Source of the DNA: Candidatus Woesearchaeota archaeon
GTDB lineage: Archaea; Nanobdellota; Nanobdellia; Woesearchaeales; ARS49
Length of the DNA: 64,000 nt
Assembly (NCBI GenBank): GCA_019323015.1
Contig: JAHWHY010000004.1
Location: 10,907-74,906 of the forward strand
Direction: 5' to 3'
The position numbers and the translations under genes were made by a program. A model generated the notes under the pieces. That model made no database searches. It was not told the origin of the DNA and was given only the letters and a program-made list of their open reading frames with translations. Positions 1 through 64,000 of this stretch are shown here, in pieces (within the stretch, counting starts at the first letter, position 1; each line of letters opens with the position of its first letter).

Positions 1-80
1 TCATACAAGAATACACAGACAAAAAAGACAAGGCAAGCTACACACTTGCAAACAAAATAGTCACAGGACACTACACAGAG

Positions 81-3000
81 ATGATACGGTGGGAGCTGTC
101 ACACCCCTGGAGCTATTACAAGATAAATGACGACAGAATACCAGACATCCTCAAGAAAAAAGAATCACTAGAGAAAGAACTGCGCGGAATAAGGGCAGAT
201 GCAGAGAAAACACTCGGCAAAAACGCAAAAAGAACAATAACAGACATGAACAAATTCTTTGAAAAATTCTACGGCACAAAACAATTCACAAAAATACACA
301 AAAGAAAATTTGCAGAAAGGCTCGGACCAGACATAATCGCAAGAAGAACAGAAGCACAGAGACAGATGCACGAACTGCAGGAACAAGTGCAGGAAATAGG
401 AAGAATAGAACACAATCCAAGAGATGCAGCTGACGAAATAAAAGTGATACTTGACTCTGACAGGCACTTTGAGTTCCAGCGATATGTTGATGCAGACGAG
501 ATACTCAACTCAAGATGGTGCTTTATCGACATAGAAAAGCCAAGATTTGACACGCCGCAAGAGGAAGTGAGCTGGGTAGCAATAAAATACTACGAAAACA
601 GAGTCCTGAAAAAAGAGATTCACACAAGCAAGAAAGTAGGGGAAGGCTTCAAGAGAAAATTTCTTGAGGAAAAAGGATTTGAAATCAAGGACCACTATAA
701 AGACGAAAACTGGCTGATGGCAGGAGTGCAGGCATCAATAAACGCAATGAACCCGAAGGTGCTGTGCACATACAACACGCCGTACGACCTTGTGGAGCTT
801 GATAAAACAGAACACGGACTGGAGTACGGCAAGAGAAGAACACGCGCAAAAAAAGAGGTAACGACAAGATTCTTTGAGAGAATAAACGTAAATGACATGA
901 TAGTATTTGACCCGCTTCCAATACTGAAGATAGCAAAAAAATTCCTGCCAAACAAAAAACTTGCACTAATAACACAGGAACTCGGGCTGGAATTCAAGAA
1001 ATCAATTGACTACAGAATGATGGCAGAGCTGGAAAACATAATAGACGGCACGCCGCTGGAACAAGTCTCAAGCAAGACAAAAGCAAAAATAACAGAGTTT
1101 GCAGGGCCAATAGCTGAGATAGAAAATCTGGAGCAAGTCTGCGCGCAGATAATAGCATCTTATGTAGGAGACGATGTCGAGATACTGCCAAGCCTCGTTT
1201 TTCATCCAAGAATGAGAAAAATCTACGAGCACATAAACTGGATATCACAATTTGCAGACGTAAACTTCCAGAAAGCAGCACACACTGCAAACGCCGTGAA
1301 CAATCTCCAGAAAAAAGACTTTTTTGAGAGAACAGGAACACACCTGGACACAATCCACAAAAGAACAAAAGCACAGCAAAGAGCAGAAAACAGAATAAGA
1401 AGCTTTGTGAAGAAAAAAAAGAAAAGAAACACCTGGATAAACGAGACAAAAGAAGAAAGAAATAGAAGAGAAGAAAGAGCAAGAGGGCTGCAAAAGAATC
1501 TTGCACACTTTGTGATACCATCATGGCAGTTTCTTCGCAAAGACATGGAATACAGATTTCCTAATGCAAAACAACTATTTGAGCACCTTGACCAGAACAA
1601 AGACAGCAAAGAAGCATATTATTTTTTATCAGAGTATGCAGACGCATTCTGCAAATACCTGCTGCATGCATGGGGCACATACATAAAAGCAAGAGACGAG
1701 CTTGACGCAAGAATAAGAAAAGCAGGCCTTGATTACTATAGAATAGACGATGCCTGCACAGGATGCAGGAAGCTTCTCAAGGGTACATTTGATGAAGACC
1801 AAATCAAAAGACAATATGTAACAATTAAAACACTGGAATCTATACTGGACTCTAAAACATACATCTCAGATTACTGGAAACCAACAGGCAGGGAAGAAAA
1901 TGACAGAGAACTAAAAAACGCCCTGCACGACGACATCAGAAAAATAAACAGAACACTAAAACAGCAGGGGCTTGAGGCAAGACAGTTCCAGGGCTGGCTC
2001 AATGAATGGCTAAGTGTTGAAAAAAAGAGAACAAATATTCTTGCATCATTTGCTGCAGACCCAGAAAACATAGAGATACTTGAATTTGAGCAAAGAATCA
2101 TCAATGCAGCAAGCGCCCTGAAAAAAGCAAAAGCAAAGATAATACATCAAAAAGACGAACACATCTTTACATCAATAGAAGGAACAAGCGAACTTCCTGA
2201 AGACATCCCGCTCATACAGGTTGAAGAGCATCAAAAGGCATACATTGCTGAAGACCCGGAATCAGGAAACAGGATATATTATCCAAAACACGGGTATTAC
2301 GGAGGCATAAAAGTACAGGAAGAGCCCTCCAACCATTTTACTGCATTTGAGATGCGCGCATACGGCGGGTTTCTAGACCTGCTGTTCAACGGGCACATAG
2401 ACAATGCAGTCCGGCACTTGATAAGGGAAAGAGACAGGTTCAGAAACAACAGGGTCGCAAGAAAAGAGCTGCTGTTTTTCATCAAAAAATCAAAGACATA
2501 CCAGGCATATGTAAAAGGCGAAACAATAAAATTCAGGACCAGCACAGAAGAAAAAACAAGATATGATGTAAAATACAGGATGCGGTATGTTGAAGAATAC
2601 AACAAAAAAGGCGAGCCAGAAAGGATATACATAACACCAATAGAAAAAATAAAACTGGACAGGACAAAATACTCTGCAAGAATAGAGAATAGAATCGCAA
2701 AACTGCTAAGACCGCTGCAGGCAATGATAAAAAGAGAAAGAGACCTGATGCCCACAGCACTAGAAGAATCTTACCCAAACACAAAAGACAGAAGTTTTGA
2801 TAACTGGCACAAAGGAGAACTTAAGGAATCTCCTTTTGTGTGGGCAAAAAAACAAGTTGAACAGGGACAGGTATTAAATGACACAGCACTAAATGTTTTT
2901 GCATCATACAGAATATACAGGAACGGCTTCAGGCCAGACTTTGAAAACGAAGAGATACAATGCGCAAAAGCACACTGGGCATGCAACATAATAAATGAAA

Positions 3001-3170
3001 ACACAGGACGCAGCATGCACAGGGAACAAACAATCGTGCCTTCCTCAAGAGGAGGATTTCACATAGTCACAAAATCAGAACACCCAGGAGAATACAGGTA
3101 CAAATGCACATGCGAGCACAACAGAATAAGAAAAAAAGAATGCAGGCACATCAAGCAGGCTGCTGCATGA
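81..3170 (+). CDS. Large protein with a DEDDy 3'-5' exonuclease domain (family-B-polymerase-type Exo I/II/III motifs) and a C-terminal SWIM zinc finger; no polymerase palm motifs recognised
   Basis: Exo I CFIDIE (D150/E152, nt 528-536), Exo II YNTPYD (nt 771-788), Exo III YVGDD (nt 1161-1175), with PolB-like spacing. C-terminal C-x-C-x9-C-x-H (CTCEHNRIRKKECRH, nt 3105-3149) fits SWIM. The reading frame stays open from nt 3, so the true start may lie upstream of the window. Confidence 0.55.
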   Translation: MIRWELSHPWSYYKINDDRIPDILKKKESLEKELRGIRADAEKTLGKNAKRTITDMNKFFEKFYGTKQFTKIHKRKFAERLGPDIIARRTEAQRQMHELQEQVQEIGRIEHNPRDAADEIKVILDSDRHFEFQRYVDADEILNSRWCFIDIEKPRFDTPQEEVSWVAIKYYENRVLKKEIHTSKKVGEGFKRKFLEEKGFEIKDHYKDENWLMAGVQASINAMNPKVLCTYNTPYDLVELDKTEHGLEYGKRRTRAKKEVTTRFFERINVNDMIVFDPLPILKIAKKFLPNKKLALITQELGLEFKKSIDYRMMAELENIIDGTPLEQVSSKTKAKITEFAGPIAEIENLEQVCAQIIASYVGDDVEILPSLVFHPRMRKIYEHINWISQFADVNFQKAAHTANAVNNLQKKDFFERTGTHLDTIHKRTKAQQRAENRIRSFVKKKKKRNTWINETKEERNRREERARGLQKNLAHFVIPSWQFLRKDMEYRFPNAKQLFEHLDQNKDSKEAYYFLSEYADAFCKYLLHAWGTYIKARDELDARIRKAGLDYYRIDDACTGCRKLLKGTFDEDQIKRQYVTIKTLESILDSKTYISDYWKPTGREENDRELKNALHDDIRKINRTLKQQGLEARQFQGWLNEWLSVEKKRTNILASFAADPENIEILEFEQRIINAASALKKAKAKIIHQKDEHIFTSIEGTSELPEDIPLIQVEEHQKAYIAEDPESGNRIYYPKHGYYGGIKVQEEPSNHFTAFEMRAYGGFLDLLFNGHIDNAVRHLIRERDRFRNNRVARKELLFFIKKSKTYQAYVKGETIKFRTSTEEKTRYDVKYRMRYVEEYNKKGEPERIYITPIEKIKLDRTKYSARIENRIAKLLRPLQAMIKRERDLMPTALEESYPNTKDRSFDNWHKGELKESPFVWAKKQVEQGQVLNDTALNVFASYRIYRNGFRPDFENEEIQCAKAHWACNIINENTGRSMHREQTIVPSSRGGFHIVTKSEHPGEYRYKCTCEHNRIRKKECRHIKQAAA

Positions 3171-3172
3171 AA

Positions 3173-3535
3173 TCACCTGTTTTCCTTAAACTCTCTCCTA
3201 AAACTTAAGCCAATTGATTCCTCTGAAAAATTAAAAAAAATCCAGAACTTCTGAGCAGTCCATCCCCTGCCAAGCCTATGCAGATAAGTATCCCCTAAAT
3301 AAGATATTGTGATCACCCCATTTCCATCACCAGTAGCGACGGGCAGGTACCATGTCTTCTTATGATTAACAATTCGAAACTCCTCATACTGGCGCTCCTG
3401 CAATTGATATCTTTTTCTGGCGCAAAAAGCAGAAAGCTCTGCAAGAAGATAGTTATAGCCATCCCACTCAGTTCGCGCCTCAATCCTTGCAACCAGGCCA
3501 GGACCAGACTTTGTCTCAAACAATTCAAATATCAT
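3173..3535 (-). CDS. Hypothetical protein (120 aa)
   Basis: ORF on the purine-rich (coding-like) strand, packed between neighbouring genes. No recognisable motif. Confidence 0.45.
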   Translation of the reverse strand: MIFELFETKSGPGLVARIEARTEWDGYNYLLAELSAFCARKRYQLQERQYEEFRIVNHKKTWYLPVATGDGNGVITISYLGDTYLHRLGRGWTAQKFWIFFNFSEESIGLSFRREFKENR

Positions 3536-3549
3536 ACAAAGGAATATCC

Positions 3550-3852
3550 TTAAACACTATATAATCCTTGCGCTTTATAGGTGCAGTCAAACTTTTCAAC
3601 AACAACTCCGCGAACCCTGTTTTTTTCAGGAAGCGCCCTTGAAAACTCCTTGACAAGCCTGGCAAGCGCATAACCATGAGACGTCTCGCTCTGAAGCCAC
3701 ACCTGCTCTGACATATCTTCTGGAAGCCTGATGTCAAAAGTCCTCAAGAGATGAAGCCGGTATTTCCAGATTTTTTCCATGCTGTCCAAGCCAAGAGCAT
3801 TAATCATTCTCATGCCATAAGCAGAATATTTACGCAGCACTAAACTCAGCAA
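3550..3852 (-). CDS. Hypothetical protein (about 87-100 aa)
   Basis: ORF on the purine-rich strand. The track start is TTG; in-frame ATGs occur at 3813 and 3807. No recognisable motif. Confidence 0.4.
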   Translation of the reverse strand: MLSLVLRKYSAYGMRMINALGLDSMEKIWKYRLHLLRTFDIRLPEDMSEQVWLQSETSHGYALARLVKEFSRALPEKNRVRGVVVEKFDCTYKAQGLYSV

Positions 3853-5339
3853 TGGAATTCTACCATCTTATTTTAATGAAGGCTCCAGAAGCAGAATCAG
3901 CAAGGCAATACCTGCACCAAAGAGGCTTCACAAGCAAAACACTTCAAGAACTAAAAATAGGGTTTGCACAAGACAGATGGGATACAGTCCTAAACAAAGC
4001 AAGATACCGCTATGGAAAAGACTCAATAAAAATTCTTCAGACAGCATCCCTGATAAGCGAAAGAAGAAGCAAGACAGGACACTATGACTATTTCAGGAAC
4101 AGAATAATGTTTCCAATCTTTGACAACTTTGGAAAAACAATCGGCTTTGGAGGCAGGGCATTAAAGCCAGACGACGAAATAAAATACCTTAATTCACGCG
4201 AAATAAAAAAAATCTTTGAAAAATCAAAAACATTATACCTGCTGAACCTGGCGCAAAGAGAGGCAATGCGCACAGGACACCTTTTAATGATGGAAGGCTA
4301 CACAGACGCAGCACTTGCACGCCAGCAAGGACTAAAAAACACATTTGCAACAGCAGGAACAGCATTAACACCAGACCATGCTTTGATGCTCAAAAGAATA
4401 ACAGATAAAATAATAATATGCATGGATGCAGACAATGCAGGAAGAAAAGCATCTATTGACGCAGCAATGCTTTTGCTGAACACAGGAATCAATGTTGAAT
4501 TAATCCTGCTTCCAGACAAAAAAGACCCTGCAGAAGTAATACTTGAAGAAGGAGACAGATTCAAGCACAGGATAGACAGCGCAGTCTCGCTTTTTGACTT
4601 TGCACTGGAAGATGCAGTAAAAAAACATAATATTTCATCAACACACAATAAAGCAATTGTGCTAAAAGAACTAGAGCCTGTCTTACGAGCAGCGCCAGAC
4701 GCGATAACCTGCCATGCATATATTCACGCTGCAGCAAAAAGGCTGGATGTTCCTTTTGAGACTGCAGCAAGAGCTGTTGAAGCAAGCAGGCAGCATAACA
4801 AGCCAATAGAACTCACCCCATTCCTGACAACAGAACAAGAACACAGAATAGCAAGCATCCTGCTGAGAAGACCTGCCTACAGAAATGAAATCATGACAAG
4901 GCTCCTGCCAGAACACTTCAAGAACAATGAAATAAGAGCATTATTCATGTATTTCAGGGAAACAGAAACTGCAAAAGGAGACCTGATAACATCAAACCAC
5001 CGCTTGTCAAAAACACCATCGCTTTTTGATTCACAATACACTGAAAATCTTCCACGAGACATAATAGGTTTTGCAAGGAAAACAGGCCTGCCAGCAGAAG
5101 AAAGCAAACTCTACAGCATGATAAGCAGGCTACAGAGAACACCTGCTCCAGACACGCCAATCAACATCATCATAAACAGCATGCTAAAAGCGCATTACAG
5201 ACACGAGCTGAACCAGATGGAAGAACAAATACAAGATGCAGGAATCAGGAAAGACCAGAAAGCACTAGAGAAACTAATGCAAAACTACCAAAAAACACTA
5301 CAAGAATATCACAAGCTAAGCTTATCCAATAAAGACTGA
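3852..5339 (+). CDS. dnaG: Bacterial-type DnaG primase (RNA-polymerase/TOPRIM core plus C-terminal domain) lacking the N-terminal zinc-binding domain
   Basis: Bacterial DnaG motifs are present: RNRIMFPIFDNFGKTIGFGGRAL, KYLNS, LMMEGYTDAAL (EGYMD-like), ICMDADNAGRKA (DxD). The protein begins at the FYH...YL..RGF segment that normally follows the Zn ribbon. Confidence 0.8.
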   Translation: MEFYHLILMKAPEAESARQYLHQRGFTSKTLQELKIGFAQDRWDTVLNKARYRYGKDSIKILQTASLISERRSKTGHYDYFRNRIMFPIFDNFGKTIGFGGRALKPDDEIKYLNSREIKKIFEKSKTLYLLNLAQREAMRTGHLLMMEGYTDAALARQQGLKNTFATAGTALTPDHALMLKRITDKIIICMDADNAGRKASIDAAMLLLNTGINVELILLPDKKDPAEVILEEGDRFKHRIDSAVSLFDFALEDAVKKHNISSTHNKAIVLKELEPVLRAAPDAITCHAYIHAAAKRLDVPFETAARAVEASRQHNKPIELTPFLTTEQEHRIASILLRRPAYRNEIMTRLLPEHFKNNEIRALFMYFRETETAKGDLITSNHRLSKTPSLFDSQYTENLPRDIIGFARKTGLPAEESKLYSMISRLQRTPAPDTPINIIINSMLKAHYRHELNQMEEQIQDAGIRKDQKALEKLMQNYQKTLQEYHKLSLSNKD

Positions 5340-6079
5340 TTAAAATATTCAGGATTTCTCAAAAGCTTGACATAAAGCGCAGCTGTTGAAAAAATATCCA
5401 AGACATTATGGCGAACAATCCTCGCAAGAGGCTCTGGATTCCCACCTTTCCTATAGTTTTCATATTCTGCAAGTATTTTCTCTCCAGCAACATCATCATC
5501 CGGGCGCGTAAAGCCAAGCAAGGCAACTTCATAAGCAACAAGAGACATTTCTTCAAGGCCATGAGATTTTTTATACGGCTTAAGCGCCTGCATAACATCC
5601 AGATGCTTTTCACCAGGCCAGCCCCACTCAATAAAAAAATTCCTGGCCCGCGCACTAATTCTTGTCATGTCAAATGTTCCATTAAAAGAAACCGCTGCTT
5701 TTGCAGAAGACATTCTTTTAATAAATGCTTCCAAGACAGTCTGCTCTTCATAATAATCCCTTGCAAAAAAACCTTCATAAACAAAAGCACTTCTTCTTGC
5801 ATCATACCTTCCAACACCGATAAGAAACATAGGATCATCATAACTAAGGCCAGTAGACTCAATATCAATAACAGCGACATTATCCAAAGGAATGAAAAAC
5901 AGTTCATTATGCCGGGTGATAATCCTTCTGTCTTTCCAGGCATTAATGTTTCTTCTGACACAATCAGCATTCCGCTTTCTCACACTATCAAGAGGAACAA
6001 GAACCTTGTAGTAATCTATTCCCTTGATTTTAGCAATCCTTCCCTCTAGAAACTGCTCTATGCGCTCCCCCTTAGCCAT
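5309..6079 (-). CDS. RNase H-fold 3'-5' exonuclease (YprB / PolB-exo-like, DEDD)
   Basis: VIDIESTGL (DxE), VSFNGTFDM, and HNVLD near the C-terminus. This layout is typical of the YprB-like RNase_H_2 family. Confidence 0.7.
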   Translation of the reverse strand: MAKGERIEQFLEGRIAKIKGIDYYKVLVPLDSVRKRNADCVRRNINAWKDRRIITRHNELFFIPLDNVAVIDIESTGLSYDDPMFLIGVGRYDARRSAFVYEGFFARDYYEEQTVLEAFIKRMSSAKAAVSFNGTFDMTRISARARNFFIEWGWPGEKHLDVMQALKPYKKSHGLEEMSLVAYEVALLGFTRPDDDVAGEKILAEYENYRKGGNPEPLARIVRHNVLDIFSTAALYVKLLRNPEYFNQSLLDKLSL

Positions 6080-6091
6080 AAGAAAAAAGAA

Positions 6092-7966
6092 TCACTGCAC
6101 TGTATTTAATATTTTTGTATTTTCAGAGGCTCTTTCAAGAGACTCAACAAGACCGCCCAAGACCTGGTTATGATGCAAAGCAAGCTTCCTGTTCGCAGGC
6201 TTAAGCGCAATATGCGGTGAATTGACCACAATTTCATGGAACCTGTATATGTTTGCAAGGCTGTGCACTCTCGGCACAGCCTCTGCAACATATGTGTGAC
6301 ACGGTGAACATTCCAGCTCAGCAACAGCCTTAGACAGGTATTCCAGAAATTTTTCAGGAGGAACAGCCTTAATTCCAATCTCACCAAGAGGGTCAGCAAG
6401 CCTGTCATACACAGACCTGTTCATCTGAATAACAGCAATAACACCATCAAGTGCAAATGCATTATCCTGCCTGAAAGCAGACAAGTCATCATAATTCTCA
6501 AATAAATTGCTTGCAGCATTGACTGTAGTCCCTGCCTTGGTCTCAACTGCAAAATTTTTTCTTGCAGAAGAAGCCATAGCATCTGGCTCAACATAAGAGC
6601 CGTCCCAGCGGTAAATCCTTAAGCCGCGGCCAGTAATAGGATTAACATCACGAATCTCAGGAAAGAACTTCCTGAACCCATTCCTGAAATACGCGCCAGT
6701 GGGGTCAACAAGATTAGTGACAAGAAGAACAAGCTTTGTAGCCTTCTCTGTTATCTCTGAAAGCAATTTAGAATTCTGGAAAACAGAGCAGGAAAAATCT
6801 TTTTTACGCAGGCTAGTCAAGCGTTCAATTGTCTGGCAGGGCGTCTCGATCCTTATCCCAAGAGGGCCAATGCCTGCACGCGTAACCTGCCTGTATAATT
6901 TCCTGTGCCCAGGATTCCTGCTTTTCTTGAGAGCAGTAGGGGCAATGTTCACACCATCATTAAAAAAATATGCTCTTAATCTTTTGCCAAGATTTTCCTC
7001 GTCAACAGAGGTGACAAACCTTGAAACAAAGCTGTACAAGTGAGGAAAATCATCATGGACACTGTTAATCATTTTCTCAACACTGTCTTTTTCACTTCTT
7101 GCAGCAATGGTCCTCATCTCACGCAGAAGCTCTGGATATTTTTCACTGAGCTTTTCAAGAGAGAGAATAATAGAAGGGTCATGCGCGTCATACGCCTTTT
7201 TGACTTGTTCATAAGGCCATATCTCAAGCAATTTTTCATGAACCCCTGCAAGTGACTGCCTGCATCTTCCATTAGTTTCATAACCAAGCGCCTTAAGACC
7301 AGCACTGATACTGTCCTTATCAGAAACCAATTTACCAAGGTTGCGAAGCTTTTTTGCAAGAGAGTTATCCTTTGTGCAAAGTATATCCTTTTTACGGACA
7401 ACATCATTGTTAAATAATCTGTATTTGTGCAGTTTTTCAGTGATGTCTTCCCTAAGCTGGGCCTCAGTCAGGGCAGGGCGCGGGGCGCTCACTGTGGTAA
7501 AACCAAGCGCCTTAAGGCCTGAAGAAATGCTGTCTTTTCCATTAACAATTCTACCATATCTTCGGATTCTGTGTGCAAGGGTGCTGTTATTAAGGGCGAT
7601 GATGTCTTTTTTGCGTGCAGGATTATCCGGAGTAATTTTACGTTTTTTTAGCTCAGAAAGAATCCTTTTTCTTAATGTCTTTTCACGCTTTGCATGGACC
7701 TGCCTGCTTTTAAAATCTCTTGCGAGAACAAAACCAAGATCTCTTGCAGTAGAGCCAGCAGAGTACCTGCCCCTTGCAATCTTGTTTCTTAATGAGAGAT
7801 GATACAACAAGGTTGAAGAAATCTTGTTAGTGTTTACAACTTCATCAGGAAACTCCTTCCGCAGCCTTGCAGCAAGCTCATTGTCAATGCACTCCAGTTC
7901 ATGAGAAGAAATACCATACCCATTACTTACAGCCTGCCAAAGTAGATAACTTAAGGATTCACTCAC
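6092..7966 (-). CDS. Large hypothetical protein with N-terminal tandem ~39-aa repeats (73-aa period) and a possible C-terminal PD-(D/E)xK nuclease motif
   Basis: Repeats RKKDIIALNNSTLAHRIRRYGRIVNGKDSISSGLKALGF and RKKDILCTKDNSLAKKLRNLGKLVSDKDSISAGLKALGY (nt 7280-7615). WDGSYVEPD...FAVETK (D-x(n)-E-x-K, nt 6536-6604). Confidence 0.4.
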   Translation of the reverse strand: MSESLSYLLWQAVSNGYGISSHELECIDNELAARLRKEFPDEVVNTNKISSTLLYHLSLRNKIARGRYSAGSTARDLGFVLARDFKSRQVHAKREKTLRKRILSELKKRKITPDNPARKKDIIALNNSTLAHRIRRYGRIVNGKDSISSGLKALGFTTVSAPRPALTEAQLREDITEKLHKYRLFNNDVVRKKDILCTKDNSLAKKLRNLGKLVSDKDSISAGLKALGYETNGRCRQSLAGVHEKLLEIWPYEQVKKAYDAHDPSIILSLEKLSEKYPELLREMRTIAARSEKDSVEKMINSVHDDFPHLYSFVSRFVTSVDEENLGKRLRAYFFNDGVNIAPTALKKSRNPGHRKLYRQVTRAGIGPLGIRIETPCQTIERLTSLRKKDFSCSVFQNSKLLSEITEKATKLVLLVTNLVDPTGAYFRNGFRKFFPEIRDVNPITGRGLRIYRWDGSYVEPDAMASSARKNFAVETKAGTTVNAASNLFENYDDLSAFRQDNAFALDGVIAVIQMNRSVYDRLADPLGEIGIKAVPPEKFLEYLSKAVAELECSPCHTYVAEAVPRVHSLANIYRFHEIVVNSPHIALKPANRKLALHHNQVLGGLVESLERASENTKILNTVQ

Positions 7967-8051
7967 CCTGTGTCACACCCATTTTTTTCCGTTCTTTTCA
8001 GAACAAAAAACAAAAGAAGTATATATTTATTTTGGTGTCACAGAACAATAA

Positions 8052-8435
8052 TTAAACAAGAACAGCATTTAATGAGCCATTCTGGCCAGGTCTAGAAGTC
8101 ACTCTTGCCTTTCCCTTGTCAGTCTCAACAATGCTTCCTTTTGTGAGGATATTACGCCTGACATAGTTCAAGTTAGCAGGAGATTCTGTAACTTTTTTCA
8201 GTTTAGCTTTCTCAAATTTCTTTGTCTTAGGATTGAATAAATTAACAGTGTTGATATTCAAAAGAATGGTTTTCTTGCTGCCGCCTCTTCCACGGAACTC
8301 TTTTTTCACGTCTTTCTCAGCAATAGTTGTATTAGTCGGCCGTCTGCCTAGCTCATATTTCTTCTTAGCCCTAGGAGCCTTGTAGCGCCCCCCTGTGGCT
8401 TTCCTTGACTGTCTTCCTCTCTGTGAAATAGCCAT
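8052..8435 (-). CDS. rps8e: 30S ribosomal protein S8e
   Basis: N-terminus MAISQRGRQSRKATGGRYKAPRAKKKYELGR and overall length match archaeal eS8. Confidence 0.9.
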   Translation of the reverse strand: MAISQRGRQSRKATGGRYKAPRAKKKYELGRRPTNTTIAEKDVKKEFRGRGGSKKTILLNINTVNLFNPKTKKFEKAKLKKVTESPANLNYVRRNILTKGSIVETDKGKARVTSRPGQNGSLNAVLV

Positions 8436-8472
8436 AAGACCTAAAAATTGGGTGATTCTTTATAAACTTTAT

Positions 8473-8605
8473 GGTGGTGAGCAGTAGGTAGTAAGTGGTA
8501 AGTAGTAGGTAGTCAATAGTTGTTGAATAAATTGCCGCAACCACTAACTACAAACCAATAACCACTGACTAAAAACCACAAACCACAAACTAATAACTAC
8601 AAACC
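8473..8605. repeat. Low-complexity imperfect inverted repeat: G/T-rich arm (GGTAGT-type) followed by A/C-rich arm (ACTACAAACCACAAAC-type)
   Basis: Left arm 8473-8526, loop AATAAATTGCCG, right arm 8538-8605. It shares the AACTACAAACCACAAACTAA motif with the element at 10102-10187. Confidence 0.6.
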
Positions 8606-8652
8606 AAATAAATAGAGAAAAATATAAATAAGACCTTGTTATCCCTCAATTA

Positions 8653-10101
8653 ATGAAAAAAGCAGTAATTTTGTTCGTGATATTTGTGATACTTTCTATT
8701 AATGCTGCTGCCTTGAAAATCGTCAACACGCATGCAGATGGAAAAAATCCAGTGATATACGGCAGCACTGTTGCTTTTGAGACAGCGGAATCAGATTTGG
8801 GAACAGACCTTAATAATGACGGCGACACAAATGATAAAGTAATCAGGTATTACAATGTGGATTCTGGGGACATATTCAACACAGAAATAGCAGGAAAAAA
8901 CCCGACGATATTTGCGCAATACATTGCATTTGAATCCTCTGAAAAAGACCAAAATGCAGACCTAAATGCAGACAATGACACTAATGACAACATAATATTA
9001 TATTACAGCCTGCGAGATAAAAAAGTAATAAGCACAACAGCAGAGGGAAAAACACCTTCCTTATTCGGGGATTACATTGCCTTCTCAACACCTGCAGAAA
9101 AAATAAGGGGAATAGACTATAATAACGACGGGGACCAGGAGGATGAGATAATCAAGCTGTACAAAATATCAACAAAAGAACTCACAAACACAAAAGCAGC
9201 AGGAATGAACCCTGCAGTATCTGACAAGTACATCATCTTTGAGACTCTTGAAAAAGATGAGGACAAGGACCTTAACAATGATGATGATAAAAACGACATA
9301 GTGCTACGGTATTATATAATGGAATCTGGAAAAACACTAAGCTCATTCACGCCAGGACAAAAGCCAAACATGAATGAAGAAAGCGTGGCAGTCTTCACAT
9401 CATATGATAATGGAGACTCAATATATTATTATTCTGTTGCAACAGAGGAACTTAAAAACACAGAAGTAAAAGGAAACACCCCTTCAATAACAAATAACTT
9501 AATATCCTTTATACAAGATGAAAAACTTGCAGTATACGACACTGACAAAAGCGCTTTTGCAGTGACAGACGTATATGGAGCCAACCCAACTGTTTTTGAA
9601 AACAAACTCGCGTTCTCAACAAATGAAGCACTTACAGGAGACCTGAACAATGACGGGGATTCAGCAGACTCTGTAATAAGAATAGTGATAGGAGAAGATC
9701 TTGACAATGATGGAGTCTATGATTTTGCAGACAACTGCCCTGATGAAACAAATGAAAACCAGACAGACAAAGACAGAGATGGAATAGGAGATGCTTGTGA
9801 TGAAGACACAAAAAAAGCGAAAGAGGCAGAGGAAACAAAAGAGAATACAGACGAGAAAGCAGCTGAGGAAGAAGCAAAACAAACAACATTACTTTCCGAA
9901 GATAAAGAGGAGACAAAAGCAGAAAAGACAAGCGAGCCAAAACCTTTGCCAGAGCCAAAATCATTCACAATGACAAAGAAAAAAGGCCCAGGATTTTTTA
10001 CATGGTTATTGATACTACTCGCTATACTTGCAGGAGCAGGATGTGTTATCTATGCAGCAATTTTCGGGCTGGGAAAGAGAAAAAGAAAGTTTAAGTTCTA
10101 A
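8653..10101 (+). CDS. Secreted repeat protein with thrombospondin type-3 (Ca-binding) repeats and a C-terminal membrane anchor
   Basis: N-terminal signal/TM. About six repeats of G(K)NP.I....IAFE..E.D...DLN.D.DTND.(V/I)IRYY. DNDGVYDFADNCPDETNENQTDKDRDGIGDACD. Acidic linker, C-terminal TM and a basic tail. Confidence 0.7.
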   Translation: MKKAVILFVIFVILSINAAALKIVNTHADGKNPVIYGSTVAFETAESDLGTDLNNDGDTNDKVIRYYNVDSGDIFNTEIAGKNPTIFAQYIAFESSEKDQNADLNADNDTNDNIILYYSLRDKKVISTTAEGKTPSLFGDYIAFSTPAEKIRGIDYNNDGDQEDEIIKLYKISTKELTNTKAAGMNPAVSDKYIIFETLEKDEDKDLNNDDDKNDIVLRYYIMESGKTLSSFTPGQKPNMNEESVAVFTSYDNGDSIYYYSVATEELKNTEVKGNTPSITNNLISFIQDEKLAVYDTDKSAFAVTDVYGANPTVFENKLAFSTNEALTGDLNNDGDSADSVIRIVIGEDLDNDGVYDFADNCPDETNENQTDKDRDGIGDACDEDTKKAKEAEETKENTDEKAAEEEAKQTTLLSEDKEETKAEKTSEPKPLPEPKSFTMTKKKGPGFFTWLLILLAILAGAGCVIYAAIFGLGKRKRKFKF

Positions 10102-10187
10102 TGGGTAGTTGGTAGCGGGTGGTTGTTGGTTGCCGAATATTAAATTTCCGAATAACTACAAACCACAAACTAAAAACTAACAACCTG
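10102..10187. repeat. Second copy of the G/T-arm / A/C-arm inverted-repeat element
   Basis: TGGGTAGTTGGTAGCGGGTGGTTGTTGGTTGCC ... AATAACTACAAACCACAAACTAAAAACTAACAACC. Lies immediately after the stop of the 8653-10101 gene. Confidence 0.6.
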
Positions 10188-10193
10188 CGTTTT

Positions 10194-10209
10194 AGAAAGC
10201 TTTAAATAT
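10194..10209 (+). promoter_or_regulatory. BRE/TATA promoter (AGAAAGCTTTAAATAT) for the Sm-rpl37e pair
   Basis: Matches the recurrent window motif CGAAAGnTTTAWAWA, 54 nt upstream of the Sm start codon. Confidence 0.5.
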
Positions 10210-10262
10210 GGAGTGCTCATTTTTAAGAATAATTGTTTTAAATTTTTAGAGGGGTGCAATAA

Positions 10263-10487
10263 ATGGTTGAAGCAAGACCTTTGGATGCCTTAAACAGGGC
10301 AAAAGACAAAAAAGTAATAGTAGACTTAAAGAATCAAAGACAGTACATTGGAATACTAAAAGCGTTTGACATTCACATAAACGTTGTTCTAGATGACACT
10401 GAAGAAAGAATAGAGGGCGAAGTGAAAAGGAAATTAGGAACTGTCTTCATAAGAGGAGACACGATAATCCTGATATCTCCTGCATAA
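10263..10487 (+). CDS. Sm-like (LSm/SmAP) RNA-binding protein
   Basis: Sm1/Sm2 motifs: [28 protein letters not shown] ... [13 protein letters not shown]. Confidence 0.9.
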
Positions 10488-10497
10488 GAACACTAAA

Positions 10498-10665
10498 ATG
10501 ACAAAAGGAACACCTTCAAAAGGAAAGCAATCCAAAGGCAGATCACACATAATCTGCAGAAGGTGCGGAAAGCATTCTTATCACGTCAGCAAAAAAAAAT
10601 GCGCCAGCTGCGGCTTTGGCAACAGTTCAAAGCTAAGGTCGTACAAATGGCAGAAGAAAGCATAA
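10498..10665 (+). CDS. rpl37e: 50S ribosomal protein L37e (55 aa; below the ORF-track length cutoff)
   Basis: My translation: [55 protein letters not shown]. It has the C4 zinc ribbon and MTKGT N-terminus typical of eL37. The Sm-L37e linkage is conserved in archaea. Confidence 0.85.
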
Positions 10666-10849
10666 AGCTTTCTAATTCTTTTGTTTTTCTTTTAATATTT
10701 CTTGATATTTTATCTTAATTAATTAACAAGCAGTAAGGGTTTCAAAGTTTTAGATTACTAGCTGGGTCCTTCGGACAGTTAGTTTTATATATGCGTGGCT
10801 TTTGCTTTCTTTTTATCGTTTGTATTGTTTTATACAAGCGATTGCATAT

Positions 10850-10862
10850 GCGGGGTTGCCGG
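10850..10862 (+). repeat. 13-nt exact copy of the tRNA-Leu(UAG) 5' end (GCGGGGTTGCCGG), 64 nt upstream of the tRNA body
   Basis: Identical to 10914-10926. The intervening 51 nt contains CCCCGC(G), which is complementary to both copies, plus a CTGAAC/GTTCAG hairpin. Confidence 0.7.
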
Positions 10863-10913
10863 CAAATCTGAACAAGTTCAGAAAGCCGTCATCCCCGCGT
10901 TCGCTGCGCTCAC

Positions 10914-11144
10914 GCGGGGTTGCCGGAGTGGCCAAACGGGTCAGGCTTAGGCAAGTTGTTTTTCAGGTATGCTGAGTCCAGAAATGGGCGATGACTTGAA
11001 GACACCTGATGGCTTAGTGCCTACGCAGGTTCGAATGTGAGGGACTGCACCCTACACGTACTGGCGTACGGTCAGGTGCTCCTGGCGGAGACCTGACGGG
11101 ACATGTGATCATGTGATCTCTCATCGAAAGTCCTGCACCCCGCA
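10914..11144 (+). tRNA. tRNA-Leu(UAG), class II, with two introns (canonical 37/38, 10952-11003; T-loop 59/60 region, about 11037-11131); the 5' exon could instead start at 10850
   Basis: Hand fold: acceptor GCGGGGT/ACCCCGC, discriminator A, anticodon stem TCAGG/CCTGA, loop CTTAGG..A, long variable arm, T arm GCAGG-TTCGAAT-[95 nt]-CCTGC. Spliced length is 84 nt. Confidence 0.75.
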
Positions 11145-11322
11145 TCATTTTTACTTGATTTATAAAGAAAAGAGGGGGTATTTATAAAGCAAAAATGAAT
11201 TTTAGCGGTTTTTGTGCATTAGATTTTATCATCATTTCTGAGTGGCAACAGCCCAAACACCATAATTTTAAGGGCTTGAAGGGTGCTTGGGAGGCAAACC
11301 TGTCGCAATTATCCCGACTTTT

Positions 11323-11340
11323 AGAAAAGTTTATAAATAA
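11323..11340 (+). promoter_or_regulatory. BRE/TATA promoter candidate (AGAAAAGTTTATAAATAA) for the S-layer gene, implying a ~160-nt structured leader
   Basis: Matches the window promoter consensus. The downstream leader contains hairpins ACACATA/TATGTGT and CTTTAC/GTAAAG, with SD GGAGGTG before the ATG at 11523. Confidence 0.45.
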
Positions 11341-11522
11341 AACTTTATCCTTTCAACAAATATGGCTAGTAATGATACTCTCTTGCTAGCCAAGAAAAAG
11401 AGGACACATAGCGAGGTTTATGTGTTCTGATATCGTGTGGAGACAAAATTGTTTTTACACAAAAACGCAAGATCTTTACATGGCGTAAAGATAGCCAAAA
11501 AAAACACGGAGGTGTTTGAATA

Positions 11523-14189
11523 ATGAACATAAAGAAAATCGTTGCTTTGGGCGTCGGTTTGACGATGGTTGGAGCGACAGTGTTCGGTGCTTCAGCGTGG
11601 AGCTTAGCTGATTATCCAGCACCATTTGTCAAGGATGGATTACCAGACCCTAACTTGGCAATAGTAATTGGAGATCAGGCAGACGGCTCAGACGTTGTTG
11701 GAGCTATGGACGTGCAGGGTAACTTGCAGCAAGAAGCAAAAGTTGTTGTAAAGACAACCACACCAGCAGTTGGTGGAGTTGTAGTTACTGGAGACGCAGC
11801 AGAGGTAGGCAGTACATCTGACCTGCTTGAGATAAACGAAACAATTGGTGATGTTAGAGAAACATTTACAGAAGTTGACTTGGACATGCTTAAGGGCGGT
11901 CAGATAGTCACAAACAGGGGAAGCACAGAGTATAACCAGTACTTGAGATTCCCTGTGCTGACTGCAGGAGTATACCCGCCAAGCGGAGCTGTTATATTTG
12001 ATGAAGATGAGAGAGACAAGGTAGGACACTACTTATACTGGAGAGCAAACAGGCAGTTATACCAATGGGAGCTAGAGTTTGAAGAAGGACTAAGATCCAG
12101 AATTTCTCCAGCTACACTAGCAGCACCAGGCCCATATGACCTGGAAGACCTTGAAGACAAGGACTTGTTCATGCTAGGACAGCCATTTGTAGTAGTAGAC
12201 ACTGACTTGTTCACGCCAGTTGCTCCAAATAACTTGACATCATTGACAATAGACTTGATGGGCGGAGCAGTAGCAGGAATCCTTGGAGAGAATGACAAAG
12301 AAACATATGTTGTAGACGGCAAAGAGTATGAAGTAGAAGTCTTGGTTATCTCAGAAACATCTGCAAATGGAGAAGGCTCTGTAAAATTCAGAGTAAACGG
12401 CGAAATCACCAGCGAATTAAGAGATGGTGAAACAGATGTTCTTGCAGATGGAACCCAAATTGGTATCAGAGACATCTTGGCAACTGGAAAAGACATCCAA
12501 AAATCCATTGTACAGTTCTACATTGGAGCATACAAGGTGTCTTTCACAGACAGAAACACAACAGATACTTTGTTTGAGCAGTCTGGAACAGAAGTAAATG
12601 AAGAGACAATTGAAGACTCTAACATAAGCATCAGAGGATCTCTTACAGGATTTGGAAACGAGTACGAGTTAACAAGCGTCAGATACAACCTACAGGCAGA
12701 TGCAGTTCTAGGAGACGTTTACATACCACCAGGAACAGGCTTGAGAGAACAATTGGATGAGCCAGAAGGCATGCTTACACCATTCTGGGACATCAGATAC
12801 GAAGGCCTGATGGACACTGGAGTAACAATAGTAAGATGGGATGCAAGAGGAAGCAGAGAATATGACCTAGAGTTCACAAACCAGGAAGGAATAATGTATG
12901 ACACACCATTAATCAGCAACAAAGGAGCAAACTTCTACTGGGGAGATGATGACGACAGACTATGGTTCACAGAAGGTTCAAATAACGCAACACCAACCTC
13001 CTGGCCAATAGCAAGAAGAGACTACTTTATACTAAGCGATTGCCTGGTAACACCATACAACACGGCAATAGCAGGAAACAATGACAACACATGTTTCACA
13101 CACGTATTGAGATACAACAGCATCGATACAGCAAACAGAAGACTGACCTTTACAGACTTAGCAACAGGAACACGAGAAACAACATATGATGCAATAACTT
13201 GTCAAGCAAACCTTGTTGTAGGCGGAGTAACTTACTTAGTTGAAGTTGACCCAACAGGAGCAGCATGTGGGGCAACAACAACAGATTTGGTAATTGACTT
13301 GAACGCAAACGCAGTTGCTGGAGCACAATTCACAAGAGGAGAGCAAGTACTTGTTGCATTGCAAGGCGAAGGATTACTGCACTTTAACACATCAGAGTGT
13401 GTAAGAGGAGCAGCAAACAGGCCAAGTGCAGGTGTACCAACATGGGATTGGTTAAACTGTACAGTCAACAACACAAACGCTACGATGGAACTGATAACAC
13501 TGGCTAAAGAGTTTGACGAAGCACAGTTTGACGAGAGTGTCAATGTAACTATTGAAGCAAGAGCAAACAATAGAATTGGCTTGAAAGGAAACACTCCATC
13601 TGGAATAACAGACTTGGTTTGGAGAAGAACCACTTTCTTTGGTCCATTTGACCTGGAAGAAAACGAAGACCTAGAGCATGCAATGACTGGATACGGAGTA
13701 TTCCTAGAAGTCTACAGGCCACAGTCTAGTACACAGGCAGAAGACTTGACAGCTGAATACCCACTGAGCCAGAGAGGCGCTAGAGTATTCGTGACAGGTG
13801 GACAGGTAAGTGTAGCAGATGTAGTTGGCGGCGGAACTTCAGAACAGATCCAGCCAATCCAACTAGGAACTGCAAAGCTAGCAAGCGAGATTGCAGACAT
13901 TACACAATGGAACGCAATCGTCGTAGGCGGACCATGTGCAAACCCAATAGCAGCACAGTTGATGGGCAACCCAGATCCATGCTGGGAATCAATCCCTGAA
14001 AACAAGGCTATTGTTAAGTTGTACACACACGCAAACGGCAGAGTCGCATTGCTTGTTGCAGGACGAACTGCTAAGAATACCAGACAAGGCTGCCGTGCAG
14101 TAGCAACTGGACAAGTAACCAGTGTAGCTGGCACAAGCGCAATGGTATCTGGTACAAGCCTAACAGACACAACAGTTACAGAAATGTAA
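11523..14189 (+). CDS. S-layer protein
   Basis: Signal peptide followed by WSLADYPAPFVKDG...AIVIGDQADGSDVVGAMDV, the N-terminal signature of archaeal (Methanococcales-type) S-layer proteins. Large, Thr/Asn/Gly-rich, strong SD, long leader. Confidence 0.8.
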   Translation: MNIKKIVALGVGLTMVGATVFGASAWSLADYPAPFVKDGLPDPNLAIVIGDQADGSDVVGAMDVQGNLQQEAKVVVKTTTPAVGGVVVTGDAAEVGSTSDLLEINETIGDVRETFTEVDLDMLKGGQIVTNRGSTEYNQYLRFPVLTAGVYPPSGAVIFDEDERDKVGHYLYWRANRQLYQWELEFEEGLRSRISPATLAAPGPYDLEDLEDKDLFMLGQPFVVVDTDLFTPVAPNNLTSLTIDLMGGAVAGILGENDKETYVVDGKEYEVEVLVISETSANGEGSVKFRVNGEITSELRDGETDVLADGTQIGIRDILATGKDIQKSIVQFYIGAYKVSFTDRNTTDTLFEQSGTEVNEETIEDSNISIRGSLTGFGNEYELTSVRYNLQADAVLGDVYIPPGTGLREQLDEPEGMLTPFWDIRYEGLMDTGVTIVRWDARGSREYDLEFTNQEGIMYDTPLISNKGANFYWGDDDDRLWFTEGSNNATPTSWPIARRDYFILSDCLVTPYNTAIAGNNDNTCFTHVLRYNSIDTANRRLTFTDLATGTRETTYDAITCQANLVVGGVTYLVEVDPTGAACGATTTDLVIDLNANAVAGAQFTRGEQVLVALQGEGLLHFNTSECVRGAANRPSAGVPTWDWLNCTVNNTNATMELITLAKEFDEAQFDESVNVTIEARANNRIGLKGNTPSGITDLVWRRTTFFGPFDLEENEDLEHAMTGYGVFLEVYRPQSSTQAEDLTAEYPLSQRGARVFVTGGQVSVADVVGGGTSEQIQPIQLGTAKLASEIADITQWNAIVVGGPCANPIAAQLMGNPDPCWESIPENKAIVKLYTHANGRVALLVAGRTAKNTRQGCRAVATGQVTSVAGTSAMVSGTSLTDTTVTEM

Positions 14190-14202
14190 ATTCTGTAATT
14201 AA

Positions 14203-14220
14203 TTTTTTTTCTTTTCTTTT
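14203..14220 (+). terminator. Oligo-T terminator after the S-layer gene
   Basis: TTTTTTTTCTTTTCTTTT directly downstream of the stop codon. Oligo-T tracts are the archaeal termination signal. Confidence 0.5.
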
Positions 14221-14332
14221 GAATTCTTATTTTATATCACAGTCCTGTTATCGCAAGTGCAAACCTTGGCATTTGTTTTCAAACTATATAGTGAATTTCG
14301 TTAAGCATACAAAATTTGCGATATTCGCTAAA

Positions 14333-14352
14333 TAGCAAATTAAAATTTGCTA
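14333..14352. promoter_or_regulatory. 20-bp perfect palindrome TAGCAAATT-AA-AATTTGCTA overlapping the TATA region of the 14376 gene
   Basis: Read directly from the sequence; 24 nt upstream of the ATG and adjacent to GCTATAAAAAC. Confidence 0.35.
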
Positions 14353-14375
14353 TAAAAACAAAAGAGGTGAAATAA

Positions 14376-15044
14376 ATGGGAATACTAACTGAACTAGGAG
14401 TGTCAGTTCTAGAGCCTTTAAGGAGCATCTGGAATGGAATAATCCAAACTGTTCCAGGAATAGTTGCTGCAATAATTCTGCTGATTATCGGCTATATAGT
14501 GGCATTGATCATCGCATACATAGTTGATCAAGTGCTGGAGAGAATAAAATTTGACAAATGGGTGCTTGACAAGACCCATGCAGCAAAAACCTTTGGCAAA
14601 TTTAGGCTAGGCAAATTCTTGGCCCTGATAACAAAATGGTATGTATTCATACTATTCCTGCCACCAGCAGCAGCACTAGTACGACTAGGTTCGCTATCTA
14701 ACTTCCTGATGGCAGTAGCAATGTGGATACCAAACGTAATTGTTGCAGTAATCCTTGCAATGATCGGCGTGGCATTCGCGTTCTACATAGACAACAAGAT
14801 AACAGAAACCAAAATAAAAGCAGCAAGCATACTAGCAATGATTGCAAAGATAATAATCTATGTCTTTACATTGCTGATAGTGCTTGACCAAGTCGGAATA
14901 CAAGTAGCAGTTGCACAGACAAGCTTCTTGATAATCCTAGCAGGAGTGATGCTTGCAGTAGCAATGGTTATTGGAATTGGATTTGGACTTGCTTTCAGAG
15001 ACGAAGCAAAAGGCATAATAAAACAAGTAAAGAAGAAGTTATAA
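14376..15044 (+). CDS. Polytopic membrane protein (conserved-TM-helix repeat, MscS-N-terminal-like)
   Basis: Four to five hydrophobic helices with repeated IIxLIIGYIVA-type segments, and a short basic C-terminus. Confidence 0.55.
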   Translation: MGILTELGVSVLEPLRSIWNGIIQTVPGIVAAIILLIIGYIVALIIAYIVDQVLERIKFDKWVLDKTHAAKTFGKFRLGKFLALITKWYVFILFLPPAAALVRLGSLSNFLMAVAMWIPNVIVAVILAMIGVAFAFYIDNKITETKIKAASILAMIAKIIIYVFTLLIVLDQVGIQVAVAQTSFLIILAGVMLAVAMVIGIGFGLAFRDEAKGIIKQVKKKL

Positions 15045-15127
15045 ACTTCTTTTTTCTTTTCTTATTCTTTTATTCTTTAGAAACATTTAAAAATAATGTA
15101 TAATCCTAGCTTTCTGAGGTTGATAAT

Positions 15128-15355
15128 ATGGCAAAAGTAGTACATGAAAGATGGAAATGCATCATGTGCGGAGCTTGCGCAAATGTCTGTCCGGAGTTTT
15201 GGGAGATGGCAGATGATGGCAAGGCAAAGCTAAAAGGTGCGTCATACAAAAAAACAGATGAAGGAGAACTAGGAGAGCTAAACGTAGATGATGCAAAATG
15301 CAACAAAGAGGCAGAATCTGGCTGTCCTGCACAATGCATTCATGTAAAAGAGTGA
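15128..15355 (+). CDS. Single-cluster ferredoxin
   Basis: CIMCGACANVCP plus a distal CPAQCI; 75 aa, Pyrococcus-type ferredoxin layout. Confidence 0.75.
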   Translation: MAKVVHERWKCIMCGACANVCPEFWEMADDGKAKLKGASYKKTDEGELGELNVDDAKCNKEAESGCPAQCIHVKE

Positions 15356-15466
15356 AAAACTATTTCTATTCTTATTTTATTTTTTGTATAGAAAATAATT
15401 ATTTTTAAGAAAAATTTATAAGAAACAGGTTATTTGATTCTAAAAAAGAGGCGGTTTTGGGGTCAA

Positions 15467-17548
15467 ATGCTTAAAATAGCCAAGATAAAGAAGAGAGATG
15501 GTTCCTTAGCAGACTTTAAGCCAGAAAAGATCACAGAGGTCCTTGAAAAAGCTATTTCTGATGCAAAAATAAAAGATGGCAGGCTGGCAAAGAAACTTAC
15601 AGGACAGATAGTCAAGACGATGGAGAGTGCATTTGGGACAAAATTAATGCCCAGAACACAAGATGTAGAAGATGTCTTGCTAAATACGCTTAGTGCAAAC
15701 AAGAAATTAACACCAATTGCAGATGCTTATACTGCTTATAAAAAAGAGCACAAGGAGAGTATCGGCTTTAGGACAGTTCATGGAGTTCGGGATGATATCG
15801 GCCTGAGCCAAAATGCAATAAAAGTGCTTGCAAAAAGATATTTGCTTAGAAATGACCAAGGCAAAATAATCGAGACGCCTGCGCGAATGTTCCAACGAGT
15901 TGCAAAGACTGTTGCGCAGGCAGAGACAAACTACAAAAAAAGCACATCAAAAGCTGAAAAAGAATTTTATGAAGTTCTATCTAGATTAGAGTTTTTGCCA
16001 AATTCTCCAACACTAATGAATGCAGGAACAGATATCGGACAATTAGCTGCATGCTTTGTTCTCCCTGTAGAAGACTCTATACGCAGTATTTTTCGCGCTG
16101 TTGAAAACATGGCAATAATACACCAGACTGGAGGGGGGACTGGATTTAGTTTTTCTAAAATAAGACCAAAATATGACATTGTCAAGACAACCAAAGGAAA
16201 AGCATCAGGACCAATATCATTCATGACAGTATTTGACAAGACAACTGAAGTGATAAAACAAGGAGGCAAAAGAAGAGGCGCAAACATGGGAATACTTCAT
16301 GTAAGCCACCCAGACATTGTTGAATTCATAAACTCAAAAACAGAAGAAGGCATGCTGAAAAATTTCAATATATCTGTTGCAGTAACTGAAGATTTCATGG
16401 AAGCAGTAAATAAGAATAAAGAGTTCTGGCTAATCAATCCACGCACAAAACAAAAAATAAAAATGGTGAGCGCCAAAATAATATTTGAACTGCTCACAAA
16501 AGCAGCATGGGACCACGGCGATCCAGGAATTATTTTTATCGACGAGATAAACGAGAAAAATCCAACACCGCAGGCAGGCGTGATTGAAAGCACAAATCCT
16601 TGCGGTGAGCAGCCATTGCTTCCTTATGAAAGCTGCAACCTCGGCTCTATAAATCTTTCTAAGATGGTGCGCAACAGCAAACCAGACTGGACAAAATTGA
16701 AAAAAACAGTACGCGCTGCTGTTCATTTTCTAGACAATGTAATTGATGTTAACAAATTTCCAATATCTGAAATAGAGGAGAAAACAAAAGCAAACAGAAA
16801 AATAGGCCTTGGTGTGATGGGATTTGCAGACATGCTTGTCAAGCTGAAAATGCCTTATGATTCTGAAAAAGCAATACAATTTGCAGAAAAGCTGATGAAA
16901 TTTATTACAGCCGAAGCAAGGAAGAAGTCTGAGGAACTGGGAAAGGAAAGAGGAAATTTTCCGAACTTTGAAAAAAGTGTTTATGCTAAAAAACACAAAA
17001 ACATGCGAAATGCGACAGTCACGACCCTTGCACCGACAGGAAGCATAAGCATATTTGCAGATACGACATCAGGCATAGAGCCATTTTTTGCAATAACTTA
17101 TGTTCGCGAGATTCTGGACCACACTTCCATGCTAGAAGTGAACAAATTATTTGAGGAAGTTGCGCAGCAGAGAGGATTTTACACAAAAGACCTTTTTGCC
17201 AAAATAGCCAAAGAAGGAAGCGTGCAAAAAGTGAAAGGAATTCCAGGCGATATCAAAAAAATATTCAAGACAGCACTAGAGATAAAGCCAGAATGGCATG
17301 TCAAGATGCAGGCAGCGTTTCAGAAGTATACTGATAATGCTGTCAGCAAAACAGTAAATCTGTCAGAAGATGCAAAACCAGAAGATGTTCAGAAAGTATA
17401 TCTGCTTGCTCACAAACTAAAATGCAAAGGATTAACAGTGTATAGGTATGGATCAAAAAAAGAGCAAGTACTTTACATTGGCAAGGAAAGCTTTAGAAAA
17501 GCAGAAGAATATGCAGGATCCTGCCCGCACAGAACCTGCGAGTACTAA
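15467..17548 (+). CDS. nrdJ: Class II (adenosylcobalamin-dependent) ribonucleoside-triphosphate/diphosphate reductase with N-terminal ATP-cone
   Basis: ATP-cone KIKKRDGSLADF. Class II active-site block NPCGEQPLLPYESCNLGSINL, plus TLAPTGSIS. ATG at 15467 is preferred over the TTG at 15434. Confidence 0.85.
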   Translation: MLKIAKIKKRDGSLADFKPEKITEVLEKAISDAKIKDGRLAKKLTGQIVKTMESAFGTKLMPRTQDVEDVLLNTLSANKKLTPIADAYTAYKKEHKESIGFRTVHGVRDDIGLSQNAIKVLAKRYLLRNDQGKIIETPARMFQRVAKTVAQAETNYKKSTSKAEKEFYEVLSRLEFLPNSPTLMNAGTDIGQLAACFVLPVEDSIRSIFRAVENMAIIHQTGGGTGFSFSKIRPKYDIVKTTKGKASGPISFMTVFDKTTEVIKQGGKRRGANMGILHVSHPDIVEFINSKTEEGMLKNFNISVAVTEDFMEAVNKNKEFWLINPRTKQKIKMVSAKIIFELLTKAAWDHGDPGIIFIDEINEKNPTPQAGVIESTNPCGEQPLLPYESCNLGSINLSKMVRNSKPDWTKLKKTVRAAVHFLDNVIDVNKFPISEIEEKTKANRKIGLGVMGFADMLVKLKMPYDSEKAIQFAEKLMKFITAEARKKSEELGKERGNFPNFEKSVYAKKHKNMRNATVTTLAPTGSISIFADTTSGIEPFFAITYVREILDHTSMLEVNKLFEEVAQQRGFYTKDLFAKIAKEGSVQKVKGIPGDIKKIFKTALEIKPEWHVKMQAAFQKYTDNAVSKTVNLSEDAKPEDVQKVYLLAHKLKCKGLTVYRYGSKKEQVLYIGKESFRKAEEYAGSCPHRTCEY

Positions 17549-17549
17549 A

Positions 17550-18059
17550 ATGGGAAAAATATATTTATGGACTGGAAACGGATGGGGAAAAACTACTTCT
17601 GCCATTGGGGCTGCGATGCGGGCAGTTGGGCATGGTTATAAAGTCATTGTAATACAATTCATGAAAGGATGGGGAGATAAAGTGGGGGAATATAAGATTC
17701 GTAAGAAAATAAAAAATTATGAAATTTATCAATTTGGCAGGAAAGGATGGGTTGACCTGAAAAAGCCCACTAAAAAAGACAAGGAACTTGCTCAAAAAGG
17801 GTTGAAGTTTGCTTATGAAATTCTTAAGAAAAAACCATTTATGCTGATACTTGATGAAATAAATCTAGCAGTTAAGATAGGGCTGCTTGATGAGAAAGAA
17901 GTACTGAAATTTCTTAGTAAAATTCCTGCAAAAACAACTGTTTATTTGACAGGCAGGAATGCTACACCTGGCTTACGCAAAAAAGCAAATTATGTGAATG
18001 AAGTGAGGATGTTAAAGGGCCCTAAGAAATTAACTGGCGAGAAAGGAATAGATTACTGA
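17550..18059 (+). CDS. cobO: Cob(I)yrinic acid a,c-diamide / corrinoid adenosyltransferase (CobO/BtuR type)
   Basis: MGKIYLWTGNGWGKTTSAIGAAMRAVGHGYKVIVIQFMKG (P-loop) and C-terminal ...KGIDY. The ATG lies 1 nt after the nrdJ stop. The longer track ORF (17448) overlaps nrdJ and is rejected. Confidence 0.85.
   Translation: MGKIYLWTGNGWGKTTSAIGAAMRAVGHGYKVIVIQFMKGWGDKVGEYKIRKKIKNYEIYQFGRKGWVDLKKPTKKDKELAQKGLKFAYEILKKKPFMLILDEINLAVKIGLLDEKEVLKFLSKIPAKTTVYLTGRNATPGLRKKANYVNEVRMLKGPKKLTGEKGIDY
17918..17937 (+). repeat. 20-nt direct repeat copy 1 (TAAAATTCCTGCAAAAACAA) inside cobO; putative att core
   Basis: Perfect identity with 21569-21588, in the same reading frame of cobO-like sequence. Confidence 0.7.
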
Positions 18060-18199
18060 ATCTTCTTTTTTAGTTCTTTAAGTTCTTCTTCTAATTCTTT
18101 TTTAGAACTCTTTGATTTTTCAGGAATAGACTCTATGTCTTCAAAATCTTTCTGAAGTTCTGGCTCTTCCTCTGGAAAATCAAATTCAGTTTCTTCCAT
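18053..18199 (-). CDS. Possible small acidic protein (48 aa)
   Basis: My translation: MEETEFDFPEEEPELQKDFEDIESIPEKSKSSKKELEEELKELKKKIQ. No clear SD, and it overlaps the cobO stop by 7 nt, so support is weak. Confidence 0.2.
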   Translation of the reverse strand: MEETEFDFPEEEPELQKDFEDIESIPEKSKSSKKELEEELKELKKKIQ

Positions 18200-18297
18200 A
18201 ACAAGAGAGGCATTTTTAAAATATTTAAATGTTGTTGTTTTATAGTATACTAAACTTTATAAACAGGACAGCATTTAAACAAACAACAGGTGGGAAA

Positions 18298-21200
18298 ATG
18301 CATAAATTTACACCAGCAAGTCTAGAGAGAATAATTGAACGGCTAAACAATGCTGTCACGCATCTTAAGAAAGAAAAGAAAGAGACAGAACAGGCAGGCA
18401 AAACATTTGATTTTGACTATGTAATAACCTTATTTGAAGAGACACACCTGAAAGACTACAGAAGAATTCTTGCAAAACTAAACAGGTGGGGGTATTCTTC
18501 AGAGACAGTAGAAGAAGTGCGGCTGAGAGACGTAGTTGAACACGTAATGTCCCCATTAAACCAGGAAAATCAGCTTTCAGATGCAGCAAAAATTCTCGCA
18601 AAATACATAGTGAACCCTGATGAAACAGGAAAAAGAAAAAAACAATCAGATTATGTAGGCCTAGAGAGGCTCACGCTCATAGTATCCAACTCAAAAAACA
18701 AAAACATTTTTGACGCCTGGGCAAAAGAATGGGAAATAGACAATTTCTATGACAAGGACCTCGGAGTCAAGAAACAATTCAGGTGCGACGCCTGCGGAAA
18801 CCAATCCTCAAAAAACGTTACAATCATAAATGCTGAAACAGGCTCAAAACTATCATTCAATTACCAGTGCTTTAACAATCTCACAGCAGACCTTGGAAAA
18901 CTCGGCGGTGTGATAAGCTCAGTAGAGCATGCAAAAAAAGAGACCTCTGATGCGCAGGCGCGCAAGTTCCAGGAACTGCTTGAAAAAGCGCTTGATAAAA
19001 TGGAATTTGAAGAGGCAGCAGGAAGAATAAAAAAAGAACTGCCAGAAGAATACAGAATAGTTGCAGACCCAGAGGCATGGCTGGAACAACTAGGCAGCAT
19101 GTACGAGCACTTCAGGCAGGATATAGACTTCACAACAGGAAGCAAGGAATTTGAGCCGCATGCAAGCCTGAGAACATGGAGCAGGATAAGATTTGAAGAT
19201 GAAAACGTGCCTGAACCAGTAAGGCTTGCGCACGAGAAATTCTTAAGCTTGTCAAAAATGACGCTTGCAGAAAGACTGCTGTTCATACAAGACTACAAAC
19301 TGAACAGGGCAGTGAGCATCTTAGAGAACAAAGACATGCTGGACGACCTGTTTTTGCTGGAATTACAGGGAGAAGCCAACCTTGATCCAATACGGCACTT
19401 GTTCAAGTCAAGAATAACAAAAACAGACTCAGATAAGATTGCAGAATTCAGGTCAGATTTCTTAGACACAAGAAGAGCACACAACTCTGCGCTAATAAAA
19501 AAATACGGGCCAGAGATAATTGACAGCAGCCTCAGGATAGCATTAACTTACTTCTTCAGAGACAGAGCAGGCTGGGCAGAAGCATACCAAAGACAAGAAA
19601 AATTCCTTGATGCAAGCCTTTCAAAAAAAGATTATGCAATAATAAACAGGATATGCGAACGCCTTACACTGGGGTTCCCACAGGAGATGCCTATTGATTA
19701 TGATGCTGAAGCAGTTCAAAGAATCCTGCTTGACAAAACACCCATGCTCATTGCAAAAGAATGGATGCGCGAGCTAGCAGTAATCCAGAGAAAACTGGAT
19801 TATGGAAAAGCAAAAAGCGACGAGACCAGCAAATTGCATGGAGAGTATATCCCAGCAGAAGAGTTCCACGATTTCACAGACATAGACAGAAGATTCAGCC
19901 TCTCAACAGTGATTGATAAGATAGCGCACAGCTATGCCAGAACCTCTGCACACATGAACTTTGTTGAACAAGAACTGCCTGGATTAAAAAAAGCAGTTGA
20001 ACACAGCCTGATTGACAGGGCACTTACTTTTCACAAAGACACAGCATATGAATTAAGGCTGACAGATGAACAGGCAAGGACACTGAAACAAATAAGCAAT
20101 GAAATACGAAAACTTGACAAAAGAATAAAAGCAATAAAGGTTCCAAGGCAGGCAAGCGAGGAAAAAACAAAGCTCAACAGAAAACGTGATGAGCTGGTGA
20201 CACAGAGAGACGAGCTGATAATCAGGAGATATCTTTCACTAAAAGGAGATTACCTTCAGTACACCCTAAGGAATGTAAATGGAGAGAGAATAAACCAACA
20301 TAACTCTGTTTTAGGCTGTACGCTTAAGACAATATTTGACGGCGTGAGGGACTTCAAGCCAGCTTCTGAATATGGAGACCTTCCTGAAAAGATAGCAGAG
20401 ATAGCAGACATAATCGAGAAGTCACGAATATTTCTTCATGTGCCAAACCTTCCTGAATACTACTTTAATCCAGAGACACTGCGCAAAATAAAATATGTTG
20501 ATGAAGAAGGTGTTGCAAAACTGTCAAGAATACACGGGCTGTTGACAGCACCAACAAAAGCACTTGAAGATGCAATAAAAGCAATTGAAAAAAGCGAAAA
20601 CCCTGCTGAAGTAATTGCCAAGATGAAGGCATACGCTGAAAAAAATGTGCAATTACTAAAAAACCTCTGGACCCCGCAGTTAATGCAGATAGGGTTAAAG
20701 GAAAAACACAAATCAAAAAGCAAAGGAGTAGAGTTTTATGCTTTTGACAGTTTACAAAGAGAATACAACAAAATAAAAGGATGCATTACACTTGATGGCC
20801 TGGTTGATGAACTGCGTGAAAACAAGGAATTCGAGAAAGCTGTAACAGGCCCAGAAGAATATTTTCTTGGCATGCTGAATGAAGTGACAAGAAGCCACTC
20901 GCTTTTCAAAAAAATAATAGAGATTGTAAAATCAGACACAGACCTGTCAAACATATATGTTGCTGGCGAAATAGTAAAAACTGCAAGACAGACCATAGAA
21001 GACATGCCTTATTTTCCATCTCAAATAAGAAGAAAAAAACTATTTGAAGACAAATCAGAAAAATACATACGAGAAACTTTTGTGCAGAGCGTGTTTGAAA
21101 AAATACAGGAACAGCCGGAAAAAGAAAGACAGGCATACTGGAGATTGATTAATGGCCAAAAGATGTATTTCAGCAGAAAAGAAGGTGAAAAAGGATGGAA

Positions 21201-21546
21201 AGAAGGGCCAAAATATGGAATGGATATACCAGATGAAAAATACTGGCAGTCTGACCTCTTGAGATTCTTAGATGGTACAACACCTGGCGAGCTCAGGGGA
21301 TGGAAAAGAAGACCAAGACGATGGGAAAGACGCCCCAAATGGGTTGAGTGGGATTTCAGGCACGTTGTGTATGTAGCAAACGGCACTGCTGCGAAATTCT
21401 CATACAGGCGCAATCTTGAGGAAAAACTCAGGACGCATGCACAAGATAATTCTGTAAGATTAAGCGAAGATCAAGCAGAAAAATTATTCATACCAGTAGC
21501 AAGAAAATTTGAAGCACTAGTTAATGAAGTTTTAAAAGAAATGTAA
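18298..21546 (+). CDS. Large orphan protein (1,083 aa from the ATG at 18298), mostly helical, K/E/R-rich
   Basis: Long uninterrupted ORF on the purine-rich strand. BRE/TATA-like AAACTTTATAAACA at 18252-18265 and SD AGGTGGG 4 nt before the ATG at 18298. One CxxC...C patch (FRCDACGNQ...YQCF). No family recognised. Confidence 0.7.
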   Translation: MHKFTPASLERIIERLNNAVTHLKKEKKETEQAGKTFDFDYVITLFEETHLKDYRRILAKLNRWGYSSETVEEVRLRDVVEHVMSPLNQENQLSDAAKILAKYIVNPDETGKRKKQSDYVGLERLTLIVSNSKNKNIFDAWAKEWEIDNFYDKDLGVKKQFRCDACGNQSSKNVTIINAETGSKLSFNYQCFNNLTADLGKLGGVISSVEHAKKETSDAQARKFQELLEKALDKMEFEEAAGRIKKELPEEYRIVADPEAWLEQLGSMYEHFRQDIDFTTGSKEFEPHASLRTWSRIRFEDENVPEPVRLAHEKFLSLSKMTLAERLLFIQDYKLNRAVSILENKDMLDDLFLLELQGEANLDPIRHLFKSRITKTDSDKIAEFRSDFLDTRRAHNSALIKKYGPEIIDSSLRIALTYFFRDRAGWAEAYQRQEKFLDASLSKKDYAIINRICERLTLGFPQEMPIDYDAEAVQRILLDKTPMLIAKEWMRELAVIQRKLDYGKAKSDETSKLHGEYIPAEEFHDFTDIDRRFSLSTVIDKIAHSYARTSAHMNFVEQELPGLKKAVEHSLIDRALTFHKDTAYELRLTDEQARTLKQISNEIRKLDKRIKAIKVPRQASEEKTKLNRKRDELVTQRDELIIRRYLSLKGDYLQYTLRNVNGERINQHNSVLGCTLKTIFDGVRDFKPASEYGDLPEKIAEIADIIEKSRIFLHVPNLPEYYFNPETLRKIKYVDEEGVAKLSRIHGLLTAPTKALEDAIKAIEKSENPAEVIAKMKAYAEKNVQLLKNLWTPQLMQIGLKEKHKSKSKGVEFYAFDSLQREYNKIKGCITLDGLVDELRENKEFEKAVTGPEEYFLGMLNEVTRSHSLFKKIIEIVKSDTDLSNIYVAGEIVKTARQTIEDMPYFPSQIRRKKLFEDKSEKYIRETFVQSVFEKIQEQPEKERQAYWRLINGQKMYFSRKEGEKGWKEGPKYGMDIPDEKYWQSDLLRFLDGTTPGELRGWKRRPRRWERRPKWVEWDFRHVVYVANGTAAKFSYRRNLEEKLRTHAQDNSVRLSEDQAEKLFIPVARKFEALVNEVLKEM

Positions 21547-21560
21547 AAAGAAGAGATAAA

Positions 21561-21706
21561 TTCTTAAATAAAATTCCTGCAAAAACAATTGTTTACCTTA
21601 CTGGCCGAAATGCTGCTGCCTGATTGCGTAAGAAATCAGATTTTGTTAATGAAATTGGTTTTGTATTCAACTTTTATGATAAGAAAGAAAAAAATTATAT
21701 ATATTT
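21561..21706 (+). pseudogene. cobO: Displaced C-terminal fragment of a cobO gene, with an in-frame TGA at 21621
   Basis: Translates FLNKIPAKTIVYLTGRNAAA*LRKKSDFVNEIGFVFNFYDKKEKNYIYF, versus the intact gene FLSKIPAKTTVYLTGRNATPGLRKKANYVNEVRMLKGPKKLTGEKGIDY. Confidence 0.7.
21569..21588 (+). repeat. 20-nt direct repeat copy 2; putative att core
   Basis: Identical to 17918-17937. Confidence 0.7.
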
Positions 21707-22219
21707 CAGGTCTCTTGGATCATCTGGAACCCTTCTACTTGTCGGATTGTTTGTATTTGTTCCTTCAGTTTTAAATGTTGCAATCAGCTTTTTATTTGTT
21801 TCATCAACAAGCAAAAGACGCTGCAAATCTGTTGGAATTTGACGAATTCCTACTGCGAAAAATGTTGATTTTTTAAGGGAATCTAATCTTTGCAGTGGCT
21901 CCTGTTGTGAACAGAAAACGAAATAATTCTCTGTATTTTGCGTAGTTGTGCCTGCAGTGTACTGAACATGCGCGATATCATAATATGTTGGGTTTGCTGT
22001 AAACGGAAATGGTTTTCCTGTCTCTGAAGGAATGGTCGGCTTTCCTATTTTAGCTGCTTTTTTGGTTACAAGAGAACATCCTTTATACATGTCTTCACTA
22101 ATGCCTTCAAGGTCTGTGAATACTATGTTCTCTTCTTTATCAGTAATAACAACACGCATATCTTTGCAAGTGTCAACTTCTTTTACCAGAATATGCACTG
22201 TAATTTTGTCGTCTATCAT
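21695..22219 (-). CDS. Hypothetical protein (174 aa)
   Basis: ORF with coding-like composition. No recognisable motif. Confidence 0.5.
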   Translation of the reverse strand: MIDDKITVHILVKEVDTCKDMRVVITDKEENIVFTDLEGISEDMYKGCSLVTKKAAKIGKPTIPSETGKPFPFTANPTYYDIAHVQYTAGTTTQNTENYFVFCSQQEPLQRLDSLKKSTFFAVGIRQIPTDLQRLLLVDETNKKLIATFKTEGTNTNNPTSRRVPDDPRDLKYI

Positions 22220-22277
22220 TTTAGCCTACCTCGTCTATCTCTGTTTTGATGAAAAATAAAGTAAAGAAAGATTCTTA

Positions 22278-23174
22278 TTAACGAACCTTTGCCTTAAGCT
22301 TAAGCTCCCTGATTATGTCCTTGCACCTGTTTCTCAGGGTTGTTTCTGTAATACCAGAAACTTCTGCAACCTCTCTCTGAGTTCTTTTCTCTTTCAGCAT
22401 CAATCCTGCAATGTAAAGAGTAGATGCAGCAACACTAACCGGGCTCAAGCCAGATGTCAATCCTTTCTTCTTTAACTGTTCAGCAAGCTTAACAGCCTTT
22501 GTCTGAACCTTTGGAGAAAGCTTCAGTGCACTTGCAAATCTTGCTGTATAGTCAATAGGATTGATTGGTATGATTTTAATGTTAAGCTCTCTTAAAAGCA
22601 TTTTATATGTTTTTGCTATAATCTTAACATCTGTTCCAGTTAATTCAGAGAATTCTTTCAAAGATCTTGCAATGTCATTGACCCTGCAAGCAATATACAG
22701 AGAACCAATAACAATGTTTTCTATGCTTCTCTTTAGCGTCAGGTTTTTCTCAGCTGCTTTTCTATAGATTTCAGCTGCTTCTTTCTCAACTCTGTTAGGA
22801 ATATTCAGCTGGTTAGATATAAGCTTAAGATTTGTTAAAGCATGCTTCAGGTTTTGCTCAAAACTAGAGCTTGTCCAAGCGTTCTTTTTCTTAATTCTGC
22901 CAATCATGGCTTTTGTCTTGGTGTTTAATTTGGCCAGGTCAGACCTGTTTCCAATGCTTGTAGCCAGGTTATCTGCAACCCTTGGGTCAAAAGGAGCACC
23001 AGACCTGCTGTTCTTTTCAACACCTTCCATATCAAAAGACCTAGTCTCATCTGTAAAATCGACCATAGCATCCTCTATAACGAAGTTACAATTCCTGCAA
23101 ACAACTTCCCCATTTTTCTTATTTGTAAGGAAATGCTTGCATCCACAATCTGGACAACTTTCTGTCATTAACAT
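22278..23174 (-). CDS. tfb: Transcription initiation factor IIB (TFB)
   Basis: N-terminal Zn ribbon CPDCGC...CRNC, B-linker, and two cyclin repeats; 298 aa. Confidence 0.9.
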   Translation of the reverse strand: MLMTESCPDCGCKHFLTNKKNGEVVCRNCNFVIEDAMVDFTDETRSFDMEGVEKNSRSGAPFDPRVADNLATSIGNRSDLAKLNTKTKAMIGRIKKKNAWTSSSFEQNLKHALTNLKLISNQLNIPNRVEKEAAEIYRKAAEKNLTLKRSIENIVIGSLYIACRVNDIARSLKEFSELTGTDVKIIAKTYKMLLRELNIKIIPINPIDYTARFASALKLSPKVQTKAVKLAEQLKKKGLTSGLSPVSVAASTLYIAGLMLKEKRTQREVAEVSGITETTLRNRCKDIIRELKLKAKVR

Positions 23175-23247
23175 TTTATTTCAGCCTCCACTCACTATAC
23201 ACGAATCTGACTCTTTTTACCCCTTCCAGTAGCTTTAAAAGGGTTAC

Positions 23248-23266
23248 TTATATTTAAATCTTTCGG
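23248..23266 (-). promoter_or_regulatory. BRE/TATA promoter (CCGAAAGATTTAAATATAA) of tfb
   Basis: Consensus match on the minus strand, about 75 nt upstream of the tfb ATG. Confidence 0.5.
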
Positions 23267-23364
23267 TTTGTTGTTACTTTCAAGTGGTTATTTGGCATAT
23301 TGAAAATAAATAGAAGAAGTGCTGAAAAGGGTGAATTCAAGGGTTTTAGAATATTTAGAATGGT

Positions 23365-23964
23365 TTACCTGGCAGCGTCTGCCTGCCTTTCTGTCTCGTT
23401 TTTCTTAGAAATAGCCAAGCTCTTAGGATCTAGCTTGTAGGCAGCGATTATTTCATCAGCAAGAGCTGATTCAATAGATTTCTTCTTATTGAAAGACTTA
23501 TCATAAGAACCTTGAACAAAGAATCGCAAGGCAATGTCAATCCTTCTCTGAGGAGCGCACTCAACTGCCTTAGGGTATCTTGCACCGCCGTATTCAATTG
23601 TGACAATCTCCTCGCGAGGAGCTGCATTAACTAAGGCTTGAACAAAGACCTTGACAGGATTTTCCTTAGTCTTCTGCTCAACAATATTAAAAGCGTTTTC
23701 AACAACAGTGTAAGCATTAGCTGTTTTTCCAGTGCAGTGACCAGAACTTCTCAAATGCTTCTTGCTCTTGTGCCCAGGAACAAACAACTTATTCATTAAT
23801 CTTTCAACAATGAAAATCTTGCTCTTGTGAAACCTTCGTCCTGCATATCTTGCGCCTGTCTTAGGAACAATCCTTGGCTCAAGGCAGATATATCTGACCA
23901 AACCTTCATCAGCAATGCCGATGCCAGCTGTGCTCCACTTATCAAAAGCAAGTACTTCAGTCAT
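23365..23964 (-). CDS. rps7: 30S ribosomal protein S7
   Basis: Archaeal uS7 sequence blocks (ERLMNKL..PGHKSKKH, AAPREEI, GGARYPKAVE). Lies at the operon position after rps12. Confidence 0.9.
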   Translation of the reverse strand: MTEVLAFDKWSTAGIGIADEGLVRYICLEPRIVPKTGARYAGRRFHKSKIFIVERLMNKLFVPGHKSKKHLRSSGHCTGKTANAYTVVENAFNIVEQKTKENPVKVFVQALVNAAPREEIVTIEYGGARYPKAVECAPQRRIDIALRFFVQGSYDKSFNKKKSIESALADEIIAAYKLDPKSLAISKKNETERQADAAR

Positions 23965-24017
23965 GTTTCAAAAAAACCTCCTGTTTTTTTGACATGATAA
24001 AAATCTGGCGATTTTTC

Positions 24018-24455
24018 TCATTTTCTAGCTTTCTCCAGCTTACCGCTCAATAAATCCTTAAGACTTTGATCATTAACCTTGATAACCTGCCACCTGACAC
24101 CAGGTAAATCACCCTTAGCACGGCCCTTGTTGCCGCCAATACACTCAACAATAACCTCATCGTGCTCGTCAACAAGCTTCAAGGCACCATCGCCTGGCAA
24201 GAATGCAGTAATCTGCCTTCCGTTCTTTATCAACTGAACCCTGGCGCACTTTCTCATAGCAGAATTAGGCTGCTTTGCCTCAACCTGCCTTTTCTCAAGA
24301 ACAATTCCTCTAGCCATGCTAGAGCCTTCAAGAGGGTCTGCCTTCTGCTTAAGATTAAATAATTTGCGAACATACTCTTTGTTAAGCATTCTAGACTTAT
24401 ACCTGCGCTTTTTCAATGCACTGCTTGTGTTCAATCCATTGCTCTTGTTTCCCAT
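24018..24455 (-). CDS. rps12: 30S ribosomal protein S12
   Basis: [30 protein letters not shown] and [14 protein letters not shown] blocks. Confidence 0.9.
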
Positions 24456-24456
24456 C

Positions 24457-24876
24457 TTAAATGACCTTTAATTCTTTTACAGGAAAATAACGCTTGACAA
24501 CATCCTCATAAGCCCTCAAGTGCGAGGCATTACGCCCAATAAGCAAGCCCCTTGTCTTAAGGTCAACAGGAGTAAGGGTATATATCCCCTCTTCCTCGGT
24601 TATCTCCTTTACTTTTAGAGGATGTACCAGGTTCTTTATAAAGTTTACTGGTTCTGGACTAAATTCAACAATCTTTACTTTTTTATTAAGCACTTTCTCA
24701 AGTTTCCTGACATTAACCCCTTTTGCACCAACAGCCTTACCAATCTCATTAGGATGAACAATGAACAAGACAAGGTTCTCCTTGATTATGCAGTCCTTAA
24801 GCTTGGCTCTTGTTATTGTCTCAAAAAGAGACATAAACTTCATAGCACTCATATCATAAACAATTTTAGCACTCAC
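24457..24876 (-). CDS. nusA: Archaeal NusA-like transcription termination/antitermination factor (two KH domains)
   Basis: About 140 aa with KH GxxG motifs ([16 protein letters not shown]; LIGRNASHL). Conserved position between rpl30e and rps12. Confidence 0.85.
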
Positions 24877-25154
24877 TTTAAGACTCCAATAACAGAAATT
24901 GAATAAGGCTTTTTACAGACAACACCAAGCTCAGAGCCAGGGTATGCAAGATCCTTTACTTTGACACCAGCAATATTACTGTAATGAAGTATGTCTTCTT
25001 TAGTAGAATCTGCGCAATTAGCAGACAAAAAAACCTGCTTCAGCTTGCCAAGCCGCAAAAGCTTCAAAGTGCGCTCAGTACCAATAATCAACTTATTGTC
25101 AGCCAAAAGGCCTCTTATTTCCACTGCAGTCTTATCAATTCTTCTCTTAGCCAT
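24873..25154 (-). CDS. rpl30e: 50S ribosomal protein L30e
   Basis: L7Ae/L30e-fold sequence, 93 aa. Canonical position after rpoA''. Confidence 0.8.
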   Translation of the reverse strand: MAKRRIDKTAVEIRGLLADNKLIIGTERTLKLLRLGKLKQVFLSANCADSTKEDILHYSNIAGVKVKDLAYPGSELGVVCKKPYSISVIGVLK

Positions 25155-25158
25155 AATA

Positions 25159-26325
25159 TCACTTTAGTTTTTCTTTCTTAACTTTTGTAACTAATCCAGG
25201 AAGTCCTGTGCCAACAGGAACAGGCTGGTTAAGCATGACATTCTCAACAACAGAATTAAGCTTGTCAACATCCCCTGCAAGCGCAGCATTAATAACGTGC
25301 TTTATCGGAGTCTCAAAACTAGCCCGTGCAAGAACAGAAGCTTTCTCACTCACAACACCATACCTTGTTATTCCTTTTATTCCGCCTGAGACGCACATAG
25401 TATCTGCAACAAGCATTATATGCCTGATATCAACATTCAATCCCTGCGCCTCAATAACCTTGAAAACTTCTTCGATAATTGCCTGCCTTGCAGCCTCAAT
25501 ACCAAAAGTTCCTGCAATCTCATAAATGTCGTTGCTTACTGTCCTTGAAGGGTCAACAAAATCCATATCAAGAATCTTTTTCAAGTTGCTTCCAGCTGTA
25601 ATAATAATGAATTCATCTTTTCTTTTGACTGGCAAGACCTGAGTAACACCCTTGATTCCACAGACATACACGTCTCTTGCTGTTTCCTTTAACTTGTACA
25701 AGTCATTAAGGCCTTTTTCTTCCTTGCCCTTGAGCCTTAGAATAATATTTCCATCCTTGTTTTCCTTGACAGAAGCTTCTTTAGACAAGCCCTTTGCTTT
25801 TGCAACAGACTTGACTAATCTTGCAGGAGTCAAGCCAAGCAAAGCCATTTTCTCTTTATCAAGCTTAGCCTCAATCTTTAAGTCAACAATATCAATAACA
25901 AACTCAGTGACAAGCTCCCCAAGAGTAGTCTCTTTAACCAAAAGAGCGCACTTCCTGATATCCTTCCCCTTATTGTATGGTGAATTAAGGAAAATCTCCA
26001 TCATAGGAGTTTTAAGAGTCTTCCTGCCATCAAGAATCTCAATAATCCTTGGCAGACCCATAGTGACGTTCATCTCTGCAACACCTGCAAAGTGGAAAGT
26101 ATCCAATGTCATCTGCGTACCAGGCTCACCAATACTTTCAGCACTAATCAAACCAACTGCCTCGCCAGGAGCAATCATAGCAAGATTATACTCCTCAAGC
26201 GCTTTCTCTGCCACTTTTTTAATCTTTGAAGCAGGGCATTTTTCCTCAATCTCTTCCAAGATTGACTTAGGCAGTTTTCCAACATAAGGTTTTAGTGCTT
26301 CATTCATTTTATCATACCGTATCAA
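25159..26325 (-). CDS. rpoA2: DNA-directed RNA polymerase subunit A''
   Basis: [29 protein letters not shown] block; overlaps the rpoA' end. Confidence 0.9.
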
Positions 26326-29074
26326 TTATTTTCTGAACATTAATCTTTCCATTTTCAGAGCGAGAGACATCAATGCCGTCCTCGCCATACTCAAACTGGA
26401 TAATCCTGTAATTAGCATCACGAACAGACCTATCATACTCCACCCTCAAGTCCTGCATTGCATTAGCGAGCCTTCGATACAGATAACCAGACTTAGGTGT
26501 TCTCAAAGCAGTATCCATCAAGCTGTCCCTTCCTACAATAGCATGGAAGAAAAACTCTTTAGGATTCAAGCCATGCTTGAAACCATGCCTGACAAAACCC
26601 CTTGCCTCTGGACTCAAGTCACCTTTCTTAAAGCAAGAAAGAGTCCTTCCAGAGTAACCTTTCTTTATCCTGCTTCCATGCAGAGCCTGCTGGCCTGCAC
26701 AAGCAGACATCTGAGAAATATTAAGATAAGAACCTCTTGCACCAGATTCAGCCATTGCAATCGTATTTGTAGTCTTATCAGCATACTCCTTGACAAGATT
26801 AATACATTTAGTTCTTGCCTTGTTAAGCAATTCAAGAATACGCAGTTCAAGAGTTTCTTCAATAGATCTTCCAGGGAAAGCTTCCAGAGTTCCAGCTTCA
26901 TACGCCTTGATCATCTGGTGAGCCTCTTCCTCAGCTTTATTTAATGTTTCAGCAATCAAATCATTAGCTTCTTGAGGCATATCAAGATCAGAAAGCTTTG
27001 CAGTAAATCCAGTGATAAGCAATGTTTCAATACCAAGCTTCAATATGTTATGCAAAATATCAATTGTCTTAGTAGGGCCATACTTCTTGTGCATGCTTCT
27101 CAGCAAGAATCCAGCACCTTCTCCACCAAGACTTGTCTTGTCCATCACACCCTCAATTAATTTACCATTTTCAATAATAACATCCTTGCCATCTCTTGAC
27201 TTTCCCTTGAAATTAAAATCAGAAGGAAGCAAAACACTGAAAATCTCTTTACCATTAACAATTTTCTTGTTAGGCAATCCTGAAATATCAGTAATACCTG
27301 CCTGGCAAAGCAAAGCAACTGCATCTTCCCTAGGCATTTCCTGTTCTTTGGTAAGCAAGTAATTACCAGAGATGCCGTCATGCAAGCATCCCATGACGCT
27401 CAAGCCATACCTTGGACTGATTAATTGTGTCTGAACCTGCATAAGAATCTCTGCCTCTGCCCTAGATTCCTCTGTCTGAGGAATGTGCAAGTTCATCTCA
27501 TCCCCGTCAAAGTCAGCGTTATAAGGAGCACAAACAGCAGGATTAATCCTTAAAGTCTTGTAAGGCAGAACCTTGACCTTGTGGCACATCATACTCATCC
27601 TGTGCAGAGAAGGCTGCCTGTTAAAAATAGCAATATCTCCATCCATCAAATGCCTCTCAACAACATAACCAGGCTGAAGCTCCTCAAGAGCAGCCTCTTT
27701 AGTCTCTTCAGTAATCTTTTTTCTCTTGCCATCAGGCCTGATAATATAATTAGCACCAGGATAAACACCAGGGCCGCGCTCAACAAACTTTCTCAAGTAA
27801 GCCATATTCCACTCATTAATTGTCTCAGGAACAGTAAGCTTTCTCGCAACTACAGCTGGAACTCCAACCTCATTCAAGCCAAGCATAGGGTCTGGGCTGA
27901 TAACTGTCCTAGAGCAAAAATTAGTTCTCTTACCAGCAAGATTGTGCCTAATCCTTCCTTCCTTACTCTTGATTCTTTGAGTTATTGTTTTTAGCGGCTG
28001 ACCAGAACGATGACGAGCAGGAGGCAATTGAGCAACAGTATTATCCAAGAAAGTAGTTACGTGATACTGCAGCAAGTCCCACAAGTCCTCAATAATAATC
28101 TCAGGAGCACCAGCATTAATGTTCTCAAACAACCTTTGGTTAATCCTAACAATATCGCCTAACTTGTGCGTGAGATCGTCTTCAGAACGCTCACCAGATT
28201 CCAGAGTAATAGAAGGCCTTATTGTAACAGGAGGAATAGACAGAACAGTGATAACCATCCATTCAGGCCTTGCAAACACAGGATTAAGACCATACAATAC
28301 AGCATCATCATCCTGAACCTTCTCCAGCCTAGACCTCACTTCAATAGGACTAAGTTTTTTATCACCTTCAAAGAAAGTAGAAGGCTTTTCAATAGAAATT
28401 TTCTGCTGAGCAGCCTTGCAGTGAGGACATTTCTTGACAGTCTTAAGCTTAGCAATAGACTTTCTAATCTCTTCCTGCCGGGCTTCATAACCCTCAGTAG
28501 CCTCAATTTCATCAAGATGCTTCTTGAAAGATGTCATCTTATTCTTAGGGATAAGCAACCTTCCGCAATCCCTGCAAATACACCTCAATAAATTATGAAT
28601 CACAGGAATAAACTTTATGTGAAAAACAGGCCTGGCTAATTCAATATAACCAAAATGGCCAATACACTCTTTTAGTTTACAACCGCAGGTCTTACATCTC
28701 AGACCAGGATCAATAACACCAAGTCTTACATCCATCAAGCCGCCATCAACTGGATAACCCTCTTTATCATAAAGTTCTGGAGTCACTATCTTTGCAGAAG
28801 CCATCTTCTTAATCATCTTAGGGCTAAGAATACCAAAAACAATGCTTTCCACCTGCTTGAAAACAGGATGCATCAAAGCCTCAGCCCTCTCTCTAGTTAT
28901 GGGCTGTCTTTCCTTGGTCTCTTCAACAACCTCCTCTCCAGGCGCTTCTGTATCAGTAGACTCTTCAGCAACTTCTTCAATCTTTTCAGGAGCTTCCTCT
29001 GCCTTTTCCGGCTCTTCCTGAACCTCTTCCTCAGGCTCTTCAACTTTCTTTTCTTCTTTCTTTTTCTTTGCCAT
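26312..29074 (-). CDS. rpoA1: DNA-directed RNA polymerase subunit A', with a ~67-aa acidic N-terminal extension
   Basis: Zn motifs [20 protein letters not shown] and the catalytic [10 protein letters not shown]. The ATG lies 1 nt after the rpoB' stop, and the extension is E/K/P/A low complexity. Confidence 0.9.
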
Positions 29075-29075
29075 G

Positions 29076-30875
29076 TTAATACTTGCTCTTTAACTGAAGT
29101 TTTGGATAGATACCCAATGACTTAAACTCATCAAGTATCAGCTTAAAAGCATAACTAAGCTCAATATCATTAACATCAGAATCACCGCACATAGGACAGT
29201 AACGCTTCTCTTTCTGCGCATCATAAATAGCGATAAGGCCGCATTTCTCGCAAACAGGAACAACAGTCTTGTCAGAATCAAACCGCTCCTTCAAGAGCAA
29301 AGAAGCTCCGTGAGCAACAAGCGTATCTTTCTCCATCTCTCCAAGCCTCAAACCGCCTTCCTTAGCACGGCCCTCTGTAGGCTGTCTTGTCAGCAACTGG
29401 ATAGGGCCCCTTGCTCTTGCCTGCAATTTATTCGCAACCATGTGCTTAATCTTCTGATAATACATGCTGCCGATAAAAATCTTGACCTGGAACTGCTCTC
29501 CTGTAATACCATTATACATGGTCTCTGTTCCATCTTCCCTAAATCCCAATGAAAGCAATTCTTTTCTGATTCTTTCCTCTGGCTCTGAACCAAAAGTAGT
29601 AGCATCAACATAACGACCAGCAAGAGCGCCAGTCTTGCCGCCAATAATCTCAAGAAGATGAGACACAGTCATCCTTGACGGGATACCATGCGGAGTAAAA
29701 ATCAAATCAGGAACAATTCCAGAAGCAGTAAAAGGCATATCACTCTGAGGCACAATCAAGCCAATAACACCCTTCTGACCGTGCCTAGAGACAAACTTGT
29801 CACCAATCTCTGGAATTCTCTGATCCCTAATCCTAACCTGAACCAGCTTGTTACCTTCCTCATTCTCTGTAATCAAAACAAAATCAACAACACCTTTCTC
29901 TCCGTGCCTCAATGCAACAGAGCTCTCTCTCCTGATATTAGATGCAAGTGAATAATCTTCTAATGAACTCAAGAATCTCGGAGGAGAAGTCTTGCCAATG
30001 ACAACATCCTCTTCCTTTACAACAGCCTCTGGATAAACAATGCCGTCCTCTTCCAGCAATCTGTAATCTTTCTCAGACTTGTAACCCTTTATTTCCTTGT
30101 CAGGAATGCAAATCTCGTCTGTCAAGCCGCCAGAGTACCTTAATTCATCAGCAATCGCAGGCCTGAAATAACTGTTTCTTCCAAGACCACGCTCAATACT
30201 TCCTTTATTAAGAATAATTGCGTCCTCCATATTATACCCTTTATAGCACATGACAGCAATAACAAGGTTCTGTCCAGAAGGATGCTTGTCAAAATCACAC
30301 AAATCATGCATTATTGAATTAACAATAGGAGCCTGCGGGTAATGAAGCATGTTAACATCCATGTCAATCCTCACAGGAAAATTAGAAGCATAAAAACCAA
30401 TCGCGTGCTTCTGATTCTTGGAACCAATACTCAACCTCGCAGACTGGATATACTGCCCAAAAGGAACTAAAGTAGTTACTAAACCAAGCATGCACAAAGG
30501 AGAAATCTCCAGGTGAGTGTGCTCAGGAGTAAGCTCTTTTTCAGAAAAAGCAACCAATGCATTCTCTTCTTCAGCAGCATCAATGTACTCGATAACACCC
30601 TGCTCTGCAAGGTCTTTCCAGGTAATCTCCTTTTTCTGCAGCTGCTTGATGTGCTTTTCTGTAAGCAATGGAATGCCATCCTTGACAATAATTAGAGGTC
30701 TTCTTGTTCTTCCCCGCAAGCTCTCAACAAAAATCTGATCAAGCTTGTCATCATAATAAAAATTCACATTAGGGCTCATCACACCAGAACGCCTGTCTGA
30801 CTTGATACGCTCAATAAACTCAGAACTATTATCAACAGTTCCAGCAAATTTCCCATTCAAATAAACTTCTGTCAT
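29076..30875 (-). CDS. rpoB1: DNA-directed RNA polymerase subunit B' (C-terminal part of split RpoB)
   Basis: GDKFVSRHGQKGVIG, the PFTASGIVPDLIFTPHGIPSRMT block, and a C-terminal Zn ribbon CEKCG...CPMCG. Confidence 0.9.
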   Translation of the reverse strand: MTEVYLNGKFAGTVDNSSEFIERIKSDRRSGVMSPNVNFYYDDKLDQIFVESLRGRTRRPLIIVKDGIPLLTEKHIKQLQKKEITWKDLAEQGVIEYIDAAEEENALVAFSEKELTPEHTHLEISPLCMLGLVTTLVPFGQYIQSARLSIGSKNQKHAIGFYASNFPVRIDMDVNMLHYPQAPIVNSIMHDLCDFDKHPSGQNLVIAVMCYKGYNMEDAIILNKGSIERGLGRNSYFRPAIADELRYSGGLTDEICIPDKEIKGYKSEKDYRLLEEDGIVYPEAVVKEEDVVIGKTSPPRFLSSLEDYSLASNIRRESSVALRHGEKGVVDFVLITENEEGNKLVQVRIRDQRIPEIGDKFVSRHGQKGVIGLIVPQSDMPFTASGIVPDLIFTPHGIPSRMTVSHLLEIIGGKTGALAGRYVDATTFGSEPEERIRKELLSLGFREDGTETMYNGITGEQFQVKIFIGSMYYQKIKHMVANKLQARARGPIQLLTRQPTEGRAKEGGLRLGEMEKDTLVAHGASLLLKERFDSDKTVVPVCEKCGLIAIYDAQKEKRYCPMCGDSDVNDIELSYAFKLILDEFKSLGIYPKLQLKSKY

Positions 30876-30876
30876 T

Positions 30877-32361
30877 TTACAAAGTCTTTAAACCTGCATT
30901 TTTAAGCAATTTAAGGATTTCCGCCTCTTTCAAATCCCTTGAGACCTGAGCCATCAAGGCAAAATTCTTTTTCAATCCAATATTAGTACCTTCAGGAGTC
31001 TCACTAGGGCACAATCTTCCAAGATGCGTCGCATGCAATTCTCTTGCCTCAAAATTCTCCTGCGTGTTAGACAACGGAGAACCAACCCTCTGCAAGTGAC
31101 TGATGGTATTAAGATAATTAACTCTCTGGATTCTCTGAGAAATACCTTTTCTTCCGCCAACCCAGTTTCCTGTAGCCATAGCAGAATATATTCTTGATGT
31201 AAGCAATTTATCTCTAATGATAATCTTTATACTTGGGAATTTTCCTCTCTTAACAATCCTCTGAAAATTATATAATAGGTCACCAATCAAGACTTTCAGA
31301 TTAGTCCTGAAAAGATCTGCCAAAAGATCGCCAGACATCTTAATACGCTTGTTCATGTAGTGATCCTTGTCATCCTTTGGTGTCTCGCCAGTGCTCACTG
31401 AAATAAATTTCCTGAGCATCTTACATAAGTTATACGCTTTCTGCATCCTGTCATCCTGCTTTGTGCCGACATGAGGAAGAAGATACTTATCAACAATTTC
31501 CTGAATCCTTTCAAGCCGAATCTCTTTTGATTGTGTGATTCCAATCTTCTTTGCAATATAATCCATAGCTTCCTCAGGAGACTTGATGTTTGCAAATTCA
31601 AACAAGTTGATAAGAACCTCGTCATATTGTTTTTGTTTAGAAATAATCTGCATTATTTCCTCATCCTTGATGAGGCCTAATGCCTTGATGACAACAACCA
31701 AAGGAATACGCTTGACCCTTGTGAACGTAAGATAATAAAGCCCGTCTTTCAATCTTTCAACAGTGTGAGGAATCTTGTAAGGGCCGCTCTCTGAAAAAAT
31801 CTTGCCAAGATACGGGCTGATGCCGGTCTTTTGCGGCTCAACCAAGAACCTGTTTGCTGCTAAATCCTCTATATTAACCAAGACTCTCTCAGTGCCGTTG
31901 ATAATGAAATAACCGCCAGGGTCATCAGGATCCTCGCCTTTATCAACAAGCTCGTCCTTGTTCAGCTTGTTTAAGTGGCAGAAATTGCTCTTAAGCATTA
32001 TAGGAAGACTTCCAATCTGCGTGGTAAAAGTCTCTCTTTGGACATTATTAATATGAGAACTAACTTCAATAAAAACAGGCGCAGCATAACTGATTTTTCT
32101 CAGTCTTGCCTCAACAGGAAAAATAGGTCTCTTAGAACCGTCTGCCTCTGTAATCTCCGGCTTTTCAATCCATATCTTATCTAAGCGGATTTTGAAGCTT
32201 TCAACATTAGGAGGAATAATTGTCGGTTCAATTGTCTTGTTTTCCTCAATTATTTTTTGCAGCTCTTTTTCAACAAAATAATTAAAGCTCTCAATATCTG
32301 AAAGTACAAAAGAATTCTCATCAAAATACTTCTCGATCAAAATCTTTGAGTAATTAGGCAC
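30877..32361 (-). CDS. rpoB2: DNA-directed RNA polymerase subunit B'' (N-terminal part of split RpoB)
   Basis: GYFIINGTERVLV and the HLGRLCPSETPEGTNIGL blocks. Confidence 0.9.
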   Translation of the reverse strand: MPNYSKILIEKYFDENSFVLSDIESFNYFVEKELQKIIEENKTIEPTIIPPNVESFKIRLDKIWIEKPEITEADGSKRPIFPVEARLRKISYAAPVFIEVSSHINNVQRETFTTQIGSLPIMLKSNFCHLNKLNKDELVDKGEDPDDPGGYFIINGTERVLVNIEDLAANRFLVEPQKTGISPYLGKIFSESGPYKIPHTVERLKDGLYYLTFTRVKRIPLVVVIKALGLIKDEEIMQIISKQKQYDEVLINLFEFANIKSPEEAMDYIAKKIGITQSKEIRLERIQEIVDKYLLPHVGTKQDDRMQKAYNLCKMLRKFISVSTGETPKDDKDHYMNKRIKMSGDLLADLFRTNLKVLIGDLLYNFQRIVKRGKFPSIKIIIRDKLLTSRIYSAMATGNWVGGRKGISQRIQRVNYLNTISHLQRVGSPLSNTQENFEARELHATHLGRLCPSETPEGTNIGLKKNFALMAQVSRDLKEAEILKLLKNAGLKTL

Positions 32362-32596
32362 TTGTCACCCTCCTATAAAATACTGACTGTCCAGCTGTAG
32401 AACTTTTTCTAATAATCTTGATAATGTCACCAGGCTTGACTTTCAGATGAGCGATAGCTGGATCTTCCTTGTAAATTCTCGGAAGCTCAATACCACTAAG
32501 ATTATATTTTTCATTAATCTTCTTTTTCTCAGCTTCACTCACCACAGTATGCACTGGAACCAGCTTATGTTTTGTCACGTCGATTTTTTTAGCCAT
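32354..32596 (-). CDS. rpoH: DNA-directed RNA polymerase subunit H (Rpb5-like)
   Basis: MAKKIDVTKHKLVPVHTVVSEAE...LPRIYKEDPAIAHL...GDIIKIIR. ATG at 32596. The 49 upstream codons of the track ORF run through the tRNA-Lys gene and are rejected. Confidence 0.85.
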   Translation of the reverse strand: MAKKIDVTKHKLVPVHTVVSEAEKKKINEKYNLSGIELPRIYKEDPAIAHLKVKPGDIIKIIRKSSTAGQSVFYRRVTSA

Positions 32597-32614
32597 TTTG
32601 TTTTTGAGCGTTAC

Positions 32615-32725
32615 GGGCCGGACGAGATTCGAACTCGCGACCACCTGATTTCTTCTTTGCGAATAAAAGTCAGGTGCTCTATTGCCCGAAACATGATTGT
32701 TTCTCCAGGCTGAGCTACCGGCCCA
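32615..32725 (-). tRNA. tRNA-Lys(UUU) with two introns (D-loop, 32683-32705, 23 nt; canonical 37/38, 32651-32664, 14 nt)
   Basis: Hand fold: GGGCCGG/CCGGCCC acceptor, discriminator G, GCTC..GAGC D stem, CCTGA-CTTTTA[intron]A-TCAGG, T arm GCGAG-TTCGAAT-CTCGT. Spliced length is 74 nt including the discriminator (111 minus 37 intron nt). Confidence 0.8.
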
Positions 32726-32755
32726 TTGTGCGATAGTCTCCACTCTACTACTTGA

Positions 32756-32768
32756 TTATAAATTAAAA
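32756..32768 (-). promoter_or_regulatory. TATA-like element (TTTAATTTATAAT) upstream of tRNA-Lys / rpo operon
   Basis: Centred about 37 nt upstream of the tRNA 5' end on the minus strand. Confidence 0.4.
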
Positions 32769-32838
32769 CGTGAGCAGTATATCTCTATCAATTTTAATAG
32801 TCCCCTCTGGCACAATACAGCTTGAAACTCCTGGTTTG

Positions 32839-32853
32839 TTTATAAAGCTTTCG
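32839..32853 (-). promoter_or_regulatory. Copy of the palindromic BRE/TATA motif CGAAAGCTTTATAAA
   Basis: Same 15-mer as at 35773-35788 and 48529-48544. Sits between the divergent tRNA-Lys/rpo operon and the 32909 gene. Confidence 0.4.
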
Positions 32854-32908
32854 CTTTTTAAGGAAGATTTTCATAAAGTATATATACACATAAGAAAATC
32901 AGGAAAAT

Positions 32909-33697
32909 ATGGAAATAAGGCTTGACCTGCGCAAGACAATTGAGCAAAACGCTTCTGCGTATTTTGACAAGGCAAAAAAAGCAAAGAAAAAAATAGCAGG
33001 GGTAAAGAAAGCACTAAAAGAATTTGAGAAAGAACACGAGAAAATAGTGCAACAAAAAGAACAAGCTGTTTCTAAAGAAGAAGACAAGATTGAATTAAAA
33101 AAAGAGAAAGAAAAAGCCAAAAAAACAAAAAAATGGTATGAAAAATTCAGGTGGTTTATCTCTTCAGAGGGATTTCTATGCATCGGGGGCAGGGACGCAA
33201 CAACAAATGAGATAATTGTCAAAAAACACGCTGAAAAAGATGACATTGTGTTTCACACAGAAGCACCAGGAAGCCCCTTCTTTGTAATAAAAACAGAAGG
33301 GAAGAAAGTTGGTGAGCAGACACTGAAAGAAGCTGCACAAGCAACTGCAATCTATTCAAGAGCATGGAAAATGGGCCTTGCAACAGCACTAGTTTACTGG
33401 ATAAAACCAGAACAGGTCCGCAAGGAATTAGGGCTGCCAAAAGGAAGCTTCATGATACACGGCAAAAGAAATTATTCAGAACCAGTTTTACAAATTGCAG
33501 TTGGCGTCTTGCCAGATGAAAGAGTGATGGGCGGGCCTGTTGAAGCTGTGAAGAAAAACTGCGGAAAAATAGTTGTACTTGTGCAGGGCAAAAAGAAAAA
33601 AAGTGACATAGCCAAAAAAATCAAAAAAGAAATCAACAGAGACCTGGATGAAATAATATCAGCACTTCCTGCAGGAGAATTTGAGATTAAGAAGTAA
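32909..33697 (+). CDS. NFACT-R / DUF814 domain protein (short Rqc2/FbpA-related)
   Basis: Coiled-coil K/E N-terminus followed by KWYEKFRWFISSEGFLCIGGRDATTNEIIVKKHAEKDDIVFHTEAPGSPFFVIK. Confidence 0.65.
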   Translation: MEIRLDLRKTIEQNASAYFDKAKKAKKKIAGVKKALKEFEKEHEKIVQQKEQAVSKEEDKIELKKEKEKAKKTKKWYEKFRWFISSEGFLCIGGRDATTNEIIVKKHAEKDDIVFHTEAPGSPFFVIKTEGKKVGEQTLKEAAQATAIYSRAWKMGLATALVYWIKPEQVRKELGLPKGSFMIHGKRNYSEPVLQIAVGVLPDERVMGGPVEAVKKNCGKIVVLVQGKKKKSDIAKKIKKEINRDLDEIISALPAGEFEIKK

Positions 33698-33738
33698 ACT
33701 TTATATTCTGTAATAGTTTATTCATTAATGGTGGGAGA

Positions 33739-34428
33739 TTGAGTCTAGAAATCTACTTGATTAGACATGCAGAATCAGAATCCAATATTGACCAGGATAG
33801 AGTAATTGGACGCAGCAATTGGATTAAATTAACTCCGCATGGTATTGATCAAGCACGCGCGCTTGGAGATCGTTTTAGAAAAGAAGGAATAGTATTTGAT
33901 GCTATTTACAGTTCGCCTGCAGTTCGAGCACGAAAAACAGCACGGCATTGTTTTGAATCCTCTGGCCGCCTATTGCACCCAATAGAATTAGACTTTGAAC
34001 TCCAAGAAATAAGCCAGGGAGATTTTGAAGGCAGGCTATGTAAAGAAGTCTACACAGAAGATGTTATGGCAATGCTAGATGCAGATAACTGGAATTATGC
34101 TTTAGGCGACAAGATCAAAGGAGAGACTCCGCGCATGGCTGCCAAAAGACTGAGGGACTGGATGGAAAAAAAAGCAGAAGAGCATAATGACGGCAGAATC
34201 TTTGTATCTACACATGGCATGATATTGAAATATACGTTTGCAGATATTTTTGACTTAAACAAAAGAACATCGTATAAAATACCTTTTGGCAATACCAGTA
34301 TTACCATGCTTAATTATGAAAACGGAGAATTCACTTGTGTTGTGAAGAATGATACTTCTCATCTAAGAGAAGCAGGGTTATCTTCTATTACCTGGAAACA
34401 TGATGATCCTGAGACGGACAAAAAATAA
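33739..34428 (+). CDS. Histidine phosphatase superfamily (phosphoglycerate-mutase-like) protein
   Basis: IYLIRHAESESN (RHG-type motif) and a distal STHGMIL. TTG start according to the track. Confidence 0.75.
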   Translation: MSLEIYLIRHAESESNIDQDRVIGRSNWIKLTPHGIDQARALGDRFRKEGIVFDAIYSSPAVRARKTARHCFESSGRLLHPIELDFELQEISQGDFEGRLCKEVYTEDVMAMLDADNWNYALGDKIKGETPRMAAKRLRDWMEKKAEEHNDGRIFVSTHGMILKYTFADIFDLNKRTSYKIPFGNTSITMLNYENGEFTCVVKNDTSHLREAGLSSITWKHDDPETDKK

Positions 34429-34472
34429 GAAATAAAAAGTATAGAAAATTTCTGTTGAAATTTTATATTTTG

Positions 34473-35654
34473 TTATCTCCTAGGCCTTCTATGAAACTGC
34501 CTTCTTCTAGGTTGGTCCTGCCTATCAATCCTGACATGAATGCTTTTCAAAGCAGGCGTTCTTGTCTTTTGGACATTGAACTCGCTGTACTCGCGAAGTA
34601 CTCTTGAAAAATTATCGTGGTCATAATCACACAAAAGATTTACAACCATTCCTTCTTCACCCGCCCTTGCAGTCCTGCCAATCCTATGGACATAATCCTT
34701 TGCATCCTTAGGAATGTCATAATTATAGACATGAGACACGTTATCAATGTCCAGGCCTCTTGCAGCCACGTCTGTGCAGACCAAGACACCAACTTTTGCA
34801 TTGTTGAATAAATCAATAGTCTTAGTCCTTTTGTTCTGTGTAAAACCGCCGTGAATTGCAACAGCACGAATCTTGTTAGCCTTAAGATTCTTGACAACAA
34901 AATCAGTGTTTTTCCTTGAATTGCAGAAAACCATAACCAATCCCCTGTTCTCACTTTTTAACAAATGAACAAGCAAGGAAAGCTTCTGGTTCTTCTGAAC
35001 ATCAAAATAAACCTGCCTAAGCTTTTTAGGATCAACCATCTTTGTGGCAGACACCTTTGTGGGCTGAATCATGAATTTATTCGCAAACTTCTTTATGTCA
35101 TGCGAAATTGTCGCTGAGAAAAACAAGGTCTGCCTCTTCTTAGGGCACTGCCTTATAATTCTCTCAATATCCTCAATAAAACCCATGTCAAACATGCGGT
35201 CAGCCTCATCCAAGACCAACACCTTGATTTTAGAAATATCAATAGTTCTTCTCTGAAGATGGTCTAACAGTCTTCCAGGAGTAGCCACAACAACATCTGC
35301 CTTTGGAATCTTATCAATCTGTGGATTAATTGCAACACCGCCGTAGATACTCAATATATTCAAGCGCTTTGTTTTTGCAAGCTGGGTGATGACACCCTTG
35401 ACCTGCTCTGTAAGCTCTCTTGTAGGGGTAAGAATCAAGGCCTGCAAGCCCTTTCCAGGACTGACCTGCTCAATAATACCGCACCCAAAAGCCAGGGTCT
35501 TTCCAGAGCCAGTAGCTGACTCTCCAATAACGTCTTTCCCTTTAATTATATGCGGGATAGACCTGCCCTGAATCTGTGTAGGATTAGTAAATCCTAAATC
35601 TTTAATACTTGTCACTAATTCTTGGCTTAAGCCAAAATTATCAAATAAGTTCAT
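34473..35654 (-). CDS. DEAD-box ATP-dependent RNA helicase
   Basis: Q motif, ATGSGKT, PTRELT, DEAD, SAT, and HRIGRTARAG. Basic R-rich C-terminal tail. Confidence 0.9.
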   Translation of the reverse strand: MNLFDNFGLSQELVTSIKDLGFTNPTQIQGRSIPHIIKGKDVIGESATGSGKTLAFGCGIIEQVSPGKGLQALILTPTRELTEQVKGVITQLAKTKRLNILSIYGGVAINPQIDKIPKADVVVATPGRLLDHLQRRTIDISKIKVLVLDEADRMFDMGFIEDIERIIRQCPKKRQTLFFSATISHDIKKFANKFMIQPTKVSATKMVDPKKLRQVYFDVQKNQKLSLLVHLLKSENRGLVMVFCNSRKNTDFVVKNLKANKIRAVAIHGGFTQNKRTKTIDLFNNAKVGVLVCTDVAARGLDIDNVSHVYNYDIPKDAKDYVHRIGRTARAGEEGMVVNLLCDYDHDNFSRVLREYSEFNVQKTRTPALKSIHVRIDRQDQPRRRQFHRRPRR

Positions 35655-35772
35655 TGTATTTACCTCATATTACTATTTAAGCACTTTAAAGAAAAAGCGA
35701 AATGCTCATGATAATGATCAAGTGCTTTCTCGTCAGTTATTATGCTTATTGAATATTAGTGGATTTTGGTGC

Positions 35773-35788
35773 TTTATAAAGCTTTCGG
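35773..35788 (-). promoter_or_regulatory. BRE/TATA promoter (CCGAAAGCTTTATAAA) for the helicase gene
   Basis: Consensus motif overlapping the stop of the upstream gene, about 120 nt before the helicase ATG. Confidence 0.45.
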
Positions 35789-36355
35789 TTTCTTGTTGAA
35801 TTCCACATTTACGCTTTCATAAGCGATATCTTGGATAGCAGCAGAAAAAGCACTAGTGCAGCCTGCCAACCGAACATTAGCAAACTCTTCTTTTTTAGCA
35901 GTCTCAAGGATTGTTTTCAGGTTTTTGGAATCAGTCAGGTAACCTTCCTTACTATCTGGTTCTGCTTTTCTGTAAACAACAGGTGACTTTAGTTTCATAA
36001 GCCCATCACAAATAACATGATATGCATCAATCATGTCTAATCCTCTTTTTTGCATGCTTTTTCCCGGCTCTACATATCTCTCCGGAGCATAAGTCCAGGT
36101 CTTAACAATTTTTTGCATTGTCTCTTGATCACTTGGGCTGACTTTAATTGTCAGCAAGGCCTGTGTTTCAGTTTCTACAATTATAACTAAAGAAGAACCT
36201 ATAGGAATATTGTCTCTAGCCCTGCTCAACAGAGTAGTCTCTGTGCCGGCGTCGTATTGTTCTAAAAGTAATGGCATGAGATTTAGAGTTAGATATTTAT
36301 TTATAAAATTATCTAACCACCTGCACTCGTGTACTTCTTCATAGCAAGGTTCCAC
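35774..36355 (-). CDS. Hypothetical protein, last gene of the ABC-2 operon (the likely start is the internal ATG at 36277)
   Basis: The first 26 codons overlap the upstream permease gene. No recognisable motif. Confidence 0.5.
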   Translation of the reverse strand: MEPCYEEVHECRWLDNFINKYLTLNLMPLLLEQYDAGTETTLLSRARDNIPIGSSLVIIVETETQALLTIKVSPSDQETMQKIVKTWTYAPERYVEPGKSMQKRGLDMIDAYHVICDGLMKLKSPVVYRKAEPDSKEGYLTDSKNLKTILETAKKEEFANVRLAGCTSAFSAAIQDIAYESVNVEFNKKPKAL

Positions 36356-37098
36356 AGATAAAATGATATTGCCGTGAAAATTATCACTGGAATCAGGATA
36401 GACAACAATATCTTAGGCGTTGCTCCCCTAAGCAATACTTCTGCTGGATAAAAAGAGCTAACAGCCAATGGGAAAAAGAATGTCAAGGCAAACTGGATAC
36501 CCAGAGCATAGACATTCAAAGGATACCTCACAAAATCAGATATCTTGAAATACAGATTCATCAAAGCCTCTGACCTTACAACAAGGAATGCAGAAGCACT
36601 TATGAAAACCATCACAGCAACCTGTATCAATAATCCTGCAAGTACCAAAATGATGTACCAGAAGAAATCAAATGAGAACACAGATAATCCCAGCTTAATC
36701 ATTGTGTAAGACACAAGACAGATTCCTACAGCCACTTCTGGCAAACCATCTATGATAAAAGACTCTGCAAGAATATATAGCATTGTATTGTATGGCTTAA
36801 CAAGATACTTGTCAAACTCTCCCTCTCTTATGCAATGAATCACTTCATAAGGAAAATGCATGACAAAAGTGTGTCCCAAGCCAAATACAAGGATTAAGGT
36901 GCCCTGAAACAGCAAAAACTCATTCAAAGACCATCCAGGAATGCCCAAAGTAGTAGAATAAATCACTAAAGTAAGCAAAGGACCCACAAAATCAGCAAGC
37001 ACCATAGCAAAAGCCTTTATGTAAAAGTTTGTCTTGTAAGCCATTTCTCCAGCCAAAGACATTCCCACTGTTTTTTTCTCAATTCTTAGGAATTTCAT
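36313..37098 (-). CDS. ABC-2 family transporter permease
   Basis: Six predicted TM helices. Overlaps the neighbouring permease by 4 nt, in the layout typical of ABC-2 permease pairs. Confidence 0.65.
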   Translation of the reverse strand: MKFLRIEKKTVGMSLAGEMAYKTNFYIKAFAMVLADFVGPLLTLVIYSTTLGIPGWSLNEFLLFQGTLILVFGLGHTFVMHFPYEVIHCIREGEFDKYLVKPYNTMLYILAESFIIDGLPEVAVGICLVSYTMIKLGLSVFSFDFFWYIILVLAGLLIQVAVMVFISASAFLVVRSEALMNLYFKISDFVRYPLNVYALGIQFALTFFFPLAVSSFYPAEVLLRGATPKILLSILIPVIIFTAISFYLWNLAMKKYTSAGG

Positions 37099-37901
37099 AC
37101 GCCTGCACCTGCAAACTGCTTAAATGCTCTCTTGTAAATCATCTGGCTAAGGAAATAAAGCAAAACAATCCAGACTAACTGCAAACCAACCTGTTCTAAA
37201 ACACCAAATTTCGTGAATTCCCCTAAATAAATCTGAATAGGAACATACCTAACATACTGAAACGGCAAAAAGTTAGATGCATACTGCATCCAGACAGGGA
37301 AAAAACTCAAAGGAATCATTCCCCCGCTAAGGAACAAAAGCAATGTTCTCCTGACTCTTCGTAATCCTTCAATCTTTTTCAGCCAAAACGCACTCAAGCC
37401 GACATTAAAACTGATAAAAAACGCCAGCAAGAACGCAAGCATAACTGAAACAAGGAACATGACAAAGTTGAAAGCAGAAGCTACTGTTAAGCCAAAGAAA
37501 AAAAAGCCAATAAAAAACACAGGAATCATCTGCAAGACAATACCCAATGAATTAATCCCTATCTCAAACGCCAGATGCTGCCACATAAACCTCATTGGAT
37601 AAGTAAACATAGTAATTATGTGGCCCCTTCTCACATCCTGTGAAATCCACTTGTCAACATCACACCAGACAAAAAATCCAACAATCATGCTCAAGACATA
37701 ATACTGGATTAAAGCAGGAAAATCAAATCCTCTGATTATCTCTTGTCCTGTGTAAGCATAGATAGCCTGCCAAAGAAAATAATAAATTATCAAAGACAAT
37801 GGAACAGTTATCAAAGTAATGATAAAGTGAAACCTATACTTAATTCCAACCTGTAATCCTACCTTGGCCTGCGCCATATACGCCTTTATTGTTGATATCA
37901 T
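37095..37901 (-). CDS. ABC-2 family transporter permease
   Basis: Polytopic membrane protein, translationally coupled (4-nt overlaps) to both the ATPase and the second permease. Confidence 0.65.
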   Translation of the reverse strand: MISTIKAYMAQAKVGLQVGIKYRFHFIITLITVPLSLIIYYFLWQAIYAYTGQEIIRGFDFPALIQYYVLSMIVGFFVWCDVDKWISQDVRRGHIITMFTYPMRFMWQHLAFEIGINSLGIVLQMIPVFFIGFFFFGLTVASAFNFVMFLVSVMLAFLLAFFISFNVGLSAFWLKKIEGLRRVRRTLLLFLSGGMIPLSFFPVWMQYASNFLPFQYVRYVPIQIYLGEFTKFGVLEQVGLQLVWIVLLYFLSQMIYKRAFKQFAGAGV

Positions 37902-38884
37902 TTCTTCTTTTCCTTGTAGATTTTTTGAATTATCTCTTCAATAGGAGGATCCTGGACAATAATGTCAGCAACATCAAACTCAGTAATCAAATGATTAACA
38001 ACATTCTTGACTTTCTGCTTTTTTGTGTCAAGTTCTAATTTAAGCTCGTAGTCACTTTGTTCCATTACCTTGCATCCCTTGAACCTGAACTTCTTATCCA
38101 GCTTGTTAAACTTAACATCCAGATGCTTGTGTGTAAGATAATCCTTCTTTATCTTTGCAATAGGCCCGTCATACACTATGATTCCATTGTTGATAATGAT
38201 GATTCTCTGGCACAATCTCTCTATATCACCCATATCATGAGTTGTGACAATGAAAGTTGTCTTGAATCTCTTATTGACATCTAGGATAAAGTCTCTTAGC
38301 GTGTCTTTTGCAACTACATCCAGGCCAATTGAAGGCTCATCAAGAAAGACCAGCTTAGGATTATGCAGCAAAGCTGCAATAATTTTGCACTTCATCCTTT
38401 CTCCCAGAGATAAATCTCTAACAGGAGTCTGGACAATCTCTTCAACATCCAAGAGCTTAATCATGTACTTTAATCGCTTCTCAAACTCTTTCCTAGGAAT
38501 GTCGTAAACTTCCTTGTTGAGCCAATAAGTGTCCAAAGGAGGAAGATCCCAGTGCAGCTGAGGCTTCTGCCCAAAAACAACACCAATATTAGCCACATAC
38601 TTAACTCGATCTCTCCAAGGAGTGTAACCCAGCACATTCACAACACCTGAACTAGGATACAAGACACCTGAAAGCGCCTTTATTGTTGTAGACTTGCCAG
38701 CACCATTAGGGCCGATGAAGCCAACAATCTCTCCTTCCTCAATGTCAAAGCTAACGCCTTTCAAGGCATGCTTTATCTTATACTGTCTTTTGACGAGAGA
38801 TTTGACTGCATTGAGCAGGCCGTGCTCTCGTTTATGGGTCTTGAATGTTTTTTTCAAGTCTTTTACATGAATTGCATTTGTCAT
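37898..38884 (-). CDS. ABC transporter ATP-binding protein
   Basis: Walker A GPNGAGKST, signature LSLGERMK, Walker B VFLDEPSIGLD. Start taken at MTNAIHVKDL (38884). Confidence 0.9.
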   Translation of the reverse strand: MTNAIHVKDLKKTFKTHKREHGLLNAVKSLVKRQYKIKHALKGVSFDIEEGEIVGFIGPNGAGKSTTIKALSGVLYPSSGVVNVLGYTPWRDRVKYVANIGVVFGQKPQLHWDLPPLDTYWLNKEVYDIPRKEFEKRLKYMIKLLDVEEIVQTPVRDLSLGERMKCKIIAALLHNPKLVFLDEPSIGLDVVAKDTLRDFILDVNKRFKTTFIVTTHDMGDIERLCQRIIIINNGIIVYDGPIAKIKKDYLTHKHLDVKFNKLDKKFRFKGCKVMEQSDYELKLELDTKKQKVKNVVNHLITEFDVADIIVQDPPIEEIIQKIYKEKKK

Positions 38885-39177
38885 AGTGTTCACCTTTTGT
38901 AACAGGATTTTGTAAGTGTTATATACGCCTGTGTGGTCAGGCAAGCGCGGTTTGAAATCAAAAAAAGAACTCTAACAAAATGATGCCAATGTTAATTTAT
39001 GCTTGGATTCATCATAGTTCATCACTTTATGCAAGAAAACTCTCATGATATTTATAGTTTTTGTTTTTAAATGAAAAAAAAGTTTATACTTGTTTACACT
39101 TCTGAATTATAGAGAATTAAAGAGTCAGTACAAAGAAGTAAAAAATAAGAAAAAAATCAGCTGAAGAAAGAGGTTCT

Positions 39178-39603
39178 TCAGCTTTTCTTGCTGTAATCAG
39201 GAATTACTAAGGTGCCTTCTTCTATGCCCTTGATTATTTCCTGCATGCTCTTGAGTGCAGATTCCGCATTTTGCTCGGTTTTGTCTGTTTTTCTAGATGC
39301 GTAATTGATTTGCCATCTTGGATTATTCCTACAGTGGCAGCTAGTGCCATTGTTGTGATGCCTGACTGAATCATTGTACAGGTCTATAAACCAAGGCAGA
39401 AGGCAGTCCATTGCTTCTGCTCCGAATGAATCAAAAGCACCGCCTCCCTGGTCTGCATGCAGCGGCAATCTGGCTATCTCAAGCCGGCTCGGATTCCTAT
39501 TGCCAAGAATAGCGTACCAGCCATTATTCTCATGCACGAATTTTCTGACAGACTTCTTGTTCAACCATTCTTTTTCGTCTATCTCTTCTAGTTTTTCTGT
39601 CAT
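39178..39603 (-). CDS. Orphan small protein (141 aa), operon A gene 4
   Basis: SD GGAGGT lies 7 nt upstream, embedded in the last codons of the preceding gene. No recognisable family. Confidence 0.6.
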   Translation of the reverse strand: MTEKLEEIDEKEWLNKKSVRKFVHENNGWYAILGNRNPSRLEIARLPLHADQGGGAFDSFGAEAMDCLLPWFIDLYNDSVRHHNNGTSCHCRNNPRWQINYASRKTDKTEQNAESALKSMQEIIKGIEEGTLVIPDYSKKS

Positions 39604-39608
39604 TTTTG

Positions 39609-40184
39609 TTACCTCCGTATATTGTTTATTTTCTTGAACTCTTTGAGATTATGCAGAGCTAAATCATAGTCATCTGCACTTCCCTTGATTATATTCATAA
39701 TGCATTCTTCGTTTGCATCGCTTAACCAGGCAGCAACTTTTTCTTCTGCCGGAAGATGATCTGGAAATCTAACTTGCCTGGCAAGATCTGCAAATTCATC
39801 TGCGATTTCATATCTTTGATCTCTTGTATTCTTGTGGTGCGAAAAATCAATCACACAAATTTTTCGTTTGCTAATAAGCCCATATAATGTTTTGATATCA
39901 TTAACAGCCAATTCATACTCAAAAGTTGAGGGCATTCTAGTATCACGAAAATGAAACATCGTGCACCTCGCAGTATGAGGAATCATCAATTCTTGACCAG
40001 TACGATCAAAACCACAATCAGAAAGATACTGAATAGAATCTAGATTATCAAGAGCAAAAATAGTTGCAACACAATTATGCCTGGTTATGTTTCTTGCTTT
40101 TGTCCAGTCTGAGATTCTTGGATCTTCTACCATTCTCCACAGTTCCGTAATAGTAACCATATTCACTATGTGTTGCTCTGCCAT
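39609..40184 (-). CDS. Orphan protein (191 aa), operon A gene 3
   Basis: Start at MAEQHIV (40184), preceded by the GGAGGTAAATAAA cassette. No recognisable family. Confidence 0.6.
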   Translation of the reverse strand: MAEQHIVNMVTITELWRMVEDPRISDWTKARNITRHNCVATIFALDNLDSIQYLSDCGFDRTGQELMIPHTARCTMFHFRDTRMPSTFEYELAVNDIKTLYGLISKRKICVIDFSHHKNTRDQRYEIADEFADLARQVRFPDHLPAEEKVAAWLSDANEECIMNIIKGSADDYDLALHNLKEFKKINNIRR

Positions 40185-40185
40185 T

Positions 40186-40503
40186 TTATTTACCTCCTTC
40201 CAGTTCTTTCTCGCACTTCTTGTCAAAGGCTATTGCCTCATCCAAAGCCTTGAAAGTAGGCTCAAGCTGATCATGAAACTTTTGATGATCTTCTGCCACG
40301 TCTTTCAATGCATCCAAGTGCGTAAACCAAGTTTGGTCTTTATCCTGCGGTGCAGCAGCACTGTATCTATCTGCTGCTTCGATTCTTTGAGCAGGCTGAA
40401 GGCCTTGTTCTATTCCATGTTCTTTCTTTCCACACCCCCAAGCACCTCCAAACAAGGCTGCGCCAGTTGCTGCGTACAATACTATTTTTTGAATTGTTTT
40501 CAT
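40186..40503 (-). CDS. Small secreted / lipoprotein-like protein (105 aa), operon A gene 2
   Basis: Signal peptide MKTIQKIVLYAATGAALFGGAWGC with a Cys after the hydrophobic core, followed by a helical acidic body. Ends ...EGGK. Confidence 0.55.
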   Translation of the reverse strand: MKTIQKIVLYAATGAALFGGAWGCGKKEHGIEQGLQPAQRIEAADRYSAAAPQDKDQTWFTHLDALKDVAEDHQKFHDQLEPTFKALDEAIAFDKKCEKELEGGK

Positions 40504-40522
40504 TCTCTGTTACCTCCTGCAT

Positions 40523-40966
40523 TTAAGGATGCAAGCCCTTTATGATTCCACTAATGACTGCTAAGACTAATCCTATGAGCATGATTATCACAGGCACCTT
40601 TGCAGGAATCTTGATTTGCATGACTATCAAGCCAATCAAGACTACAGCAATGCCTCCAAATATCTGCAGCATCTTTATATCGAAAAAACCAATTAATTTT
40701 GGTCCCAGGCCTGCAGCTGCAATTAATGCAGATGTTGCAAGCAAACCAGCGATTAAAGCTGCAGCTATCCGCTCCAGAACAGGCCCGTCAAAAAACAGTG
40801 CAATACTGATTGCTCCAGGCCCTGCAAGCAGGCCAAATGCAACCAAAAGCAATGAAGCCCATTCTAGCTTGAATATGCCAGCAACAGCAAGCAATGCCGC
40901 ATGGCCGTTAAAAGCAGCCATTGATACCATAGGCGCAAGCCTAGTCACATTTTCTGTTATAGTCAT
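40523..40966 (-). CDS. Small polytopic membrane protein (~147 aa), operon A gene 1
   Basis: Four to five Gly/Ala/Leu-rich TM helices. ATG at 40966 with SD GGTGGGTGA; the track start at 40975 is GTG. Confidence 0.55.
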   Translation of the reverse strand: MTITENVTRLAPMVSMAAFNGHAALLAVAGIFKLEWASLLLVAFGLLAGPGAISIALFFDGPVLERIAAALIAGLLATSALIAAAGLGPKLIGFFDIKMLQIFGGIAVVLIGLIVMQIKIPAKVPVIIMLIGLVLAVISGIIKGLHP

Positions 40967-41006
40967 CTTAATCACCCACCCTATCCTTTAGAAAAGGATA
41001 GAACCC

Positions 41007-41030
41007 AAAAAGTGCAGCACAAGGCTGCAC
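41007..41030 (-). terminator. Hairpin plus U5 terminator-like element downstream of tRNA-Tyr
   Basis: On the minus strand: GTGCAGC-CTTGT-GCTGCAC followed by TTTTT. Confidence 0.4.
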
Positions 41031-41092
41031 GCGCGAAATTACATACTGGGTATGTATTCGCGTTCACTAAATTGGGATGTTTGCTATTAAAG

Positions 41093-41163
41093 TCCCTGCT
41101 CTCAGAGTCGAACTGAGATGCGCGGGGTTACAGCCCACTGCTTTACCGTTAAGCTAAACAGGG
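41093..41163 (-). tRNA. tRNA-Tyr(GUA), intron-less
   Basis: Hand fold: C1-G72 pair (an archaeal/eukaryal Tyr identity feature), anticodon stem GTGGG/CCCGC, loop CTGTAAC, T arm CTCAG-TTCGACT-CTGAG, discriminator A. Confidence 0.85.
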
Positions 41164-41202
41164 TTTTGAAACACAATAGTATTCACACGCTTATATAATT
41201 GA

Positions 41203-41258
41203 TTGAATATTATTCAAAAAATAAGCAATAAATTTATAAATAATTGAATATTATTCAA
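41203..41258. promoter_or_regulatory. Two identical 15-bp palindromes TTGAATATTATTCAA (41203-41217, 41244-41258) bracketing the TATA box of the Lrp/AsnC gene; candidate autoregulatory operators
   Basis: Exact repeats with 41-bp centre-to-centre spacing. TATA-like AAATTTATAAATAA lies between them, and the second box ends 4 nt before the ATG. Confidence 0.6.
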
Positions 41259-41262
41259 AAAT

Positions 41263-41712
41263 ATGAAAGATATTCGCAAGAAACTAATCAAATTATTCAA
41301 GACAGGCTACTGCACGCCGCAGATAGCCAGGATAGCAAAGAAGATACAAGAGCCCTCTACCACAATACATTACAATATCAAGAAACTAGAGAAAGAAGGG
41401 GTAATAAAAGCATACAAAGCAGTGTTTGACTACAAGAAAATAGACCAAGGATACTGCGTGTTTGTTTTAATTAGCTTGACACCAGATGAGTACGGCAACC
41501 CAGAAAGAATAGCAAAAGCACTCTCAAAAATCCCTGAAATAGAGAGCGTAGACATATGCACAGGAGACTGGGAAATGGTCCTTAAAATAAGAGTAAAAGA
41601 CATTGACGCATACTATGATCTGCTTAAGAACGTAATCTCCAGAAAAGGAGTGGCAAAAATAAAATCATTAACTACACTAAAACAATTGAAGACAGAGTTT
41701 GTAGAACTATGA
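41263..41712 (+). CDS. Lrp/AsnC family transcriptional regulator
   Basis: N-terminal wHTH (TPQIARIAKKIQEPSTTIHYNIKKLEKEGVI) and a C-terminal RAM-like domain. Confidence 0.85.
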   Translation: MKDIRKKLIKLFKTGYCTPQIARIAKKIQEPSTTIHYNIKKLEKEGVIKAYKAVFDYKKIDQGYCVFVLISLTPDEYGNPERIAKALSKIPEIESVDICTGDWEMVLKIRVKDIDAYYDLLKNVISRKGVAKIKSLTTLKQLKTEFVEL

Positions 41713-42962
41713 GAATATTCCAGAAAGGAGAATGGAAATTATTCTGGCCGTTATATCTAGCATATTTTTTCGGCATAATGATGCCAGACATAGACATACT
41801 GATAATGATATTTTTCTTTGCAAAAGGATTCACAGCAACAGAGATAGGTATAGGCTTTGGCCTTATGTCTCTTTTTGTGATAATTGCAGAGATTCCCACA
41901 GGAGCAGTAGCAGACCTTTTCGGAAAGAGAGTCTCTGTACAGGTGCACTGGCTTATCCATGGAATCACAACAGCAATGTTCTTTTTTGTGACAGCACCAT
42001 GGCAGATGTGGGTATTGTTCAGCATACAAGGAATCTCAGCAACATTCTCCTCAGGAGCAATGGAAGCACTTCCATATGAGATGGCAATACAAGCAAACAG
42101 AAAAGACCTCATAAAAGAATTCTATGGAAAAATACACGCAATAGTAAGGTTTTCACAATCAATCAGTTATTTTCTTACACTAGGATTTCTTTATCTAGTC
42201 GGTTCAACAACATACTATTATTTTTTCGGACCAAGACAAGGATTAGATTTTCTATGGTTCACTGCAGCAGCAGGATTCTTAATTGCATTTTTCATAGTAT
42301 TCAAGATCAAAGAAAAAGTGCATAGAAAAAAATTCAGTTTCAGAGAAAGCATAAAAGACACTTACAAGATGTCTTTAGAAGGAATCAAGTACTCTGGACA
42401 ACATCAGGTAGTAAGAAAATTATTCTTAGCAGGCTTTTTCCTGGTTATAGCAGCACTTTTCTTCTCAGATATAGTATACCAGCCTTTTTTATTAGATCTC
42501 GGCTTTAAAGCAGAAAATATAGCGTTAATAGTAGCAATAGCATCTGTCTTTGGAGGAATATTCTGCCTCATACCTAAATTCATAGAAAAAAGATTCAAGA
42601 CAGAAAAACATTACTTGCAAGCATTCATTATTCTTGATTTAGCATTATTGCTGCTGTTGTTCATATTCGCAGGACCTGTGATAAGCATAATATTCTTCCT
42701 GGTATATTTCAATCTCAAAGACTTAATCTATCCAGTCTGGATGCCATTCAACCAATTATTCTACAAAAAAGAAATAAGAGCAACAATCGGCTCTGTAAGC
42801 GGGGTATTGAACAGCCTAGCAATGGTGATATTCTTTCCAATAGTAGGTATCTGCGTCGACAAGTTCGGAGCTGGCAATACAGTATATTTTGCAGCAATAC
42901 CTTTAATGATAATGTTTGTTATACTAAGCACAATAAAAATGAAAAAAAGAATAGAGCACTAA
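41709..42962 (+). CDS. MFS transporter
   Basis: About 12 TM helices and the GAVADLFGKR motif (MFS loop 2-3). ATGA overlap with the Lrp gene. Confidence 0.8.
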   Translation: MRIFQKGEWKLFWPLYLAYFFGIMMPDIDILIMIFFFAKGFTATEIGIGFGLMSLFVIIAEIPTGAVADLFGKRVSVQVHWLIHGITTAMFFFVTAPWQMWVLFSIQGISATFSSGAMEALPYEMAIQANRKDLIKEFYGKIHAIVRFSQSISYFLTLGFLYLVGSTTYYYFFGPRQGLDFLWFTAAAGFLIAFFIVFKIKEKVHRKKFSFRESIKDTYKMSLEGIKYSGQHQVVRKLFLAGFFLVIAALFFSDIVYQPFLLDLGFKAENIALIVAIASVFGGIFCLIPKFIEKRFKTEKHYLQAFIILDLALLLLLFIFAGPVISIIFFLVYFNLKDLIYPVWMPFNQLFYKKEIRATIGSVSGVLNSLAMVIFFPIVGICVDKFGAGNTVYFAAIPLMIMFVILSTIKMKKRIEH

Positions 42963-43846
42963 AAAAGATCAGTGCTCAGATATCTGTCTCCTCTGTCAGG
43001 AAAGATCACAACAATATTCCCTGAATCCATTGTTCTTGCTTTTTCAAGAGCTGCGTATAATGCTGCACCAGAGCTCATACCTACGAACAATCCTTCTTCT
43101 CTAGCTAATCTTCTGGTCATTTCAAAAGCATCTTTGTCTTCTACTGTTATGCAAGTGTCTATCTTATCTGGATCATATATCTCAGGAACAATTGCTTCTT
43201 TCATGTTCTTCAATCCTTGGATGTTATGACCTAAAGTAGGCTCTGCAGCGATAACCTCGATATCTCTCCATTTCTTCAAGAAAGAACTGATGCCCATCAA
43301 TGTGCCGCTAGTTCCAATAGAAGCGACAAAGACATCAACATCAGGCATCTGGTTAAAGACCTCCTTAGCAGTATTCTCATAATGAGCAAGAACATTATAC
43401 TTATTCTTGAACTGATCAGGCATGAAATACTTCTCAGGATTATCTTTAGCTAATTGTTCTGCCTTTCTTATCGCACCATCAGTTCCTTCTTTTGCAGGGG
43501 TTAAGACAACTTCTGCGCCGTATGCATTCATTATCTTTCTTCTTTCAATGCTGACATTCTCTGACATCACTATCTTTACTTTGTATCCTTTAATTGCAGC
43601 AATCATAGCAATACCAATGCCAGTATTACCAGAAGTAGCCTCGATAATTGTCTTATCTTTTGTTAACTCCTTGTTTTTTTCAGCCTGCTCAATCATCTTA
43701 AGAGCAATCCTGTCCTTGATGCTTCCAGAAGGATTCAGTCCTTCAACTTTAGCATAGATATTCACCTTCTTGTAAGGGTTCAACCTATTTATTTTCACCA
43801 ATGGCGTGTTTCCAATCAATTCAAGTGCGTTTGCACCGATACTCAC
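42959..43846 (-). CDS. cysK: Cysteine synthase / O-acetylserine sulfhydrylase family (PLP-dependent)
   Basis: LIGNTPLV, the PLP-lysine motif NPSGSIKDR, and SIGTSGTLMG. GTG start according to the track. Confidence 0.85.
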   Translation of the reverse strand: MSIGANALELIGNTPLVKINRLNPYKKVNIYAKVEGLNPSGSIKDRIALKMIEQAEKNKELTKDKTIIEATSGNTGIGIAMIAAIKGYKVKIVMSENVSIERRKIMNAYGAEVVLTPAKEGTDGAIRKAEQLAKDNPEKYFMPDQFKNKYNVLAHYENTAKEVFNQMPDVDVFVASIGTSGTLMGISSFLKKWRDIEVIAAEPTLGHNIQGLKNMKEAIVPEIYDPDKIDTCITVEDKDAFEMTRRLAREEGLFVGMSSGAALYAALEKARTMDSGNIVVIFPDRGDRYLSTDLF

Positions 43847-44092
43847 CTTGTTTCATTTTATTATCCTCCACGCTTAAAGCCCGTATGGCTAATTTTAGAA
43901 ATTAAAAGTGTTAAAACAATGAAGCTATAACTAACAACAACAAGAATGAGCATTTAATGTCAGTTTGCTTCTCATACTGTCTAGTAATGCGTCTTTGTTT
44001 ATAAGGTTTTTGTTTAAAGATATAAAGAAAGAAAAAAATCAAAAATTGCAAGGTCCTCTGAACTTGGGAAAAATAGGGGTAGAATCAGGGCT

Positions 44093-44380
44093 TTAAACCT
44101 TTTTTGTCCCTTCATATTTCTTGATCAGTTCTAGCACATCTTCTTCCTTTGCTTTGTAGATTGGTTGATGTTCCCACCAAGGCGGCAGACCAAAAATGTA
44201 TTCTACTTTATCTCCTGGCTTTAGCCCTTTTTTGACTGTTCCTACCATACTTTCTACAAAGTCTTCAAGGCCTGTAGTTGTTCCTCCTGCATCTTGACCA
44301 CCAATGCTTGCAGGTTCGCCTTCAATTCCAGCACGCCAAGCACCGCGGTCAAGCATCACATATATCTCGTACTCTGTCAT
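44093..44380 (-). CDS. Orphan small protein (95 aa), operon B gene 3; weak resemblance to the HicB/UPF0150-like fold
   Basis: Start MTEYEIY is preceded by GGAGGTAAATAAA. The EIYVMLDRGAWRAGIEGEP...GTTTGLEDFVESM pattern resembles HicB-like N-terminal domains (low confidence). Confidence 0.55.
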   Translation of the reverse strand: MTEYEIYVMLDRGAWRAGIEGEPASIGGQDAGGTTTGLEDFVESMVGTVKKGLKPGDKVEYIFGLPPWWEHQPIYKAKEEDVLELIKKYEGTKKV

Positions 44381-44381
44381 T

Positions 44382-44741
44382 TTATTTACCTCCATAGATT
44401 GATTCTAGTGCTCCTTTGAATCTCTGGACTGCATGATCCTTATCAGTTATCTTTTCACGAGTTACTCCTTGTTTGTCTGTCTCGTAAAACTGAAATACTC
44501 CTATATCTGGATCATAACTTAATGCAATCATGTACGTGTGCCTTTCAGCGTCATACATCACGCTCCAAGTGTCTCTAGTTTCATCGATGAGCCTCCACAT
44601 TCCCCATTCTTGTCGCTTAACTCCTTGTTTTTCGAGATCTTGAATTAAAGGCTCCAATTCCTCCATTTCCCGTTCTGTATCAAACAAAGTCTGCCATTTA
44701 GGGGACCATGCTGTTTTTTTCTCTAATGTTGTTTCTGTCAT
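44382..44741 (-). CDS. Orphan small protein (119 aa), operon B gene 2
   Basis: Start MTETTLEKK is preceded by GAAGGTAAGTAAA. Ends ...YGGK. W-rich, no family recognised. Confidence 0.55.
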   Translation of the reverse strand: MTETTLEKKTAWSPKWQTLFDTEREMEELEPLIQDLEKQGVKRQEWGMWRLIDETRDTWSVMYDAERHTYMIALSYDPDIGVFQFYETDKQGVTREKITDKDHAVQRFKGALESIYGGK

Positions 44742-44742
44742 T

Positions 44743-45087
44743 TTACTTACCTTCACTGTGTTTTGCATCAGGAAAATGCTCTTTTATCCTGCTGAGCAAT
44801 TCTTCAGGAAATAGAGAGCCTTCTCGTATGTCAAAATACAATTCAATCAAAACACCAGGATGTGTCTTTTCTAGGGCCCTTTTATCTCCTTCCAGCTCTG
44901 CAGCCATTACTCTAACAGCGCTATCCAAGTCACTGTCTGGAATATCTGTGCACAGCACTGCTCCTAGTCTTCTGGCTGTCGAAGACCAATCAAAGGTCTG
45001 CCACCGAAGCATTGGGGGCCTTTCTGCCTCTTCAGTTACATCCACTCTCACTGCGTACTGGCATTTGTCTACATATTTTTCTTCCAT
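44743..45087 (-). CDS. Orphan small protein (114 aa), operon B gene 1
   Basis: SD AGAGGT lies 7 nt upstream. Ends ...SEGK. No family recognised. Confidence 0.55.
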   Translation of the reverse strand: MEEKYVDKCQYAVRVDVTEEAERPPMLRWQTFDWSSTARRLGAVLCTDIPDSDLDSAVRVMAAELEGDKRALEKTHPGVLIELYFDIREGSLFPEELLSRIKEHFPDAKHSEGK

Positions 45088-45199
45088 TTTTGTTACCTCT
45101 GTGTTTCAACTTTGTCGCTGAAATCACTATGAACCACTAGAAAGTGACAGTTCTATAATAAAATATCCCAAAAATAATGGTTTTTTATGCCATATTTAA

Positions 45200-45220
45200 C
45201 CATTTTCTCTTAGAAAATGG
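45200..45220. promoter_or_regulatory. Inverted repeat CCATTTTCT-CTT-AGAAAATGG in the divergent intergenic region between operon B and the second Lrp gene
   Basis: 9-bp perfect arms read directly. AAAATAATGG and AAAATATCC motifs are also duplicated nearby. Confidence 0.35.
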
Positions 45221-45294
45221 AATATTTTTTCACTGATAAATGTCTTTCCGAAAATATCCATTACTAAGAAAATAATAGTAATATTTAAATACTA

Positions 45295-45762
45295 ATGAGA
45301 TATTATTCCAAAATAATGGATTTAGATGAAAAAGACTTACGGGTTCTGGATGAACTCAAGGCAAATGCAAAACGCACAACAAGCCAGATATCCAAGAGAA
45401 CAGGGCTTCCAATCACAACTGTTCACAACAGAATAAAGAAGCTTGAGAAGCTAGGAATAATCAAGAGATACACAGTAGAACTGGACTACAAAAAATTAGA
45501 GAAGCCAGTGGCAGCATATGTGATGGTTCAGGTAATCTACATGCTGCCAAGCGGAATAAAAGTGATGCAAGAGGATGTTGCCAAACACATCAAAGGACTT
45601 CCTGGAGTAGAGCTAGTCGAGCTATTGACAGGAGGAACAGACATACTGGTCAAAGTGCGTGTAAAAGATGTTGATGAACTAAATGACTTCATAATCAGAA
45701 AATTACGAAAGATAGAAGGAGTGGACAAGACACAGACAATGGTTGTCTTGTCAAAGATATGA
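45295..45762 (+). CDS. Lrp/AsnC family transcriptional regulator (the probable start is MDLDEKDL at 45316)
   Basis: LDEKDLRVLDELKANAKRTTSQISKRTGLPITTVHNRIKKLEKLGII wHTH plus a RAM domain. Confidence 0.85.
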   Translation: MRYYSKIMDLDEKDLRVLDELKANAKRTTSQISKRTGLPITTVHNRIKKLEKLGIIKRYTVELDYKKLEKPVAAYVMVQVIYMLPSGIKVMQEDVAKHIKGLPGVELVELLTGGTDILVKVRVKDVDELNDFIIRKLRKIEGVDKTQTMVVLSKI

Positions 45763-45805
45763 CTCTGCTTTTGTGAGGGAAAAAGAGGCAAAAGTACAGC
45801 AAGAA

Positions 45806-45867
45806 GGGATTGTATCTGCCTGTCGGCTATCTTTACAAAACGTGTTTAGGCAGATACAATACATCCC
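45806..45867. repeat. Long hairpin (13-bp perfect stem ATTGTATCTGCCT/AGGCAGATACAAT extended by GGG/CCC, 26-nt loop)
   Basis: Read directly from the sequence. Lies between the Lrp stop and the 45909 gene. Confidence 0.5.
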
Positions 45868-45908
45868 TTTCAAAACATTAAAATACTTGAAAAACAGGCA
45901 AATAAAAC

Positions 45909-46451
45909 ATGGCACAAGTTGACTTTTCTAAACTAAAGAAACTGCCTCCTGAGATGAGGATTAAAGCACTGCAGAAACTAGAGCAAGAAATAAACAAGCT
46001 GATAACTGTGCGCCAAAAAGAGATAGAAGAGGCAAAGGCACTGCTTGCACAAGCAAAACATGAGCAGGAATTAATAGAGGAAATAGAGACACCAAAAGTA
46101 AAAGAAGTAGAGGTGCAGAAACTCTTTGAAAGAAAAGAAGCGCCTTCAATAGAGAAAAAAGCAGAGCTGGAAAGGCTTGCAGAAGAAGCACCAGGAGCGC
46201 CGCCTTCAGAACAAGCAGATTATGCAAGATTCATGGCGCAAGAGATGTCAGTAGATCAGATACATCATAAATTATATGAAATAAGAAGCGAGCAATCAGA
46301 GACTGGAGTCGAGAAATGGTATCAAAGAAATTTTGTAGATGCAGCTGCACAAGCACTTGAACTAAAGAAAGAGCACGGCAATTATGTTTCTGGCTCTAAA
46401 AAAGAGGCAACACTGACTGCTGCAGAGCGGCTAGTTAACTATTTAAAATAA
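45909..46451 (+). CDS. Coiled-coil hypothetical protein (180 aa)
   Basis: E/K/Q/A-rich with heptad-like composition. No catalytic motif. Confidence 0.5.
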   Translation: MAQVDFSKLKKLPPEMRIKALQKLEQEINKLITVRQKEIEEAKALLAQAKHEQELIEEIETPKVKEVEVQKLFERKEAPSIEKKAELERLAEEAPGAPPSEQADYARFMAQEMSVDQIHHKLYEIRSEQSETGVEKWYQRNFVDAAAQALELKKEHGNYVSGSKKEATLTAAERLVNYLK

Positions 46452-46487
46452 TAAGCTTTAAATAGACTGAGACATTTTTATCATACT

Positions 46488-48359
46488 ATGGCAGAATGGA
46501 GAACACAACCATATAATCCGATGGATCGGCAGTATCATGAAACAATTGAGATAGAGCCAGCCAGGTCTCATGCTAACATTGAAGAACCAATAATACCTAT
46601 TTCTGAATTAGGGCAGACCATACCAGAAAGAGACCCTGCAGGAAGATTCAAGAACATTATCCAGACAGCACAGGCAGCAATAAGGAGAGGGGCAGGAAAA
46701 ATGCAGTTAATGTTGATGACACCCCCAGAATCTGCTGTAGGAGGAAGACCAAAAGCATACGGCAAAGAAGTAAGAGAAGTGTTAAAAGATGTCTTTAAAG
46801 CAAACGAGGCAATGCTCTCAGGAGTAGAGATGCCTTCAGCAATGAACAACCTCTCAGGATATGACCCTCAAAGAGGAACATTTGACGATGAAAAAATGAA
46901 AAGAGACATGGATGAGGTAAAAGACGCAATAAAATTCGCAGCAGATGTAGGACAAGGAGGAGGAGTAGACATTGTATCCTGGGAATACGCAAGGCCATTA
47001 TTCAACGCAGACTGGAACCAGGACAAAAAAGGCCAGCCAATATTTGAAGACACAGGAGAACCAATAGTGCAGGTAGTAGACGAAAGAACAGGAAGAATAC
47101 AAGGAATGAGAATAAATGAAATAGAAAAAGTGCCTGTAGCGCTGGACAAGGAAACAGGAGAGCCATACAAGTATAATCCAGACATTGGCCAGTTTGTGGA
47201 TTACAAAGGAGAACCTGCGGAAATAAAACCTTGGAAATGGGAAGACTATCAAAAATGGGCTAAGGTAAAAGGAACATCACCAGAACAATTATTCATGGAA
47301 GAGCAATTGAACACACAAATATACCAGGCAAGAGGCTGGGCAGCAACATACAGGGAACATGTAGAACACACGCGGGAAAAACTTGAAATAGCTAAAGCGA
47401 AGCTTGCAAAAGCAAAGACAGAAGACGAGAGACAAAGTGCACAAGCAAAAATTGATGATTTAAACATAAAGTATGATCAAGAAGTGGATACAATAAAATC
47501 CTATGAACAGCAGGCAGCTGAAAATGAGAAAAAAAAAGACGCACTAACACCATTAGGAAAATATGCAATGGAGAGAACAACAGACTCATATGCAAAACTA
47601 GGAATAGCTGCTCGACAAGAGACAATTTACAATAAAAATGCAAAAAGGCCTGTATCTGTCGGGCCAGAATTAGGGTGGCCGCACGCATTTGGCTCGCATC
47701 CAAAAGAATTCAAGGAATTAATACACACTGCAAGAGACAGAATGGTCCATCTGCTGACGAACAAACAAATAGAAGACCCTAAAACAGGAGGAATGCGCGA
47801 TAATCCCTACTATGAACCTGGAATGAGCAGAAGTGCAGCAGAGGAAGCAGCAGTAACACACATCAAAGGCTGCCTTGACACATCACACTTAGGCATGTGG
47901 TTCCAGCACTTCAAGCCAGAACTTCCCTGGCATGAACGAGTTGAAAAATTCAACAAATGGTACATGGAAGAAGTAAAAGAGCTTGCAAAAGGAGATGAAG
48001 TAGGCTCAATACAATTAGTCAACAGCATGTCAGGAGCACACGGACACCTCCCTCCAGGACAAGGAATATTCCCAGTAGTAGAAGCTGCAAAAGAATTCAA
48101 GAAACAAGGATTCAAAGGATTCATGGTATCAGAAGGGCATGAAGAAGAAGCATTTAATGAAGGAAGAATCTTGGTTGAAACATGGCGAGCATTCAACGCA
48201 CCATTTGAATCACAATACGGTCCAGGAGCGCCTGCACGAGGCTGGGGCGACATAGAAGGAAGATACCTGGGTGATAAGCAATCACCTAGACAAATGTTCG
48301 GAAGCTATGTTCCTCCATTCGGGGAGTATAAGCCGTGGACAGAGATACCTTTAGAGTGA
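46488..48359 (+). CDS. Xylose-isomerase-like TIM-barrel (sugar phosphate isomerase/epimerase / AP-endonuclease-2 superfamily) protein with a large helical insertion
   Basis: AIKFAADVGQGGGVDIVSWEY, GCLDTSHLGMW, LVNSMSGAHGHLPPGQGIFP and FMVSEGHEEE resemble the conserved metal-ligand strands of that fold. A ~250-aa coiled-coil-like insert lies between them. Confidence 0.35.
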   Translation: MAEWRTQPYNPMDRQYHETIEIEPARSHANIEEPIIPISELGQTIPERDPAGRFKNIIQTAQAAIRRGAGKMQLMLMTPPESAVGGRPKAYGKEVREVLKDVFKANEAMLSGVEMPSAMNNLSGYDPQRGTFDDEKMKRDMDEVKDAIKFAADVGQGGGVDIVSWEYARPLFNADWNQDKKGQPIFEDTGEPIVQVVDERTGRIQGMRINEIEKVPVALDKETGEPYKYNPDIGQFVDYKGEPAEIKPWKWEDYQKWAKVKGTSPEQLFMEEQLNTQIYQARGWAATYREHVEHTREKLEIAKAKLAKAKTEDERQSAQAKIDDLNIKYDQEVDTIKSYEQQAAENEKKKDALTPLGKYAMERTTDSYAKLGIAARQETIYNKNAKRPVSVGPELGWPHAFGSHPKEFKELIHTARDRMVHLLTNKQIEDPKTGGMRDNPYYEPGMSRSAAEEAAVTHIKGCLDTSHLGMWFQHFKPELPWHERVEKFNKWYMEEVKELAKGDEVGSIQLVNSMSGAHGHLPPGQGIFPVVEAAKEFKKQGFKGFMVSEGHEEEAFNEGRILVETWRAFNAPFESQYGPGAPARGWGDIEGRYLGDKQSPRQMFGSYVPPFGEYKPWTEIPLE

Positions 48360-48388
48360 ATTTTATTTAATTAGAATTCTTATGGCAT

Positions 48389-48505
48389 AAAAATAATAAG
48401 AGAATCATTTCCAGGACAAGAAATCTTTGGGGTAAGGTATTTCCAATCAAATGGAAACAGGGGGATTTACTATGCCCTGCAAATGACCTCTGTGGTTTGT
48501 GCCAT
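48389..48505 (-). ncRNA. Candidate small non-coding RNA (~115 nt) between an orphan BRE/TATA motif and a T5 tract
   Basis: Promoter motif at 48529-48544 (minus strand). No ORF longer than 13 codons follows. Local hairpins CAGGG/CCCTG and TTTCCA/TGGAAA. Ends at ATTTTTA (48388-48394). No known RNA family recognised. Confidence 0.25.
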
Positions 48506-48528
48506 ATTCCCTATATAGGAATGCATCC

Positions 48529-48544
48529 TTTATAAAGCTTTCGG
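48529..48544 (-). promoter_or_regulatory. Copy of the BRE/TATA motif CCGAAAGCTTTATAAA with no protein gene downstream
   Basis: Exact 16-mer shared with 35773-35788. Confidence 0.4.
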
Positions 48545-48565
48545 TTATTCATCACTAGAAAGTAG

Positions 48566-49105
48566 TTAAATATTGGTAACAAGCCAGGCAGAAGCCTCAT
48601 ACATGAAATACCACTCAGCCTTGTTAAGAAGCTTGAAATTATCAATTCTTGCCTGCATATCCTCAGTAACATGCGTGAAGGCATCATACACCCCAAATGT
48701 GTTATGCAGTGCAGCAGAAGCAAGCTGTGCATCTGCACTCTTTAGCATATTATTCTCCTGGACAGTAAACTGATAAGTTGCTGAATGAGAACTGTCTGTA
48801 GTTGTTTCAGCAGCATCAGAGTGATACCAGTAATCCGTGCTCTCGCTCTCTGTAGAGGTATCATAAACCTGCACCTCAGGAGAATACTCTGTATTGGCAC
48901 TATGCCTTGCATAATCAAGCAATTGCTCGACTGTATCTGGAATCTCAGCAGGAATCACTTTAGCCTCTAAAGAATCAGAGCCAACAGGCCTCTGAACCAC
49001 TTCTTCAAGAGCCTGCTCAATCTCAATCCTGTAATCGTCGGAAATCCCCTCTTTCTTTTTGCTCATGACATAAAGAATTTTGAACTTCTTTTTATACTTT
49101 TCCAA
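48566..49105 (-). CDS. Hypothetical acidic protein (179 aa)
   Basis: ORF with coding-like composition. No recognisable motif. Confidence 0.5.
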   Translation of the reverse strand: MEKYKKKFKILYVMSKKKEGISDDYRIEIEQALEEVVQRPVGSDSLEAKVIPAEIPDTVEQLLDYARHSANTEYSPEVQVYDTSTESESTDYWYHSDAAETTTDSSHSATYQFTVQENNMLKSADAQLASAALHNTFGVYDAFTHVTEDMQARIDNFKLLNKAEWYFMYEASAWLVTNI

Positions 49106-49187
49106 ACTAAAAGATATAGTTTGAATATATGTAATTATTCACTAATAGTTATAAAACCTTTTATACCCTCTAATAAAAAGAGGATAT

Positions 49188-49994
49188 ATGGATTTTACTA
49201 TTGAGGAAAGAAAACACCCAAACACAAGAAATTACAATACAGCAGACTATAAACTGGCAGACAAATTCGCAAATGCAATGAAAAAAGAGCTGGGTGAATT
49301 CTTAAAATCATCAATATTATTCGGAAGTTCTGCAAGAAGAGAGAAGCCAATCTATGAAAGAGACATAGATGTCTTGATGCTTGTAGATGACTTGACATTA
49401 GTCTTAAGCCCTGAAGTTGTGGAAGCATACAGGGTGATAACAGAGAGAACAGCCTCAAAAGTCTCAAAAAGATTACACGTTACGACAATGAAGCTAACAA
49501 ACTTCTGGGAATATGTAAGGAACGGGGATCCGCTGGCAGTCAACATGCTAAGAGACGGAGTTCCATTACTTGACACAGGAATATTTGAGCCGCTTCAGAT
49601 GCTATTATTCCAAGGCAGAATACGGCCAACAAGAGAAAGCATGTACGTATATTATGCAAGAGCACCAGCAACACTAGTCAATGCAGACTGGCATGTGATG
49701 CAGGCTGTTTTAGATCTTTACTGGGCGGTTATTGACTCTGCACACGCAGCATTAATAAGGGTTGGAGAGATACCGCCAAGCCCAAGCCACATAGCAGACA
49801 TGATGCACGAAAAATTATACAACAAGAAATTAGTATCGAAAAAAGCAGTAAAAACAATGGAATTTTTCTACAGGCTAAGCCGAAAAATAACACACAGAGA
49901 AATCCAAAAAATAACTGGAAAAGAGTATGATTCCTACAAAGCAGATGCAGAAGCATTTGTTAAAGAGATGAAAAAAGTAGTTGAAGCAAGATAG
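49188..49994 (+). CDS. Nucleotidyltransferase-domain protein (MNT-like) with a helical C-terminal (HEPN-like) region
   Basis: ILFGSSARREKPIYERDIDVLMLVDD matches GS-x(n)-D-x-D of the Pol-beta-type NTase fold. Confidence 0.6.
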   Translation: MDFTIEERKHPNTRNYNTADYKLADKFANAMKKELGEFLKSSILFGSSARREKPIYERDIDVLMLVDDLTLVLSPEVVEAYRVITERTASKVSKRLHVTTMKLTNFWEYVRNGDPLAVNMLRDGVPLLDTGIFEPLQMLLFQGRIRPTRESMYVYYARAPATLVNADWHVMQAVLDLYWAVIDSAHAALIRVGEIPPSPSHIADMMHEKLYNKKLVSKKAVKTMEFFYRLSRKITHREIQKITGKEYDSYKADAEAFVKEMKKVVEAR

Positions 49995-50025
49995 TTTTTT
50001 AAAGAACTTAATTCTCTATAATTAT

Positions 50026-50580
50026 ATGGCGTTTGAGCTGGACAAAAAGAACATTCTTGGAAAGATAGACAAGTCACAAAAAGGAGAGATAGATAAAGAT
50101 ATCCAAGAATTAGTAGACTTAATCAATTCTAAAGAAGAATATTACACCACAAGCTCCTGTTCAGGCAGGATAGTTGTGATAGAAATACCAGAATCTGGCA
50201 GAAAAGACGAAGCAAAATGGCGATTGGTGAAACACGGGCTTGCTACAACTGAAGAAGTTAAAGAAGCAATTAAGTCTGAAGAAGATGTCTGGCTAAAAGA
50301 AGAAGGAATGATACTGCACGTGTGCTGCAAAAACATTGAAGCAGCTGAGAAATTGGTGAATACTGCCAAGAACGCAGGATTCAAGAGAACAGGAATGATA
50401 TCTGTGAACAAACGATATGTTGTTGAGGTTGTGAGCACAGAGAATATTTCTACAATTCTGTCAAAAAAAGGAAAGATACTTGCTGATGATACTTACCTTT
50501 CTGCGCTTGTTAAAGAATGCAATAAAAAACTAGAGCAAAACAAGAAAAAAATAGACAAGTTTATATATGCATTTTCTTGA
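50026..50580 (+). CDS. taw3: tRNA wyosine-derivative methyltransferase Taw3/TYW3
   Basis: YYTTSSCSGRIVV signature. The ATG at 50026 is preferred to the TTG at 49981. Confidence 0.75.
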   Translation: MAFELDKKNILGKIDKSQKGEIDKDIQELVDLINSKEEYYTTSSCSGRIVVIEIPESGRKDEAKWRLVKHGLATTEEVKEAIKSEEDVWLKEEGMILHVCCKNIEAAEKLVNTAKNAGFKRTGMISVNKRYVVEVVSTENISTILSKKGKILADDTYLSALVKECNKKLEQNKKKIDKFIYAFS

Positions 50581-50601
50581 TTAAATAAAAAAAGAGGCAA
50601 G

Positions 50602-51246
50602 ATGAATCATAGACTAATAGCATCACTTGTTTTACTAAAAACAATCATCCTGTTAATAATAGTTCTTAACAACACTTCAATAACAGGGGGTGCTGTGATA
50701 GGGGATGCAGAAGGATATGCAAACACGCCTTCTGACAAGGTCCAGGAATTCTTTGGAGTCCAGGGAATTATTTTTCCATCATATGACTGCGGAGAGATTG
50801 CGTCAGGACTTTACCTAAACATAGCAGACAAAGCAGCAGATGACATGGCAGGATTCATGACACAAGGAGCTAATCGAGCAGCAACAATCAACTTCATACT
50901 AGACAGAATAAGACTTGTAGGCACAATAGACATGGTAAAAGGAAACATAGTTGACGACCCTTTTACAGACAGCTTGATAAGCATAAACAGCGAAGCAGTT
51001 GTGAGAACACCTAAAGACACAAGAAAGACATTCTTTAACATGGACTTATACGGCGTAACAGACCAATTCTTTTATGTACAGCACGGCAGGTTTGCAACAC
51101 CATCACTAGACTGCGAGTTTGTAAACCAAGACGGAATGGCAATATGCGACTGCCAAGTCCACTCAATAAGAGACATTGCTGTCGCTGGAATACCAAACCC
51201 ACTGAGAGTAGAGCTTGAGAACCCGCCTCCTATTTTACAGAGTTAG
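50602..51246 (+). CDS. Secreted/membrane-anchored hypothetical protein (214 aa)
   Basis: N-terminal hydrophobic anchor followed by an ITGGAV motif, with four Cys in the C-terminal half. Confidence 0.55.
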   Translation: MNHRLIASLVLLKTIILLIIVLNNTSITGGAVIGDAEGYANTPSDKVQEFFGVQGIIFPSYDCGEIASGLYLNIADKAADDMAGFMTQGANRAATINFILDRIRLVGTIDMVKGNIVDDPFTDSLISINSEAVVRTPKDTRKTFFNMDLYGVTDQFFYVQHGRFATPSLDCEFVNQDGMAICDCQVHSIRDIAVAGIPNPLRVELENPPPILQS

Positions 51247-51348
51247 GTTAGTATCAGGCCAGTGATTACAGTGGTTATATAAATTATAAAAAGTTTTAAA
51301 TAGAATGAAGGCATTATATGTCTAATGGGAGTGATAGACGGAGTGAAG

Positions 51349-51462
51349 ATGCTAAAGCTGAAAAAAGACAAATGCTTTGGCGAAAAATACGAGAAATGCG
51401 AGCAGTGTGAAAACTGCTGGATAAAACCATCCTGTTTAGTCAGATTTAGGAATAAAAAATAA
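51349..51462 (+). CDS. Possible Cys-rich micro-protein (37 aa)
   Basis: My translation: MLKLKKDKCFGEKYEKCEQCENCWIKPSCLVRFRNKK. SD GGAGTGA lies upstream, and there is a ferredoxin-like CxxCxxCx5C pattern. Below the ORF-track cutoff. Confidence 0.3.
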   Translation: MLKLKKDKCFGEKYEKCEQCENCWIKPSCLVRFRNKK

Positions 51463-51498
51463 AAAAGTTTAAATACTAATTCATTTGGAGTTATTTTC

Positions 51499-53247
51499 AT
51501 GTTAAAAAGAGGGTTGAGCTTACTAATATTCTTAATTCTGTTATCCAGTGCTGTATGCGCTTGGTCTGATTTGAACACAACTCAAGTTTATGAAGGATCG
51601 GCACCTTCTATGGGGCTTTTAATCGACCCATCTAATTTAAATTTAACAATTACCGATGTTTTACTAAATACTACTAATGTAACAATAACAGATGCTTCTG
51701 CAAATGGCTGGCAAGCTAATTGGAGTTTATACCAAGCACATTGGTATGGTAATCAAATTCCGCCAAATATGTTTGGACAGGCTTTGTTTAAATTTATTAT
51801 CGCTGTGCCTTTAGTTAATGCAGACATTAATGTGACTTTTTTAGTTATGCGAGTTAATAATGATAGTAGTATAGAATTCGAAAATGAAACTATTACTTTC
51901 TTAAACGATTCAACTTCTCCAGTTCTAGCCAGTTTGAATCCTAGCAATGCGACACTGGCAAACTCAATGCAGACAATCACAGCAAATGTGCAAGAGAATG
52001 AATCACAACTACAAAATGTAACATATACTTATGGGGCCTGCAATGGAACAAATACTACTATTGTATTAACATGCAATGGAAGCATATGCACAGGCACAGC
52101 AGATTTCACAAACTGCAATGAAGGAAATACAACATGGTATGCTTTTGCTGCAGCAAATAATGTAGGCGGCGTAACAACAATATTGGGAAACATAACATTC
52201 CATGGCATACCACCAAATGTGACTGCAGTTACACCAACACCAGGAACAATGTACACTGCATCAGAAGCAATATACATCACAGCAGATGTGACAGATGATA
52301 CAAATGTAAGCAAGGTAAGGGCAGACGTGACTTATCCAAACAGCACAACAGTTCCATTACAGCTAAATCTTGCAACAGGAAACAAATACAGCAAGTTATT
52401 CAATGCACCGAATATAATGGGGCAATACAATGTAACAATAGTTGCAAATGACACTTCTGGAAACACAAACAATTCACAAAAAACAAACTTTAAGATAGTG
52501 CCAGACTACACATTCACAGTTGCTTTAAATCCATCAACAGTGCGGCCAGGAAGAACAGTTGTTATAAGCGGAACAGTAAAACTGGCAAATGGCTCAGACA
52601 TACCTGAAAACAAAACAGCAATAGACGTGCAAGGCACAGAAACAAATGTTACATTAACAAACGGCACATTCAGCCATACATTCAACGCTCCCCAGACCAT
52701 AGGAACATATAACATATATATAAAAGTATATGCAAACAGCGGATACAATTATTCATCAATGAAAAAACTAACAGTAAGAAATCCAGACACAGGATCCAGC
52801 GGAAGCGGCTGGGGATGGGACTTTGATGACTTTGAAGGAAGCGGAGGAGTATACATAGATGAAGACTCAGGAGTTACAGAAGCACCAGAAGAACCAGCAG
52901 AAACAACTGAAGACTCAGGGGTTACAGAAGCACCAGAACAGGAAGACGCAGGAATGATTGAAGAAGAGCCAACACCAGAAGAAGTAATAGATGAAATACT
53001 AAGCAAGCCAGGAAACCAGATAACAGGCTCTGCAGTAGGAATAGGAACAGGAACAACAGCACTCGCAATGATACTATTAGCACTTGGACTTGCAACACTG
53101 GCATACTCAAACGTAAGAATAAGAAATCACGTGCACAAGTTTGCAAAAGAAAAAGTAGGAAGCAAATTCAAGAAAAAAGCTCCAAAAGAAACAGGGTTTT
53201 CTGACCAAGAGTGGGAAGATTACTTCAAAAGACTGAGAGAAGATTAG
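51499..53247 (+). CDS. Secreted, sequon-dense (N-x-S/T) surface protein with a C-terminal TM anchor and cytoplasmic tail
   Basis: Signal peptide, dozens of N-x-T/S sequons, repeated SGVTEAPE acidic linker, and ITGSAVGIGTG plus a TM near the C-terminus. Confidence 0.65.
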   Translation: MLKRGLSLLIFLILLSSAVCAWSDLNTTQVYEGSAPSMGLLIDPSNLNLTITDVLLNTTNVTITDASANGWQANWSLYQAHWYGNQIPPNMFGQALFKFIIAVPLVNADINVTFLVMRVNNDSSIEFENETITFLNDSTSPVLASLNPSNATLANSMQTITANVQENESQLQNVTYTYGACNGTNTTIVLTCNGSICTGTADFTNCNEGNTTWYAFAAANNVGGVTTILGNITFHGIPPNVTAVTPTPGTMYTASEAIYITADVTDDTNVSKVRADVTYPNSTTVPLQLNLATGNKYSKLFNAPNIMGQYNVTIVANDTSGNTNNSQKTNFKIVPDYTFTVALNPSTVRPGRTVVISGTVKLANGSDIPENKTAIDVQGTETNVTLTNGTFSHTFNAPQTIGTYNIYIKVYANSGYNYSSMKKLTVRNPDTGSSGSGWGWDFDDFEGSGGVYIDEDSGVTEAPEEPAETTEDSGVTEAPEQEDAGMIEEEPTPEEVIDEILSKPGNQITGSAVGIGTGTTALAMILLALGLATLAYSNVRIRNHVHKFAKEKVGSKFKKKAPKETGFSDQEWEDYFKRLRED

Positions 53248-54425
53248 ATCTTCTCTGCCTTTAATGAAACAATCGAGTGATAGTTTCCAAGACTTGTTTT
53301 TGCAGGAACAAACAAGCTAAAATACAAGCTTAATTCTTCCCCAGGGTTCAATACAAACGTCTCATCTAAATCCCCAAAATTCTCATTATCAGAACTTATC
53401 TTCAAATTATCTGCACTAATCTTGCTATCATCGAAAACCAAATCATTTGCTTCTAAATAAAGATTCAAATCAACATTGCCTGTATTCTTGACAACTGCAT
53501 TAGTTTTTGCAACAGCTTCTTTGCCAGGCAGAGTAGAAAACTGAATCTTATTCGAAGTTACTGTGAAATCTAATAGCTCAAGATACTCAAAGAATAACTT
53601 ACTGCCTGCCACATTAATGGAGTAATTGCCTGGGCTTAAGTCATGCTCCAGTTCCACAAAACCCTCATAAGTATCATTATGAGTATTATTCAAGACAATA
53701 GTTTGGTTAAGGAAAGTTGCACTCACTTCATCAGAAGCAACTGCAACAATCCTAACCTTTCGCTTTCCGCCGCTCACAGGCCGAATCTGGGTTCCTTTTT
53801 TGCTAGAATCATCATCAACATCCAGCGTAACAGAAGAAACATTGCCAGTGGAATTCGTTACGTTAACCACAATCTTTATTGAATCAGGGTCTGAAAAATC
53901 AGGAACTGCCTCAACAAAATCAGCAGAGTTATTATTAGAATCCTTTTTTCTCAACAAGACCTTTCCTTCCTTGACATCAACAGCAGGCGAACCTTCAAAC
54001 AAGTTATTCTTTATTCCAGAAGCAGAGCCCCAGCCAACAGCATCAATAACTGTGCCATTAGAATCTTTTAAAGCAACACCGCTGTTATCATTATTCATGG
54101 TAATAGTTTCTGTATGGTCAGCATCACGCCAACCAGAATTCTTAGAATTATTCCAGCCAGTATCAGCAACAAGGTAATATCCCTTGGCCTTGATAATAGA
54201 ATTGGCAGGAATCACTGCATCCTTCGCAGAAGTCTCTGTAGCAATGATCCACCTGCCAATATCTATAGCTGAGGCAGAGGGGTTGTGCAGTTCAATGGCC
54301 TCAGAAGAAGTCTCACTTGTCTCAGGGTCATAAAAGACCTGATTGATGTAAACAGCTGATACAAAGTTTGGCAAAATTATCAGCATAAGCAAGATTGTTA
54401 ATATTGTTTTGTTCATATTATTCAC
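53244..54425 (-). CDS. Secreted lamin-tail-domain (LTD) protein
   Basis: Signal peptide followed by VYINQVFYDPETSETSSEAIELHNPSASAIDIGRWII, typical of LTD. Ig-like C-terminal region. Confidence 0.65.
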   Translation of the reverse strand: MNNMNKTILTILLMLIILPNFVSAVYINQVFYDPETSETSSEAIELHNPSASAIDIGRWIIATETSAKDAVIPANSIIKAKGYYLVADTGWNNSKNSGWRDADHTETITMNNDNSGVALKDSNGTVIDAVGWGSASGIKNNLFEGSPAVDVKEGKVLLRKKDSNNNSADFVEAVPDFSDPDSIKIVVNVTNSTGNVSSVTLDVDDDSSKKGTQIRPVSGGKRKVRIVAVASDEVSATFLNQTIVLNNTHNDTYEGFVELEHDLSPGNYSINVAGSKLFFEYLELLDFTVTSNKIQFSTLPGKEAVAKTNAVVKNTGNVDLNLYLEANDLVFDDSKISADNLKISSDNENFGDLDETFVLNPGEELSLYFSLFVPAKTSLGNYHSIVSLKAEKI

Positions 54426-54438
54426 CTCGTTTAGTGTG

Positions 54439-54546
54439 CGCCTGGGACGGGATTTTCGCCCGCTTAGTTCGAGATTCGAACCCGCAGGACCTTGGTAGGT
54501 CAGGGATCCTTAGTCCCTCGCAATTACCAAGTTATGCGACCCAGGC
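54439..54546 (-). tRNA. Class II tRNA with apparent anticodon AAG (Leu box) and discriminator G73; one intron in the T-loop region (54452-54473)
   Basis: Hand fold: GCCTGGG/CCCAGGC acceptor, anticodon stem AGGGA/TCCCT, loop CTAAGGA (anticodon at 54509-54511), variable-arm hairpin GACCT-ACCA-AGGTC, T arm GCGGG-TTCGAAT-[22 nt]-CCCGT. Spliced length is 86 nt. Confidence 0.65.
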
Positions 54547-54582
54547 ATAAGTTTTATATACTTGTAGTGCTTTATTACAAGT

Positions 54583-54610
54583 ACCTTGGTAGGTCCTAAG
54601 TTATGCGACC
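54583..54610 (-). other. tRNA-derived fragment: two 13-nt segments of the adjacent tRNA (variable-arm and D-arm parts) fused with the anticodon arm missing
   Basis: ACCTTGGTAGGTC (= 54488-54500) + CT + AAGTTATGCGACC (= 54529-54541). Lies 37 nt upstream of the tRNA 5' end. Confidence 0.6.
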
Positions 54611-54777
54611 TTGGTTTTCTTTTATTTTTTTTATTTTAAAATCAGTTTCTGAGAAAAAGACAGAGATATTTCCAGAAAACCGAAAGAATTCTGGTTAATC
54701 CAAAAGAATTTTAGTTATACTGCAAAAGAGGCGAAAGAATTTCAAGAAATATGAAAGAAAAAAGATAAATTAAAAGC

Positions 54778-56181
54778 CTATTTCTTAGGCCTTCTTAGCA
54801 TAACAACAACCAATACAATGATTATGATTACAATAACTGCAATCAAAATTCCCAGCAAGCCTAGATAAGCACTAGAGCTTGTGAATGCGCTGTCATCAGA
54901 TGTTCTTACACGAGCACTTGGTGCAGCTGGTTGTGTATCTGGTGTTGTAGGCTGTGTTACAGGCGGTGTTACAATAACTGTGTCATCTGTTGTATCTTCT
55001 TCTGGCTCTTCTACTTCACAAGCATCAATAGCCAAGCTAAATGCCTTGGTATTGCTTGGAGCAATGCCATCAAAGTACGTGTTCAGATAAACAGCATAAA
55101 CACCGTCTTTTGTATCTTCAGGAATATCCAGTGTCAATGAAAGCCTTGTGTAATCATCTTCATCAAGTTCTAGATCAGACTTCTTTGTTGACAAGTCAAG
55201 ATCTGGAATCTCCAGCTCAACAACTACATCATCTTCATCACTTCTTCCCAGGTTGATTATCTTAGCATCAACTTTCAAGCTTCCGCCTTTACAATCCATC
55301 TTTTGAGGATTCATAGCAGTGCTCTTGATCTGTATATCGTGCTTTTCTCTCTCAACCTTAAGGTCAACTTCCCAGATATCTCCGTGCCAAGCGCCGTTTT
55401 CATCCTGGCCAATTGTCCTTATGATCAAGTCATATGTTCCATCATCAACTTCTTCGCTGATGTCAAAATCAAATGACACGTCATCATAGTCATCGGGATC
55501 TGGATCAACAGAATCGTCTTCATCAACTTCAAAGTCGCCATCATCAACTTCGATTTCAACATCTGCATCATCAAAATCAATGTCTCCTGTCAAGTCATCC
55601 TTTGAGTCCTTATCATCAAAATTGTTCTCTACTTCAATATTCATTGCACAGGCAGTGTCTGGCTTTAATTCATCAAATTCAGTTCCATCCTTGACCTTCT
55701 TTGACTTGTCGCCGCACTCAAGAGTTGCTTTCTTAAGCTCAAGCTGGTTAACAGCCTGCATCTTAACATCAATATTCTTTGGTGTGCCAGCTCCAGTAAC
55801 TGTGATTGTTCCTATACTGAAAGCTTTAGGCTGAAGGTAATCTGCAGCATTATCATCTGTTTCAACTGCATTAAAGTCTAGAGGGATATTGCCTTTAACA
55901 GTAACATCAACATAAGAGCCATTTGGTCCAATGCTTGTAATTGGTGATACAGGATTGTACCTTATGTTGTATTTTGTATCTGCAGTGTCTGAGAATGATA
56001 TGCCATTGATAGTTGTGTTTCCATCATTTGTAATCCTAAACTTTGCTGTAACGTTGTCTACTCTGTCTTGGTTTTCGCCACCAATAGTTATGCTAGTGAC
56101 TGAAACCTGAAGCGCTTGCGCACTCGCAGCTATAGTAACTAACATAAAGAGCATCAATACAATTAGTGTGTGTTTTTTCAT
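54778..56181 (-). CDS. Secreted acidic surface protein with a C-terminal PT-rich linker and TM anchor
   Basis: Signal peptide, beta-rich Ig/CARDB-like segments, a highly acidic D/E stretch, a TPPVTQPTTPDTQP linker, then a TM and RRPKK. Confidence 0.6.
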   Translation of the reverse strand: MKKHTLIVLMLFMLVTIAASAQALQVSVTSITIGGENQDRVDNVTAKFRITNDGNTTINGISFSDTADTKYNIRYNPVSPITSIGPNGSYVDVTVKGNIPLDFNAVETDDNAADYLQPKAFSIGTITVTGAGTPKNIDVKMQAVNQLELKKATLECGDKSKKVKDGTEFDELKPDTACAMNIEVENNFDDKDSKDDLTGDIDFDDADVEIEVDDGDFEVDEDDSVDPDPDDYDDVSFDFDISEEVDDGTYDLIIRTIGQDENGAWHGDIWEVDLKVEREKHDIQIKSTAMNPQKMDCKGGSLKVDAKIINLGRSDEDDVVVELEIPDLDLSTKKSDLELDEDDYTRLSLTLDIPEDTKDGVYAVYLNTYFDGIAPSNTKAFSLAIDACEVEEPEEDTTDDTVIVTPPVTQPTTPDTQPAAPSARVRTSDDSAFTSSSAYLGLLGILIAVIVIIIIVLVVVMLRRPKK

Positions 56182-56295
56182 GCCTTATCCCCCCAATTAT
56201 AAGTGTTATTAGTCCATAGTAGTCACATTATATATAAAGGTTATGGTATTTTAACATATATTTTGTAGAATATAGGTATTTTGCTGGAATTTCAC

Positions 56296-56523
56296 TTAAT
56301 GCTCTATCTTGCCTATGCCTGCAAAAATGACTATCAATATAAGAGCTGCAGCAGCAATGATTGTCAACATACCACTAGATGCTGGCGTGACTGTCAAAGA
56401 ACTGACTGCTCCGCCAGTTGCAACACCGCCTGTAATTGCAGCTTTTCTTACAAGAAAGATAGTCAATAATATCGCGAATAACACACCGCCAAAAATCCAT
56501 GCAATTGGAACTGGTTTTTTCAT
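56296..56523 (-). CDS. Small two-TM membrane protein (75 aa)
   Basis: Two hydrophobic helices flanking ITGGVATGGAV. ATGA overlap with the upstream gene. Confidence 0.5.
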   Translation of the reverse strand: MKKPVPIAWIFGGVLFAILLTIFLVRKAAITGGVATGGAVSSLTVTPASSGMLTIIAAAALILIVIFAGIGKIEH

Positions 56524-56915
56524 TCTTCCTCCTCTTTTTGAACCTTTTCAGCCACCTCAATATTTTCCTTAATTACTTCAATATCTTTCTCAGCATCCTT
56601 AATCTCCTGCTCAACATGCTGTATTTTTTCAATTTGCTCTTCATTCAGGTTCTCGTCTTTTTCTTCTAGTTCCTGCACTTCCTTGAGATCTTTCTCAGCC
56701 TGACCCAAGACTTCCTTGTCTTTTTTCAGCTCTTTTTTCTCATCATCTAATTCGTCCATAAGCTCCTTGATGCTCTTCTTGTCATCACCATCATTGCCAA
56801 TTATGATTTCCTTAGCACGCTCTATCGCTTCTTCCATAGTAGCTGCCATATGGAGCTCTTTAAGATTCTGAGCAAGTTGATTCACCTTTTTAGCTGTTTC
56901 AGGGTCCATAAGCAA
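56520..56915 (-). CDS. Acidic coiled-coil protein (131 aa)
   Basis: E/K-rich heptad composition. No catalytic motif. Confidence 0.5.
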   Translation of the reverse strand: MLMDPETAKKVNQLAQNLKELHMAATMEEAIERAKEIIIGNDGDDKKSIKELMDELDDEKKELKKDKEVLGQAEKDLKEVQELEEKDENLNEEQIEKIQHVEQEIKDAEKDIEVIKENIEVAEKVQKEEEE

Positions 56916-56944
56916 GATTTGTTAGTTCAAGTTTATTAATCTTT

Positions 56945-57436
56945 CTAGTCAACAGTAGTTGTATAGAACTCTCCATCAATGTGAAAAGGCCGCTTAGTTT
57001 CTTTCATCAATTCTGCGTGCAGGACCTTGCCTATTAATAGTATATGATCACCAACATCTACTTCTTGCTCAACTTCACACTCAAGCCAGGCAATTGCTTC
57101 CTTGATTCTTGGGCAGTCAATCAATTTTTCAGAAGGGGCTTCTGTGAGGCCAACCTCCTTGAACTCATCCTTCTTAAACTCCTTGCCGCAAGCTATAATT
57201 TTGTCCTTTAACTCATAAGGCATGAAATTAACCACAAAAGCACTAGTGGCACGAATTCTTTCTAAAGCAGGAGCCTGCTTGCTAACCAAGATTATGTATT
57301 TTCTTGGTTCATAAGAAGCAGGAGCGTGCCAGTCAAGAGGAAGGATATCATTAATATGCTCTTCAACACCCATAATTTTTGCAGGACCTCTGCAGGAAAT
57401 AAGAACAGTCTGCCTAGGATTATTTATTCTTACCAT
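56945..57436 (-). CDS. Flavin reductase-like (FMN-binding split-barrel) domain protein
   Basis: NPRQTVLISCRG...DILPLDWHAPASYEPRKYIILV...FVVNF matches the flavin_Reduct domain pattern. Confidence 0.6.
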   Translation of the reverse strand: MVRINNPRQTVLISCRGPAKIMGVEEHINDILPLDWHAPASYEPRKYIILVSKQAPALERIRATSAFVVNFMPYELKDKIIACGKEFKKDEFKEVGLTEAPSEKLIDCPRIKEAIAWLECEVEQEVDVGDHILLIGKVLHAELMKETKRPFHIDGEFYTTTVD

Positions 57437-58214
57437 CTTTAGCCTTAAAGTAATGCGTCAGAATGACTGTTAAACCAGTCAGTAATAATAATAGAACAAT
57501 ACCTATAACATATATAGAAATTCCAACTATCCTAAACAAAGGAATCAACCAGTCTGTATTAAATGGTATAGAGATAACTTCTATTGCAATAACAGGGGCA
57601 GCAGCAAAACAAGCCAATTTAATGGTCTTAACCCACTTTTTCCTGTACTGCGTGAGGTCTAATAACAAGAATGTTAAAGTTCCTATTATCAGGATTAACA
57701 AGAAATACTTTATCCACAAAGCAATGAAAGAGTAGAAGACAATTGAAGGAAGGATGAAAATTATGAATAAAGCCAACACCTGGCTGACAATAGGCCTGTT
57801 CTTTGTAGGTTCTAGCAACTGTTTTGTACCGACTTTTTCAGTTCCTTTCAATAAACTGTATAAAACATAATCTTTAGTGATAATAACCCTTTGAGTCGTC
57901 GGCTTGACATCCTCTCCAGTCATGTCAATTGTCAAGACCGGCTTTTTCTCAGGAATATGAATCGCAGAATTCATGTCAACAGAACCAGAGACATTAATTG
58001 CATCAAACTTAGACATCTGCTCTGAAACAAAACCAGTCAATCTTCCAACCTGCGGAGCATAACAAACCATCATAATTACAAATGCAAAAGCAAGAATCAT
58101 AGTGAAATAACCAACACAATGGCCAAAAGAACGATTAGTGTACTTATCTAATTTTCTAGGATTAAAGGAATGCACTATTTCTTTGATGAACTCTGGCGTT
58201 TTCATGTTTTTCAC
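57420..58214 (-). CDS. Polytopic membrane protein (264 aa)
   Basis: One N-terminal TM plus four or five C-terminal TM helices. No catalytic motif. Confidence 0.5.
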   Translation of the reverse strand: MKNMKTPEFIKEIVHSFNPRKLDKYTNRSFGHCVGYFTMILAFAFVIMMVCYAPQVGRLTGFVSEQMSKFDAINVSGSVDMNSAIHIPEKKPVLTIDMTGEDVKPTTQRVIITKDYVLYSLLKGTEKVGTKQLLEPTKNRPIVSQVLALFIIFILPSIVFYSFIALWIKYFLLILIIGTLTFLLLDLTQYRKKWVKTIKLACFAAAPVIAIEVISIPFNTDWLIPLFRIVGISIYVIGIVLLLLLTGLTVILTHYFKAKDGKNK

Positions 58215-58232
58215 ATAGAATATAACTTGTAT

Positions 58233-58643
58233 TTAAGGATTTCTTTTAGCAGCAACACTCAAGCCCTGCAAAGTAACATTCATGGCTAACAAACGATGGT
58301 CAATCTGCTGAATTATCGGGTGAATGTGCGTGAGTATTAGGTTGTGGGTGATATTCGGGTCAACATGCTGCGACCTGACCTTGGTTTCATGAGCCTGCTG
58401 CAAGTCACCTATTGCCAAGACTAGCGAATTAAAATGCTCTTTTAACAAAGAATGAAGTTTTGCATCAAGAAAATCAAATCTATCTGAAACCTCAGGAGTG
58501 TAGGCGTCTAATAATTGTTTTTTTGCAGAAGTGATGCTCTTTTGCAATTGCTCTGCATGAGGTTTATCTTTGCATTCCTTATACTCAGAAGTAAAAGAAC
58601 TAATACTATCTAACACCTCTTTTATTCTCACTATATTCTGCAT
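58233..58643 (-). CDS. Hypothetical helical protein (136 aa)
   Basis: ORF with coding-like composition. No motif. Confidence 0.45.
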   Translation of the reverse strand: MQNIVRIKEVLDSISSFTSEYKECKDKPHAEQLQKSITSAKKQLLDAYTPEVSDRFDFLDAKLHSLLKEHFNSLVLAIGDLQQAHETKVRSQHVDPNITHNLILTHIHPIIQQIDHRLLAMNVTLQGLSVAAKRNP

Positions 58644-58682
58644 TGTGTACTGATTTATTATTTAAGTATAAAAATCTTGTCC

Positions 58683-60164
58683 TTAATGTCTCTTATTCAC
58701 TTTACTTGTGATTTTCTCAAAATGCAATCCAAGAACTGCAAGCTCAACTGCGGTGGGAAACGCCCTTCTTTTAATTATGCTAGTTTTCAGGATAAGCTTC
58801 CAGTACCGCAGACGGGAATTAGACAATATACCTATGCTCCAAATGCTTCTGAGAAATGCTTTGACATCTTTTCTGGAAATCCTTGTTCTTACAGTCGGTT
58901 TATAATACTTGATGAATGTGTCAATCCTTTGATAATACTGTTTTGGGGAATAGATTGTTGAAAGAATCTTTTTGTACCCTTGCATGAGCTTTTCTTTGCC
59001 CATTTTTGGAATAAAGTTCAAACTGCCGTCTGTATTTTCTCCAGAAGTATCTTGTAACAGCCTACCTTCTGCTTTTAACCTGTGCCAGAGCCTTGTCTGC
59101 GGCAGGGCATTAAGCATGCCAACCATTGCCGTGACAACACCTGTCTGCTGTATGAATTTAATCTGTGCATCAAATATATTATCCGTATCGCTGTCAAAAC
59201 CAACAATAAAACCACCCATTACCTGCATACCATTTCTGTGGATTGTTTTAACAGACTCTGCAAGATCTCTTGTTACATTCTGCATCTTGCCGCACTCCTT
59301 TAAGCTATCTATGCAAGGAGTCTCAATGCCAAGGAAAACCTTGAAAAAATTCGCAGCACTCATCAACTGCATTAACTCCTGGTCATCTGCCAAATTCGTG
59401 CTTGCTTCTGTGTACAATTGGAATGGATACTTGTGTTCTTTCTGCCATTTTATCAAATGCACAAGCATTTTTTTGACTTCTTCTTTCTTGCCAATAAAAT
59501 TATCATCAACAATAAACAACTGGCCGCGCCAGCCAGCATCATATACTGACTGGATTTCTTTTATCATCTGCTCAGGTGTTTTTGTCCTTGGAATCCTGCC
59601 ATTCATTATCACAATATCACAGAACTCGCAATTAAAAGGACAACCTCTTGAGTACTGAATAGACATGGAAACATAATCCTTGAAATCAATCAAAGACCAC
59701 AATGGAACCGGTGTTTCTTTGATGTCTGGCCGTTTATCTGAAGTGTAAATTGATTTAGGAATTCCGCTTTTCAAATCTTCTAGAAATAATGGCAGGGTGA
59801 TTTCTGCTTCATTAAGAACAAAATGATCCACGCCCTTGAATTTTTCATGCTGTGTTGTAAAAGCAGGCCCTCCTGCAATCACTTTTTTCCCTTTATCCTT
59901 GCATCTTTTGATGATTTCTCTCGCACTTTCTTTCTGAACAAGCATGGCTCCGATGAGAATAATATCTGCCCATTCGATTTGTTGATCTGTTAATTCACGT
60001 ATGTTAACATCTATGAGCTTTTTATTCCAGTTTTCAGGAAGCATTGCAGCAACAGTCAATAGCCCTAAAGGTGGAAACGCTGCTTTCTTAGAAACAAACT
60101 TTAAGACGTGCTTAAAACTCCAGAAAGTGTCAGGGTATTTTGGATAAACCAAAAGCGCATTCAT
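58683..60164 (-). CDS. B12-binding-domain radical SAM protein (class B rSAM, DUF4070-type C-terminus)
   Basis: N-terminal cobalamin-binding-like Rossmann region (PPLGLLTVAAML...ILIGAM) and the radical SAM cluster motif SRGCPFNCEFCD. Confidence 0.8.
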   Translation of the reverse strand: MNALLVYPKYPDTFWSFKHVLKFVSKKAAFPPLGLLTVAAMLPENWNKKLIDVNIRELTDQQIEWADIILIGAMLVQKESAREIIKRCKDKGKKVIAGGPAFTTQHEKFKGVDHFVLNEAEITLPLFLEDLKSGIPKSIYTSDKRPDIKETPVPLWSLIDFKDYVSMSIQYSRGCPFNCEFCDIVIMNGRIPRTKTPEQMIKEIQSVYDAGWRGQLFIVDDNFIGKKEEVKKMLVHLIKWQKEHKYPFQLYTEASTNLADDQELMQLMSAANFFKVFLGIETPCIDSLKECGKMQNVTRDLAESVKTIHRNGMQVMGGFIVGFDSDTDNIFDAQIKFIQQTGVVTAMVGMLNALPQTRLWHRLKAEGRLLQDTSGENTDGSLNFIPKMGKEKLMQGYKKILSTIYSPKQYYQRIDTFIKYYKPTVRTRISRKDVKAFLRSIWSIGILSNSRLRYWKLILKTSIIKRRAFPTAVELAVLGLHFEKITSKVNKRH

Positions 60165-60187
60165 TACTTCACCTTAGCAGCATCTTA

Positions 60188-60664
60188 TTAAAGTTTTAAT
60201 ATAAAAATCTTGTCCTTGTTTTCGTCAATTTCCTTTTCTACCTGAAATACTTCTTTTATTTTTCCAATAATCTGATCTGCATTATTTGCTTTCTTTAGAA
60301 CTGTCAATGCGAATTTATCTTTTCCAACACGCTTGATTTCTTTTAGTCCTGCTTCTATGTCGCCGAAATTGTGGATGCTTGTTACTGCAATGACCACATC
60401 AAATTCATTATCTTCAAAAGGAAGAGATTCTGCTTTTGCCTTTATTGTCTTGAAAGGCGCTTGTTCTAATAATTTTTCAGCAGGGTCTATTCCTGTGATG
60501 TTGCAGTCAAAAACTTTTGCAGAAAGACCTGTTCCGCAGCCGACATCCAAGAGTTTTGTGTCTTTAGTTGTTTTTATTTCATTAGCTATTATCCTGAGTT
60601 TCTTGAGCTGCTCTTCTCCATGAAGCTCGTTATACCCCTCTGCTGTTTCGTCGTAGTAATTCAT
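60188..60664 (-). CDS. Class I SAM-dependent methyltransferase
   Basis: Motif I LLDVGCGTGLSA and motif post-II FDVVIAV. Confidence 0.8.
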   Translation of the reverse strand: MNYYDETAEGYNELHGEEQLKKLRIIANEIKTTKDTKLLDVGCGTGLSAKVFDCNITGIDPAEKLLEQAPFKTIKAKAESLPFEDNEFDVVIAVTSIHNFGDIEAGLKEIKRVGKDKFALTVLKKANNADQIIGKIKEVFQVEKEIDENKDKIFILKL

Positions 60665-61269
60665 TTTATGCGCCTAATCCTTTTTGGTTTATTGTCCCAG
60701 AGAACCTTTATTATTTCACAATTATCTATGCACTTGTTAAAAACAAGGTCGCGAACACTCTTGCCCTGAAATTCAAGCAAAAGACAGAGCAAGACCCCTC
60801 CGTGGGTTATCACTAAGATTTTTTCTCCAGGCTTGTGCTGCTGCATCATCCTGTTGAAACCTTTGATAACTCTTTGATATAATTCCCGGACAGATTCCCC
60901 GCCAGGAGGACGCCAATCCAGGCGTTCAGAGGATGTCATATCTTTTTTTATCTCTGGAAACAATGCTCTTTGTTTTTTGCGAGAGAGACCCTCCATTGCA
61001 CCGCTTTTAATCTCTACAAATTCCTGCCAATTAACTAATTTAGAAGATGGATGATGCTTTAATATCCTCTTTGCAGTTTGTCTAGCCCTAAATAAAGGAG
61101 AACAATAAATTCTTGCTAAAGGAATGTCTTTGAAAAATTCTGCAATTTTCTCAGACTGTTTTATGCCTTTTTCAGTCAACCTTGTAGCGCTATGGCCTTG
61201 AGTAATGTTCTTAACATTCCAGAAAGTTTCGCCATGGCGTACAAGATAAACAGTGATGTATTTTGCCAT
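60661..61269 (-). CDS. Histidine phosphatase superfamily protein (PGAM/CobC-like)
   Basis: VYLVRHGETFWN and a distal ITHGGVL. 4-nt overlap with the methyltransferase gene. Confidence 0.75.
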   Translation of the reverse strand: MAKYITVYLVRHGETFWNVKNITQGHSATRLTEKGIKQSEKIAEFFKDIPLARIYCSPLFRARQTAKRILKHHPSSKLVNWQEFVEIKSGAMEGLSRKKQRALFPEIKKDMTSSERLDWRPPGGESVRELYQRVIKGFNRMMQQHKPGEKILVITHGGVLLCLLLEFQGKSVRDLVFNKCIDNCEIIKVLWDNKPKRIRRIK

Positions 61270-61321
61270 ATCTAGCTTTAAAACGCATCAATTTAAATAC
61301 TTTGTTGAATACTCTTCAGTC

Positions 61322-62098
61322 ATGGAAGTTCAAGATAAATTAAAAGAATTAACAGGAAAGAAACAGATTAAACTAGTTGAGTCAGGAGACCATGCAATAC
61401 TCTCTGTACTGAAGTTCTGCAAGAGCATTGGGAAAGAAAAAGTATTGATACAAGACCAAGGCGGATGGCTGACTTACAGAGATTATCCAAAAAAAGTTGG
61501 GCTTGAGAAAGCAGAATTGAAGACAGACTATGGGATTCTTGACCTTGATGATTTGAAAGAAAAAGCAGATGAGAAATCAGTCTTGCTTATCAATTCACTA
61601 AATGGATATTTTTCAGAGCAGCCAATGCAGGAGATTGCAGAGATTTGTGCTGAGAAGAAATGTTTGCTTGTGAATGACGCTTCTGGGAGTATCGGCACAG
61701 ATATTGGAAAAATAGGGGATATAATGCTCTGCAGTTTCGGCAAAGACAAGCCAGTAAACCTGCATTACGGCGGATTCATTGCATATGATTCAGGAGAATT
61801 TGAAGGAGAATTTGATGATTCCAAACTGTCTGCGCTTAGTGATGAGCTGGACAAATTATTTGCAAAACTGCTTGCATGGGAAACAAGAAATGCCCAAATA
61901 AAAGAGGACCTAAAGGATTTTGATATAATACATCGCGAGAGCAAAGGAATAAATGTTATTGTGAAATTTTCCAGTGAAGAAGAGAAAGAAAAAATACTGG
62001 AGTATTGCAAAGAGAATGATTTGCCTTATACAATATGCCCTCGATATATTCGGGTCAATTGTGACGCTGTTTCTATAGAAGTCAAAAGATGCCACTAA
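61322..62098 (+). CDS. Short PLP-dependent-transferase-like protein (DegT/aminotransferase fold type I-like)
   Basis: LLVNDASGSIG and CSFGKDKPVNLHYGGFI resemble the D-x-A and SF-x-x-x-K (PLP lysine) blocks of DegT-family enzymes. Start at the ATG at 61322 avoids overlap with the divergent gene. Confidence 0.4.
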   Translation: MEVQDKLKELTGKKQIKLVESGDHAILSVLKFCKSIGKEKVLIQDQGGWLTYRDYPKKVGLEKAELKTDYGILDLDDLKEKADEKSVLLINSLNGYFSEQPMQEIAEICAEKKCLLVNDASGSIGTDIGKIGDIMLCSFGKDKPVNLHYGGFIAYDSGEFEGEFDDSKLSALSDELDKLFAKLLAWETRNAQIKEDLKDFDIIHRESKGINVIVKFSSEEEKEKILEYCKENDLPYTICPRYIRVNCDAVSIEVKRCH

Positions 62099-62151
62099 TT
62101 AGTGATTAATAAAGCACAATCTTTTTAAAGCATGGCCTTTTGAATACTGTC

Positions 62152-62619
62152 ATGACAACAGAAAGCTTTTTAATTTCAGGAAATTTAATGTATTCTATGG
62201 AAGGCTGGGAGGAAAGGACTTGGAACGATGTTTATGCAGAGCATACACCCATAGTTAAAAAAGCCCTGCAAGAAGATGAACTGACACACCATGTTTCTGA
62301 GCATCCTTCTGATGTTGTGGATTTGGTTGTGAGTGACTGTGCAGATGGCCTTAAAAAAATTGTTGATGATTACAGATTAACACAAAAAAAAGGGGCAGCA
62401 CCAGGCGATGTTGACTGGGCTGAATTTGTTTTCTATAGTCTTGATAGCACAAAAATTAGAGAAGTTTTAAGTGAAGATCCTGTGCTTCAAGAGAAGCTTG
62501 GAGACGACCATGAAATGACTGCGATTAATTGCGCTTTAGTCGTGAGCGAGAAATATGCAGAATTTGTTAACGAAAGAACACTGGCTACACGAGCTAACGG
62601 ATATCAGAGTGGCGAATAA
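62152..62619 (+). CDS. Hypothetical protein, paralog family member 1
   Basis: Shares W.D.Y.E...(D)W.(E/D)FVF...L..D..L......E.....(V/I)...Y..(F/L)(V/L)N.RT with the 63286-63708 product. Confidence 0.55.
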   Translation: MTTESFLISGNLMYSMEGWEERTWNDVYAEHTPIVKKALQEDELTHHVSEHPSDVVDLVVSDCADGLKKIVDDYRLTQKKGAAPGDVDWAEFVFYSLDSTKIREVLSEDPVLQEKLGDDHEMTAINCALVVSEKYAEFVNERTLATRANGYQSGE

Positions 62620-63205
62620 CAAAGATATACAACAATACTTCGTCTGGATGCTCTGATTCATACTTTTTTATTTCCTGATTGATTTGTTCAACTTCTTTTT
62701 CTGATAAGTAGTATTTTCCCGGGTCTTTTTCTAATAAATTAGCAGAAGTTAAAGTTACGAAATCCTTGAAAAAGAATTTTGCACGGGGTTTAGTGACAAG
62801 TTTCACTTCTTTTTTTTCTTTAGATTCCTCTACTTTGGGCTTGTTTTGATTATAAAACTGTATATAATAACCTGCTGGAAGAGCCACAAAATGCTCATCC
62901 TTGTTTCTTGGTATCTGCTGAACTGCAAGCCTAAAAAGCTGATTAAATTCAGGAAGATTAATAGTTGCATTATCTGTTCTCTTTAAAACAGTGTAATCAT
63001 TCTTATCATTTGCAGTTCCAAGAACGTGTTTTGTAAAGCAGGCAGTATAATCTGCATTAGGGAAAACAATAACGCCAAAAGTCTTTTTTTTAATTAAAAC
63101 AAATTTCCCTTTTTTTGCAAGTTTTCTTGCTTTTTTAATATCTGCAGGAATTTTCTCGTTTTTTGTGAATTCCTTTACGCCTGCAGGCAGTATTATATAA
63201 CCCAT
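62594..63205 (-). CDS. Hypothetical protein (203 aa)
   Basis: ORF with coding-like composition. No motif. Confidence 0.5.
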   Translation of the reverse strand: MGYIILPAGVKEFTKNEKIPADIKKARKLAKKGKFVLIKKKTFGVIVFPNADYTACFTKHVLGTANDKNDYTVLKRTDNATINLPEFNQLFRLAVQQIPRNKDEHFVALPAGYYIQFYNQNKPKVEESKEKKEVKLVTKPRAKFFFKDFVTLTSANLLEKDPGKYYLSEKEVEQINQEIKKYESEHPDEVLLYIFVIRHSDIR

Positions 63206-63285
63206 AAATTTATTTTATTATACCTGATATAAATAAGTATCTCTTAATATAAAATTTTATAATCTCTCAAGCATTACTTTTTTGA

Positions 63286-63708
63286 ATGGACACGCCTTGG
63301 AGTTTTTTTGATTGGAAAGACATCTATAGCGAGCAAAAATATTTTGTTCAAACCACATTAAGCGATTCACAAAATACGCTTAAGCTAATGAATCGCATCG
63401 TATATTGCGTCAGCTGTGCAGCGGCAACCCGAATTGAGGAACACTGCTTGAACCACTTAACAGAAGCAATAGTAAGATTTCAATCAGACAATAAAGATAA
63501 AGAACCAGATAAATGCGATTGGCTGGACTTTGTGTTTCATTATAATGAACAAAAAGTGTTAAAGCAAAGGTTTCTGGATGACAAAATACTAAAAACAGAT
63601 ATGGGGTCTATGCTTGAGGAAACCGCAGAAATAGTGTCTGCAACAATAATACAACAATACAATACACTATTAAACTCAAGAACAAAAGCATCCTGGAACT
63701 GGCAATAG
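63286..63708 (+). CDS. Hypothetical protein, paralog family member 2
   Basis: Alignable by eye to the 62152-62619 product (DKCDWLDFVFHYNEQ... vs GDVDWAEFVFYSLDS...). Confidence 0.55.
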   Translation: MDTPWSFFDWKDIYSEQKYFVQTTLSDSQNTLKLMNRIVYCVSCAAATRIEEHCLNHLTEAIVRFQSDNKDKEPDKCDWLDFVFHYNEQKVLKQRFLDDKILKTDMGSMLEETAEIVSATIIQQYNTLLNSRTKASWNWQ

Positions 63709-63761
63709 TTTACAAAACTTTAAAAATAATTCTTGATTTCTCTTTTCCGGGAGTGGAGATA

Positions 63762-64000
63762 TTGTCATTACAAAGAACAATCAAGAGAGAGATAATTCAA
63801 GTTGAGAAATGCCCATACAGCGGCCACTATGTTTTCATGTCTGTTTCTCCTGCAGGGCCAGATACTGGAATTGTGTTTGAGGTGCCGCGGGGAGAGGTAA
63901 GGGCAAACTATAGAAATGCAAAAGCAGAAAGAAGATCTATCCTGCTCAAAGAAGACAGTGCAAAGGTTCTGATGCCAGAGCATTTTCTTGCGATATTATT
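63762..64000 (+). CDS. LpxC-like (UDP-3-O-acyl-GlcNAc deacetylase family) protein, 3'-truncated by the window edge
   Basis: My translation: (M)SLQRTIKREIIQVEKCPYSGHYVFMSVSPAGPDTGIVFEV...LMPEHFLAIL. This parallels the LpxC N-terminus QRTLKR...G.GLHTG..V.L.L.PAP.NTGV.F and the Zn-ligand block VEHLNAAL. TTG start after SD GGAGTGGAG. Confidence 0.55.
   Translation, partial: MSLQRTIKREIIQVEKCPYSGHYVFMSVSPAGPDTGIVFEVPRGEVRANYRNAKAERRSILLKEDSAKVLMPEHFLAIL

What the first reader, a model, noticed from the sequence alone, without database searches (positions are those of the whole stretch)
1..7966. Compact module of non-archaeal-looking DNA replication/nuclease genes at the window start
Seen: six consecutive genes before rps8e encode the following. 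(i) A protein of at least 1,029 aa with PolB-type Exo I/II/III motifs and a SWIM finger. (ii, iii) Two small orphans on the opposite strand. (iv) A bacterial-type DnaG primase without its zinc ribbon. (v) A YprB-like DEDD exonuclease that converges on and overlaps dnaG by 31 nt. (vi) A 624-aa repeat protein with a D...ExK motif. Established: archaeal chromosomes normally use PriS/PriL and an archaeal-type DnaG-like TOPRIM protein, not a bacterial-type DnaG with KYLNS and EGY(M/T)D motifs. Inference: this is a horizontally acquired replication/processing module. It could come from a plasmid, virus or integrated element, or it could be an uncharacterised primase-exonuclease system. Its left boundary lies outside the window.
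Basis: partly seen in the sequence, partly recalled or inferred. Interest (0 to 1): 0.65.

Follow-up and report, generated by a model that had tools for sequence, protein, structure and literature searches.

The report
Dead-polymerase PolB plus decaying bacterial primase cassette
The six genes are real, but they are two separate things in a Woesearchaeota chromosome: a lineage-wide relative of family B DNA polymerase that keeps its proofreading nuclease but seems to have lost its polymerase site, and an old bacterial-type primase/nuclease gene cassette that is eroding in this species.

Summary
All six genes exist at the stated coordinates, and most motif calls hold. They are not one recently acquired module.

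**Gene (i).** The window's left edge cuts it; the full protein is 1,214 aa. It is a very divergent family B DNA polymerase (PolB) homologue. Exo I/II/III are invariant, but the motif A-like and motif C-like sites have no conserved acidic residues. It belongs to a family of about 150 cluster representatives; the named members are Woesearchaeota. It keeps its position near rpS8e even in relatives with about 30% identity. About 40% of members end in a clamp-binding-like Q-x-x-L-F peptide.

**Genes (iii)-(vi).** The small protein, bacterial-type DnaG, MrfB/YprB-like DEDDh exonuclease and repeat protein with a PD…ExK motif form a strictly co-linear four-gene cassette. It lies in a variable gap between gene (i) and rpS8e.
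- The cassette is intact in deeper relatives.
- It carries a DnaG frameshift in one relative.
- In this window, one deletion removed the DnaG zinc ribbon and the start of gene (iii).
- It is absent from this site in the two closest species.

**No sign of a mobile element.** DnaG sits within bacterial diversity, with no identifiable donor. Codon usage is native. I found no integrase, att repeats or viral relatives.

The parts
1..3170 (+). 3' part (about 1,056 of 1,214 codons) of 'BIG', a divergent family B DNA polymerase homologue with an intact exonuclease site and a degenerate polymerase site
   Evidence: open to the window edge; full length on L001. (Foldseek: the top 50 PDB hits are all PolBs). 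(family profile against PDB PolB, E=2e-7). (hhalign against the E. coli Pol II exo domain, 95%).
522..542 (+). Exo I motif FIDIEKP (D335/E337 of the full protein)
   Evidence: Invariant in 36 diverse family members.
771..788 (+). Exo II motif YNTPYD (N417, D421)
   Evidence: At least 94% conserved in the family.
1161..1178 (+). Exo III motif YVGDDV (Y546, D550)
   Evidence: Invariant in the family.
1482..1526 (+). Motif A-like stretch RGLQKNLAHFVIPSW, with no conserved Asp
   Evidence: Family columns. The assignment rests on pattern comparison with PolB motif A and is an inference.
2136..2171 (+). Motif C-like beta-hairpin KIIHQ-KDE-HIFT, where YGDTDS would sit; acidic residues are not conserved
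   Evidence: Strand-turn-strand in the model. Family variants at the turn include QGG, EGN, NGS and KDE.
2271..2375 (+). KxY-like stretch (RIYYPKHG...) and start of the thumb region that aligns by sequence to PolB residues 621-665
   Evidence: (third matched stretch).
3105..3149 (+). C-terminal CxC-x9-CxH, a SWIM-like zinc finger
   Evidence: Pattern conserved in P0001-P0008 and P0010. Pfam SWIM is sub-threshold in P0008 only. The model shows beta-beta-beta-alpha here.
3173..3535 (-). Gene ii, a conserved 120-aa protein of unknown function. It is not part of the cassette: it lies on either side of it and is present without it.
3550..3852 (-). Gene iii, 5'-truncated. It lacks about 49 N-terminal residues found in the 141-152 aa homologues.
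   Evidence: Alignment.
3819..3852 (.). Deletion junction. DnaG homology starts at 3819, 11 codons before the ATG. The zinc ribbon, the divergent promoter region and the 5' end of iii are gone.
   Evidence: Compare the intact intergenic region in L007.
3852..5339 (+). Bacterial-type DnaG core (DNAG_N + TOPRIM + PF10410) without a zinc ribbon. The C-terminal domain is specific to this clade.
5309..6079 (-). MrfB/YprB-like DEDDh 3'-5' exonuclease (PF13482). It converges on dnaG with a 31-nt overlap.
   Evidence: (D72, E74, N133, D137, H224 and D228 are invariant). The overlap is conserved at 11-40 nt in relatives.
6092..7966 (-). Gene vi: about three 70-aa helical repeats in the N-terminal half, and a C-terminal domain with a PD...ExK motif (EPD at 6572-6589, ETK at 6530-6550)
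   Evidence: A weak SfsA RE-domain hint in a homologue. The fold model is too poor to test.
8052..8435 (-). rpS8e, the right-hand anchor of the variable gap

Best explanation
The stretch holds two independent units on an ordinary Woesearchaeota chromosome.

Unit 1, gene i ('BIG', 1,214 aa in full). This is a vertically inherited, highly diverged family B DNA polymerase homologue.
- Shown: the PolB fold; invariant Exo I/II/III; no conserved acidic residues at the motif A-like and motif C-like positions; a conserved position near rpS8e and, in the subclade, next to an HhH-GPD glycosylase; a clamp-binding-like C-terminal peptide in many relatives; a SWIM-like finger in this subclade.
- Inferred: it no longer polymerises. 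It works as a DNA-bound 3'-5' exonuclease that trims or proofreads 3' ends in repair or replication. In many relatives it is probably tethered to the sliding clamp.

Unit 2, genes iii-DnaG-EXO-vi. This is an accessory four-gene cassette built around a DnaG primase of bacterial origin. An ancestor of a Woesearchaeota subclade took it up long ago, and it sits in a variable gap between BIG and rpS8e.
- Shown: strict co-linearity; a conserved convergent DnaG/EXO overlap; native composition; a series of lesions (intact, then frameshifted, then 5'-deleted here, then absent).
- Inferred: in full-length form the primase lays down RNA primers on single-stranded DNA, while the DEDDh exonuclease and the PD-(D/E)xK-like protein process DNA ends. 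That would make it a repriming/repair or plasmid-style replication module that the host domesticated.
- Inferred for this species: having lost the zinc ribbon, DnaG can probably no longer start primers on its own, and the cassette is dispensable and eroding.
For: BIG:
- Foldseek against the PDB gives only PolBs, with about 860 aligned columns, E=3.5e-6 and probability 1. The viral structure library is likewise dominated by PolBs, including all of its long full-length alignments.
- The family profile hits archaeal PolB by sequence in the Exo II region and in the thumb. hhalign against the E. coli Pol II exo domain gives 95%. 4 of 36 members hit PF03104.
- The exo residues are invariant. The only mostly acidic columns downstream of the exo domain are 596, 608, 715 (Ala in this subclade), 932, 942 and 1045.
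- The family has 150 representatives. BIG lies near rpS8e and LSm even at about 30% identity.
- 40 of 100 full-length members end in a Qxx[LIMF]F-type peptide, against 0.8 expected.

Cassette:
- Domain content.
- Co-linearity holds in L005, L007, L011, L014 and L017-L021.
- The cassette is absent from this site in L009, L008, L012 and L013.
- L009 keeps a relic of about 35 nt of the 3' end of iii.
- L014 and L015 carry a 1-nt frameshift in an A6 run.
- The window deletion removes the 5' ends of both DnaG and iii.
- The DnaG clade is monophyletic inside bacterial diversity.
- Codon usage is native. There are no att-like repeats and no viral relatives.
Against: BIG:
- The structure model is only moderate (pLDDT 73, pTM 0.46; TM-scores to PolBs 0.16-0.21). 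My motif A and motif C assignments come from pattern and secondary structure, not from a residue-level structural alignment.
- A conserved Asp (position 715, 81% of the wider family) could be a displaced catalytic residue in other members.
- PolB groups once called 'inactivated' have later been argued to be active (Kazlauskas 2020).
- The clamp-binding reading of the C-terminal peptide is untested, and this window's protein lacks it.

Cassette:
- The DnaG core of this species shows no faster divergence than that of L014. All catalytic motifs are intact. The truncated gene is identical on 9 contigs from several samples. So it may still be functional rather than decaying.
- Absence of the cassette from L008 and L009 is shown only at this site. 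Those MAGs are incomplete, so it could lie elsewhere.
- The nuclease fold of vi is unconfirmed.
- No direct evidence bears on what the cassette does.
Confidence: 0.6

Rival explanations
1. One reading: all six genes form one horizontally acquired replication/processing module from a plasmid, virus or integrated element.
For: DnaG is of bacterial type and confined to a narrow clade. The cassette lies in a variable gap and is missing from close relatives. Cassette proteins evolve fast: 42-62% identity between the window and L014, against 87% for S8e.
Against: BIG and gene ii persist without the cassette. BIG belongs to a large family that matches archaeal PolBs best. There is no integrase in the 5.6 kb to the left. 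The nearest tRNA gene is about 33 kb beyond the cassette, there are no flanking repeats, composition is native, and there are no IMG/VR or phage relatives.
Confidence: 0.1
2. The four-gene cassette is an anti-virus or anti-plasmid defence system. A DNA-binding repeat/nuclease protein senses or cuts foreign DNA, and the TOPRIM and DEDDh enzymes act as effectors.
For: It has the typical signs of accessory conflict genes. It occupies a hotspot that holds different genes in different species. Its presence is patchy and it shows repeated inactivating lesions. It diverges quickly, and the repeat number in vi varies (542-806 aa). It carries two or three nuclease-type domains.
Against: PADLOC gives nothing except DnaG-domain similarity to the primase-like parts of DRT systems. 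There is no ATPase, helicase or other sensor typical of known systems. The DnaG keeps a full bacterial primase architecture in relatives, which is unusual for an effector.
Confidence: 0.2
3. The bacterial-type DnaG is the working replicative primase of these archaea, having replaced or supplemented PriS/PriL, and the neighbouring nucleases mature Okazaki fragments.
For: Catalytic motifs are intact in all six clade members. A clade-specific conserved C-terminal domain has replaced the DnaB-binding domain, which suggests adaptation to a new partner. A comparative study reports that PriSL was not detected in several DPANN phyla (PMC8407392).
Against: The gene is frameshifted, truncated or absent at this site in four closely related species. 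That is hard to reconcile with an essential role. The 'DnaG' of DPANN surveys is probably the universal archaeal-type protein.
Confidence: 0.07
4. BIG is an active but extremely derived DNA polymerase that uses non-canonical catalytic residues.
For: The whole PolB scaffold, including a KxY-like stretch and the thumb, is retained over long divergence. Basic residues on the predicted finger helices are conserved. There is precedent: PolB2 was once thought inactive.
Against: There is no conserved acidic pair at the motif A-like or motif C-like positions in 36 members. In this subclade the one conserved Asp of the wider family is Ala.
Confidence: 0.12

Closest known systems
Family B DNA polymerases (archaeal PolB of Thermococcales, PDB 1qqc/1tgo/4fm2; Pfam PF03104 and PF00136)
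   Same: Overall fold. Exo I/II/III motifs. Sequence-level matches in the Exo II region and the thumb. Same domain order.
   Different: No conserved Asp at the motif A-like position, and no DTD at the motif C-like hairpin. An insertion of about 110 residues of long helices precedes the hairpin, and there is a long coiled N-terminal extension. Pfam and NCBIfam do not recognise this protein. A SWIM-like tail is present in this subclade.
'Inactivated' archaeal PolB family (PolB2/B2 group; Rogozin et al. 2008, PMC2527604) and the C-terminal half of eukaryotic Pol epsilon
   Same: A conserved PolB scaffold with a degenerate polymerase active site. This implies a non-polymerising role.
   Different: In those families the exonuclease motifs are also disrupted, and the distal Asp of YGDTD is kept. 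Here the exonuclease site is fully conserved, and neither Asp is.
Bacterial DnaG primase (TIGR01391; PF01807 + PF08275 + TOPRIM + PF10410)
   Same: The RNA polymerase core and TOPRIM motifs KYLNS, EGYTD and DxD. Full-length relatives also have the zinc ribbon.
   Different: The zinc ribbon is deleted in this species. The score is below the TIGR01391 cut-off (248.6 against 283.6). The C-terminal helicase-binding domain is replaced by a clade-specific conserved sequence. No DnaB gene is nearby. The host is an archaeon.
MG010-type zinc-ribbon-less DnaG paralogues of Mycoplasma (TIGR00646)
   Same: By my recollection these are DnaG paralogues without the N-terminal zinc-binding domain; I did not check this here. 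There is a weak match (E=2e-8).
   Different: The score is far below the cut-off (34 against 260). In the window the truncation is a recent deletion, not an old paralogue.
MrfB (YprB) DEDDh exonuclease of Bacillus subtilis (PDB 8un9; PF13482)
   Same: PF13482 at E=3e-27. It is the best solved relative. The DEDDh residues are invariant.
   Different: There is no MrfA/YprA-type helicase next to it. Here it is paired convergently with a primase gene.
PD-(D/E)xK nucleases (for example the SfsA RE domain and RecB/Cas4-like nucleases; TM0106 family TIGR03491, which fuses such a nuclease to a PF13482 domain)
   Same: An invariant (P)D-x12-E-x-K in vi. A weak SfsA RE hint. The neighbouring EXO matches the PF13482 part of TIGR03491, so vi plus EXO resemble a split version.
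   Different: There is no significant HMM or fold match for vi. The N-terminal 70-aa repeat array has no known counterpart.

Membership tests
Family B DNA polymerase | 3'-5' exonuclease motifs Exo I (DxE), Exo II (Nx2-3F/YD) and Exo III (Yx3D) | tested here: met
   D335/E337, N417/D421 and Y546/D550 are invariant or at least 94% conserved in 36 members.
Family B DNA polymerase | Overall PolB fold (N-terminal, exo, palm, fingers, thumb) | tested here: met
   The top 50 Foldseek PDB hits are all PolBs with about 860 aligned columns. A sequence match to the thumb. The model is of moderate quality.
Family B DNA polymerase | Motif A (DxxSLYPS) catalytic Asp | tested here: not met
   No conserved acidic residue at 654-665. 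The wider family has D715 at 81%, but this subclade has Ala there. The column assignment is by pattern, not by structural superposition.
Family B DNA polymerase | Motif C (YGDTDS) catalytic Asp pair | tested here: not met
   The hairpin at 872-886 reads KDE, KNE, RDN, QGG, EGN and so on, with no conserved acid.
Family B DNA polymerase | Pfam PF00136/PF03104 above the gathering score | tested here: not met
   No hit for this protein. PF03104 hits only 4 of 36 distant members.
Inactivated archaeal PolB (B2 group) | Disrupted Exo I, with the distal Asp of YGDTD retained | tested here: not met
   Exo I is intact and no Asp is retained. Family definition from PMC2527604.
Bacterial DnaG primase (TIGR01391 equivalog) | N-terminal CHC2 zinc ribbon (PF01807) | tested here: not met
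   Absent from the gene and from the whole window. Present in relatives P0015-P0018.
Bacterial DnaG primase (TIGR01391 equivalog) | DNAG_N RNA polymerase core and TOPRIM with acidic motifs | tested here: met
   PF08275 at 5.5e-33 and Toprim_2 at 4.5e-16. KYLNS, EGYTD and DADNAG.
Bacterial DnaG primase (TIGR01391 equivalog) | Score above the curated cut-off | tested here: not met
   248.6 bits against a cut-off of 283.6.
Bacterial DnaG primase (TIGR01391 equivalog) | C-terminal DnaB-helicase-binding domain (PF08278) and a DnaB partner | tested here: not met
   Only PF10410 is present. The C-terminus is clade-specific. No DnaB among the genes examined in the cassette, its flanks or the Pfam-scanned large ORFs of the window. 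The rest of the genome was not searchable.
Archaeal-type DnaG (exosome-associated TOPRIM protein) | TOPRIM protein without the bacterial DNAG_N domain, universal and vertically inherited in archaea | tested here: not met
   DNAG_N is present. The nearest relatives outside the clade are bacterial. Family description from PMC3914693.
MrfB/YprB-like RNase_H_2 exonuclease (PF13482) | Pfam match above the cut-off and DEDDh catalytic residues | tested here: met
   95.9 bits against 22. D72, E74, D137, H224 and D228 are invariant. 8un9 is the best PDB relative.
MrfAB repair system | Adjacent MrfA/YprA DExH helicase | tested here: not met
   No helicase in the cassette or its flanks.
PD-(D/E)xK nuclease superfamily (gene vi) | D...(D/E)xK catalytic motif on an alpha-beta-beta-beta-alpha-beta core | tested here: inconclusive
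   The motif is invariant and there is a weak SfsA hint. The model of this half has pLDDT below 50, and there was no fold hit.
SWIM zinc finger (PF04434) | CxCxnCxH signature recognised by the family model | tested here: inconclusive
   The signature is present and conserved. Pfam gives only E=0.03 (14.3 bits against a 19.6 cut-off), and only in homologue P0008.
Integrated mobile element (plasmid, provirus or island) | Integrase or recombinase, flanking att repeats or a tRNA target, foreign composition | tested here: not met
Known anti-phage defence systems (PADLOC) | Match of the component proteins to a system model | tested here: not met
   Only DnaG-domain similarity to DRT primase-like parts.

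The most novel reading that the evidence does not exclude
BIG represents an undescribed class of PolB-derived proteins that occurs across much of the Woesearchaeota. It would have given up polymerisation but kept proofreading, acting as a clamp-tethered, stand-alone 3'-5' exonuclease at forks or repair sites. Possible roles are a trans-acting proofreader, or a cleaner of the 3' ends left by the neighbouring HhH-GPD glycosylase. Beside it, a bacterial DnaG whose helicase-binding tail was remodelled for an archaeal partner would form a second, optional priming/repair system.
Probability: 0.3. Interest if true: 0.7.

Novelty: new variant of a known kind. Interest (0 to 1): 0.55.

Why it matters
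If BIG is a polymerase-dead PolB with a live exonuclease, it would be the mirror image of Pol alpha and Pol zeta (live polymerase, dead exonuclease). It would also differ from the known 'inactivated' PolBs, in which both sites are degenerate. That would add a new way in which replicative polymerase scaffolds get reused. It would also give a concrete candidate for an accessory proofreading or 3'-end-cleaning factor in genome-reduced DPANN archaea, whose replication and repair machinery is poorly understood. The family is sizeable (about 150 clusters at 50% identity), yet Pfam and NCBIfam do not detect this protein and Pfam recognises only 4 of 36 sampled members, so most members are probably left as 'hypothetical'.

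The DnaG cassette is a clean natural series: intact, split, truncated, lost. It shows how a transferred bacterial replication gene fares in an archaeal genome. It also shows that a bacterial-type primase can be kept for a long time without its usual helicase partner.

Tried and rejected
- Sequence searches of BIG (single protein and the 12-sequence profile) and of vi (single protein and the A3 profile) against Pfam, NCBIfam, PHROGs and PDB gave nothing significant. Only the 36-sequence profile of the wider BIG family reached PolB.
- The structure prediction of vi was too poor in the nuclease half (pLDDT below 50), and Foldseek gave only noise. The PD-(D/E)xK call therefore stays at motif level.
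- I looked for a zinc-ribbon remnant upstream of dnaG and elsewhere in the window. None was found, apart from 11 codons of linker homology.
- I looked for att-like direct repeats flanking the cassette. A similarity seen through L009 turned out to be no better than chance between the two window flanks (score 18 against a null of 19.8).
- A relative-rate comparison to detect relaxed selection on the truncated DnaG showed no acceleration.
- Phage and IMG/VR searches for the cassette proteins found only generic phage DnaGs at 27-36% identity, weaker than cellular bacterial ones. EXO had no relative in IMG/VR, and vi had none in IMG/VR or the phage collection. The IMG/VR scan with the BIG family alignment could not run because no stretch was conserved enough.
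- PADLOC produced no system.
- Literature searches found no description of a bacterial-type DnaG in Woesearchaeota or of a PolB with a live exonuclease and dead polymerase. Known Woesearchaeota PolB groups B7 and B9 are described as ordinary, motif-bearing PolB groups.
- I considered that BIG descends from the bacterial Pol II-like B7 group, because of the QLxLF-like tails. I set this aside because the family profile scores archaeal PolBs far better than Pol II (E=2e-7 against 0.22).

Full report
**What is in the sequence**

ORF listing reproduces the six genes exactly:
- 81..3170(+), 1,029 aa
- 3173..3535(-), 120 aa
- 3550..3852(-), 100 aa
- 3852..5339(+), 495 aa
- 5309..6079(-), 256 aa
- 6092..7966(-), 624 aa

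rpS8e follows at 8052..8435(-). The rest of the window is an ordinary archaeal chromosome. It holds LSm, L37e, an S-layer protein, ribonucleotide reductase, TFB, and split RpoB and RpoA genes. NCBI names an identical copy of the large protein as coming from a Candidatus Woesearchaeota archaeon. The same DNA occurs on 9 contigs of up to about 200 kb from several metagenomes. These let me read beyond the left edge of the window.

**Left boundary**

The first ORF stays open to the window edge. It is 1,214 aa long on the public contigs. Upstream lie a divergently transcribed HhH-GPD glycosylase with an Fe-S loop, membrane and secreted proteins, and a signal peptidase II. There is no integrase or other mobile-element gene.

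**Gene i ('BIG')**

Pfam, NCBIfam, PHROGs and PDB sequence searches find nothing for this protein. A word-indexed search found only 12 relatives. An exhaustive profile search found 150 cluster representatives, 96 of them at E<=1e-30 and mostly 900-1,200 aa. The named ones are Woesearchaeota.

An AlphaFold model built on 12 sequences (pLDDT 73) matches family B DNA polymerases almost exclusively: all top-50 PDB hits and most viral-library hits. The alignments span about 860 columns (P. abyssi PolB 4fm2, E=3.5e-6).

Sequence evidence agrees with the fold:
- A 36-member profile hits Thermococcales-type PolBs in the PDB (1qqc, E=2e-7). It matches both the Exo II region and thumb residues 621-665.
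- hhalign aligns the exo domain with E. coli Pol II at 95% probability.
- 4 of 36 members reach PF03104.

Exo I (D335, E337), Exo II (N417, D421) and Exo III (Y546, D550) are invariant or nearly so across the family. The polymerase sites are different:
- The stretch that looks like motif A (G654...P665) has no conserved acid.
- The beta-hairpin where YGDTDS should sit reads KDE, KNE, RDN, QGG, EGN and similar.
- Downstream of the exo domain, the only mostly acidic columns are 596, 608, 715, 932, 942 and 1045. Position 715 is Ala in this subclade.

I therefore read BIG as a PolB scaffold with a live proofreading nuclease and a dead polymerase. The motif assignments are by pattern, not by structural superposition. 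That is the main caveat.

**Clues to how BIG works**

- 40 of 100 full-length family members end in a Q-x-x-[LIMF]-F-type peptide (QLSLF, QGKLF, QLELF, QATFDFF and others). Shuffled sequences give 0.8. Such peptides resemble the PIP box and the bacterial clamp-binding motif, by my recollection of those motifs. I infer tethering to a sliding clamp.
- This window's subclade instead carries a C-terminal extension with CxC-x9-CxH. That is the SWIM signature, although Pfam supports it only below threshold and only in one homologue.
- BIG keeps its place near rpS8e and LSm even in relatives at about 30% identity. In the subclade it shares a 50-bp divergent spacer with the glycosylase gene.

These points indicate vertical inheritance. 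They fit a role in trimming 3' ends in repair or replication, but that role is an inference.

**Genes iii to vi**

*DnaG.* It has DNAG_N, TOPRIM and PF10410. The TIGR01391 match begins at profile position 121, and the score is below that model's cut-off. KYLNS, EGYTD and DxD are intact.
- Its only close relatives are five proteins from the same group of Woesearchaeota. Four of them are 611-613 aa and carry the zinc ribbon.
- Scores then fall from 397 to 213 bits, to bacterial primases of many phyla.
- In a neighbour-joining tree the six form one clade on a long stem within bacterial diversity, with no clear donor.
- Phage primases are more distant.
- The C-terminal third is conserved within the clade but unlike bacterial helicase-binding domains.

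*The exonuclease (EXO).* It matches PF13482 at 3e-27, and its best solved relative is MrfB/YprB. The DEDDh residues are invariant.

*Gene vi.* It has two clear and probably three repeats of about 70 aa. It carries an invariant (P)D-x12-E-x-K. Only three relatives were found. Its fold could not be tested.

**Two units, not one**

tblastn of the window proteins against 15 related loci gives these results:
- iii-DnaG-EXO-vi always occur together, in the same order. The convergent DnaG/EXO overlap is conserved at 11-40 nt. This holds in L005/L010/L019, L007/L018, L011/L017 and L014/L015. The short contigs L020 and L021 hold co-linear parts of it (vi-EXO-DnaG and vi-EXO).
- The block is missing between BIG and rpS8e in the two species closest to this one: L009 (BIG 83% identical) and L008 (74%). 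It is also missing in the distant L012 and L013.
- Gene ii lies on either side of the block (L011 against the window), and it is present in L009 without the block.
- The gap between BIG and rpS8e holds unrelated genes in L005, L008, L012 and L013.

BIG and rpS8e are therefore stable anchors around a variable gap, and the four-gene block is an accessory cassette.

**A series of lesions**

- In deeper relatives DnaG is full length.
- In L014 and L015 it is split by a 1-nt frameshift in an A6 run, seen in two separate assemblies.
- In this window, homology to DnaG begins 11 codons before the ATG at 3852. Gene iii, divergent on the other strand, lacks the first roughly 49 residues of its 141-152 aa homologues. 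One deletion therefore removed the zinc ribbon, the shared promoter region (compare L007) and the start of iii.
- L009 retains about 35 nt that match the 3' end of iii. This indicates deletion there rather than insertion here.

The identity matrix of BIG orders the species as (window, L009), L008, the L014 group, and then the rest. The lesions are therefore independent events in one subclade.

Two observations argue against simple decay. The truncated DnaG core has not diverged faster than that of L014. It is also identical in all sampled populations.

**Tests for a mobile element**

- GC, GC3 and synonymous codon usage of all six genes lie within the range of the other 28 large genes of the window, including the rpo genes.
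- No direct repeats flank the cassette above chance.
- No tRNA gene lies within about 33 kb of the cassette.
- EXO and vi have no relatives on IMG/VR viral contigs, and vi has none in the phage collection.
- PADLOC recognises no defence system.

**Interpretation**

The reading as one acquired six-gene module does not.

My best explanation has two parts. The first is a vertically inherited, PolB-derived exonuclease. The second is an old bacterial-type DnaG cassette that appears dispensable and is eroding in this subclade.

The cassette's function is not shown. I favour a repriming/end-processing module domesticated from a bacterial or plasmid source. A defence role is the main rival, given the hotspot location, patchy presence, fast evolution and nuclease content.

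Literature searches found no description of either feature. Kazlauskas et al. 2020 list the B7 and B9 PolB groups in Woesearchaeota, and they are described as ordinary PolB groups. The known 'inactivated' PolBs have lost Exo I as well.

Noticed in passing
BIG family proteins P0138-P0270 (C-termini); L012:5611-8541 and L013:9623-12553: About 40% of full-length family members end in a Q-x-x-L-F-type peptide (QLSLF, QGKLF, QLELF, QLVLGF, QATFDFF). It resembles sliding-clamp-binding motifs and is far above chance (40 observed against 0.8 expected). This window's protein lacks it.
   Followed up: partly
L012:8585-9253(-) and L013:12550-12915(-): The unrelated small proteins just downstream of BIG in these distant relatives also end in GEQLTLF. 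That is the same kind of C-terminal peptide as on their BIG proteins.
   Followed up: no
L014:9591-10055 / 10001-11440 (also L015): The DnaG of a related species is split into a zinc-ribbon ORF and a core ORF by a 1-nt shift in a CTCAAAAAAGAGG run, identical in two assemblies. It could be a true lesion or a site of transcriptional or translational slippage.
   Followed up: partly
window 8436-8652 (between rpS8e and the 482-aa gene): The divergent intergenic region holds two tandem-repeat arrays: a 21-nt unit x1.9 at 8474-8513, and an AACCACA-like heptamer x9.7 at 8539-8606. Their purpose is unknown.
   Followed up: no
window 8653-10101 (+): A 482-aa protein with a signal peptide and C-terminal membrane anchor. 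It carries many 'DLNxDGDxxD' acidic repeats that look like calcium-binding sites. It has no Pfam hit and is conserved next to rpS8e in all relatives.
   Followed up: no
window 18229-21546 (+): A 1,105-aa ORF with no Pfam match at E<=1e-5. It lies between the ribonucleotide reductase gene and TFB.
   Followed up: no
window 54460-54547 (-): ARAGORN calls an 88-nt tRNA-Leu(AAG) here, but Rfam's tRNA model did not report it at the gathering score. Only the tRNA-Tyr at 41093-41163 was found by both.
   Followed up: no
L005:13702-14736(-) and L008:6385-7146(-): The gap between BIG and rpS8e holds different orphan genes in different species: a 344-aa Cys-rich protein in L005 and a 253-aa protein in L008. 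It behaves as a hotspot for gene turnover.
   Followed up: partly
window 5312-5341 (EXO C-terminus) and homologues: EXO proteins end in a conserved N-(Q/E/R)-S-L-L-x-x-L-S-(F/L) peptide. It is encoded within the overlap with the 3' end of dnaG and is loosely PIP-like.
   Followed up: no
window 7800-7966 region of gene vi (residues 22-51) and P0134: The N-terminal repeat unit of vi gives sub-threshold matches to the DinI-like family (E=3e-4 to 4e-3), over an 'EL..ID..L..R...FPD' stretch.
   Followed up: no
L021:2000-3976: A more distant lineage (rpS8e only 55% identical) also has vi and EXO next to rpS8e before the contig ends. The cassette may therefore be older than the subclade in which DnaG was seen.
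   Followed up: no

What the first reader, a model, noticed from the sequence alone, without database searches (positions are those of the whole stretch)
17918..21706. cobO 3' end is duplicated 3.6 kb downstream: footprint of an insertion carrying one 1,083-aa orphan gene and no recognisable integrase
Seen: the intact cobO ends at 18059. At 21561-21706 the + strand again encodes the last ~48 codons of a CobO (FLNKIPAKTIVYLTGRNAAA*LRKKSDFVNEIGF, versus FLSKIPAKTTVYLTGRNATPGLRKKANYVNEVRM in the intact gene), and this copy is broken by an in-frame TGA at 21621. The two copies share a 20-nt perfect core (TAAAATTCCTGCAAAAACAA; 17918-17937 and 21569-21588). Outside the core they differ mainly at synonymous or conservative positions, so this is not a recent tandem duplication. 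Established: integrative elements that target the 3' end of a gene bring a replacement 3' end and leave the displaced original as a decaying fragment bounded by the att core. Inference: 17938-21568 is an inserted segment. Its cargo is a doubtful 48-codon acidic ORF and a 1,083-aa helical K/E-rich protein with its own BRE/TATA and SD. I recognise no tyrosine/serine recombinase, DDE, HUH or Cas1-like motif. The mobilising activity is therefore either novel, supplied in trans, or lost.
Basis: partly seen in the sequence, partly recalled or inferred. Interest (0 to 1): 0.75.

Follow-up and report, generated by a model that had tools for sequence, protein, structure and literature searches.

The report
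Recombination scar beside cobO, not mobile element
The stray piece of a cobO gene is real, but it is most likely a leftover from a recombination event that merged two versions of a highly variable gap between conserved genes in a Woesearchaeota genome; nothing indicates a self-mobile element carrying the big orphan gene.

Summary
Window 21558-21656 is a gap-free, in-frame copy of cobO codons 120-152: 72/96 nt (next best in the window 48/96), 24/33 aa, TGA at 21621, with a 20-nt identical run.

The integrative-element reading does not hold.
- The 1,082-aa gene (BIG, 18298-21546) sits in the same slot (cobO, small acidic ORF, BIG, TFB) in relatives at 51% and 37% identity, with no flanking repeats.
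- The 'doubtful' acidic ORF is a conserved host gene. It is present next to cobO in relatives whose slot is empty.
- 20-nt identical runs also occur between orthologous cobO genes of different species at the same place, so the 'core' is not distinctive.
- Right after the fragment, 21648-21697 is a remnant of the acidic ORF's promoter, of the allele type seen in empty-slot and 174-aa-gene relatives. It is contiguous with the 174-aa gene, as in L004.

The locus is therefore a composite of a 'BIG-type' and a '174-type' allele, joined just after the BIG stop codon, followed by a ~215-nt deletion. Favoured direction: BIG is resident, and the cobO piece arrived with the 174-aa gene. BIG remains a very rare orphan family with no known domain. 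Interest is low to moderate.

The parts
15467..17548 (+). Class II (ATP-cone) ribonucleotide reductase; conserved left flank of the locus
   Evidence: PF02867 E 1.7e-145, PF00317, PF03477. Present left of cobO in all relatives.
17550..18059 (+). Intact cobO (ATP:cob(I)alamin adenosyltransferase), 169 aa; resident copy
   Evidence: PF02572 E 1.2e-45. 93% aa identical to L011. About 80-90% nt identity to L011 with no breakpoint through the 3' end.
17918..17937 (+). Left copy of the 20-nt identical run (codons KIPAKT); not a demonstrable att core
   Evidence: Runs of the same length occur between orthologous cobO genes of different species.
18053..18199 (-). Conserved 48-aa acidic ORF, convergent with and overlapping the cobO stop; a host gene, not cargo
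   Evidence: tblastn hits at 62-84% aa in L001, L004, L011, L012, L014, L019-L021, including relatives whose slot is empty.
18200..18297 (.). Divergent promoter region of 'BIG-type' alleles: acidic-ORF TATA (about 18221-18230) and BIG promoter TACTAAACTTTATAAAC (18248-18264), SD GGTGG
   Evidence: The same 19-mer lies upstream of BIG in L001. The 11-mer TACTAAACTTT occurs in 665 kb searched only here, in L001 and in the empty slot of L014.
18298..21546 (+). BIG: 1,082-aa helical K/E-rich orphan protein with an N-terminal CxxCG...YxC motif; resident occupant of the slot
   Evidence: Orthologues at 51% (L001) and 37% (L002) in the same position. Only 6 hits in 1.84e9 representative proteins. No Pfam, NCBIfam, PHROG, PADLOC or PDB match.
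21547..21557 (+). Illegitimate junction with A-rich microhomology AAAGAAG (21547-21553; cobO has the same 7-mer at 17895-17901; the L001 BIG 3' flank reads TGAAAAGAAAC)
   Evidence: Read directly. With a 1-nt deletion this stretch reads KEEI, continuing the cobO homology. This part is inference.
21558..21656 (+). cobO' pseudogene fragment (cobO codons 120-152), TGA at 21621-21623
   Evidence: 72/96 nt gap-free versus 48 next best. BLASTP 24/33, E 9e-16. Roughly equidistant (72-76/99) from cobO of the window, L011, L013 and L022.
21648..21694 (.). Remnant of a second acidic-ORF promoter of the 'empty/174-type' allele, with its TATA degraded (TTTAAAT to TTCAACT). The ~215 nt once between it and cobO' (end of cobO' plus a second acidic ORF) has been deleted, between AATGAAAT and GAAATGAT.
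   Evidence: Local alignment to the region upstream of the acidic ORF in L025 and L019 scores 29.5 and 30, against 11-12 +/- 2 for shuffles. Against window copy 1 the score is 11, which is chance level. The same junction with the 3' end of the 174-aa gene is seen in L004.
21695..22219 (-). 174-aa gene of unknown function; a slot cassette shared with L004 (78%) and L005 (70%)
   Evidence: No Pfam, NCBIfam, PHROG or PADLOC hit. AF2 pLDDT 45.
22220..22277 (.). Leader of the 174-aa gene plus the A-rich TFB-proximal spacer (gatgaaaaataaagtaaag, 22248-22266); right edge of the variable slot
   Evidence: Homologous spacer in all relatives. In L021 the same sequence is duplicated as a 21-nt direct repeat around another cassette.
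22278..23174 (-). TFB (transcription factor B); conserved right flank and the likely homologous anchor
   Evidence: PF00382 E 3e-37. 65-96% aa identity in all relatives. No mosaic structure detected.

Best explanation
The cobO fragment is most likely a scar of illegitimate recombination in a hypervariable intergenic slot of a Candidatus Woesearchaeota genome; I found no evidence that it is the att site of a mobile element.

Across relatives the framework is constant: RNR, cobO, a small acidic ORF, then a slot, then TFB, S7 and S12. The slot is empty in some relatives. In others it holds BIG, a remote BIG relative, a 174-aa gene, a 509-aa gene or a 116-aa gene. The window carries a merger of two allele types:
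- a 'BIG-type' allele from the left flank to just past the BIG stop codon;
- a '174-type' allele that starts in the middle of a foreign cobO (codon ~117-120) and ran through cobO's end, a second acidic ORF, its promoter and the 174-aa gene to TFB.

Favoured sequence of events (inferred):
1. BIG was already resident.
2. A DNA fragment from a related lineage with a 174-type allele was integrated. Homologous recombination in or near the conserved TFB fixed one end. A microhomology join (AAAGAAG) just after the BIG stop fixed the other. This is the pattern of homology-facilitated illegitimate recombination.
3. The redundant end of cobO' and the second acidic ORF (~215 nt) were then deleted between short repeats.
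4. The orphan promoter lost its TATA box, and cobO' picked up a stop codon and probably a 1-nt deletion.

Shown: the composite structure, the synteny of BIG, the empty sites, and the lack of any recombinase signature. Inferred: the direction of transfer, the anchor, and the microhomology mechanism.
For: - BIG orthologues sit in the same slot in L001 (51%) and L002 (37%), and a remote relative (BIG2) in L015 and L016. P0009, a match to the BIG profile at E 1e-6, looks by eye like a relative of BIG2 (not formally compared). hhalign of the BIG profile against BIG2 gives E 1e-4, probability 51-55%, at collinear positions.
- No cobO-like repeats flank BIG or BIG2 in any of these loci.
- Empty slots in L011, L014, L019, L022 and L025 retain cobO's 3' end, the acidic ORF and its promoter directly next to TFB.
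- Window 21648-21697 aligns to the acidic-ORF promoter of empty-slot relatives at about 9 sd above shuffles. It does not align to window copy 1. It abuts the 174-aa gene as in L004.
- cobO' is about as far from the window's own cobO (73/99) as cobO genes of different species are from each other (64-79/99). Mismatches are distributed 9/3/14 over codon positions, which suggests most divergence accrued under purifying selection in another lineage. Its 7 private changes are spread 3/1/3, as expected for a short period of neutral decay.
- On a TFB tree the window groups with L011 and L014 (91% bootstrap), both with empty slots. The carriers of the 174-aa gene (L004, L005) sit in another clade (80%).
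- The BIG-promoter 11-mer survives in the empty slot of L014, so a BIG-type allele is native to the window's clade.
- The intact cobO 3' end and the acidic ORF show no identity breakpoint against L011.
- HFIR and '3'-end displacement' leaving orphaned 3' gene pieces are described in bacteria (PMC3240628; PMC5361080 and references therein).
Against: - No recombination breakpoint is visible in TFB. The window is closest to L011 and L014 along the whole gene, so the homologous anchor is not demonstrated.
- No sampled genome has the postulated donor arrangement of an intact cobO, acidic ORF and 174-aa gene in a row. L004 has the acidic ORF and the 174-aa gene but lacks cobO, and the L005 contig ends too early.
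- Diagnostic sites in cobO' are mixed (9 like window/L011, 7 like L013), so the donor lineage is not identified.
- The AAAGAAG microhomology is A-rich and could be chance.
- L011, one of the closest relatives, shows no BIG remnant, so BIG residency in the window lineage rests on L014 and the outgroups.
- Whether Woesearchaeota can take up DNA or perform HFIR has not been shown.
Confidence: 0.55

Rival explanations
1. Same composite, opposite direction. The window lineage had a 174-type allele. A BIG-type segment (cobO 3' part, acidic ORF, BIG) came in from a close relative, anchored by homology in RNR or the cobO 5' part, and joined illegitimately inside the resident cobO. The native cobO 3' end was displaced downstream as cobO'. 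This keeps the first reader's geometry but needs no integrase and no mobile element.
For: - The structure is symmetrical, and both directions give the same product.
- The closest relatives L011 and L014 lack BIG.
- After discounting its 7 private changes, cobO' is about as close to L011 as the intact cobO 3' end is.
- This is the geometry described for Rhs and T6SS '3'-end displacement' (PMC5361080).
Against: - It needs two transfers: first the 174-type allele from the other clade, then BIG from an unsampled BIG-bearing sister of L011.
- The intact cobO shares the derived ANY motif with L011, whereas cobO' has the DF state of other lineages.
- L014's slot keeps a BIG-promoter remnant, so BIG-type alleles were already in this clade.
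- No identity breakpoint is seen in cobO or RNR against L011.
Confidence: 0.22
2. First reader's model. 17938-21568 is (or was) a site-specific integrative element that targets the 3' end of cobO, brings a replacement 3' end, and carries BIG. It would be mobilised by a novel activity of BIG, by a recombinase acting in trans, or by one since lost.
For: - A 20-nt identical run lies near the start of the duplication. With random placement of mismatches, P is about 0.03.
- BIG has a patchy distribution among relatives.
- BIG is an orphan with a Cys motif and no assigned function.
Against: - No recombinase signature appears in any library.
- BIG orthologues sit at the same site without repeats in L001 and L002.
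- The 'element' would have to include the conserved host acidic ORF.
- Empty sites do not have the predicted boundaries.
- cobO homology extends upstream of the core and, beyond the deletion, resumes in the host promoter.
- The core is no more identical than orthologue pairs are.
- There are no hits on viral contigs.
Confidence: 0.05
3. A purely intragenomic tandem duplication of the segment from the cobO 3' part to BIG, followed by deletion of most of the second copy and long decay of what remained.
For: Direct repeats 3,651 nt apart in the same orientation.
Against: - The promoter remnant of copy 2 is of a different allele type from copy 1 and does not align to it (score 11, chance level). 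It is contiguous with the 174-aa gene as in L004.
- The 25% divergence shows a purifying-selection pattern (9/3/14), which does not fit decay of a duplicate.
Confidence: 0.05

Closest known systems
Homology-facilitated illegitimate recombination (HFIR) in bacteria (de Vries & Wackernagel 2002 and Prudhomme et al. 2002, as cited in PMC5361080; Escherichia coli: PMC3240628)
   Same: Foreign DNA is fixed by one homologous anchor and one microhomology join. This yields an insertion with a truncated hitch-hiking gene piece at the illegitimate end.
   Different: Here it is inferred from comparative genomics in a DPANN archaeon. The anchor breakpoint is not resolved, and DNA uptake and recombination have not been shown in this group.
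3'-end (C-terminal) displacement at Rhs, CDI and T6SS effector-immunity loci, which leaves strings of orphaned 3' gene fragments (PMC5361080; Jackson et al. 2009, cited there)
   Same: An orphaned, diverged 3' fragment of a gene lies downstream of the intact copy and marks an allele-replacement event at a variable locus with conserved flanks.
   Different: cobO is a housekeeping cofactor enzyme, not a polymorphic toxin. There is a single fragment and no array. In the favoured reading the fragment is foreign rather than the displaced native end.
Integrative elements and proviruses that insert into the 3' end of tRNA or protein genes and carry a replacement 3' end (my own knowledge; e.g. archaeal pNOB8-type integration, bacterial genomic islands)
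   Same: A direct repeat of a gene's 3' part brackets about 3.6 kb. One copy is intact and one is truncated.
   Different: There is no integrase and no distinctive core. The bracketed genes are syntenic host genes. Empty sites in relatives have different boundaries.
Flexible or replacement genomic islands between conserved core genes (my own knowledge of the concept)
   Same: A fixed slot between conserved genes (acidic ORF and TFB) holds different, unrelated genes in closely related genomes.
   Different: The scale is very small: single-gene cassettes of 0.4-3.3 kb. In one relative (L021) a 21-nt direct repeat flanks the cassette.

Membership tests
Site-specific integrative element in a gene's 3' end | Encodes (or sits next to) a tyrosine/serine recombinase, DDE, HUH or Cas1-like enzyme | tested here: not met
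   BIG, the acidic ORF and the 174-aa protein have no significant hit in Pfam, NCBIfam, PHROGs, PADLOC or PDB sequences. The AF2 model is too poor for a fold search (pLDDT 41).
Site-specific integrative element in a gene's 3' end | Identical att core at both ends, beyond what sequence conservation explains | tested here: not met
   The 20-nt run exists, but 4 of 78 orthologous cobO pairs have runs of 20 nt or more, and 17 have 15 nt or more, often at the same codons.
Site-specific integrative element in a gene's 3' end | Empty sites in relatives with boundaries at the core (cobO followed directly by the right flank) | tested here: not met
   Empty-slot relatives keep cobO's 3' end plus the acidic ORF plus its promoter next to TFB. 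Boundaries are at the promoter and the A-rich spacer, not in cobO.
Site-specific integrative element in a gene's 3' end | Homologous elements elsewhere are also flanked by the split target and repeats | tested here: not met
   L001 and L002 (BIG) and L015 and L016 (BIG2) have no cobO fragment and no flanking direct repeat.
Site-specific integrative element in a gene's 3' end | Excision to a circular form | not testable with these tools
   This needs reads or PCR. No read data are accessible here.
HFIR-type / 3'-end-displacement recombination scar | Locus is a composite of two allele types found separately in relatives | tested here: met
   BIG-type promoter plus BIG as in L001. cobO' plus 174-type promoter remnant plus the 174-aa gene as in L004 and in the empty-slot relatives.
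HFIR-type / 3'-end-displacement recombination scar | Short microhomology at the illegitimate junction | tested here: inconclusive
   AAAGAAG occurs at 21547-21553, in cobO at 17895-17901, and as AAAGAA after the BIG stop in L001. It is A-rich, so chance is not excluded.
HFIR-type / 3'-end-displacement recombination scar | Homologous anchor with a detectable recombination tract on the other side | tested here: inconclusive
   TFB is conserved enough (81-88% nt), but sliding-window identity shows no mosaic.
HFIR-type / 3'-end-displacement recombination scar | Orphan fragment diverged as a functional gene in another lineage | tested here: met
   Codon-position mismatches are 9/3/14. The fragment is equidistant from several species' cobO. 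It has only 7 private changes.
CobA/CobO/BtuR adenosyltransferase (PF02572) | Significant match to the family profile | tested here: met
   Intact gene: E 1.2e-45. Fragment: the only Pfam hit is PF02572, positions 120-153, E 0.008, and BLASTP to cobO gives E 9e-16. The fragment lacks the P-loop and the last 17 codons and carries a stop, so it is a pseudogene piece.
Tandem segmental duplication | Second copy collinear with, and derived from, the first | tested here: not met
   Beyond cobO', copy 2 matches the promoters of relatives, not copy 1.

The most novel reading that the evidence does not exclude
The slot between the acidic-ORF promoter and TFB might be a dedicated landing site for single-gene cassettes in these DPANN archaea, served by an unrecognised site-specific mechanism. 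Three things point that way: a 402-nt cassette in L021 is flanked by an exact 21-nt direct repeat of the A-rich spacer; the 174-aa gene in L004 and in the window borders the same sequence; and the content differs among near relatives. BIG, from an extremely rare orphan family that carries a Cys motif and is tied to this slot, could have a role in that traffic. The cobO fragment would then be collateral of such an insertion.
Probability: 0.08. Interest if true: 0.65.

Novelty: new member of a known kind. Interest (0 to 1): 0.25.

Why it matters
The practical lesson is a caution. A duplicated gene 3' end with an identical 'core' and no integrase between the copies is not enough to call a new kind of mobile element. 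Synteny in relatives and a control for conservation of the 'core' settle the matter.

What remains of interest is modest:
- It is an inferred example, from comparative genomics alone, of inter-lineage allele mixing by illegitimate recombination in Woesearchaeota. These are DPANN archaea for which I know of no experimental data on recombination or DNA uptake.
- A small hypervariable slot sits next to core transcription and translation genes.
- BIG is a very rare 1,000-aa orphan family (6 hits in 1.84 billion representative proteins) that stays linked to a conserved acidic mini-ORF.

Tried and rejected
- AlphaFold2 of BIG with the only 3 available sequences gave pLDDT 40.8 and pTM 0.27. The 174-aa protein gave pLDDT 45.3. 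Both are unusable, so no fold search was run.
- A profile search with a 9-sequence alignment of the BIG superfamily returned nothing new.
- BIG-profile scans of viral contigs and of JGI metagenomes found no relative.
- PADLOC gave only a weak, sub-threshold Csa3 match for BIG (E 0.0053) and nothing for the other four. Pfam on all superfamily members and a PDB profile search gave nothing meaningful.
- A generic local alignment of the L014 slot to the BIG 5' region was not significant (13.5 versus 11.7 +/- 2). The BIG-loss argument for L014 rests only on the uniqueness of the 11-mer TACTAAACTTT.
- A possible decayed cobO' next to the 174-aa gene in L005 was not significant upstream of the promoter remnant (z about 1.5), and that contig ends there.
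- A mosaic or breakpoint in TFB or in cobO and RNR against L011 was sought and not found.
- The donor could not be assigned from diagnostic sites (9 versus 7).
- The 116-aa cassette protein of L021 shows no detectable homology to the 174-aa protein.
- MAFFT placed the tail 21657-21694 against the end of cobO. That placement was rejected because the local alignment to the relatives' promoter is far better.

Full report
**Context.** The window is from a Candidatus Woesearchaeota (DPANN archaea) genome. The large protein is identical to KY338_05255 of GCA_019323035.1. The local gene order is:
- class II ribonucleotide reductase (15467-17548, +)
- cobO (17550-18059, +)
- a 48-aa acidic ORF (18053-18199, -)
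- BIG (18298-21546, +)
- the cobO-like fragment
- a 174-aa ORF (21695-22219, -)
- TFB (22278-23174, -)
- S7, S12, NusA, L7Ae and the RNA polymerase subunits

**Observation.** It is real.
- Window 17907-18002 and 21558-21653 align gap-free at 72/96 nt. The best other 96-mer on either strand of the window reaches 48/96 (background mean 26, sd 4.6).
- The copy is in the cobO frame with TGA at 21621. BLASTP gives 24/33 identities, E 9e-16. PF02572 is the only Pfam family it hits (E 0.008).
- The 20-nt identical run is at 17918-17937 / 21569-21588.
- Five assemblies from different sources are identical over 17400-23200, so the arrangement is not an assembly chimera.
- Corrections: homology to cobO stops at residue 152 of 169, so only 33 codons are cobO-derived. 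BIG is 1,082 aa from ATG 18298. The acidic ORF is a real, conserved gene.

**What BIG is.**
- It matches nothing in Pfam, NCBIfam, PHROGs or PDB sequences. PADLOC gave only a weak, sub-threshold Csa3 match (E 0.0053).
- A search of 5.8 billion proteins finds only itself and two orthologues, P0002 at 51% and P0003 at 37%.
- A profile search that read 1.84 billion representatives finds six proteins in all. One of them, P0009 (E 1e-6), looks by eye like a relative of the 1,035/1,045-aa proteins of L015 and L016 (not formally compared). Direct hhalign of the BIG profile against those proteins gives E 1e-4 and probability 51-55% at collinear positions.
- By eye, members share an N-terminal CxxCG...(Y/M)xC motif.
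- There are no relatives on viral contigs.
- AlphaFold2 with the three available sequences gave pLDDT 41, so no fold comparison is meaningful.
- Nothing suggests a recombinase, but the function is unknown.

**Comparative anatomy of the locus.** I looked up the contigs encoding the homologues. I also anchored scans of GTDB genomes and JGI metagenomes on TFB and mapped the window's proteins onto all loci. The framework RNR, cobO, acidic ORF, [slot], TFB, S7, S12 is constant. The slot varies:
- empty in L011, L014, L019, L022 and L025
- BIG in L001 and L002
- a remote BIG relative in L015 and L016
- a 509-aa gene in L012, L013, L017 and L018
- a 116-aa gene in L020/L021
- the 174-aa gene alone in L004 and L005
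- BIG plus cobO' plus the 174-aa gene only in the window's species

L004 and L020/L021 lack cobO altogether. No cobO fragment or flanking direct repeat accompanies BIG in L001 or L002, or the BIG relative in L015 or L016.

**Allele types.** The intergenic sequences show two recognisable versions of the region upstream of the acidic ORF.
- In empty-slot and 174-type loci it reads gtatttaaattttRtgataagaaaKaaaaa, followed by either the spacer ttaagtaaagacagg and TFB, or the 3' end of the 174-aa gene (L004).
- In BIG-type loci (window copy 1, L001) it reads tatttaaWtKttgttgt...TATACTAAACTTTATAAAC, followed by BIG.

Window 21648-21697, directly after cobO', aligns to the first type. Scores are 29.5 against L025 and 30 against L019, with shuffles at 11-12 +/- 2. 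It does not align to the window's own copy 1 (score 11, chance level). Its TATA box is degraded (TTTAAAT to TTCAACT), and it abuts the 174-aa gene exactly as in L004.

The right-hand repeat unit was therefore once cobO 3' part, acidic ORF and promoter of a 174-type allele. About 215 nt (the end of cobO' and the second acidic ORF) were later deleted between AATGAAAT and GAAATGAT. A repeat unit of this kind is a stretch of host locus, not an att site. It also rules out a simple tandem duplication of the window's own sequence.

**The 'core'.** Among 78 pairs of orthologous cobO segments from different species, 4 have identical runs of 20 nt or more and 17 have runs of 15 nt or more. Several lie at the same PAKTTVY codons, for example 21 nt between the window and L011. 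The 20-nt run is therefore what local conservation gives. cobO homology also extends upstream of it, gap-free to 21558 and, with a 1-nt deletion, to 21547, right after the BIG stop. There the 7-mer AAAGAAG is shared with cobO (17895-17901), and AAAGAA follows the BIG stop in L001. I read this as the illegitimate junction. That reading is inference.

**Origin of cobO'.**
- It is 73/99 identical to the window's cobO, 72 to L011, 76 to L013/L018 and 72 to L022. Functional orthologues differ from each other by similar amounts (64-79/99).
- Mismatches to the window's cobO fall 9/3/14 on codon positions. This is the signature of divergence under purifying selection in separate lineages.
- Its seven private changes are spread 3/1/3, as expected for a short neutral phase.
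- cobO' is therefore a piece of another lineage's functional cobO that became a pseudogene fairly recently.

**Direction of transfer.**
- A TFB neighbour-joining tree groups the window with L011 and L014 (91% bootstrap), both with empty slots. L004 and L005, which carry the 174-aa gene, group with L013 and L021 (80%). L001, L015/L016 and L002 are outgroups.
- The BIG-promoter 11-mer TACTAAACTTT occurs in 665 kb of loci only at the BIG promoters of the window and L001, and at the equivalent place in the empty slot of L014. L014 therefore lost BIG, and a BIG-type allele belongs to the window's clade.
- The intact cobO 3' end and the acidic ORF are closest to L011, with no identity breakpoint. 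The intact cobO shares the derived ANY motif with L011, whereas cobO' has the DF state of other lineages.
- Most parsimonious reading: BIG is resident, and a fragment from a 174-type relative was integrated between BIG and TFB. That fragment ran from cobO codon ~117 through the acidic ORF, its promoter and the 174-aa gene towards TFB. Homology on the TFB side and a microhomology join on the other would fix it, as in homology-facilitated illegitimate recombination (PMC3240628; model and references in PMC5361080).
- The reverse direction (BIG segment incoming, native cobO 3' end displaced, as in Rhs/T6SS 3'-end displacement; PMC5361080) gives the same product and is not excluded. It needs two transfers and an unsampled donor.
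- No breakpoint was found in TFB, and no sampled genome has the exact donor arrangement. The direction therefore remains an inference.

**Verdict.** The fragment is a genuine pseudogene piece and a genuine footprint of recombination. The segment between the repeats is not an integrative element, and BIG is not its cargo. This is an ordinary kind of scar, a new instance of a known process, in a small hypervariable slot. The residual curiosities are the rarity of the BIG family and the cassette-like turnover of the slot, including an exact 21-nt direct repeat around a one-gene cassette in L021.

Noticed in passing
L021:8385-8807 (JGI Ga0180432_10009550); compare window 22248-22277 and L004:1227-1310: A 402-nt cassette with one 116-aa ORF is flanked by an exact 21-nt direct repeat ACTTAATTTTTTATTTTCATT. 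This is the A-rich spacer that is single-copy next to TFB in empty-slot relatives. The 174-aa gene in L004 and the window borders the same sequence and shares the leader CATTaaaacaga. It suggests repeated single-gene insertion, or promoter duplication, at one site.
   Followed up: partly
window 18053-18199 (-): The 48-aa acidic ORF (MEETEFDFPEEEPELQKDF...) is conserved at 62-84% aa identity next to cobO or RNR in the relatives where it was detected, whatever the slot holds. In L015 and L016 it is extended to 133-153 aa with E/D-rich repeats. It has no family assignment.
   Followed up: partly
L004:1887-2155; L021:8853-11091: Two lineages keep the class II (adenosylcobalamin-type) RNR and the acidic ORF but have no cobO between them. 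Their RNR C-terminus is shorter (…YVGGCxTCHY) than in the window (…YIGKESFRKAEEYAGSCPHRTCEY).
   Followed up: no
L015:14454-15257 (-); L016:11302-12069 (-): A 255-267-aa protein with a DNA primase small-subunit domain (PF01896, E 9e-7) lies between cobO and the acidic ORF in the two genomes that carry the remote BIG relative.
   Followed up: no
L012:10949-12478; L013:6890-8422; also L017, L018: A 509-510-aa protein occupies the slot in four relatives. By eye it has a SWIM-like Cys/His motif (CTCQDAFW...HAICKH), but it has no Pfam or PADLOC hit.
   Followed up: no
window 17448-17548: The longest cobO ORF (from ATG 17448) overlaps the last 100 nt of RNR. Gene callers on identical contigs start cobO at 17550 (169 aa) or at 17511 (182 aa). 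The orthologue alignment supports MGKIYLWTG at 17550.
   Followed up: partly
L013, L015 (GTDB records CAZXEZ010000038.1, CAYGYR010000003.1): These contigs are titled 'uncultured Methanosarcinales archaeon', but they carry the Woesearchaeota-type locus with 78-93% TFB identity to the window. They are probably mislabelled bins.
   Followed up: no

What the first reader, a model, noticed from the sequence alone, without database searches (positions are those of the whole stretch)
54439..54546. Class II tRNA with anticodon AAG and a G73 discriminator: a Leu-box anticodon on a Ser-like end
Seen: in my fold the 7-nt anticodon loop is CTAAGGA, giving A34-A35-G36. The tRNA has a long variable-arm hairpin (class II). 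The nucleotide after the acceptor stem is G, whereas the tRNA-Leu(UAG) in this window has A73. A 22-nt intron interrupts the T-loop region at the same place as in tRNA-Leu(UAG). Established: archaeal tRNAs essentially never use A34 (no A-to-I34 editing is known in Archaea; G34 is used instead). A73 is a major LeuRS identity element, while G73 plus a long variable arm is the usual Ser identity set. Inference: there are three options. It could be an AT-pressure G34-to-A variant of tRNA-Leu(GAG). It could be a decaying gene. The most interesting option is a tRNA charged with Ser that reads CUU, meaning partial codon reassignment or ambiguity.
Basis: partly seen in the sequence, partly recalled or inferred. 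Interest (0 to 1): 0.6.

Follow-up and report, generated by a model that had tools for sequence, protein, structure and literature searches.

The report
Serine-type tRNA carrying a leucine anticodon
A real, intron-split tRNA gene of a tiny Woesearchaeota archaeon is built like a serine tRNA but reads the leucine codon CUU; it belongs to a dispensable, fast-changing and apparently undescribed family of such mismatched tRNAs, while the genome itself still uses CUU for leucine.

Summary
Window 54546-54439 (minus strand) is an intact class II tRNA gene with anticodon AAG, discriminator G73 and a 22-nt bulge-helix-bulge intron at 59/60.

It is not the cell's tRNA-Leu. Canonical A73 tRNA-Leu genes (GAG, UAG, CAA) exist with a different body. 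CUU, the commonest Leu codon, sits at conserved Leu columns and never at Ser columns (48 codons checked).

The gene is one of five paralogues here (GAA x2, UAG x2, AAG). It belongs to a family found in all 61 related Woesearchaeota genomes searched.
- All 86 distinct copies have G73.
- The acceptor start is the serine-type GCCG.
- They score higher on a Ser covariance model than on a Leu model (45.2 vs 24.7 bits for this gene).
- The stems covary strongly.
- The anticodon wanders (GAA commonest) but keeps A35 in 80 of 86.

At this locus, close relatives carry the orthologous tRNA with GAA, or no tRNA (a precise 113-bp difference), or a different cassette.

Best reading: an accessory tRNA-Ser-derived tRNA, probably charged by the single SerRS. 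It may be a minor or conditional CUU mis-decoder, or it may act outside translation. Charging and expression are untested. An upstream fragment that copies each gene's anticodon is unexplained.

The parts
54439..54546 (-). Whole pre-tRNA gene (108 nt): class II tRNA, anticodon AAG, discriminator G73; CCA is not encoded
   Evidence: Sequence. ARAGORN. Family covariance model R1 gives 101 bits, E 6e-23, over 54439-54546.
54475..54546 (-). Exon 1 (72 nt): acceptor 5' strand, D arm, anticodon arm, variable arm, T stem 5' strand and T-loop positions 54-59
   Evidence: In-silico splicing yields a canonical cloverleaf.
54509..54511 (-). Anticodon A34 A35 G36 within loop C-U-A-A-G-G-A (U33 and G37 present)
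54453..54474 (-). 22-nt intron at 59/60 in an hBHBh' motif: 4-bp helix TTCG/CGAA, 3-nt bulges AAT/AAT, outer helix CTCG/CGGG
   Evidence: Read directly from the sequence. The helices covary across 46 family members: helix 5 is 99.4% paired and helix 6 is 89.7% paired, with 4 of 4 pairs changed on both sides.
54439..54452 (-). Exon 2 (14 nt): T-loop position 60, T stem 3' strand, acceptor 3' strand, and discriminator G73 at 54439
   Evidence: G73 is present in 86 of 86 family members.
54570..54577 (-). TATA-like box TAATAAAG centred about -27 from the tRNA 5' end; likely promoter for a leaderless transcript (inferred)
   Evidence: Sequence. The same ATAAAG core lies 20-27 nt upstream of the other family genes. 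Not tested experimentally.
54552..54560 (-). Second TATA-like element TATATAAAA at about -10, too close to serve the mature 5' end. It is conserved with the paralogue at C3:31456 and in relatives that lack the tRNA.
54561..54581 (-). Leader hairpin CTTGTA-N9-TACAAG; relatives keep it with compensatory changes (CTGTAA...TTACAG)
54582..54614 (-). 'Fragment A': a same-strand partial copy of the tRNA. Positions about 5-17 are joined to the variable-arm hairpin, skipping the anticodon arm.
   Evidence: It is present without the tRNA in G002 and in L164, and with the orthologous tRNA(GAA) in L165.
53244..54425 (-). Downstream gene for a secreted lamin-tail-domain protein (PF00932). Its ribosome-binding site starts about 10 nt after the tRNA. 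Used here as the synteny anchor.
10914..11144 (+). Canonical tRNA-Leu(UAG) used for comparison: A73, Leu-type variable arm, introns at 37/38 and 59/60

Best explanation
This is an intact accessory tRNA gene of a Woesearchaeota-wide family that descends from tRNA-Ser.

Proposed working:
1. It is probably transcribed from its own TATA-like box at about -27.
2. The archaeal splicing endonuclease removes the 22-nt bulge-helix-bulge intron at 59/60. This gives an 86-nt class II tRNA with G73.
3. By the known archaeal identity rules, the genome's single SerRS should charge it and LeuRS should reject it.
4. Its A34, probably unmodified because no TadA-like enzyme was detected, would pair with CUU.

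It is not the organism's tRNA-Leu and does not signal a code change. Canonical A73 tRNA-Leu(GAG) reads CUU/CUC, and the proteome treats CUU as Leu.

The AAG anticodon is a recent, lineage-specific state of an evolutionarily labile anticodon. The orthologue in a sister population has GAA, which is also the family's commonest state.

The gene is therefore either a minor or conditional mis-decoder (Leu to Ser at CUU) or a seryl-tRNA kept for a role outside bulk translation.

Shown: gene structure, family membership, Ser-like features, dispensability, standard use of CUU. Inferred: promoter use, splicing, Ser charging, lack of A34 editing.
For: Structure:
- Cloverleaf and BHB intron.

Separate canonical tRNAs:
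- Leu GAG, CAA and UAG genes all have A73 and the variable arm GGCTTAGTGCC.
- Canonical Ser GCU, GGA and UGA genes have G73.

Ser-likeness:
- The target's D arm (TCGCATAACTTGGTAATTGCG) gives BLAST hits to canonical tRNA-Ser genes of four related genomes.
- An nhmmer profile of the five paralogues hits own Ser at 18.4/15.9/11.5 bits and own Leu at 8.1/5.1/5.0 bits.
- Family model R1 scores own Ser at 57-58 bits and Leu at 24-38 bits.
- Isotype models built here score the target 45.2 bits (Ser) vs 24.7 bits (Leu). Controls: Ser(GCU) 99.8/46.5; Leu(GAG) 24.9/94.8. In every family member where both models scored, Ser was higher.
- G73 is present in 86 of 86 copies.
- Acceptor pairs 1-4 are almost fixed as G-C, C-G, C-G, G-C, as in tRNA-Ser, while pairs 5-7 covary.
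- The target has G30-C40.

Published identity rules (PMC9976931):
- Archaeal Leu identity is A73 plus a specific variable-arm loop.
- G73 is an antideterminant for H. volcanii LeuRS.
- G73 and G30-C40 are determinants for bacterial-type and archaeal SerRS.
- SerRS ignores the anticodon.

Enzymes:
- One SerRS gene and one LeuRS-like gene only.
- The sole CDA-fold deaminase is ComEB-like and sits next to a thymidylate-synthase-like gene. TadA scores 35.6 bits against a cut-off of 150.

Functional RNA family:
- 97.9% of cells are paired and 20 of 28 pairs have compensatory changes. The covariation score is 0.649, against 0.178 for shuffles and at most 0.082 for slid partners.

Accessory and labile:
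- At the syntenic site relatives carry tRNA A(GAA), or no tRNA, or a different cassette with GAA, GAG or UAG, or an empty site.

Standard code:
- CTT n=48 in RpoA' and RpoB'. Homologues show L 72%, I 14%. Conserved columns: 26 L, 2 F, 1 I, 0 S.
Against: - No aminoacylation, expression or splicing data could be obtained.
- The anticodons are not random. A35 is kept in 80 of 86 copies, so nearly all read NUN codons (Phe, Leu, Ile, Val). That pattern is what one would expect if the attached amino acid were hydrophobic, not serine.
- The LeuRS-like gene is divergent (153 bits against the TIGR00395 cut-off of 648), so its identity rules may differ from those of H. volcanii.
- CUU is the commonest Leu codon (26%). 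An efficiently used Ser-tRNA(AAG) would be very costly.
- The Ser model score (45.2 bits) is far below that of a true tRNA-Ser (99.8 bits). Part of this gap is due to the intron.
Confidence: 0.55

Rival explanations
1. It is a working leucine tRNA. In these archaea a second, G73-type class II body is charged with Leu, or more generally with a hydrophobic amino acid. tRNA(AAG) would then supply Watson-Crick reading of the abundant CUU codon.
For: - A35 is kept in 80 of 86 family members. 38 of 86 have Leu-box anticodons, and most of the rest read Phe, Ile or Val codons. Drift among NUN codons would be tolerated if the cargo were Leu-like.
- The target has G36-G37 like CUN-reading Leu tRNAs.
- CUU outnumbers CUC 6378 to 1118.
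- No tRNA-Leu(UAA) was found in the assembly, although UUA makes up 21% of Leu codons.
- The LeuRS-like gene is atypical.
Against: - G73 is an antideterminant for archaeal LeuRS, and the sequence-specific Leu variable-arm loop is absent (PMC9976931).
- The canonical Leu genes of the same genome keep A73 and that loop.
- The Leu model scores the target 24.7 bits against 45.2 bits for Ser.
- The gene is missing in the closest relative, and its orthologue reads Phe codons.
- The family also holds GUC, GCC and GAU anticodons.
Confidence: 0.15
2. It is a structured RNA, possibly serylated, that works outside ribosomal decoding. Possible roles include aminoacyl donor, decoy or regulator. The anticodon loop would not be used to read codons. 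The upstream anticodon-matched fragment would be part of the same unit.
For: - 15 of 86 family members have a pyrimidine at position 37, and 7 have C33. Both are rare in decoding tRNAs. The stems are nevertheless kept by covariation.
- Anticodons change between orthologues within a genus.
- An upstream fragment carries the same anticodon as its gene in 20 of 22 cassettes.
- Published parallel: many bacterial allo-tRNAs appear not to be used in translation (PMC5389517).
Against: - The target itself has a fully canonical anticodon loop (C32, U33, G37, A38).
- No FemAB-type transferase or SepSecS was found in the genome, and no partner enzyme was identified.
- Near-invariance of A35 and U33 points to some constraint on the loop.
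Confidence: 0.2
3. It is a neutral or selfish, recently inserted tRNA-gene cassette on its way to loss, with no function for the cell.
For: - A precise 113-bp presence/absence difference separates this genome from its closest relative.
- Across ten related populations the locus carries five different states.
- No close homologue of this backbone was found in the five congeneric reference genomes.
Against: - All helices of this copy are intact.
- Against its GAA orthologue, the variable-arm stem differs by compensatory changes.
- The family as a whole is present in 61 of 61 genomes and covaries strongly.
Confidence: 0.08
4. CUU has been reassigned, wholly or largely, from Leu to Ser in this organism.
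For: Only the Ser-like identity features of a tRNA with anticodon AAG.
Against: - 48 CTT codons in two RNA polymerase subunits align with Leu or Ile in 239 homologues and with Ser in none of the conserved columns.
- CTT is the commonest Leu codon.
- Canonical tRNA-Leu(GAG) is present.
- The tRNA is absent from the nearest relative.
Confidence: 0.01

Closest known systems
Bacterial allo-tRNAs (Mukai et al. 2017, PMC5389517)
   Same: - Serine-type, long-variable-arm tRNAs whose anticodons mostly do not match serine and are highly diverse.
- Found in uncultured organisms and patchy in distribution.
- Some insert Ser at sense codons in E. coli, while others seem not to be used in translation.
   Different: - Allo-tRNAs have 8/4 or 9/3 acceptor/T configurations, are bacterial and have no introns.
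- This tRNA is 7/5, archaeal and split by a BHB intron at 59/60.
- Its family's anticodons are concentrated on NUN codons, with GAA commonest. Allo-tRNA anticodons are mainly UAU, GCG and GUC.
- Its cassettes carry an upstream partial gene copy.
Nematode nev-tRNAs (Hamashima et al. 2012, PMC3333845)
   Same: Lineage-specific class II tRNAs whose anticodon contradicts their body. They are weakly expressed, and the standard code is retained.
   Different: - nev-tRNAs derive from tRNA-Leu, keep A73 in all 115 genes, and are charged with Leu.
- This family derives from tRNA-Ser and keeps G73 in 86 of 86 genes.
tRNA-Ser(CAG) of CUG-Ser yeasts; engineered or human tRNA-Ser anticodon variants
   Same: A Ser-identity tRNA with a Leu-box (or other non-Ser) anticodon is possible because SerRS ignores the anticodon (PMC9976931).
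   Different: - In the yeasts the codon is actually reassigned and proteins have adapted.
- Here CUU remains Leu, and the tRNA is dispensable.
Archaeal tRNA genes with non-canonical BHB introns (Thermoproteales, ARMAN/DPANN; reviewed in PMC4090602 and PMC4033280)
   Same: An intron at 59/60 in an hBHBh' motif. Multi-intron tRNA genes are common in the same genome.
   Different: The intron itself is ordinary for this genome. The oddity lies in the identity/anticodon mismatch and in the cassette layout.
Canonical archaeal tRNA-Ser
   Same: G73, acceptor start G1-C72 C2-G71 C3-G70, a 3-bp D stem with a nearly identical D arm, a long variable arm and G30-C40.
   Different: - The anticodon is not a Ser anticodon.
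- A 59/60 intron is present.
- The variable arm sequence differs.
- Position 9 is C.
- The Ser model score is 45 bits rather than about 100.

Membership tests
tRNA (Rfam RF00005 / cloverleaf) | 7-bp acceptor stem, D, anticodon and T arms, U8, G18G19, U33, T-loop TTCRANY | tested here: met
   All are present after splicing. Unspliced, the Rfam score is 20.8 bits, below the gathering score of 29.
Archaeal BHB (hBHBh') tRNA intron | Two 3-nt bulges on opposite strands separated by a 4-bp helix and flanked by helices | tested here: met
   TTCG/CGAA helix, AAT and AAT bulges, T stem on one side and CTCG/CGGG helix on the other. The helices covary in the family.
Archaeal BHB (hBHBh') tRNA intron | Actual cleavage and ligation by EndA and RtcB | not testable with these tools
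Archaeal tRNA-Leu | Discriminator A73 | tested here: not met
   G at 54439. The canonical Leu genes of this genome have A73.
Archaeal tRNA-Leu | Sequence-specific variable-arm loop (A47c G47d, U47h; here GGCTTAGTGCC) | tested here: not met
   The variable arm is G-ACCT-ACCA-AGGT-CCT. The rule comes from PMC9976931.
Archaeal tRNA-Leu | Leu-box anticodon (NAG or YAA) | tested here: met
   The anticodon is AAG.
Archaeal tRNA-Leu | Higher score on the Leu isotype covariance model than on the Ser model | tested here: not met
   24.7 bits (Leu) vs 45.2 bits (Ser).
Archaeal tRNA-Ser | G73 plus a long variable arm | tested here: met
Archaeal tRNA-Ser | G30-C40 pair (secondary SerRS determinant) | tested here: met
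   The anticodon stem is AGGGA/TCCCT. The rule comes from PMC9976931.
Archaeal tRNA-Ser | Serine anticodon (NGA or GCU) | tested here: not met
   The anticodon is AAG.
Archaeal tRNA-Ser | Charged with serine by SerRS | not testable with these tools
   Only one SerRS gene was found. No biochemistry is available.
Woesearchaeota G73 class II tRNAs with non-Ser anticodons (family defined here by model R1) | Class II body, G73, GCC acceptor start, short BHB intron at 59/60, non-Ser anticodon | tested here: met
   101 bits on R1. Found in 61 of 61 genomes of the taxonomic family. 86 distinct members were parsed.
Allo-tRNA | 8/4 or 9/3 acceptor/T-stem configuration | tested here: not met
   The configuration is 7/5.
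nev-tRNA | tRNA-Leu-derived body with A73 | tested here: not met
   G73 and a Ser-like body.
tRNA-Sec | UCA anticodon, extended acceptor stem (9/4 in Archaea), and the PSTK/SepSecS pathway | tested here: not met
   AAG anticodon, 7/5 configuration, and no SepSecS hit in the genome.

The most novel reading that the evidence does not exclude
Woesearchaeota keep a second decoding set beside the canonical one. It would be SerRS-charged, its anticodons aimed almost only at hydrophobic NUN codons, and it would be expressed conditionally. The result would be regulated Leu/Phe-to-Ser mis-decoding, a statistical proteome. This might bear on the secreted surface proteins the cassettes sit next to.

The upstream fragment copies each gene's anticodon loop. 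In this reading it is part of the control of that set, or of a gene-conversion device that rewrites the anticodon.
Probability: 0.15. Interest if true: 0.9.

Novelty: new variant of a known kind. Interest (0 to 1): 0.68.

Why it matters
Natural tRNAs whose body and anticodon disagree are rare. They are the raw material of genetic-code change and of deliberate mistranslation. Known cases are bacterial (allo-tRNAs), fungal (CUG-Ser) and nematode (nev-tRNAs). I found no description of an archaeal case in the papers I could search.

This family has several unusual properties:
- It is present in every genome searched of a whole taxonomic family of DPANN archaea.
- It is kept by strong structural selection.
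- It always carries the serine discriminator.
- It changes its anticodon between sister species while almost never leaving the NUN codon column.

That combination challenges the simple expectation that a Ser-charged missense tRNA is purged or drifts freely. It offers a tractable in vitro question: which synthetase charges it? It also warns annotators that 'tRNA-Leu(AAG)' or 'tRNA-Phe(GAA)' calls in these genomes are not the real Leu and Phe tRNAs.

Tried and rejected
- Rfam at gathering threshold misses the gene. ARAGORN without splicing mis-places the T arm and the 3' end. My first loose stem-matching scan gave 1328 mostly false candidates and had to be tightened.
- BLAST of the 108-nt gene against 40 relatives found few full-length hits. 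A covariance model was needed.
- I searched for a tRNA-Leu(UAA), of either canonical or family type, in this assembly and found nothing convincing. It is probably missing from a 95%-complete MAG.
- I looked for a dedicated synthetase or a Ser-tRNA-using enzyme. There is one SerRS and one LeuRS-like gene, and no FemAB or SepSecS.
- I looked for an A34 deaminase. The only one found is a ComEB-type dCMP deaminase.
Two exact-pattern scans of metagenome contigs, built to catch both spliced and unspliced forms and any anticodon allele, returned nothing.
- I considered that the long variable arm might itself be an intron. I rejected this because it is a plain hairpin with no bulges.
- I considered the upstream fragment as the 5' half of a split or nested outer tRNA. 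I rejected this for this locus because no matching 3' half lies downstream and its acceptor-like bases cannot pair with the 3' strand.
- I considered a DGR-like template/variable-repeat relation between fragment and gene. I rejected it because the differences are not adenine-specific and the anticodons are identical rather than diversified.
Full report
**1. What is there**

On the minus strand, window 54546 to 54439 reads as a complete class II tRNA gene. Its parts are:
- acceptor stem GCCTGGG/CCCAGGC;
- a 3-bp D stem (GCA/TGC) with G18G19;
- anticodon stem AGGGA/TCCCT around the loop CUAAGGA, which gives anticodon AAG;
- a 16-nt variable arm with a 4-bp hairpin;
- T stem GCGGG/CCCGU;
- discriminator G.

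ARAGORN calls tRNA-Leu(aag). Rfam's general tRNA model gives only 20.8 bits on the unspliced DNA, because 22 nt interrupt the T loop.

That insert is a textbook archaeal bulge-helix-bulge intron. A 4-bp helix TTCG/CGAA carries a 3-nt bulge (AAT) on each strand. It lies between the T stem and an outer helix CTCG/CGGG. Cutting in the bulges restores the T loop UUCGAAU, so the intron sits at 59/60.

After in-silico splicing, ARAGORN returns a regular 89-nt (with CCA) tRNA(aag), and RNAfold returns the cloverleaf at -38.4 kcal/mol.

It lies at window 10914-11144, has A73, and has a 95-nt intron at the same 59/60 position.

The same locus, identical base for base, is present in two public assembly records, one JGI and one NCBI. 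They may derive from the same sample. Either way, A34 is not peculiar to this one assembly.

**2. The organism and its tRNA set**

RpoA' and RpoB' place the genome in Candidatus Woesearchaeota, a DPANN lineage. The genome has 1.15 Mb, 38.5% G+C and 22 contigs, and is about 95% complete.

I wrote a scan for acceptor stem, T stem and an optional 59/60 BHB. It recovered about 41 tRNA genes, most of them with one to four introns.
- Three canonical tRNA-Leu genes (GAG, CAA, UAG) share the body GCGGGG.UGCCGGAGUGGCCAAACGGG, the variable arm GGCUUAGUGCC and A73.
- Three canonical tRNA-Ser genes (GCU, GGA, UGA) have G73.
- A class I tRNA-Phe(GAA) with A73 is also present.

Beside these there are five class II genes with G73, a GCC acceptor start and a short 59/60 intron. 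They are the target (AAG), two with GAA (C3:31456-31567 and C8:70538-70650) and two with UAG (C3:37158-37256 and C13:30289-30403).

The target is therefore not an isolated oddity, and it is not the cell's only CUU reader.

**3. Ser-like or Leu-like?**

Every sequence test points to Ser ancestry.
- The target's D arm gave BLAST hits to canonical tRNA-Ser genes (CGA, UGA, GCU, GGA) of four related genomes.
- A profile of the five paralogues hits the genome's tRNA-Ser genes better than its tRNA-Leu genes: 18.4/15.9/11.5 vs 8.1/5.1/5.0 bits.
- Family covariance model R1 scores canonical Ser at 57-58 bits and canonical Leu at 24-38 bits.

- The target scores 45.2 bits on the Ser model and 24.7 bits on the Leu model.
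- The controls behave as expected: Ser(GCU) 99.8/46.5 and Leu(GAG) 24.9/94.8.
- In every family member where both models scored, the Ser model scored higher.
- The target also has G30-C40.

Published identity rules (review PMC9976931) say the following:
- Archaeal LeuRS needs A73 and a sequence-specific variable-arm loop.
- G73 is an antideterminant for H. volcanii LeuRS.
- Exchanging A73 for G73 switches Leu identity to Ser identity.
- G73 and G30-C40 are determinants for bacterial-type and archaeal SerRS.
- SerRS ignores the anticodon.

The genome has one SerRS gene and one LeuRS-like gene. The LeuRS-like gene is rather divergent. The inference, which is not a demonstration, is that SerRS charges this tRNA.

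**4. The code is standard**

CUU is the commonest Leu codon: 26% of Leu codons against 5% for CUC.

RpoA' and RpoB' contain 48 CUU codons. At those positions the 239 homologues carry L 72%, I 14%, F 4%, V 3% and M 2%. Among columns that are at least 80% conserved, 26 are Leu, 2 Phe, 1 Ile and none Ser. UUU and UUC align with Phe, and CUA and CUG with Leu.

Reassignment of CUU is therefore excluded. This test cannot see low-level ambiguity.

The only CDA-fold deaminase in the genome is a ComEB-type dCMP deaminase beside a thymidylate-synthase-like gene. TadA scores 35.6 bits against a cut-off of 150. A34 is therefore probably not edited to inosine.

**5. The family**

Model R1 found matches in all 61 genomes searched of the same taxonomic family (29 genera). 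There were 3-19 matches per genome, canonical Ser included. BLAST had already shown members in another family of the order.

Covariation in 46 distinct sequences:
- 97.9% of pair cells form standard pairs.
- 20 of 28 pairs show changes on both sides.
- The covariation score is 0.649, against 0.178 for shuffles and at most 0.082 for slid partners.
- Both intron helices are included.

This is a functional RNA family under structural selection.

Anticodons in 86 distinct members:

| Anticodon | Count |
|---|---|
| GAA | 32 |
| GAG | 13 |
| UAG | 10 |
| GAU | 7 |
| AAG | 5 |
| CAA | 4 |
| CAG | 4 |
| GUC | 4 |
| UAA | 2 |
| UAC, CAC, GAC, GCC | 1 each |
| GCU (one true Ser) | 1 |

Other features of the 86:
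- G73 is invariant (86 of 86).
- Acceptor pairs 1-4 are almost fixed as in tRNA-Ser, while pairs 5-7 covary.
- A35 is kept in 80 of 86.
- 15 have a pyrimidine at position 37, and 7 have C33. Both are unusual for decoding tRNAs.

A single G35A change turns Ser(GGA) into GAA. All other observed anticodons are one or two steps from GAA. This suggests one origin followed by wandering that rarely touches position 35.

**6. The anticodon is labile and the gene is dispensable**

Orthologous backbones within the genus carry different anticodons.
- The backbone GCCGCGGUC(C/U)CCUAA... is UAG in this genome and in G001, GAG in G002 and GAA in G003.
- The backbone of C13:30289 is UAG here but AAG in G002, G004 and G005. 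AAG has therefore arisen more than once.

I used the downstream lamin-tail-domain gene as an anchor to compare ten related populations.

| Population (LTD protein identity) | State of the locus |
|---|---|
| This genome | fragment A + tRNA A (AAG) |
| L165 (85%) | fragment A + orthologous tRNA A. Same acceptor stem, 98 of 113 positions identical, anticodon loop CUGAAGA = GAA |
| L164 (89%, the closest) | fragment A and promoter, then directly the ribosome-binding site. The tRNA is precisely absent (113-bp difference) |
| G002 | fragment A without tRNA A, followed by a different cassette (GAG) |
| G003, L166 | that other cassette, with GAA |
| L167 | that other cassette, with GAG |
| G004 | that other cassette, with UAG |
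| G005, G009 | empty |

The target's AAG therefore derives from GAA by two changes. It does not derive from tRNA-Leu(GAG). The gene is accessory at the species level.

**7. How it most likely works**

- Shown: an intact gene with a plausible promoter box at -27, a canonical splice motif, serine-type identity features, membership in a selected family, dispensability, and standard use of CUU.
- Inferred: leaderless transcription, EndA splicing, CCA addition, serylation by the single SerRS, and unmodified A34 pairing with CUU.

If the tRNA entered translation efficiently it would put Ser at the commonest Leu codon. That is hard to reconcile with conserved Leu at CUU. It must therefore be weakly or conditionally used, or it serves outside bulk translation.

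One observation argues against the simple Ser reading. The family's anticodons almost never leave the NUN column of hydrophobic codons. That is what one would expect if the cargo were hydrophobic (rival 1), or if A35 were itself a recognition element. I cannot resolve this by computation. My odds are:
- 0.55 for a Ser-charged accessory tRNA, whether minor mis-decoder or non-bulk role;
- 0.20 for a role outside decoding;
- 0.15 for Leu or another hydrophobic charging;
- 0.08 for a functionless cassette;
- about 0.01 for reassignment.

**8. An unexplained layer: the upstream fragment**

All five paralogues here, and most family members elsewhere, carry an upstream fragment 40-50 nt before the gene. 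It is a degenerate, same-strand partial copy of the gene's own 5' part, preceded by an A-rich tract and a second TATA-like box.
- In 20 of 22 cassettes where the fragment still covers the anticodon region, it carries the same anticodon as its gene. This holds across eight different anticodons.
- It also holds in orthologous sets whose anticodon differs between species: UAG/GAG/GAA, UAG/AAG and UAC/CAC.
- In 19 of 21 cassettes the fragment's best match among 45 family genes is its own neighbour.
- Fragment-specific indels persist. One example is the loop CU(U/A)A-GA, which lacks G37, in four species.

Fragment and gene therefore evolve in concert, by gene conversion or by selection for a match.

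In the target's subgroup the fragment skips the anticodon arm but tracks the variable arm. It survives in relatives that lack the tRNA. I have no mechanism for this.

**9. Comparison with what is known**

- The closest analogues are bacterial allo-tRNAs. They are Ser-type with diverse non-Ser anticodons, and some are inactive in translation. They differ in having 8/4 or 9/3 structures and no introns (PMC5389517).
- Nematode nev-tRNAs are also close in concept, but they are Leu-derived, have A73 and are Leu-charged (PMC3333845).
- The intron type is ordinary for archaea.
- A screen of about 250,000 genomes for alternative codes highlights only bacterial arginine-codon reassignments as new sense-codon changes (PMC8629427). 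This agrees with my codon test.
- Four full-text searches found no description of this archaeal family.
- Earlier notes of this scan had flagged sister members in other genomes. I reached the family independently before reading those notes, and I re-tested their main claims here.

**10. Limits**

- No RNA or protein data were available.
- Isotype scores were taken on unspliced DNA, because the tools score only stored loci.
- The models rest on few sequences.
- The genome is a roughly 95%-complete MAG, and no tRNA-Leu(UAA) was found in it.

Noticed in passing
window 54582-54614 (fragment A); also genome C3:~31610-31650, C3:~37290-37330, C8:70700-70750, C13:30457-30504; loci L067, L095, L099, L100, L103, L104, L106, L119, L165-L167: Nearly every family gene has an upstream same-strand partial copy of itself.
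- Where that copy includes the anticodon region, it carries the same anticodon as the gene (20 of 22 cassettes, 8 anticodons).
- This holds even when orthologues in sister species differ in anticodon.
- The cause could be concerted evolution or a functional coupling. No mechanism is known.
   Followed up: partly
window 54426-54650 compared with L164, L165, L116-L120, L166, L167: The intergenic site upstream of the lamin-tail-domain gene is a hot spot. Ten related populations show five states:
- fragment A + tRNA(AAG);
- fragment A + tRNA(GAA);
- fragment A alone;
- fragment A + another cassette, or that other cassette alone;
- empty.

The tRNA is a precise 113-bp presence/absence difference with no obvious target-site duplication.
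   Followed up: yes
window 10850-10913; genome C12:67134-67196 and C12:~51711-51760: The three canonical tRNA-Leu genes each have a conserved 5' leader. It repeats the first about 13 nt of the tRNA and contains the hairpin TCTGAAC-AAG-TTCAGA, followed by GCCGTCA(T)CCCCGC. This forms a long leader stem. It may be a processing signal.
   Followed up: no
genome-wide (G000): No tRNA-Leu(UAA) was found, although UUA makes up 21% of Leu codons. Either it lies in the missing roughly 5% of the assembly, or its gene is disrupted beyond my scans. A relative (G055, locus L063) has a family-type class II G73 tRNA with anticodon UAA.
   Followed up: partly
genome C12:46483-49116 (-): The only LeuRS-like gene (887 aa) matches the archaeal LeuRS model TIGR00395 only in pieces (153, 75 and 54 bits against a cut-off of 648). 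It lies about 2.5 kb from tRNA-Leu(GAG). Its tRNA-recognition domain may be unusual.
   Followed up: no
genome C3:31162-31232 and C12:54230-54300; C11:51999-52069 (window 41093-41163) and C11:84972-85099: tRNA-His(GUG) and tRNA-Tyr(GUA) are each present as two distinct genes, which is unusual for a 1.15-Mb genome. One His gene lies 224 nt downstream of a family tRNA(GAA).
   Followed up: no
genome C22:7498-7684 (+): The canonical class I tRNA-Phe(GAA) (A73) appears to need removal of four introns, in the D loop, the anticodon loop, the variable region and the T loop at 59/60.
   Followed up: no
loci L079, L080, L086, L139, L160 (loops CTGAACC / CTCAACC), L134, L148, L153, L073, L087 (C33): About one in six family members has a pyrimidine at position 37, and about one in twelve has C33. 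Both are rare in decoding tRNAs. Their stems remain perfect.
   Followed up: partly
L039 (G028:C88): Upstream of a canonical tRNA-Ser(UGA) in another family of the order lie two further partial 5' copies (GCCGAGGTCGCGACC..., GCTGAGGTCGCAAACC...). This recalls the nested tRNA-Ser layout that earlier notes reported for this genome.
   Followed up: no
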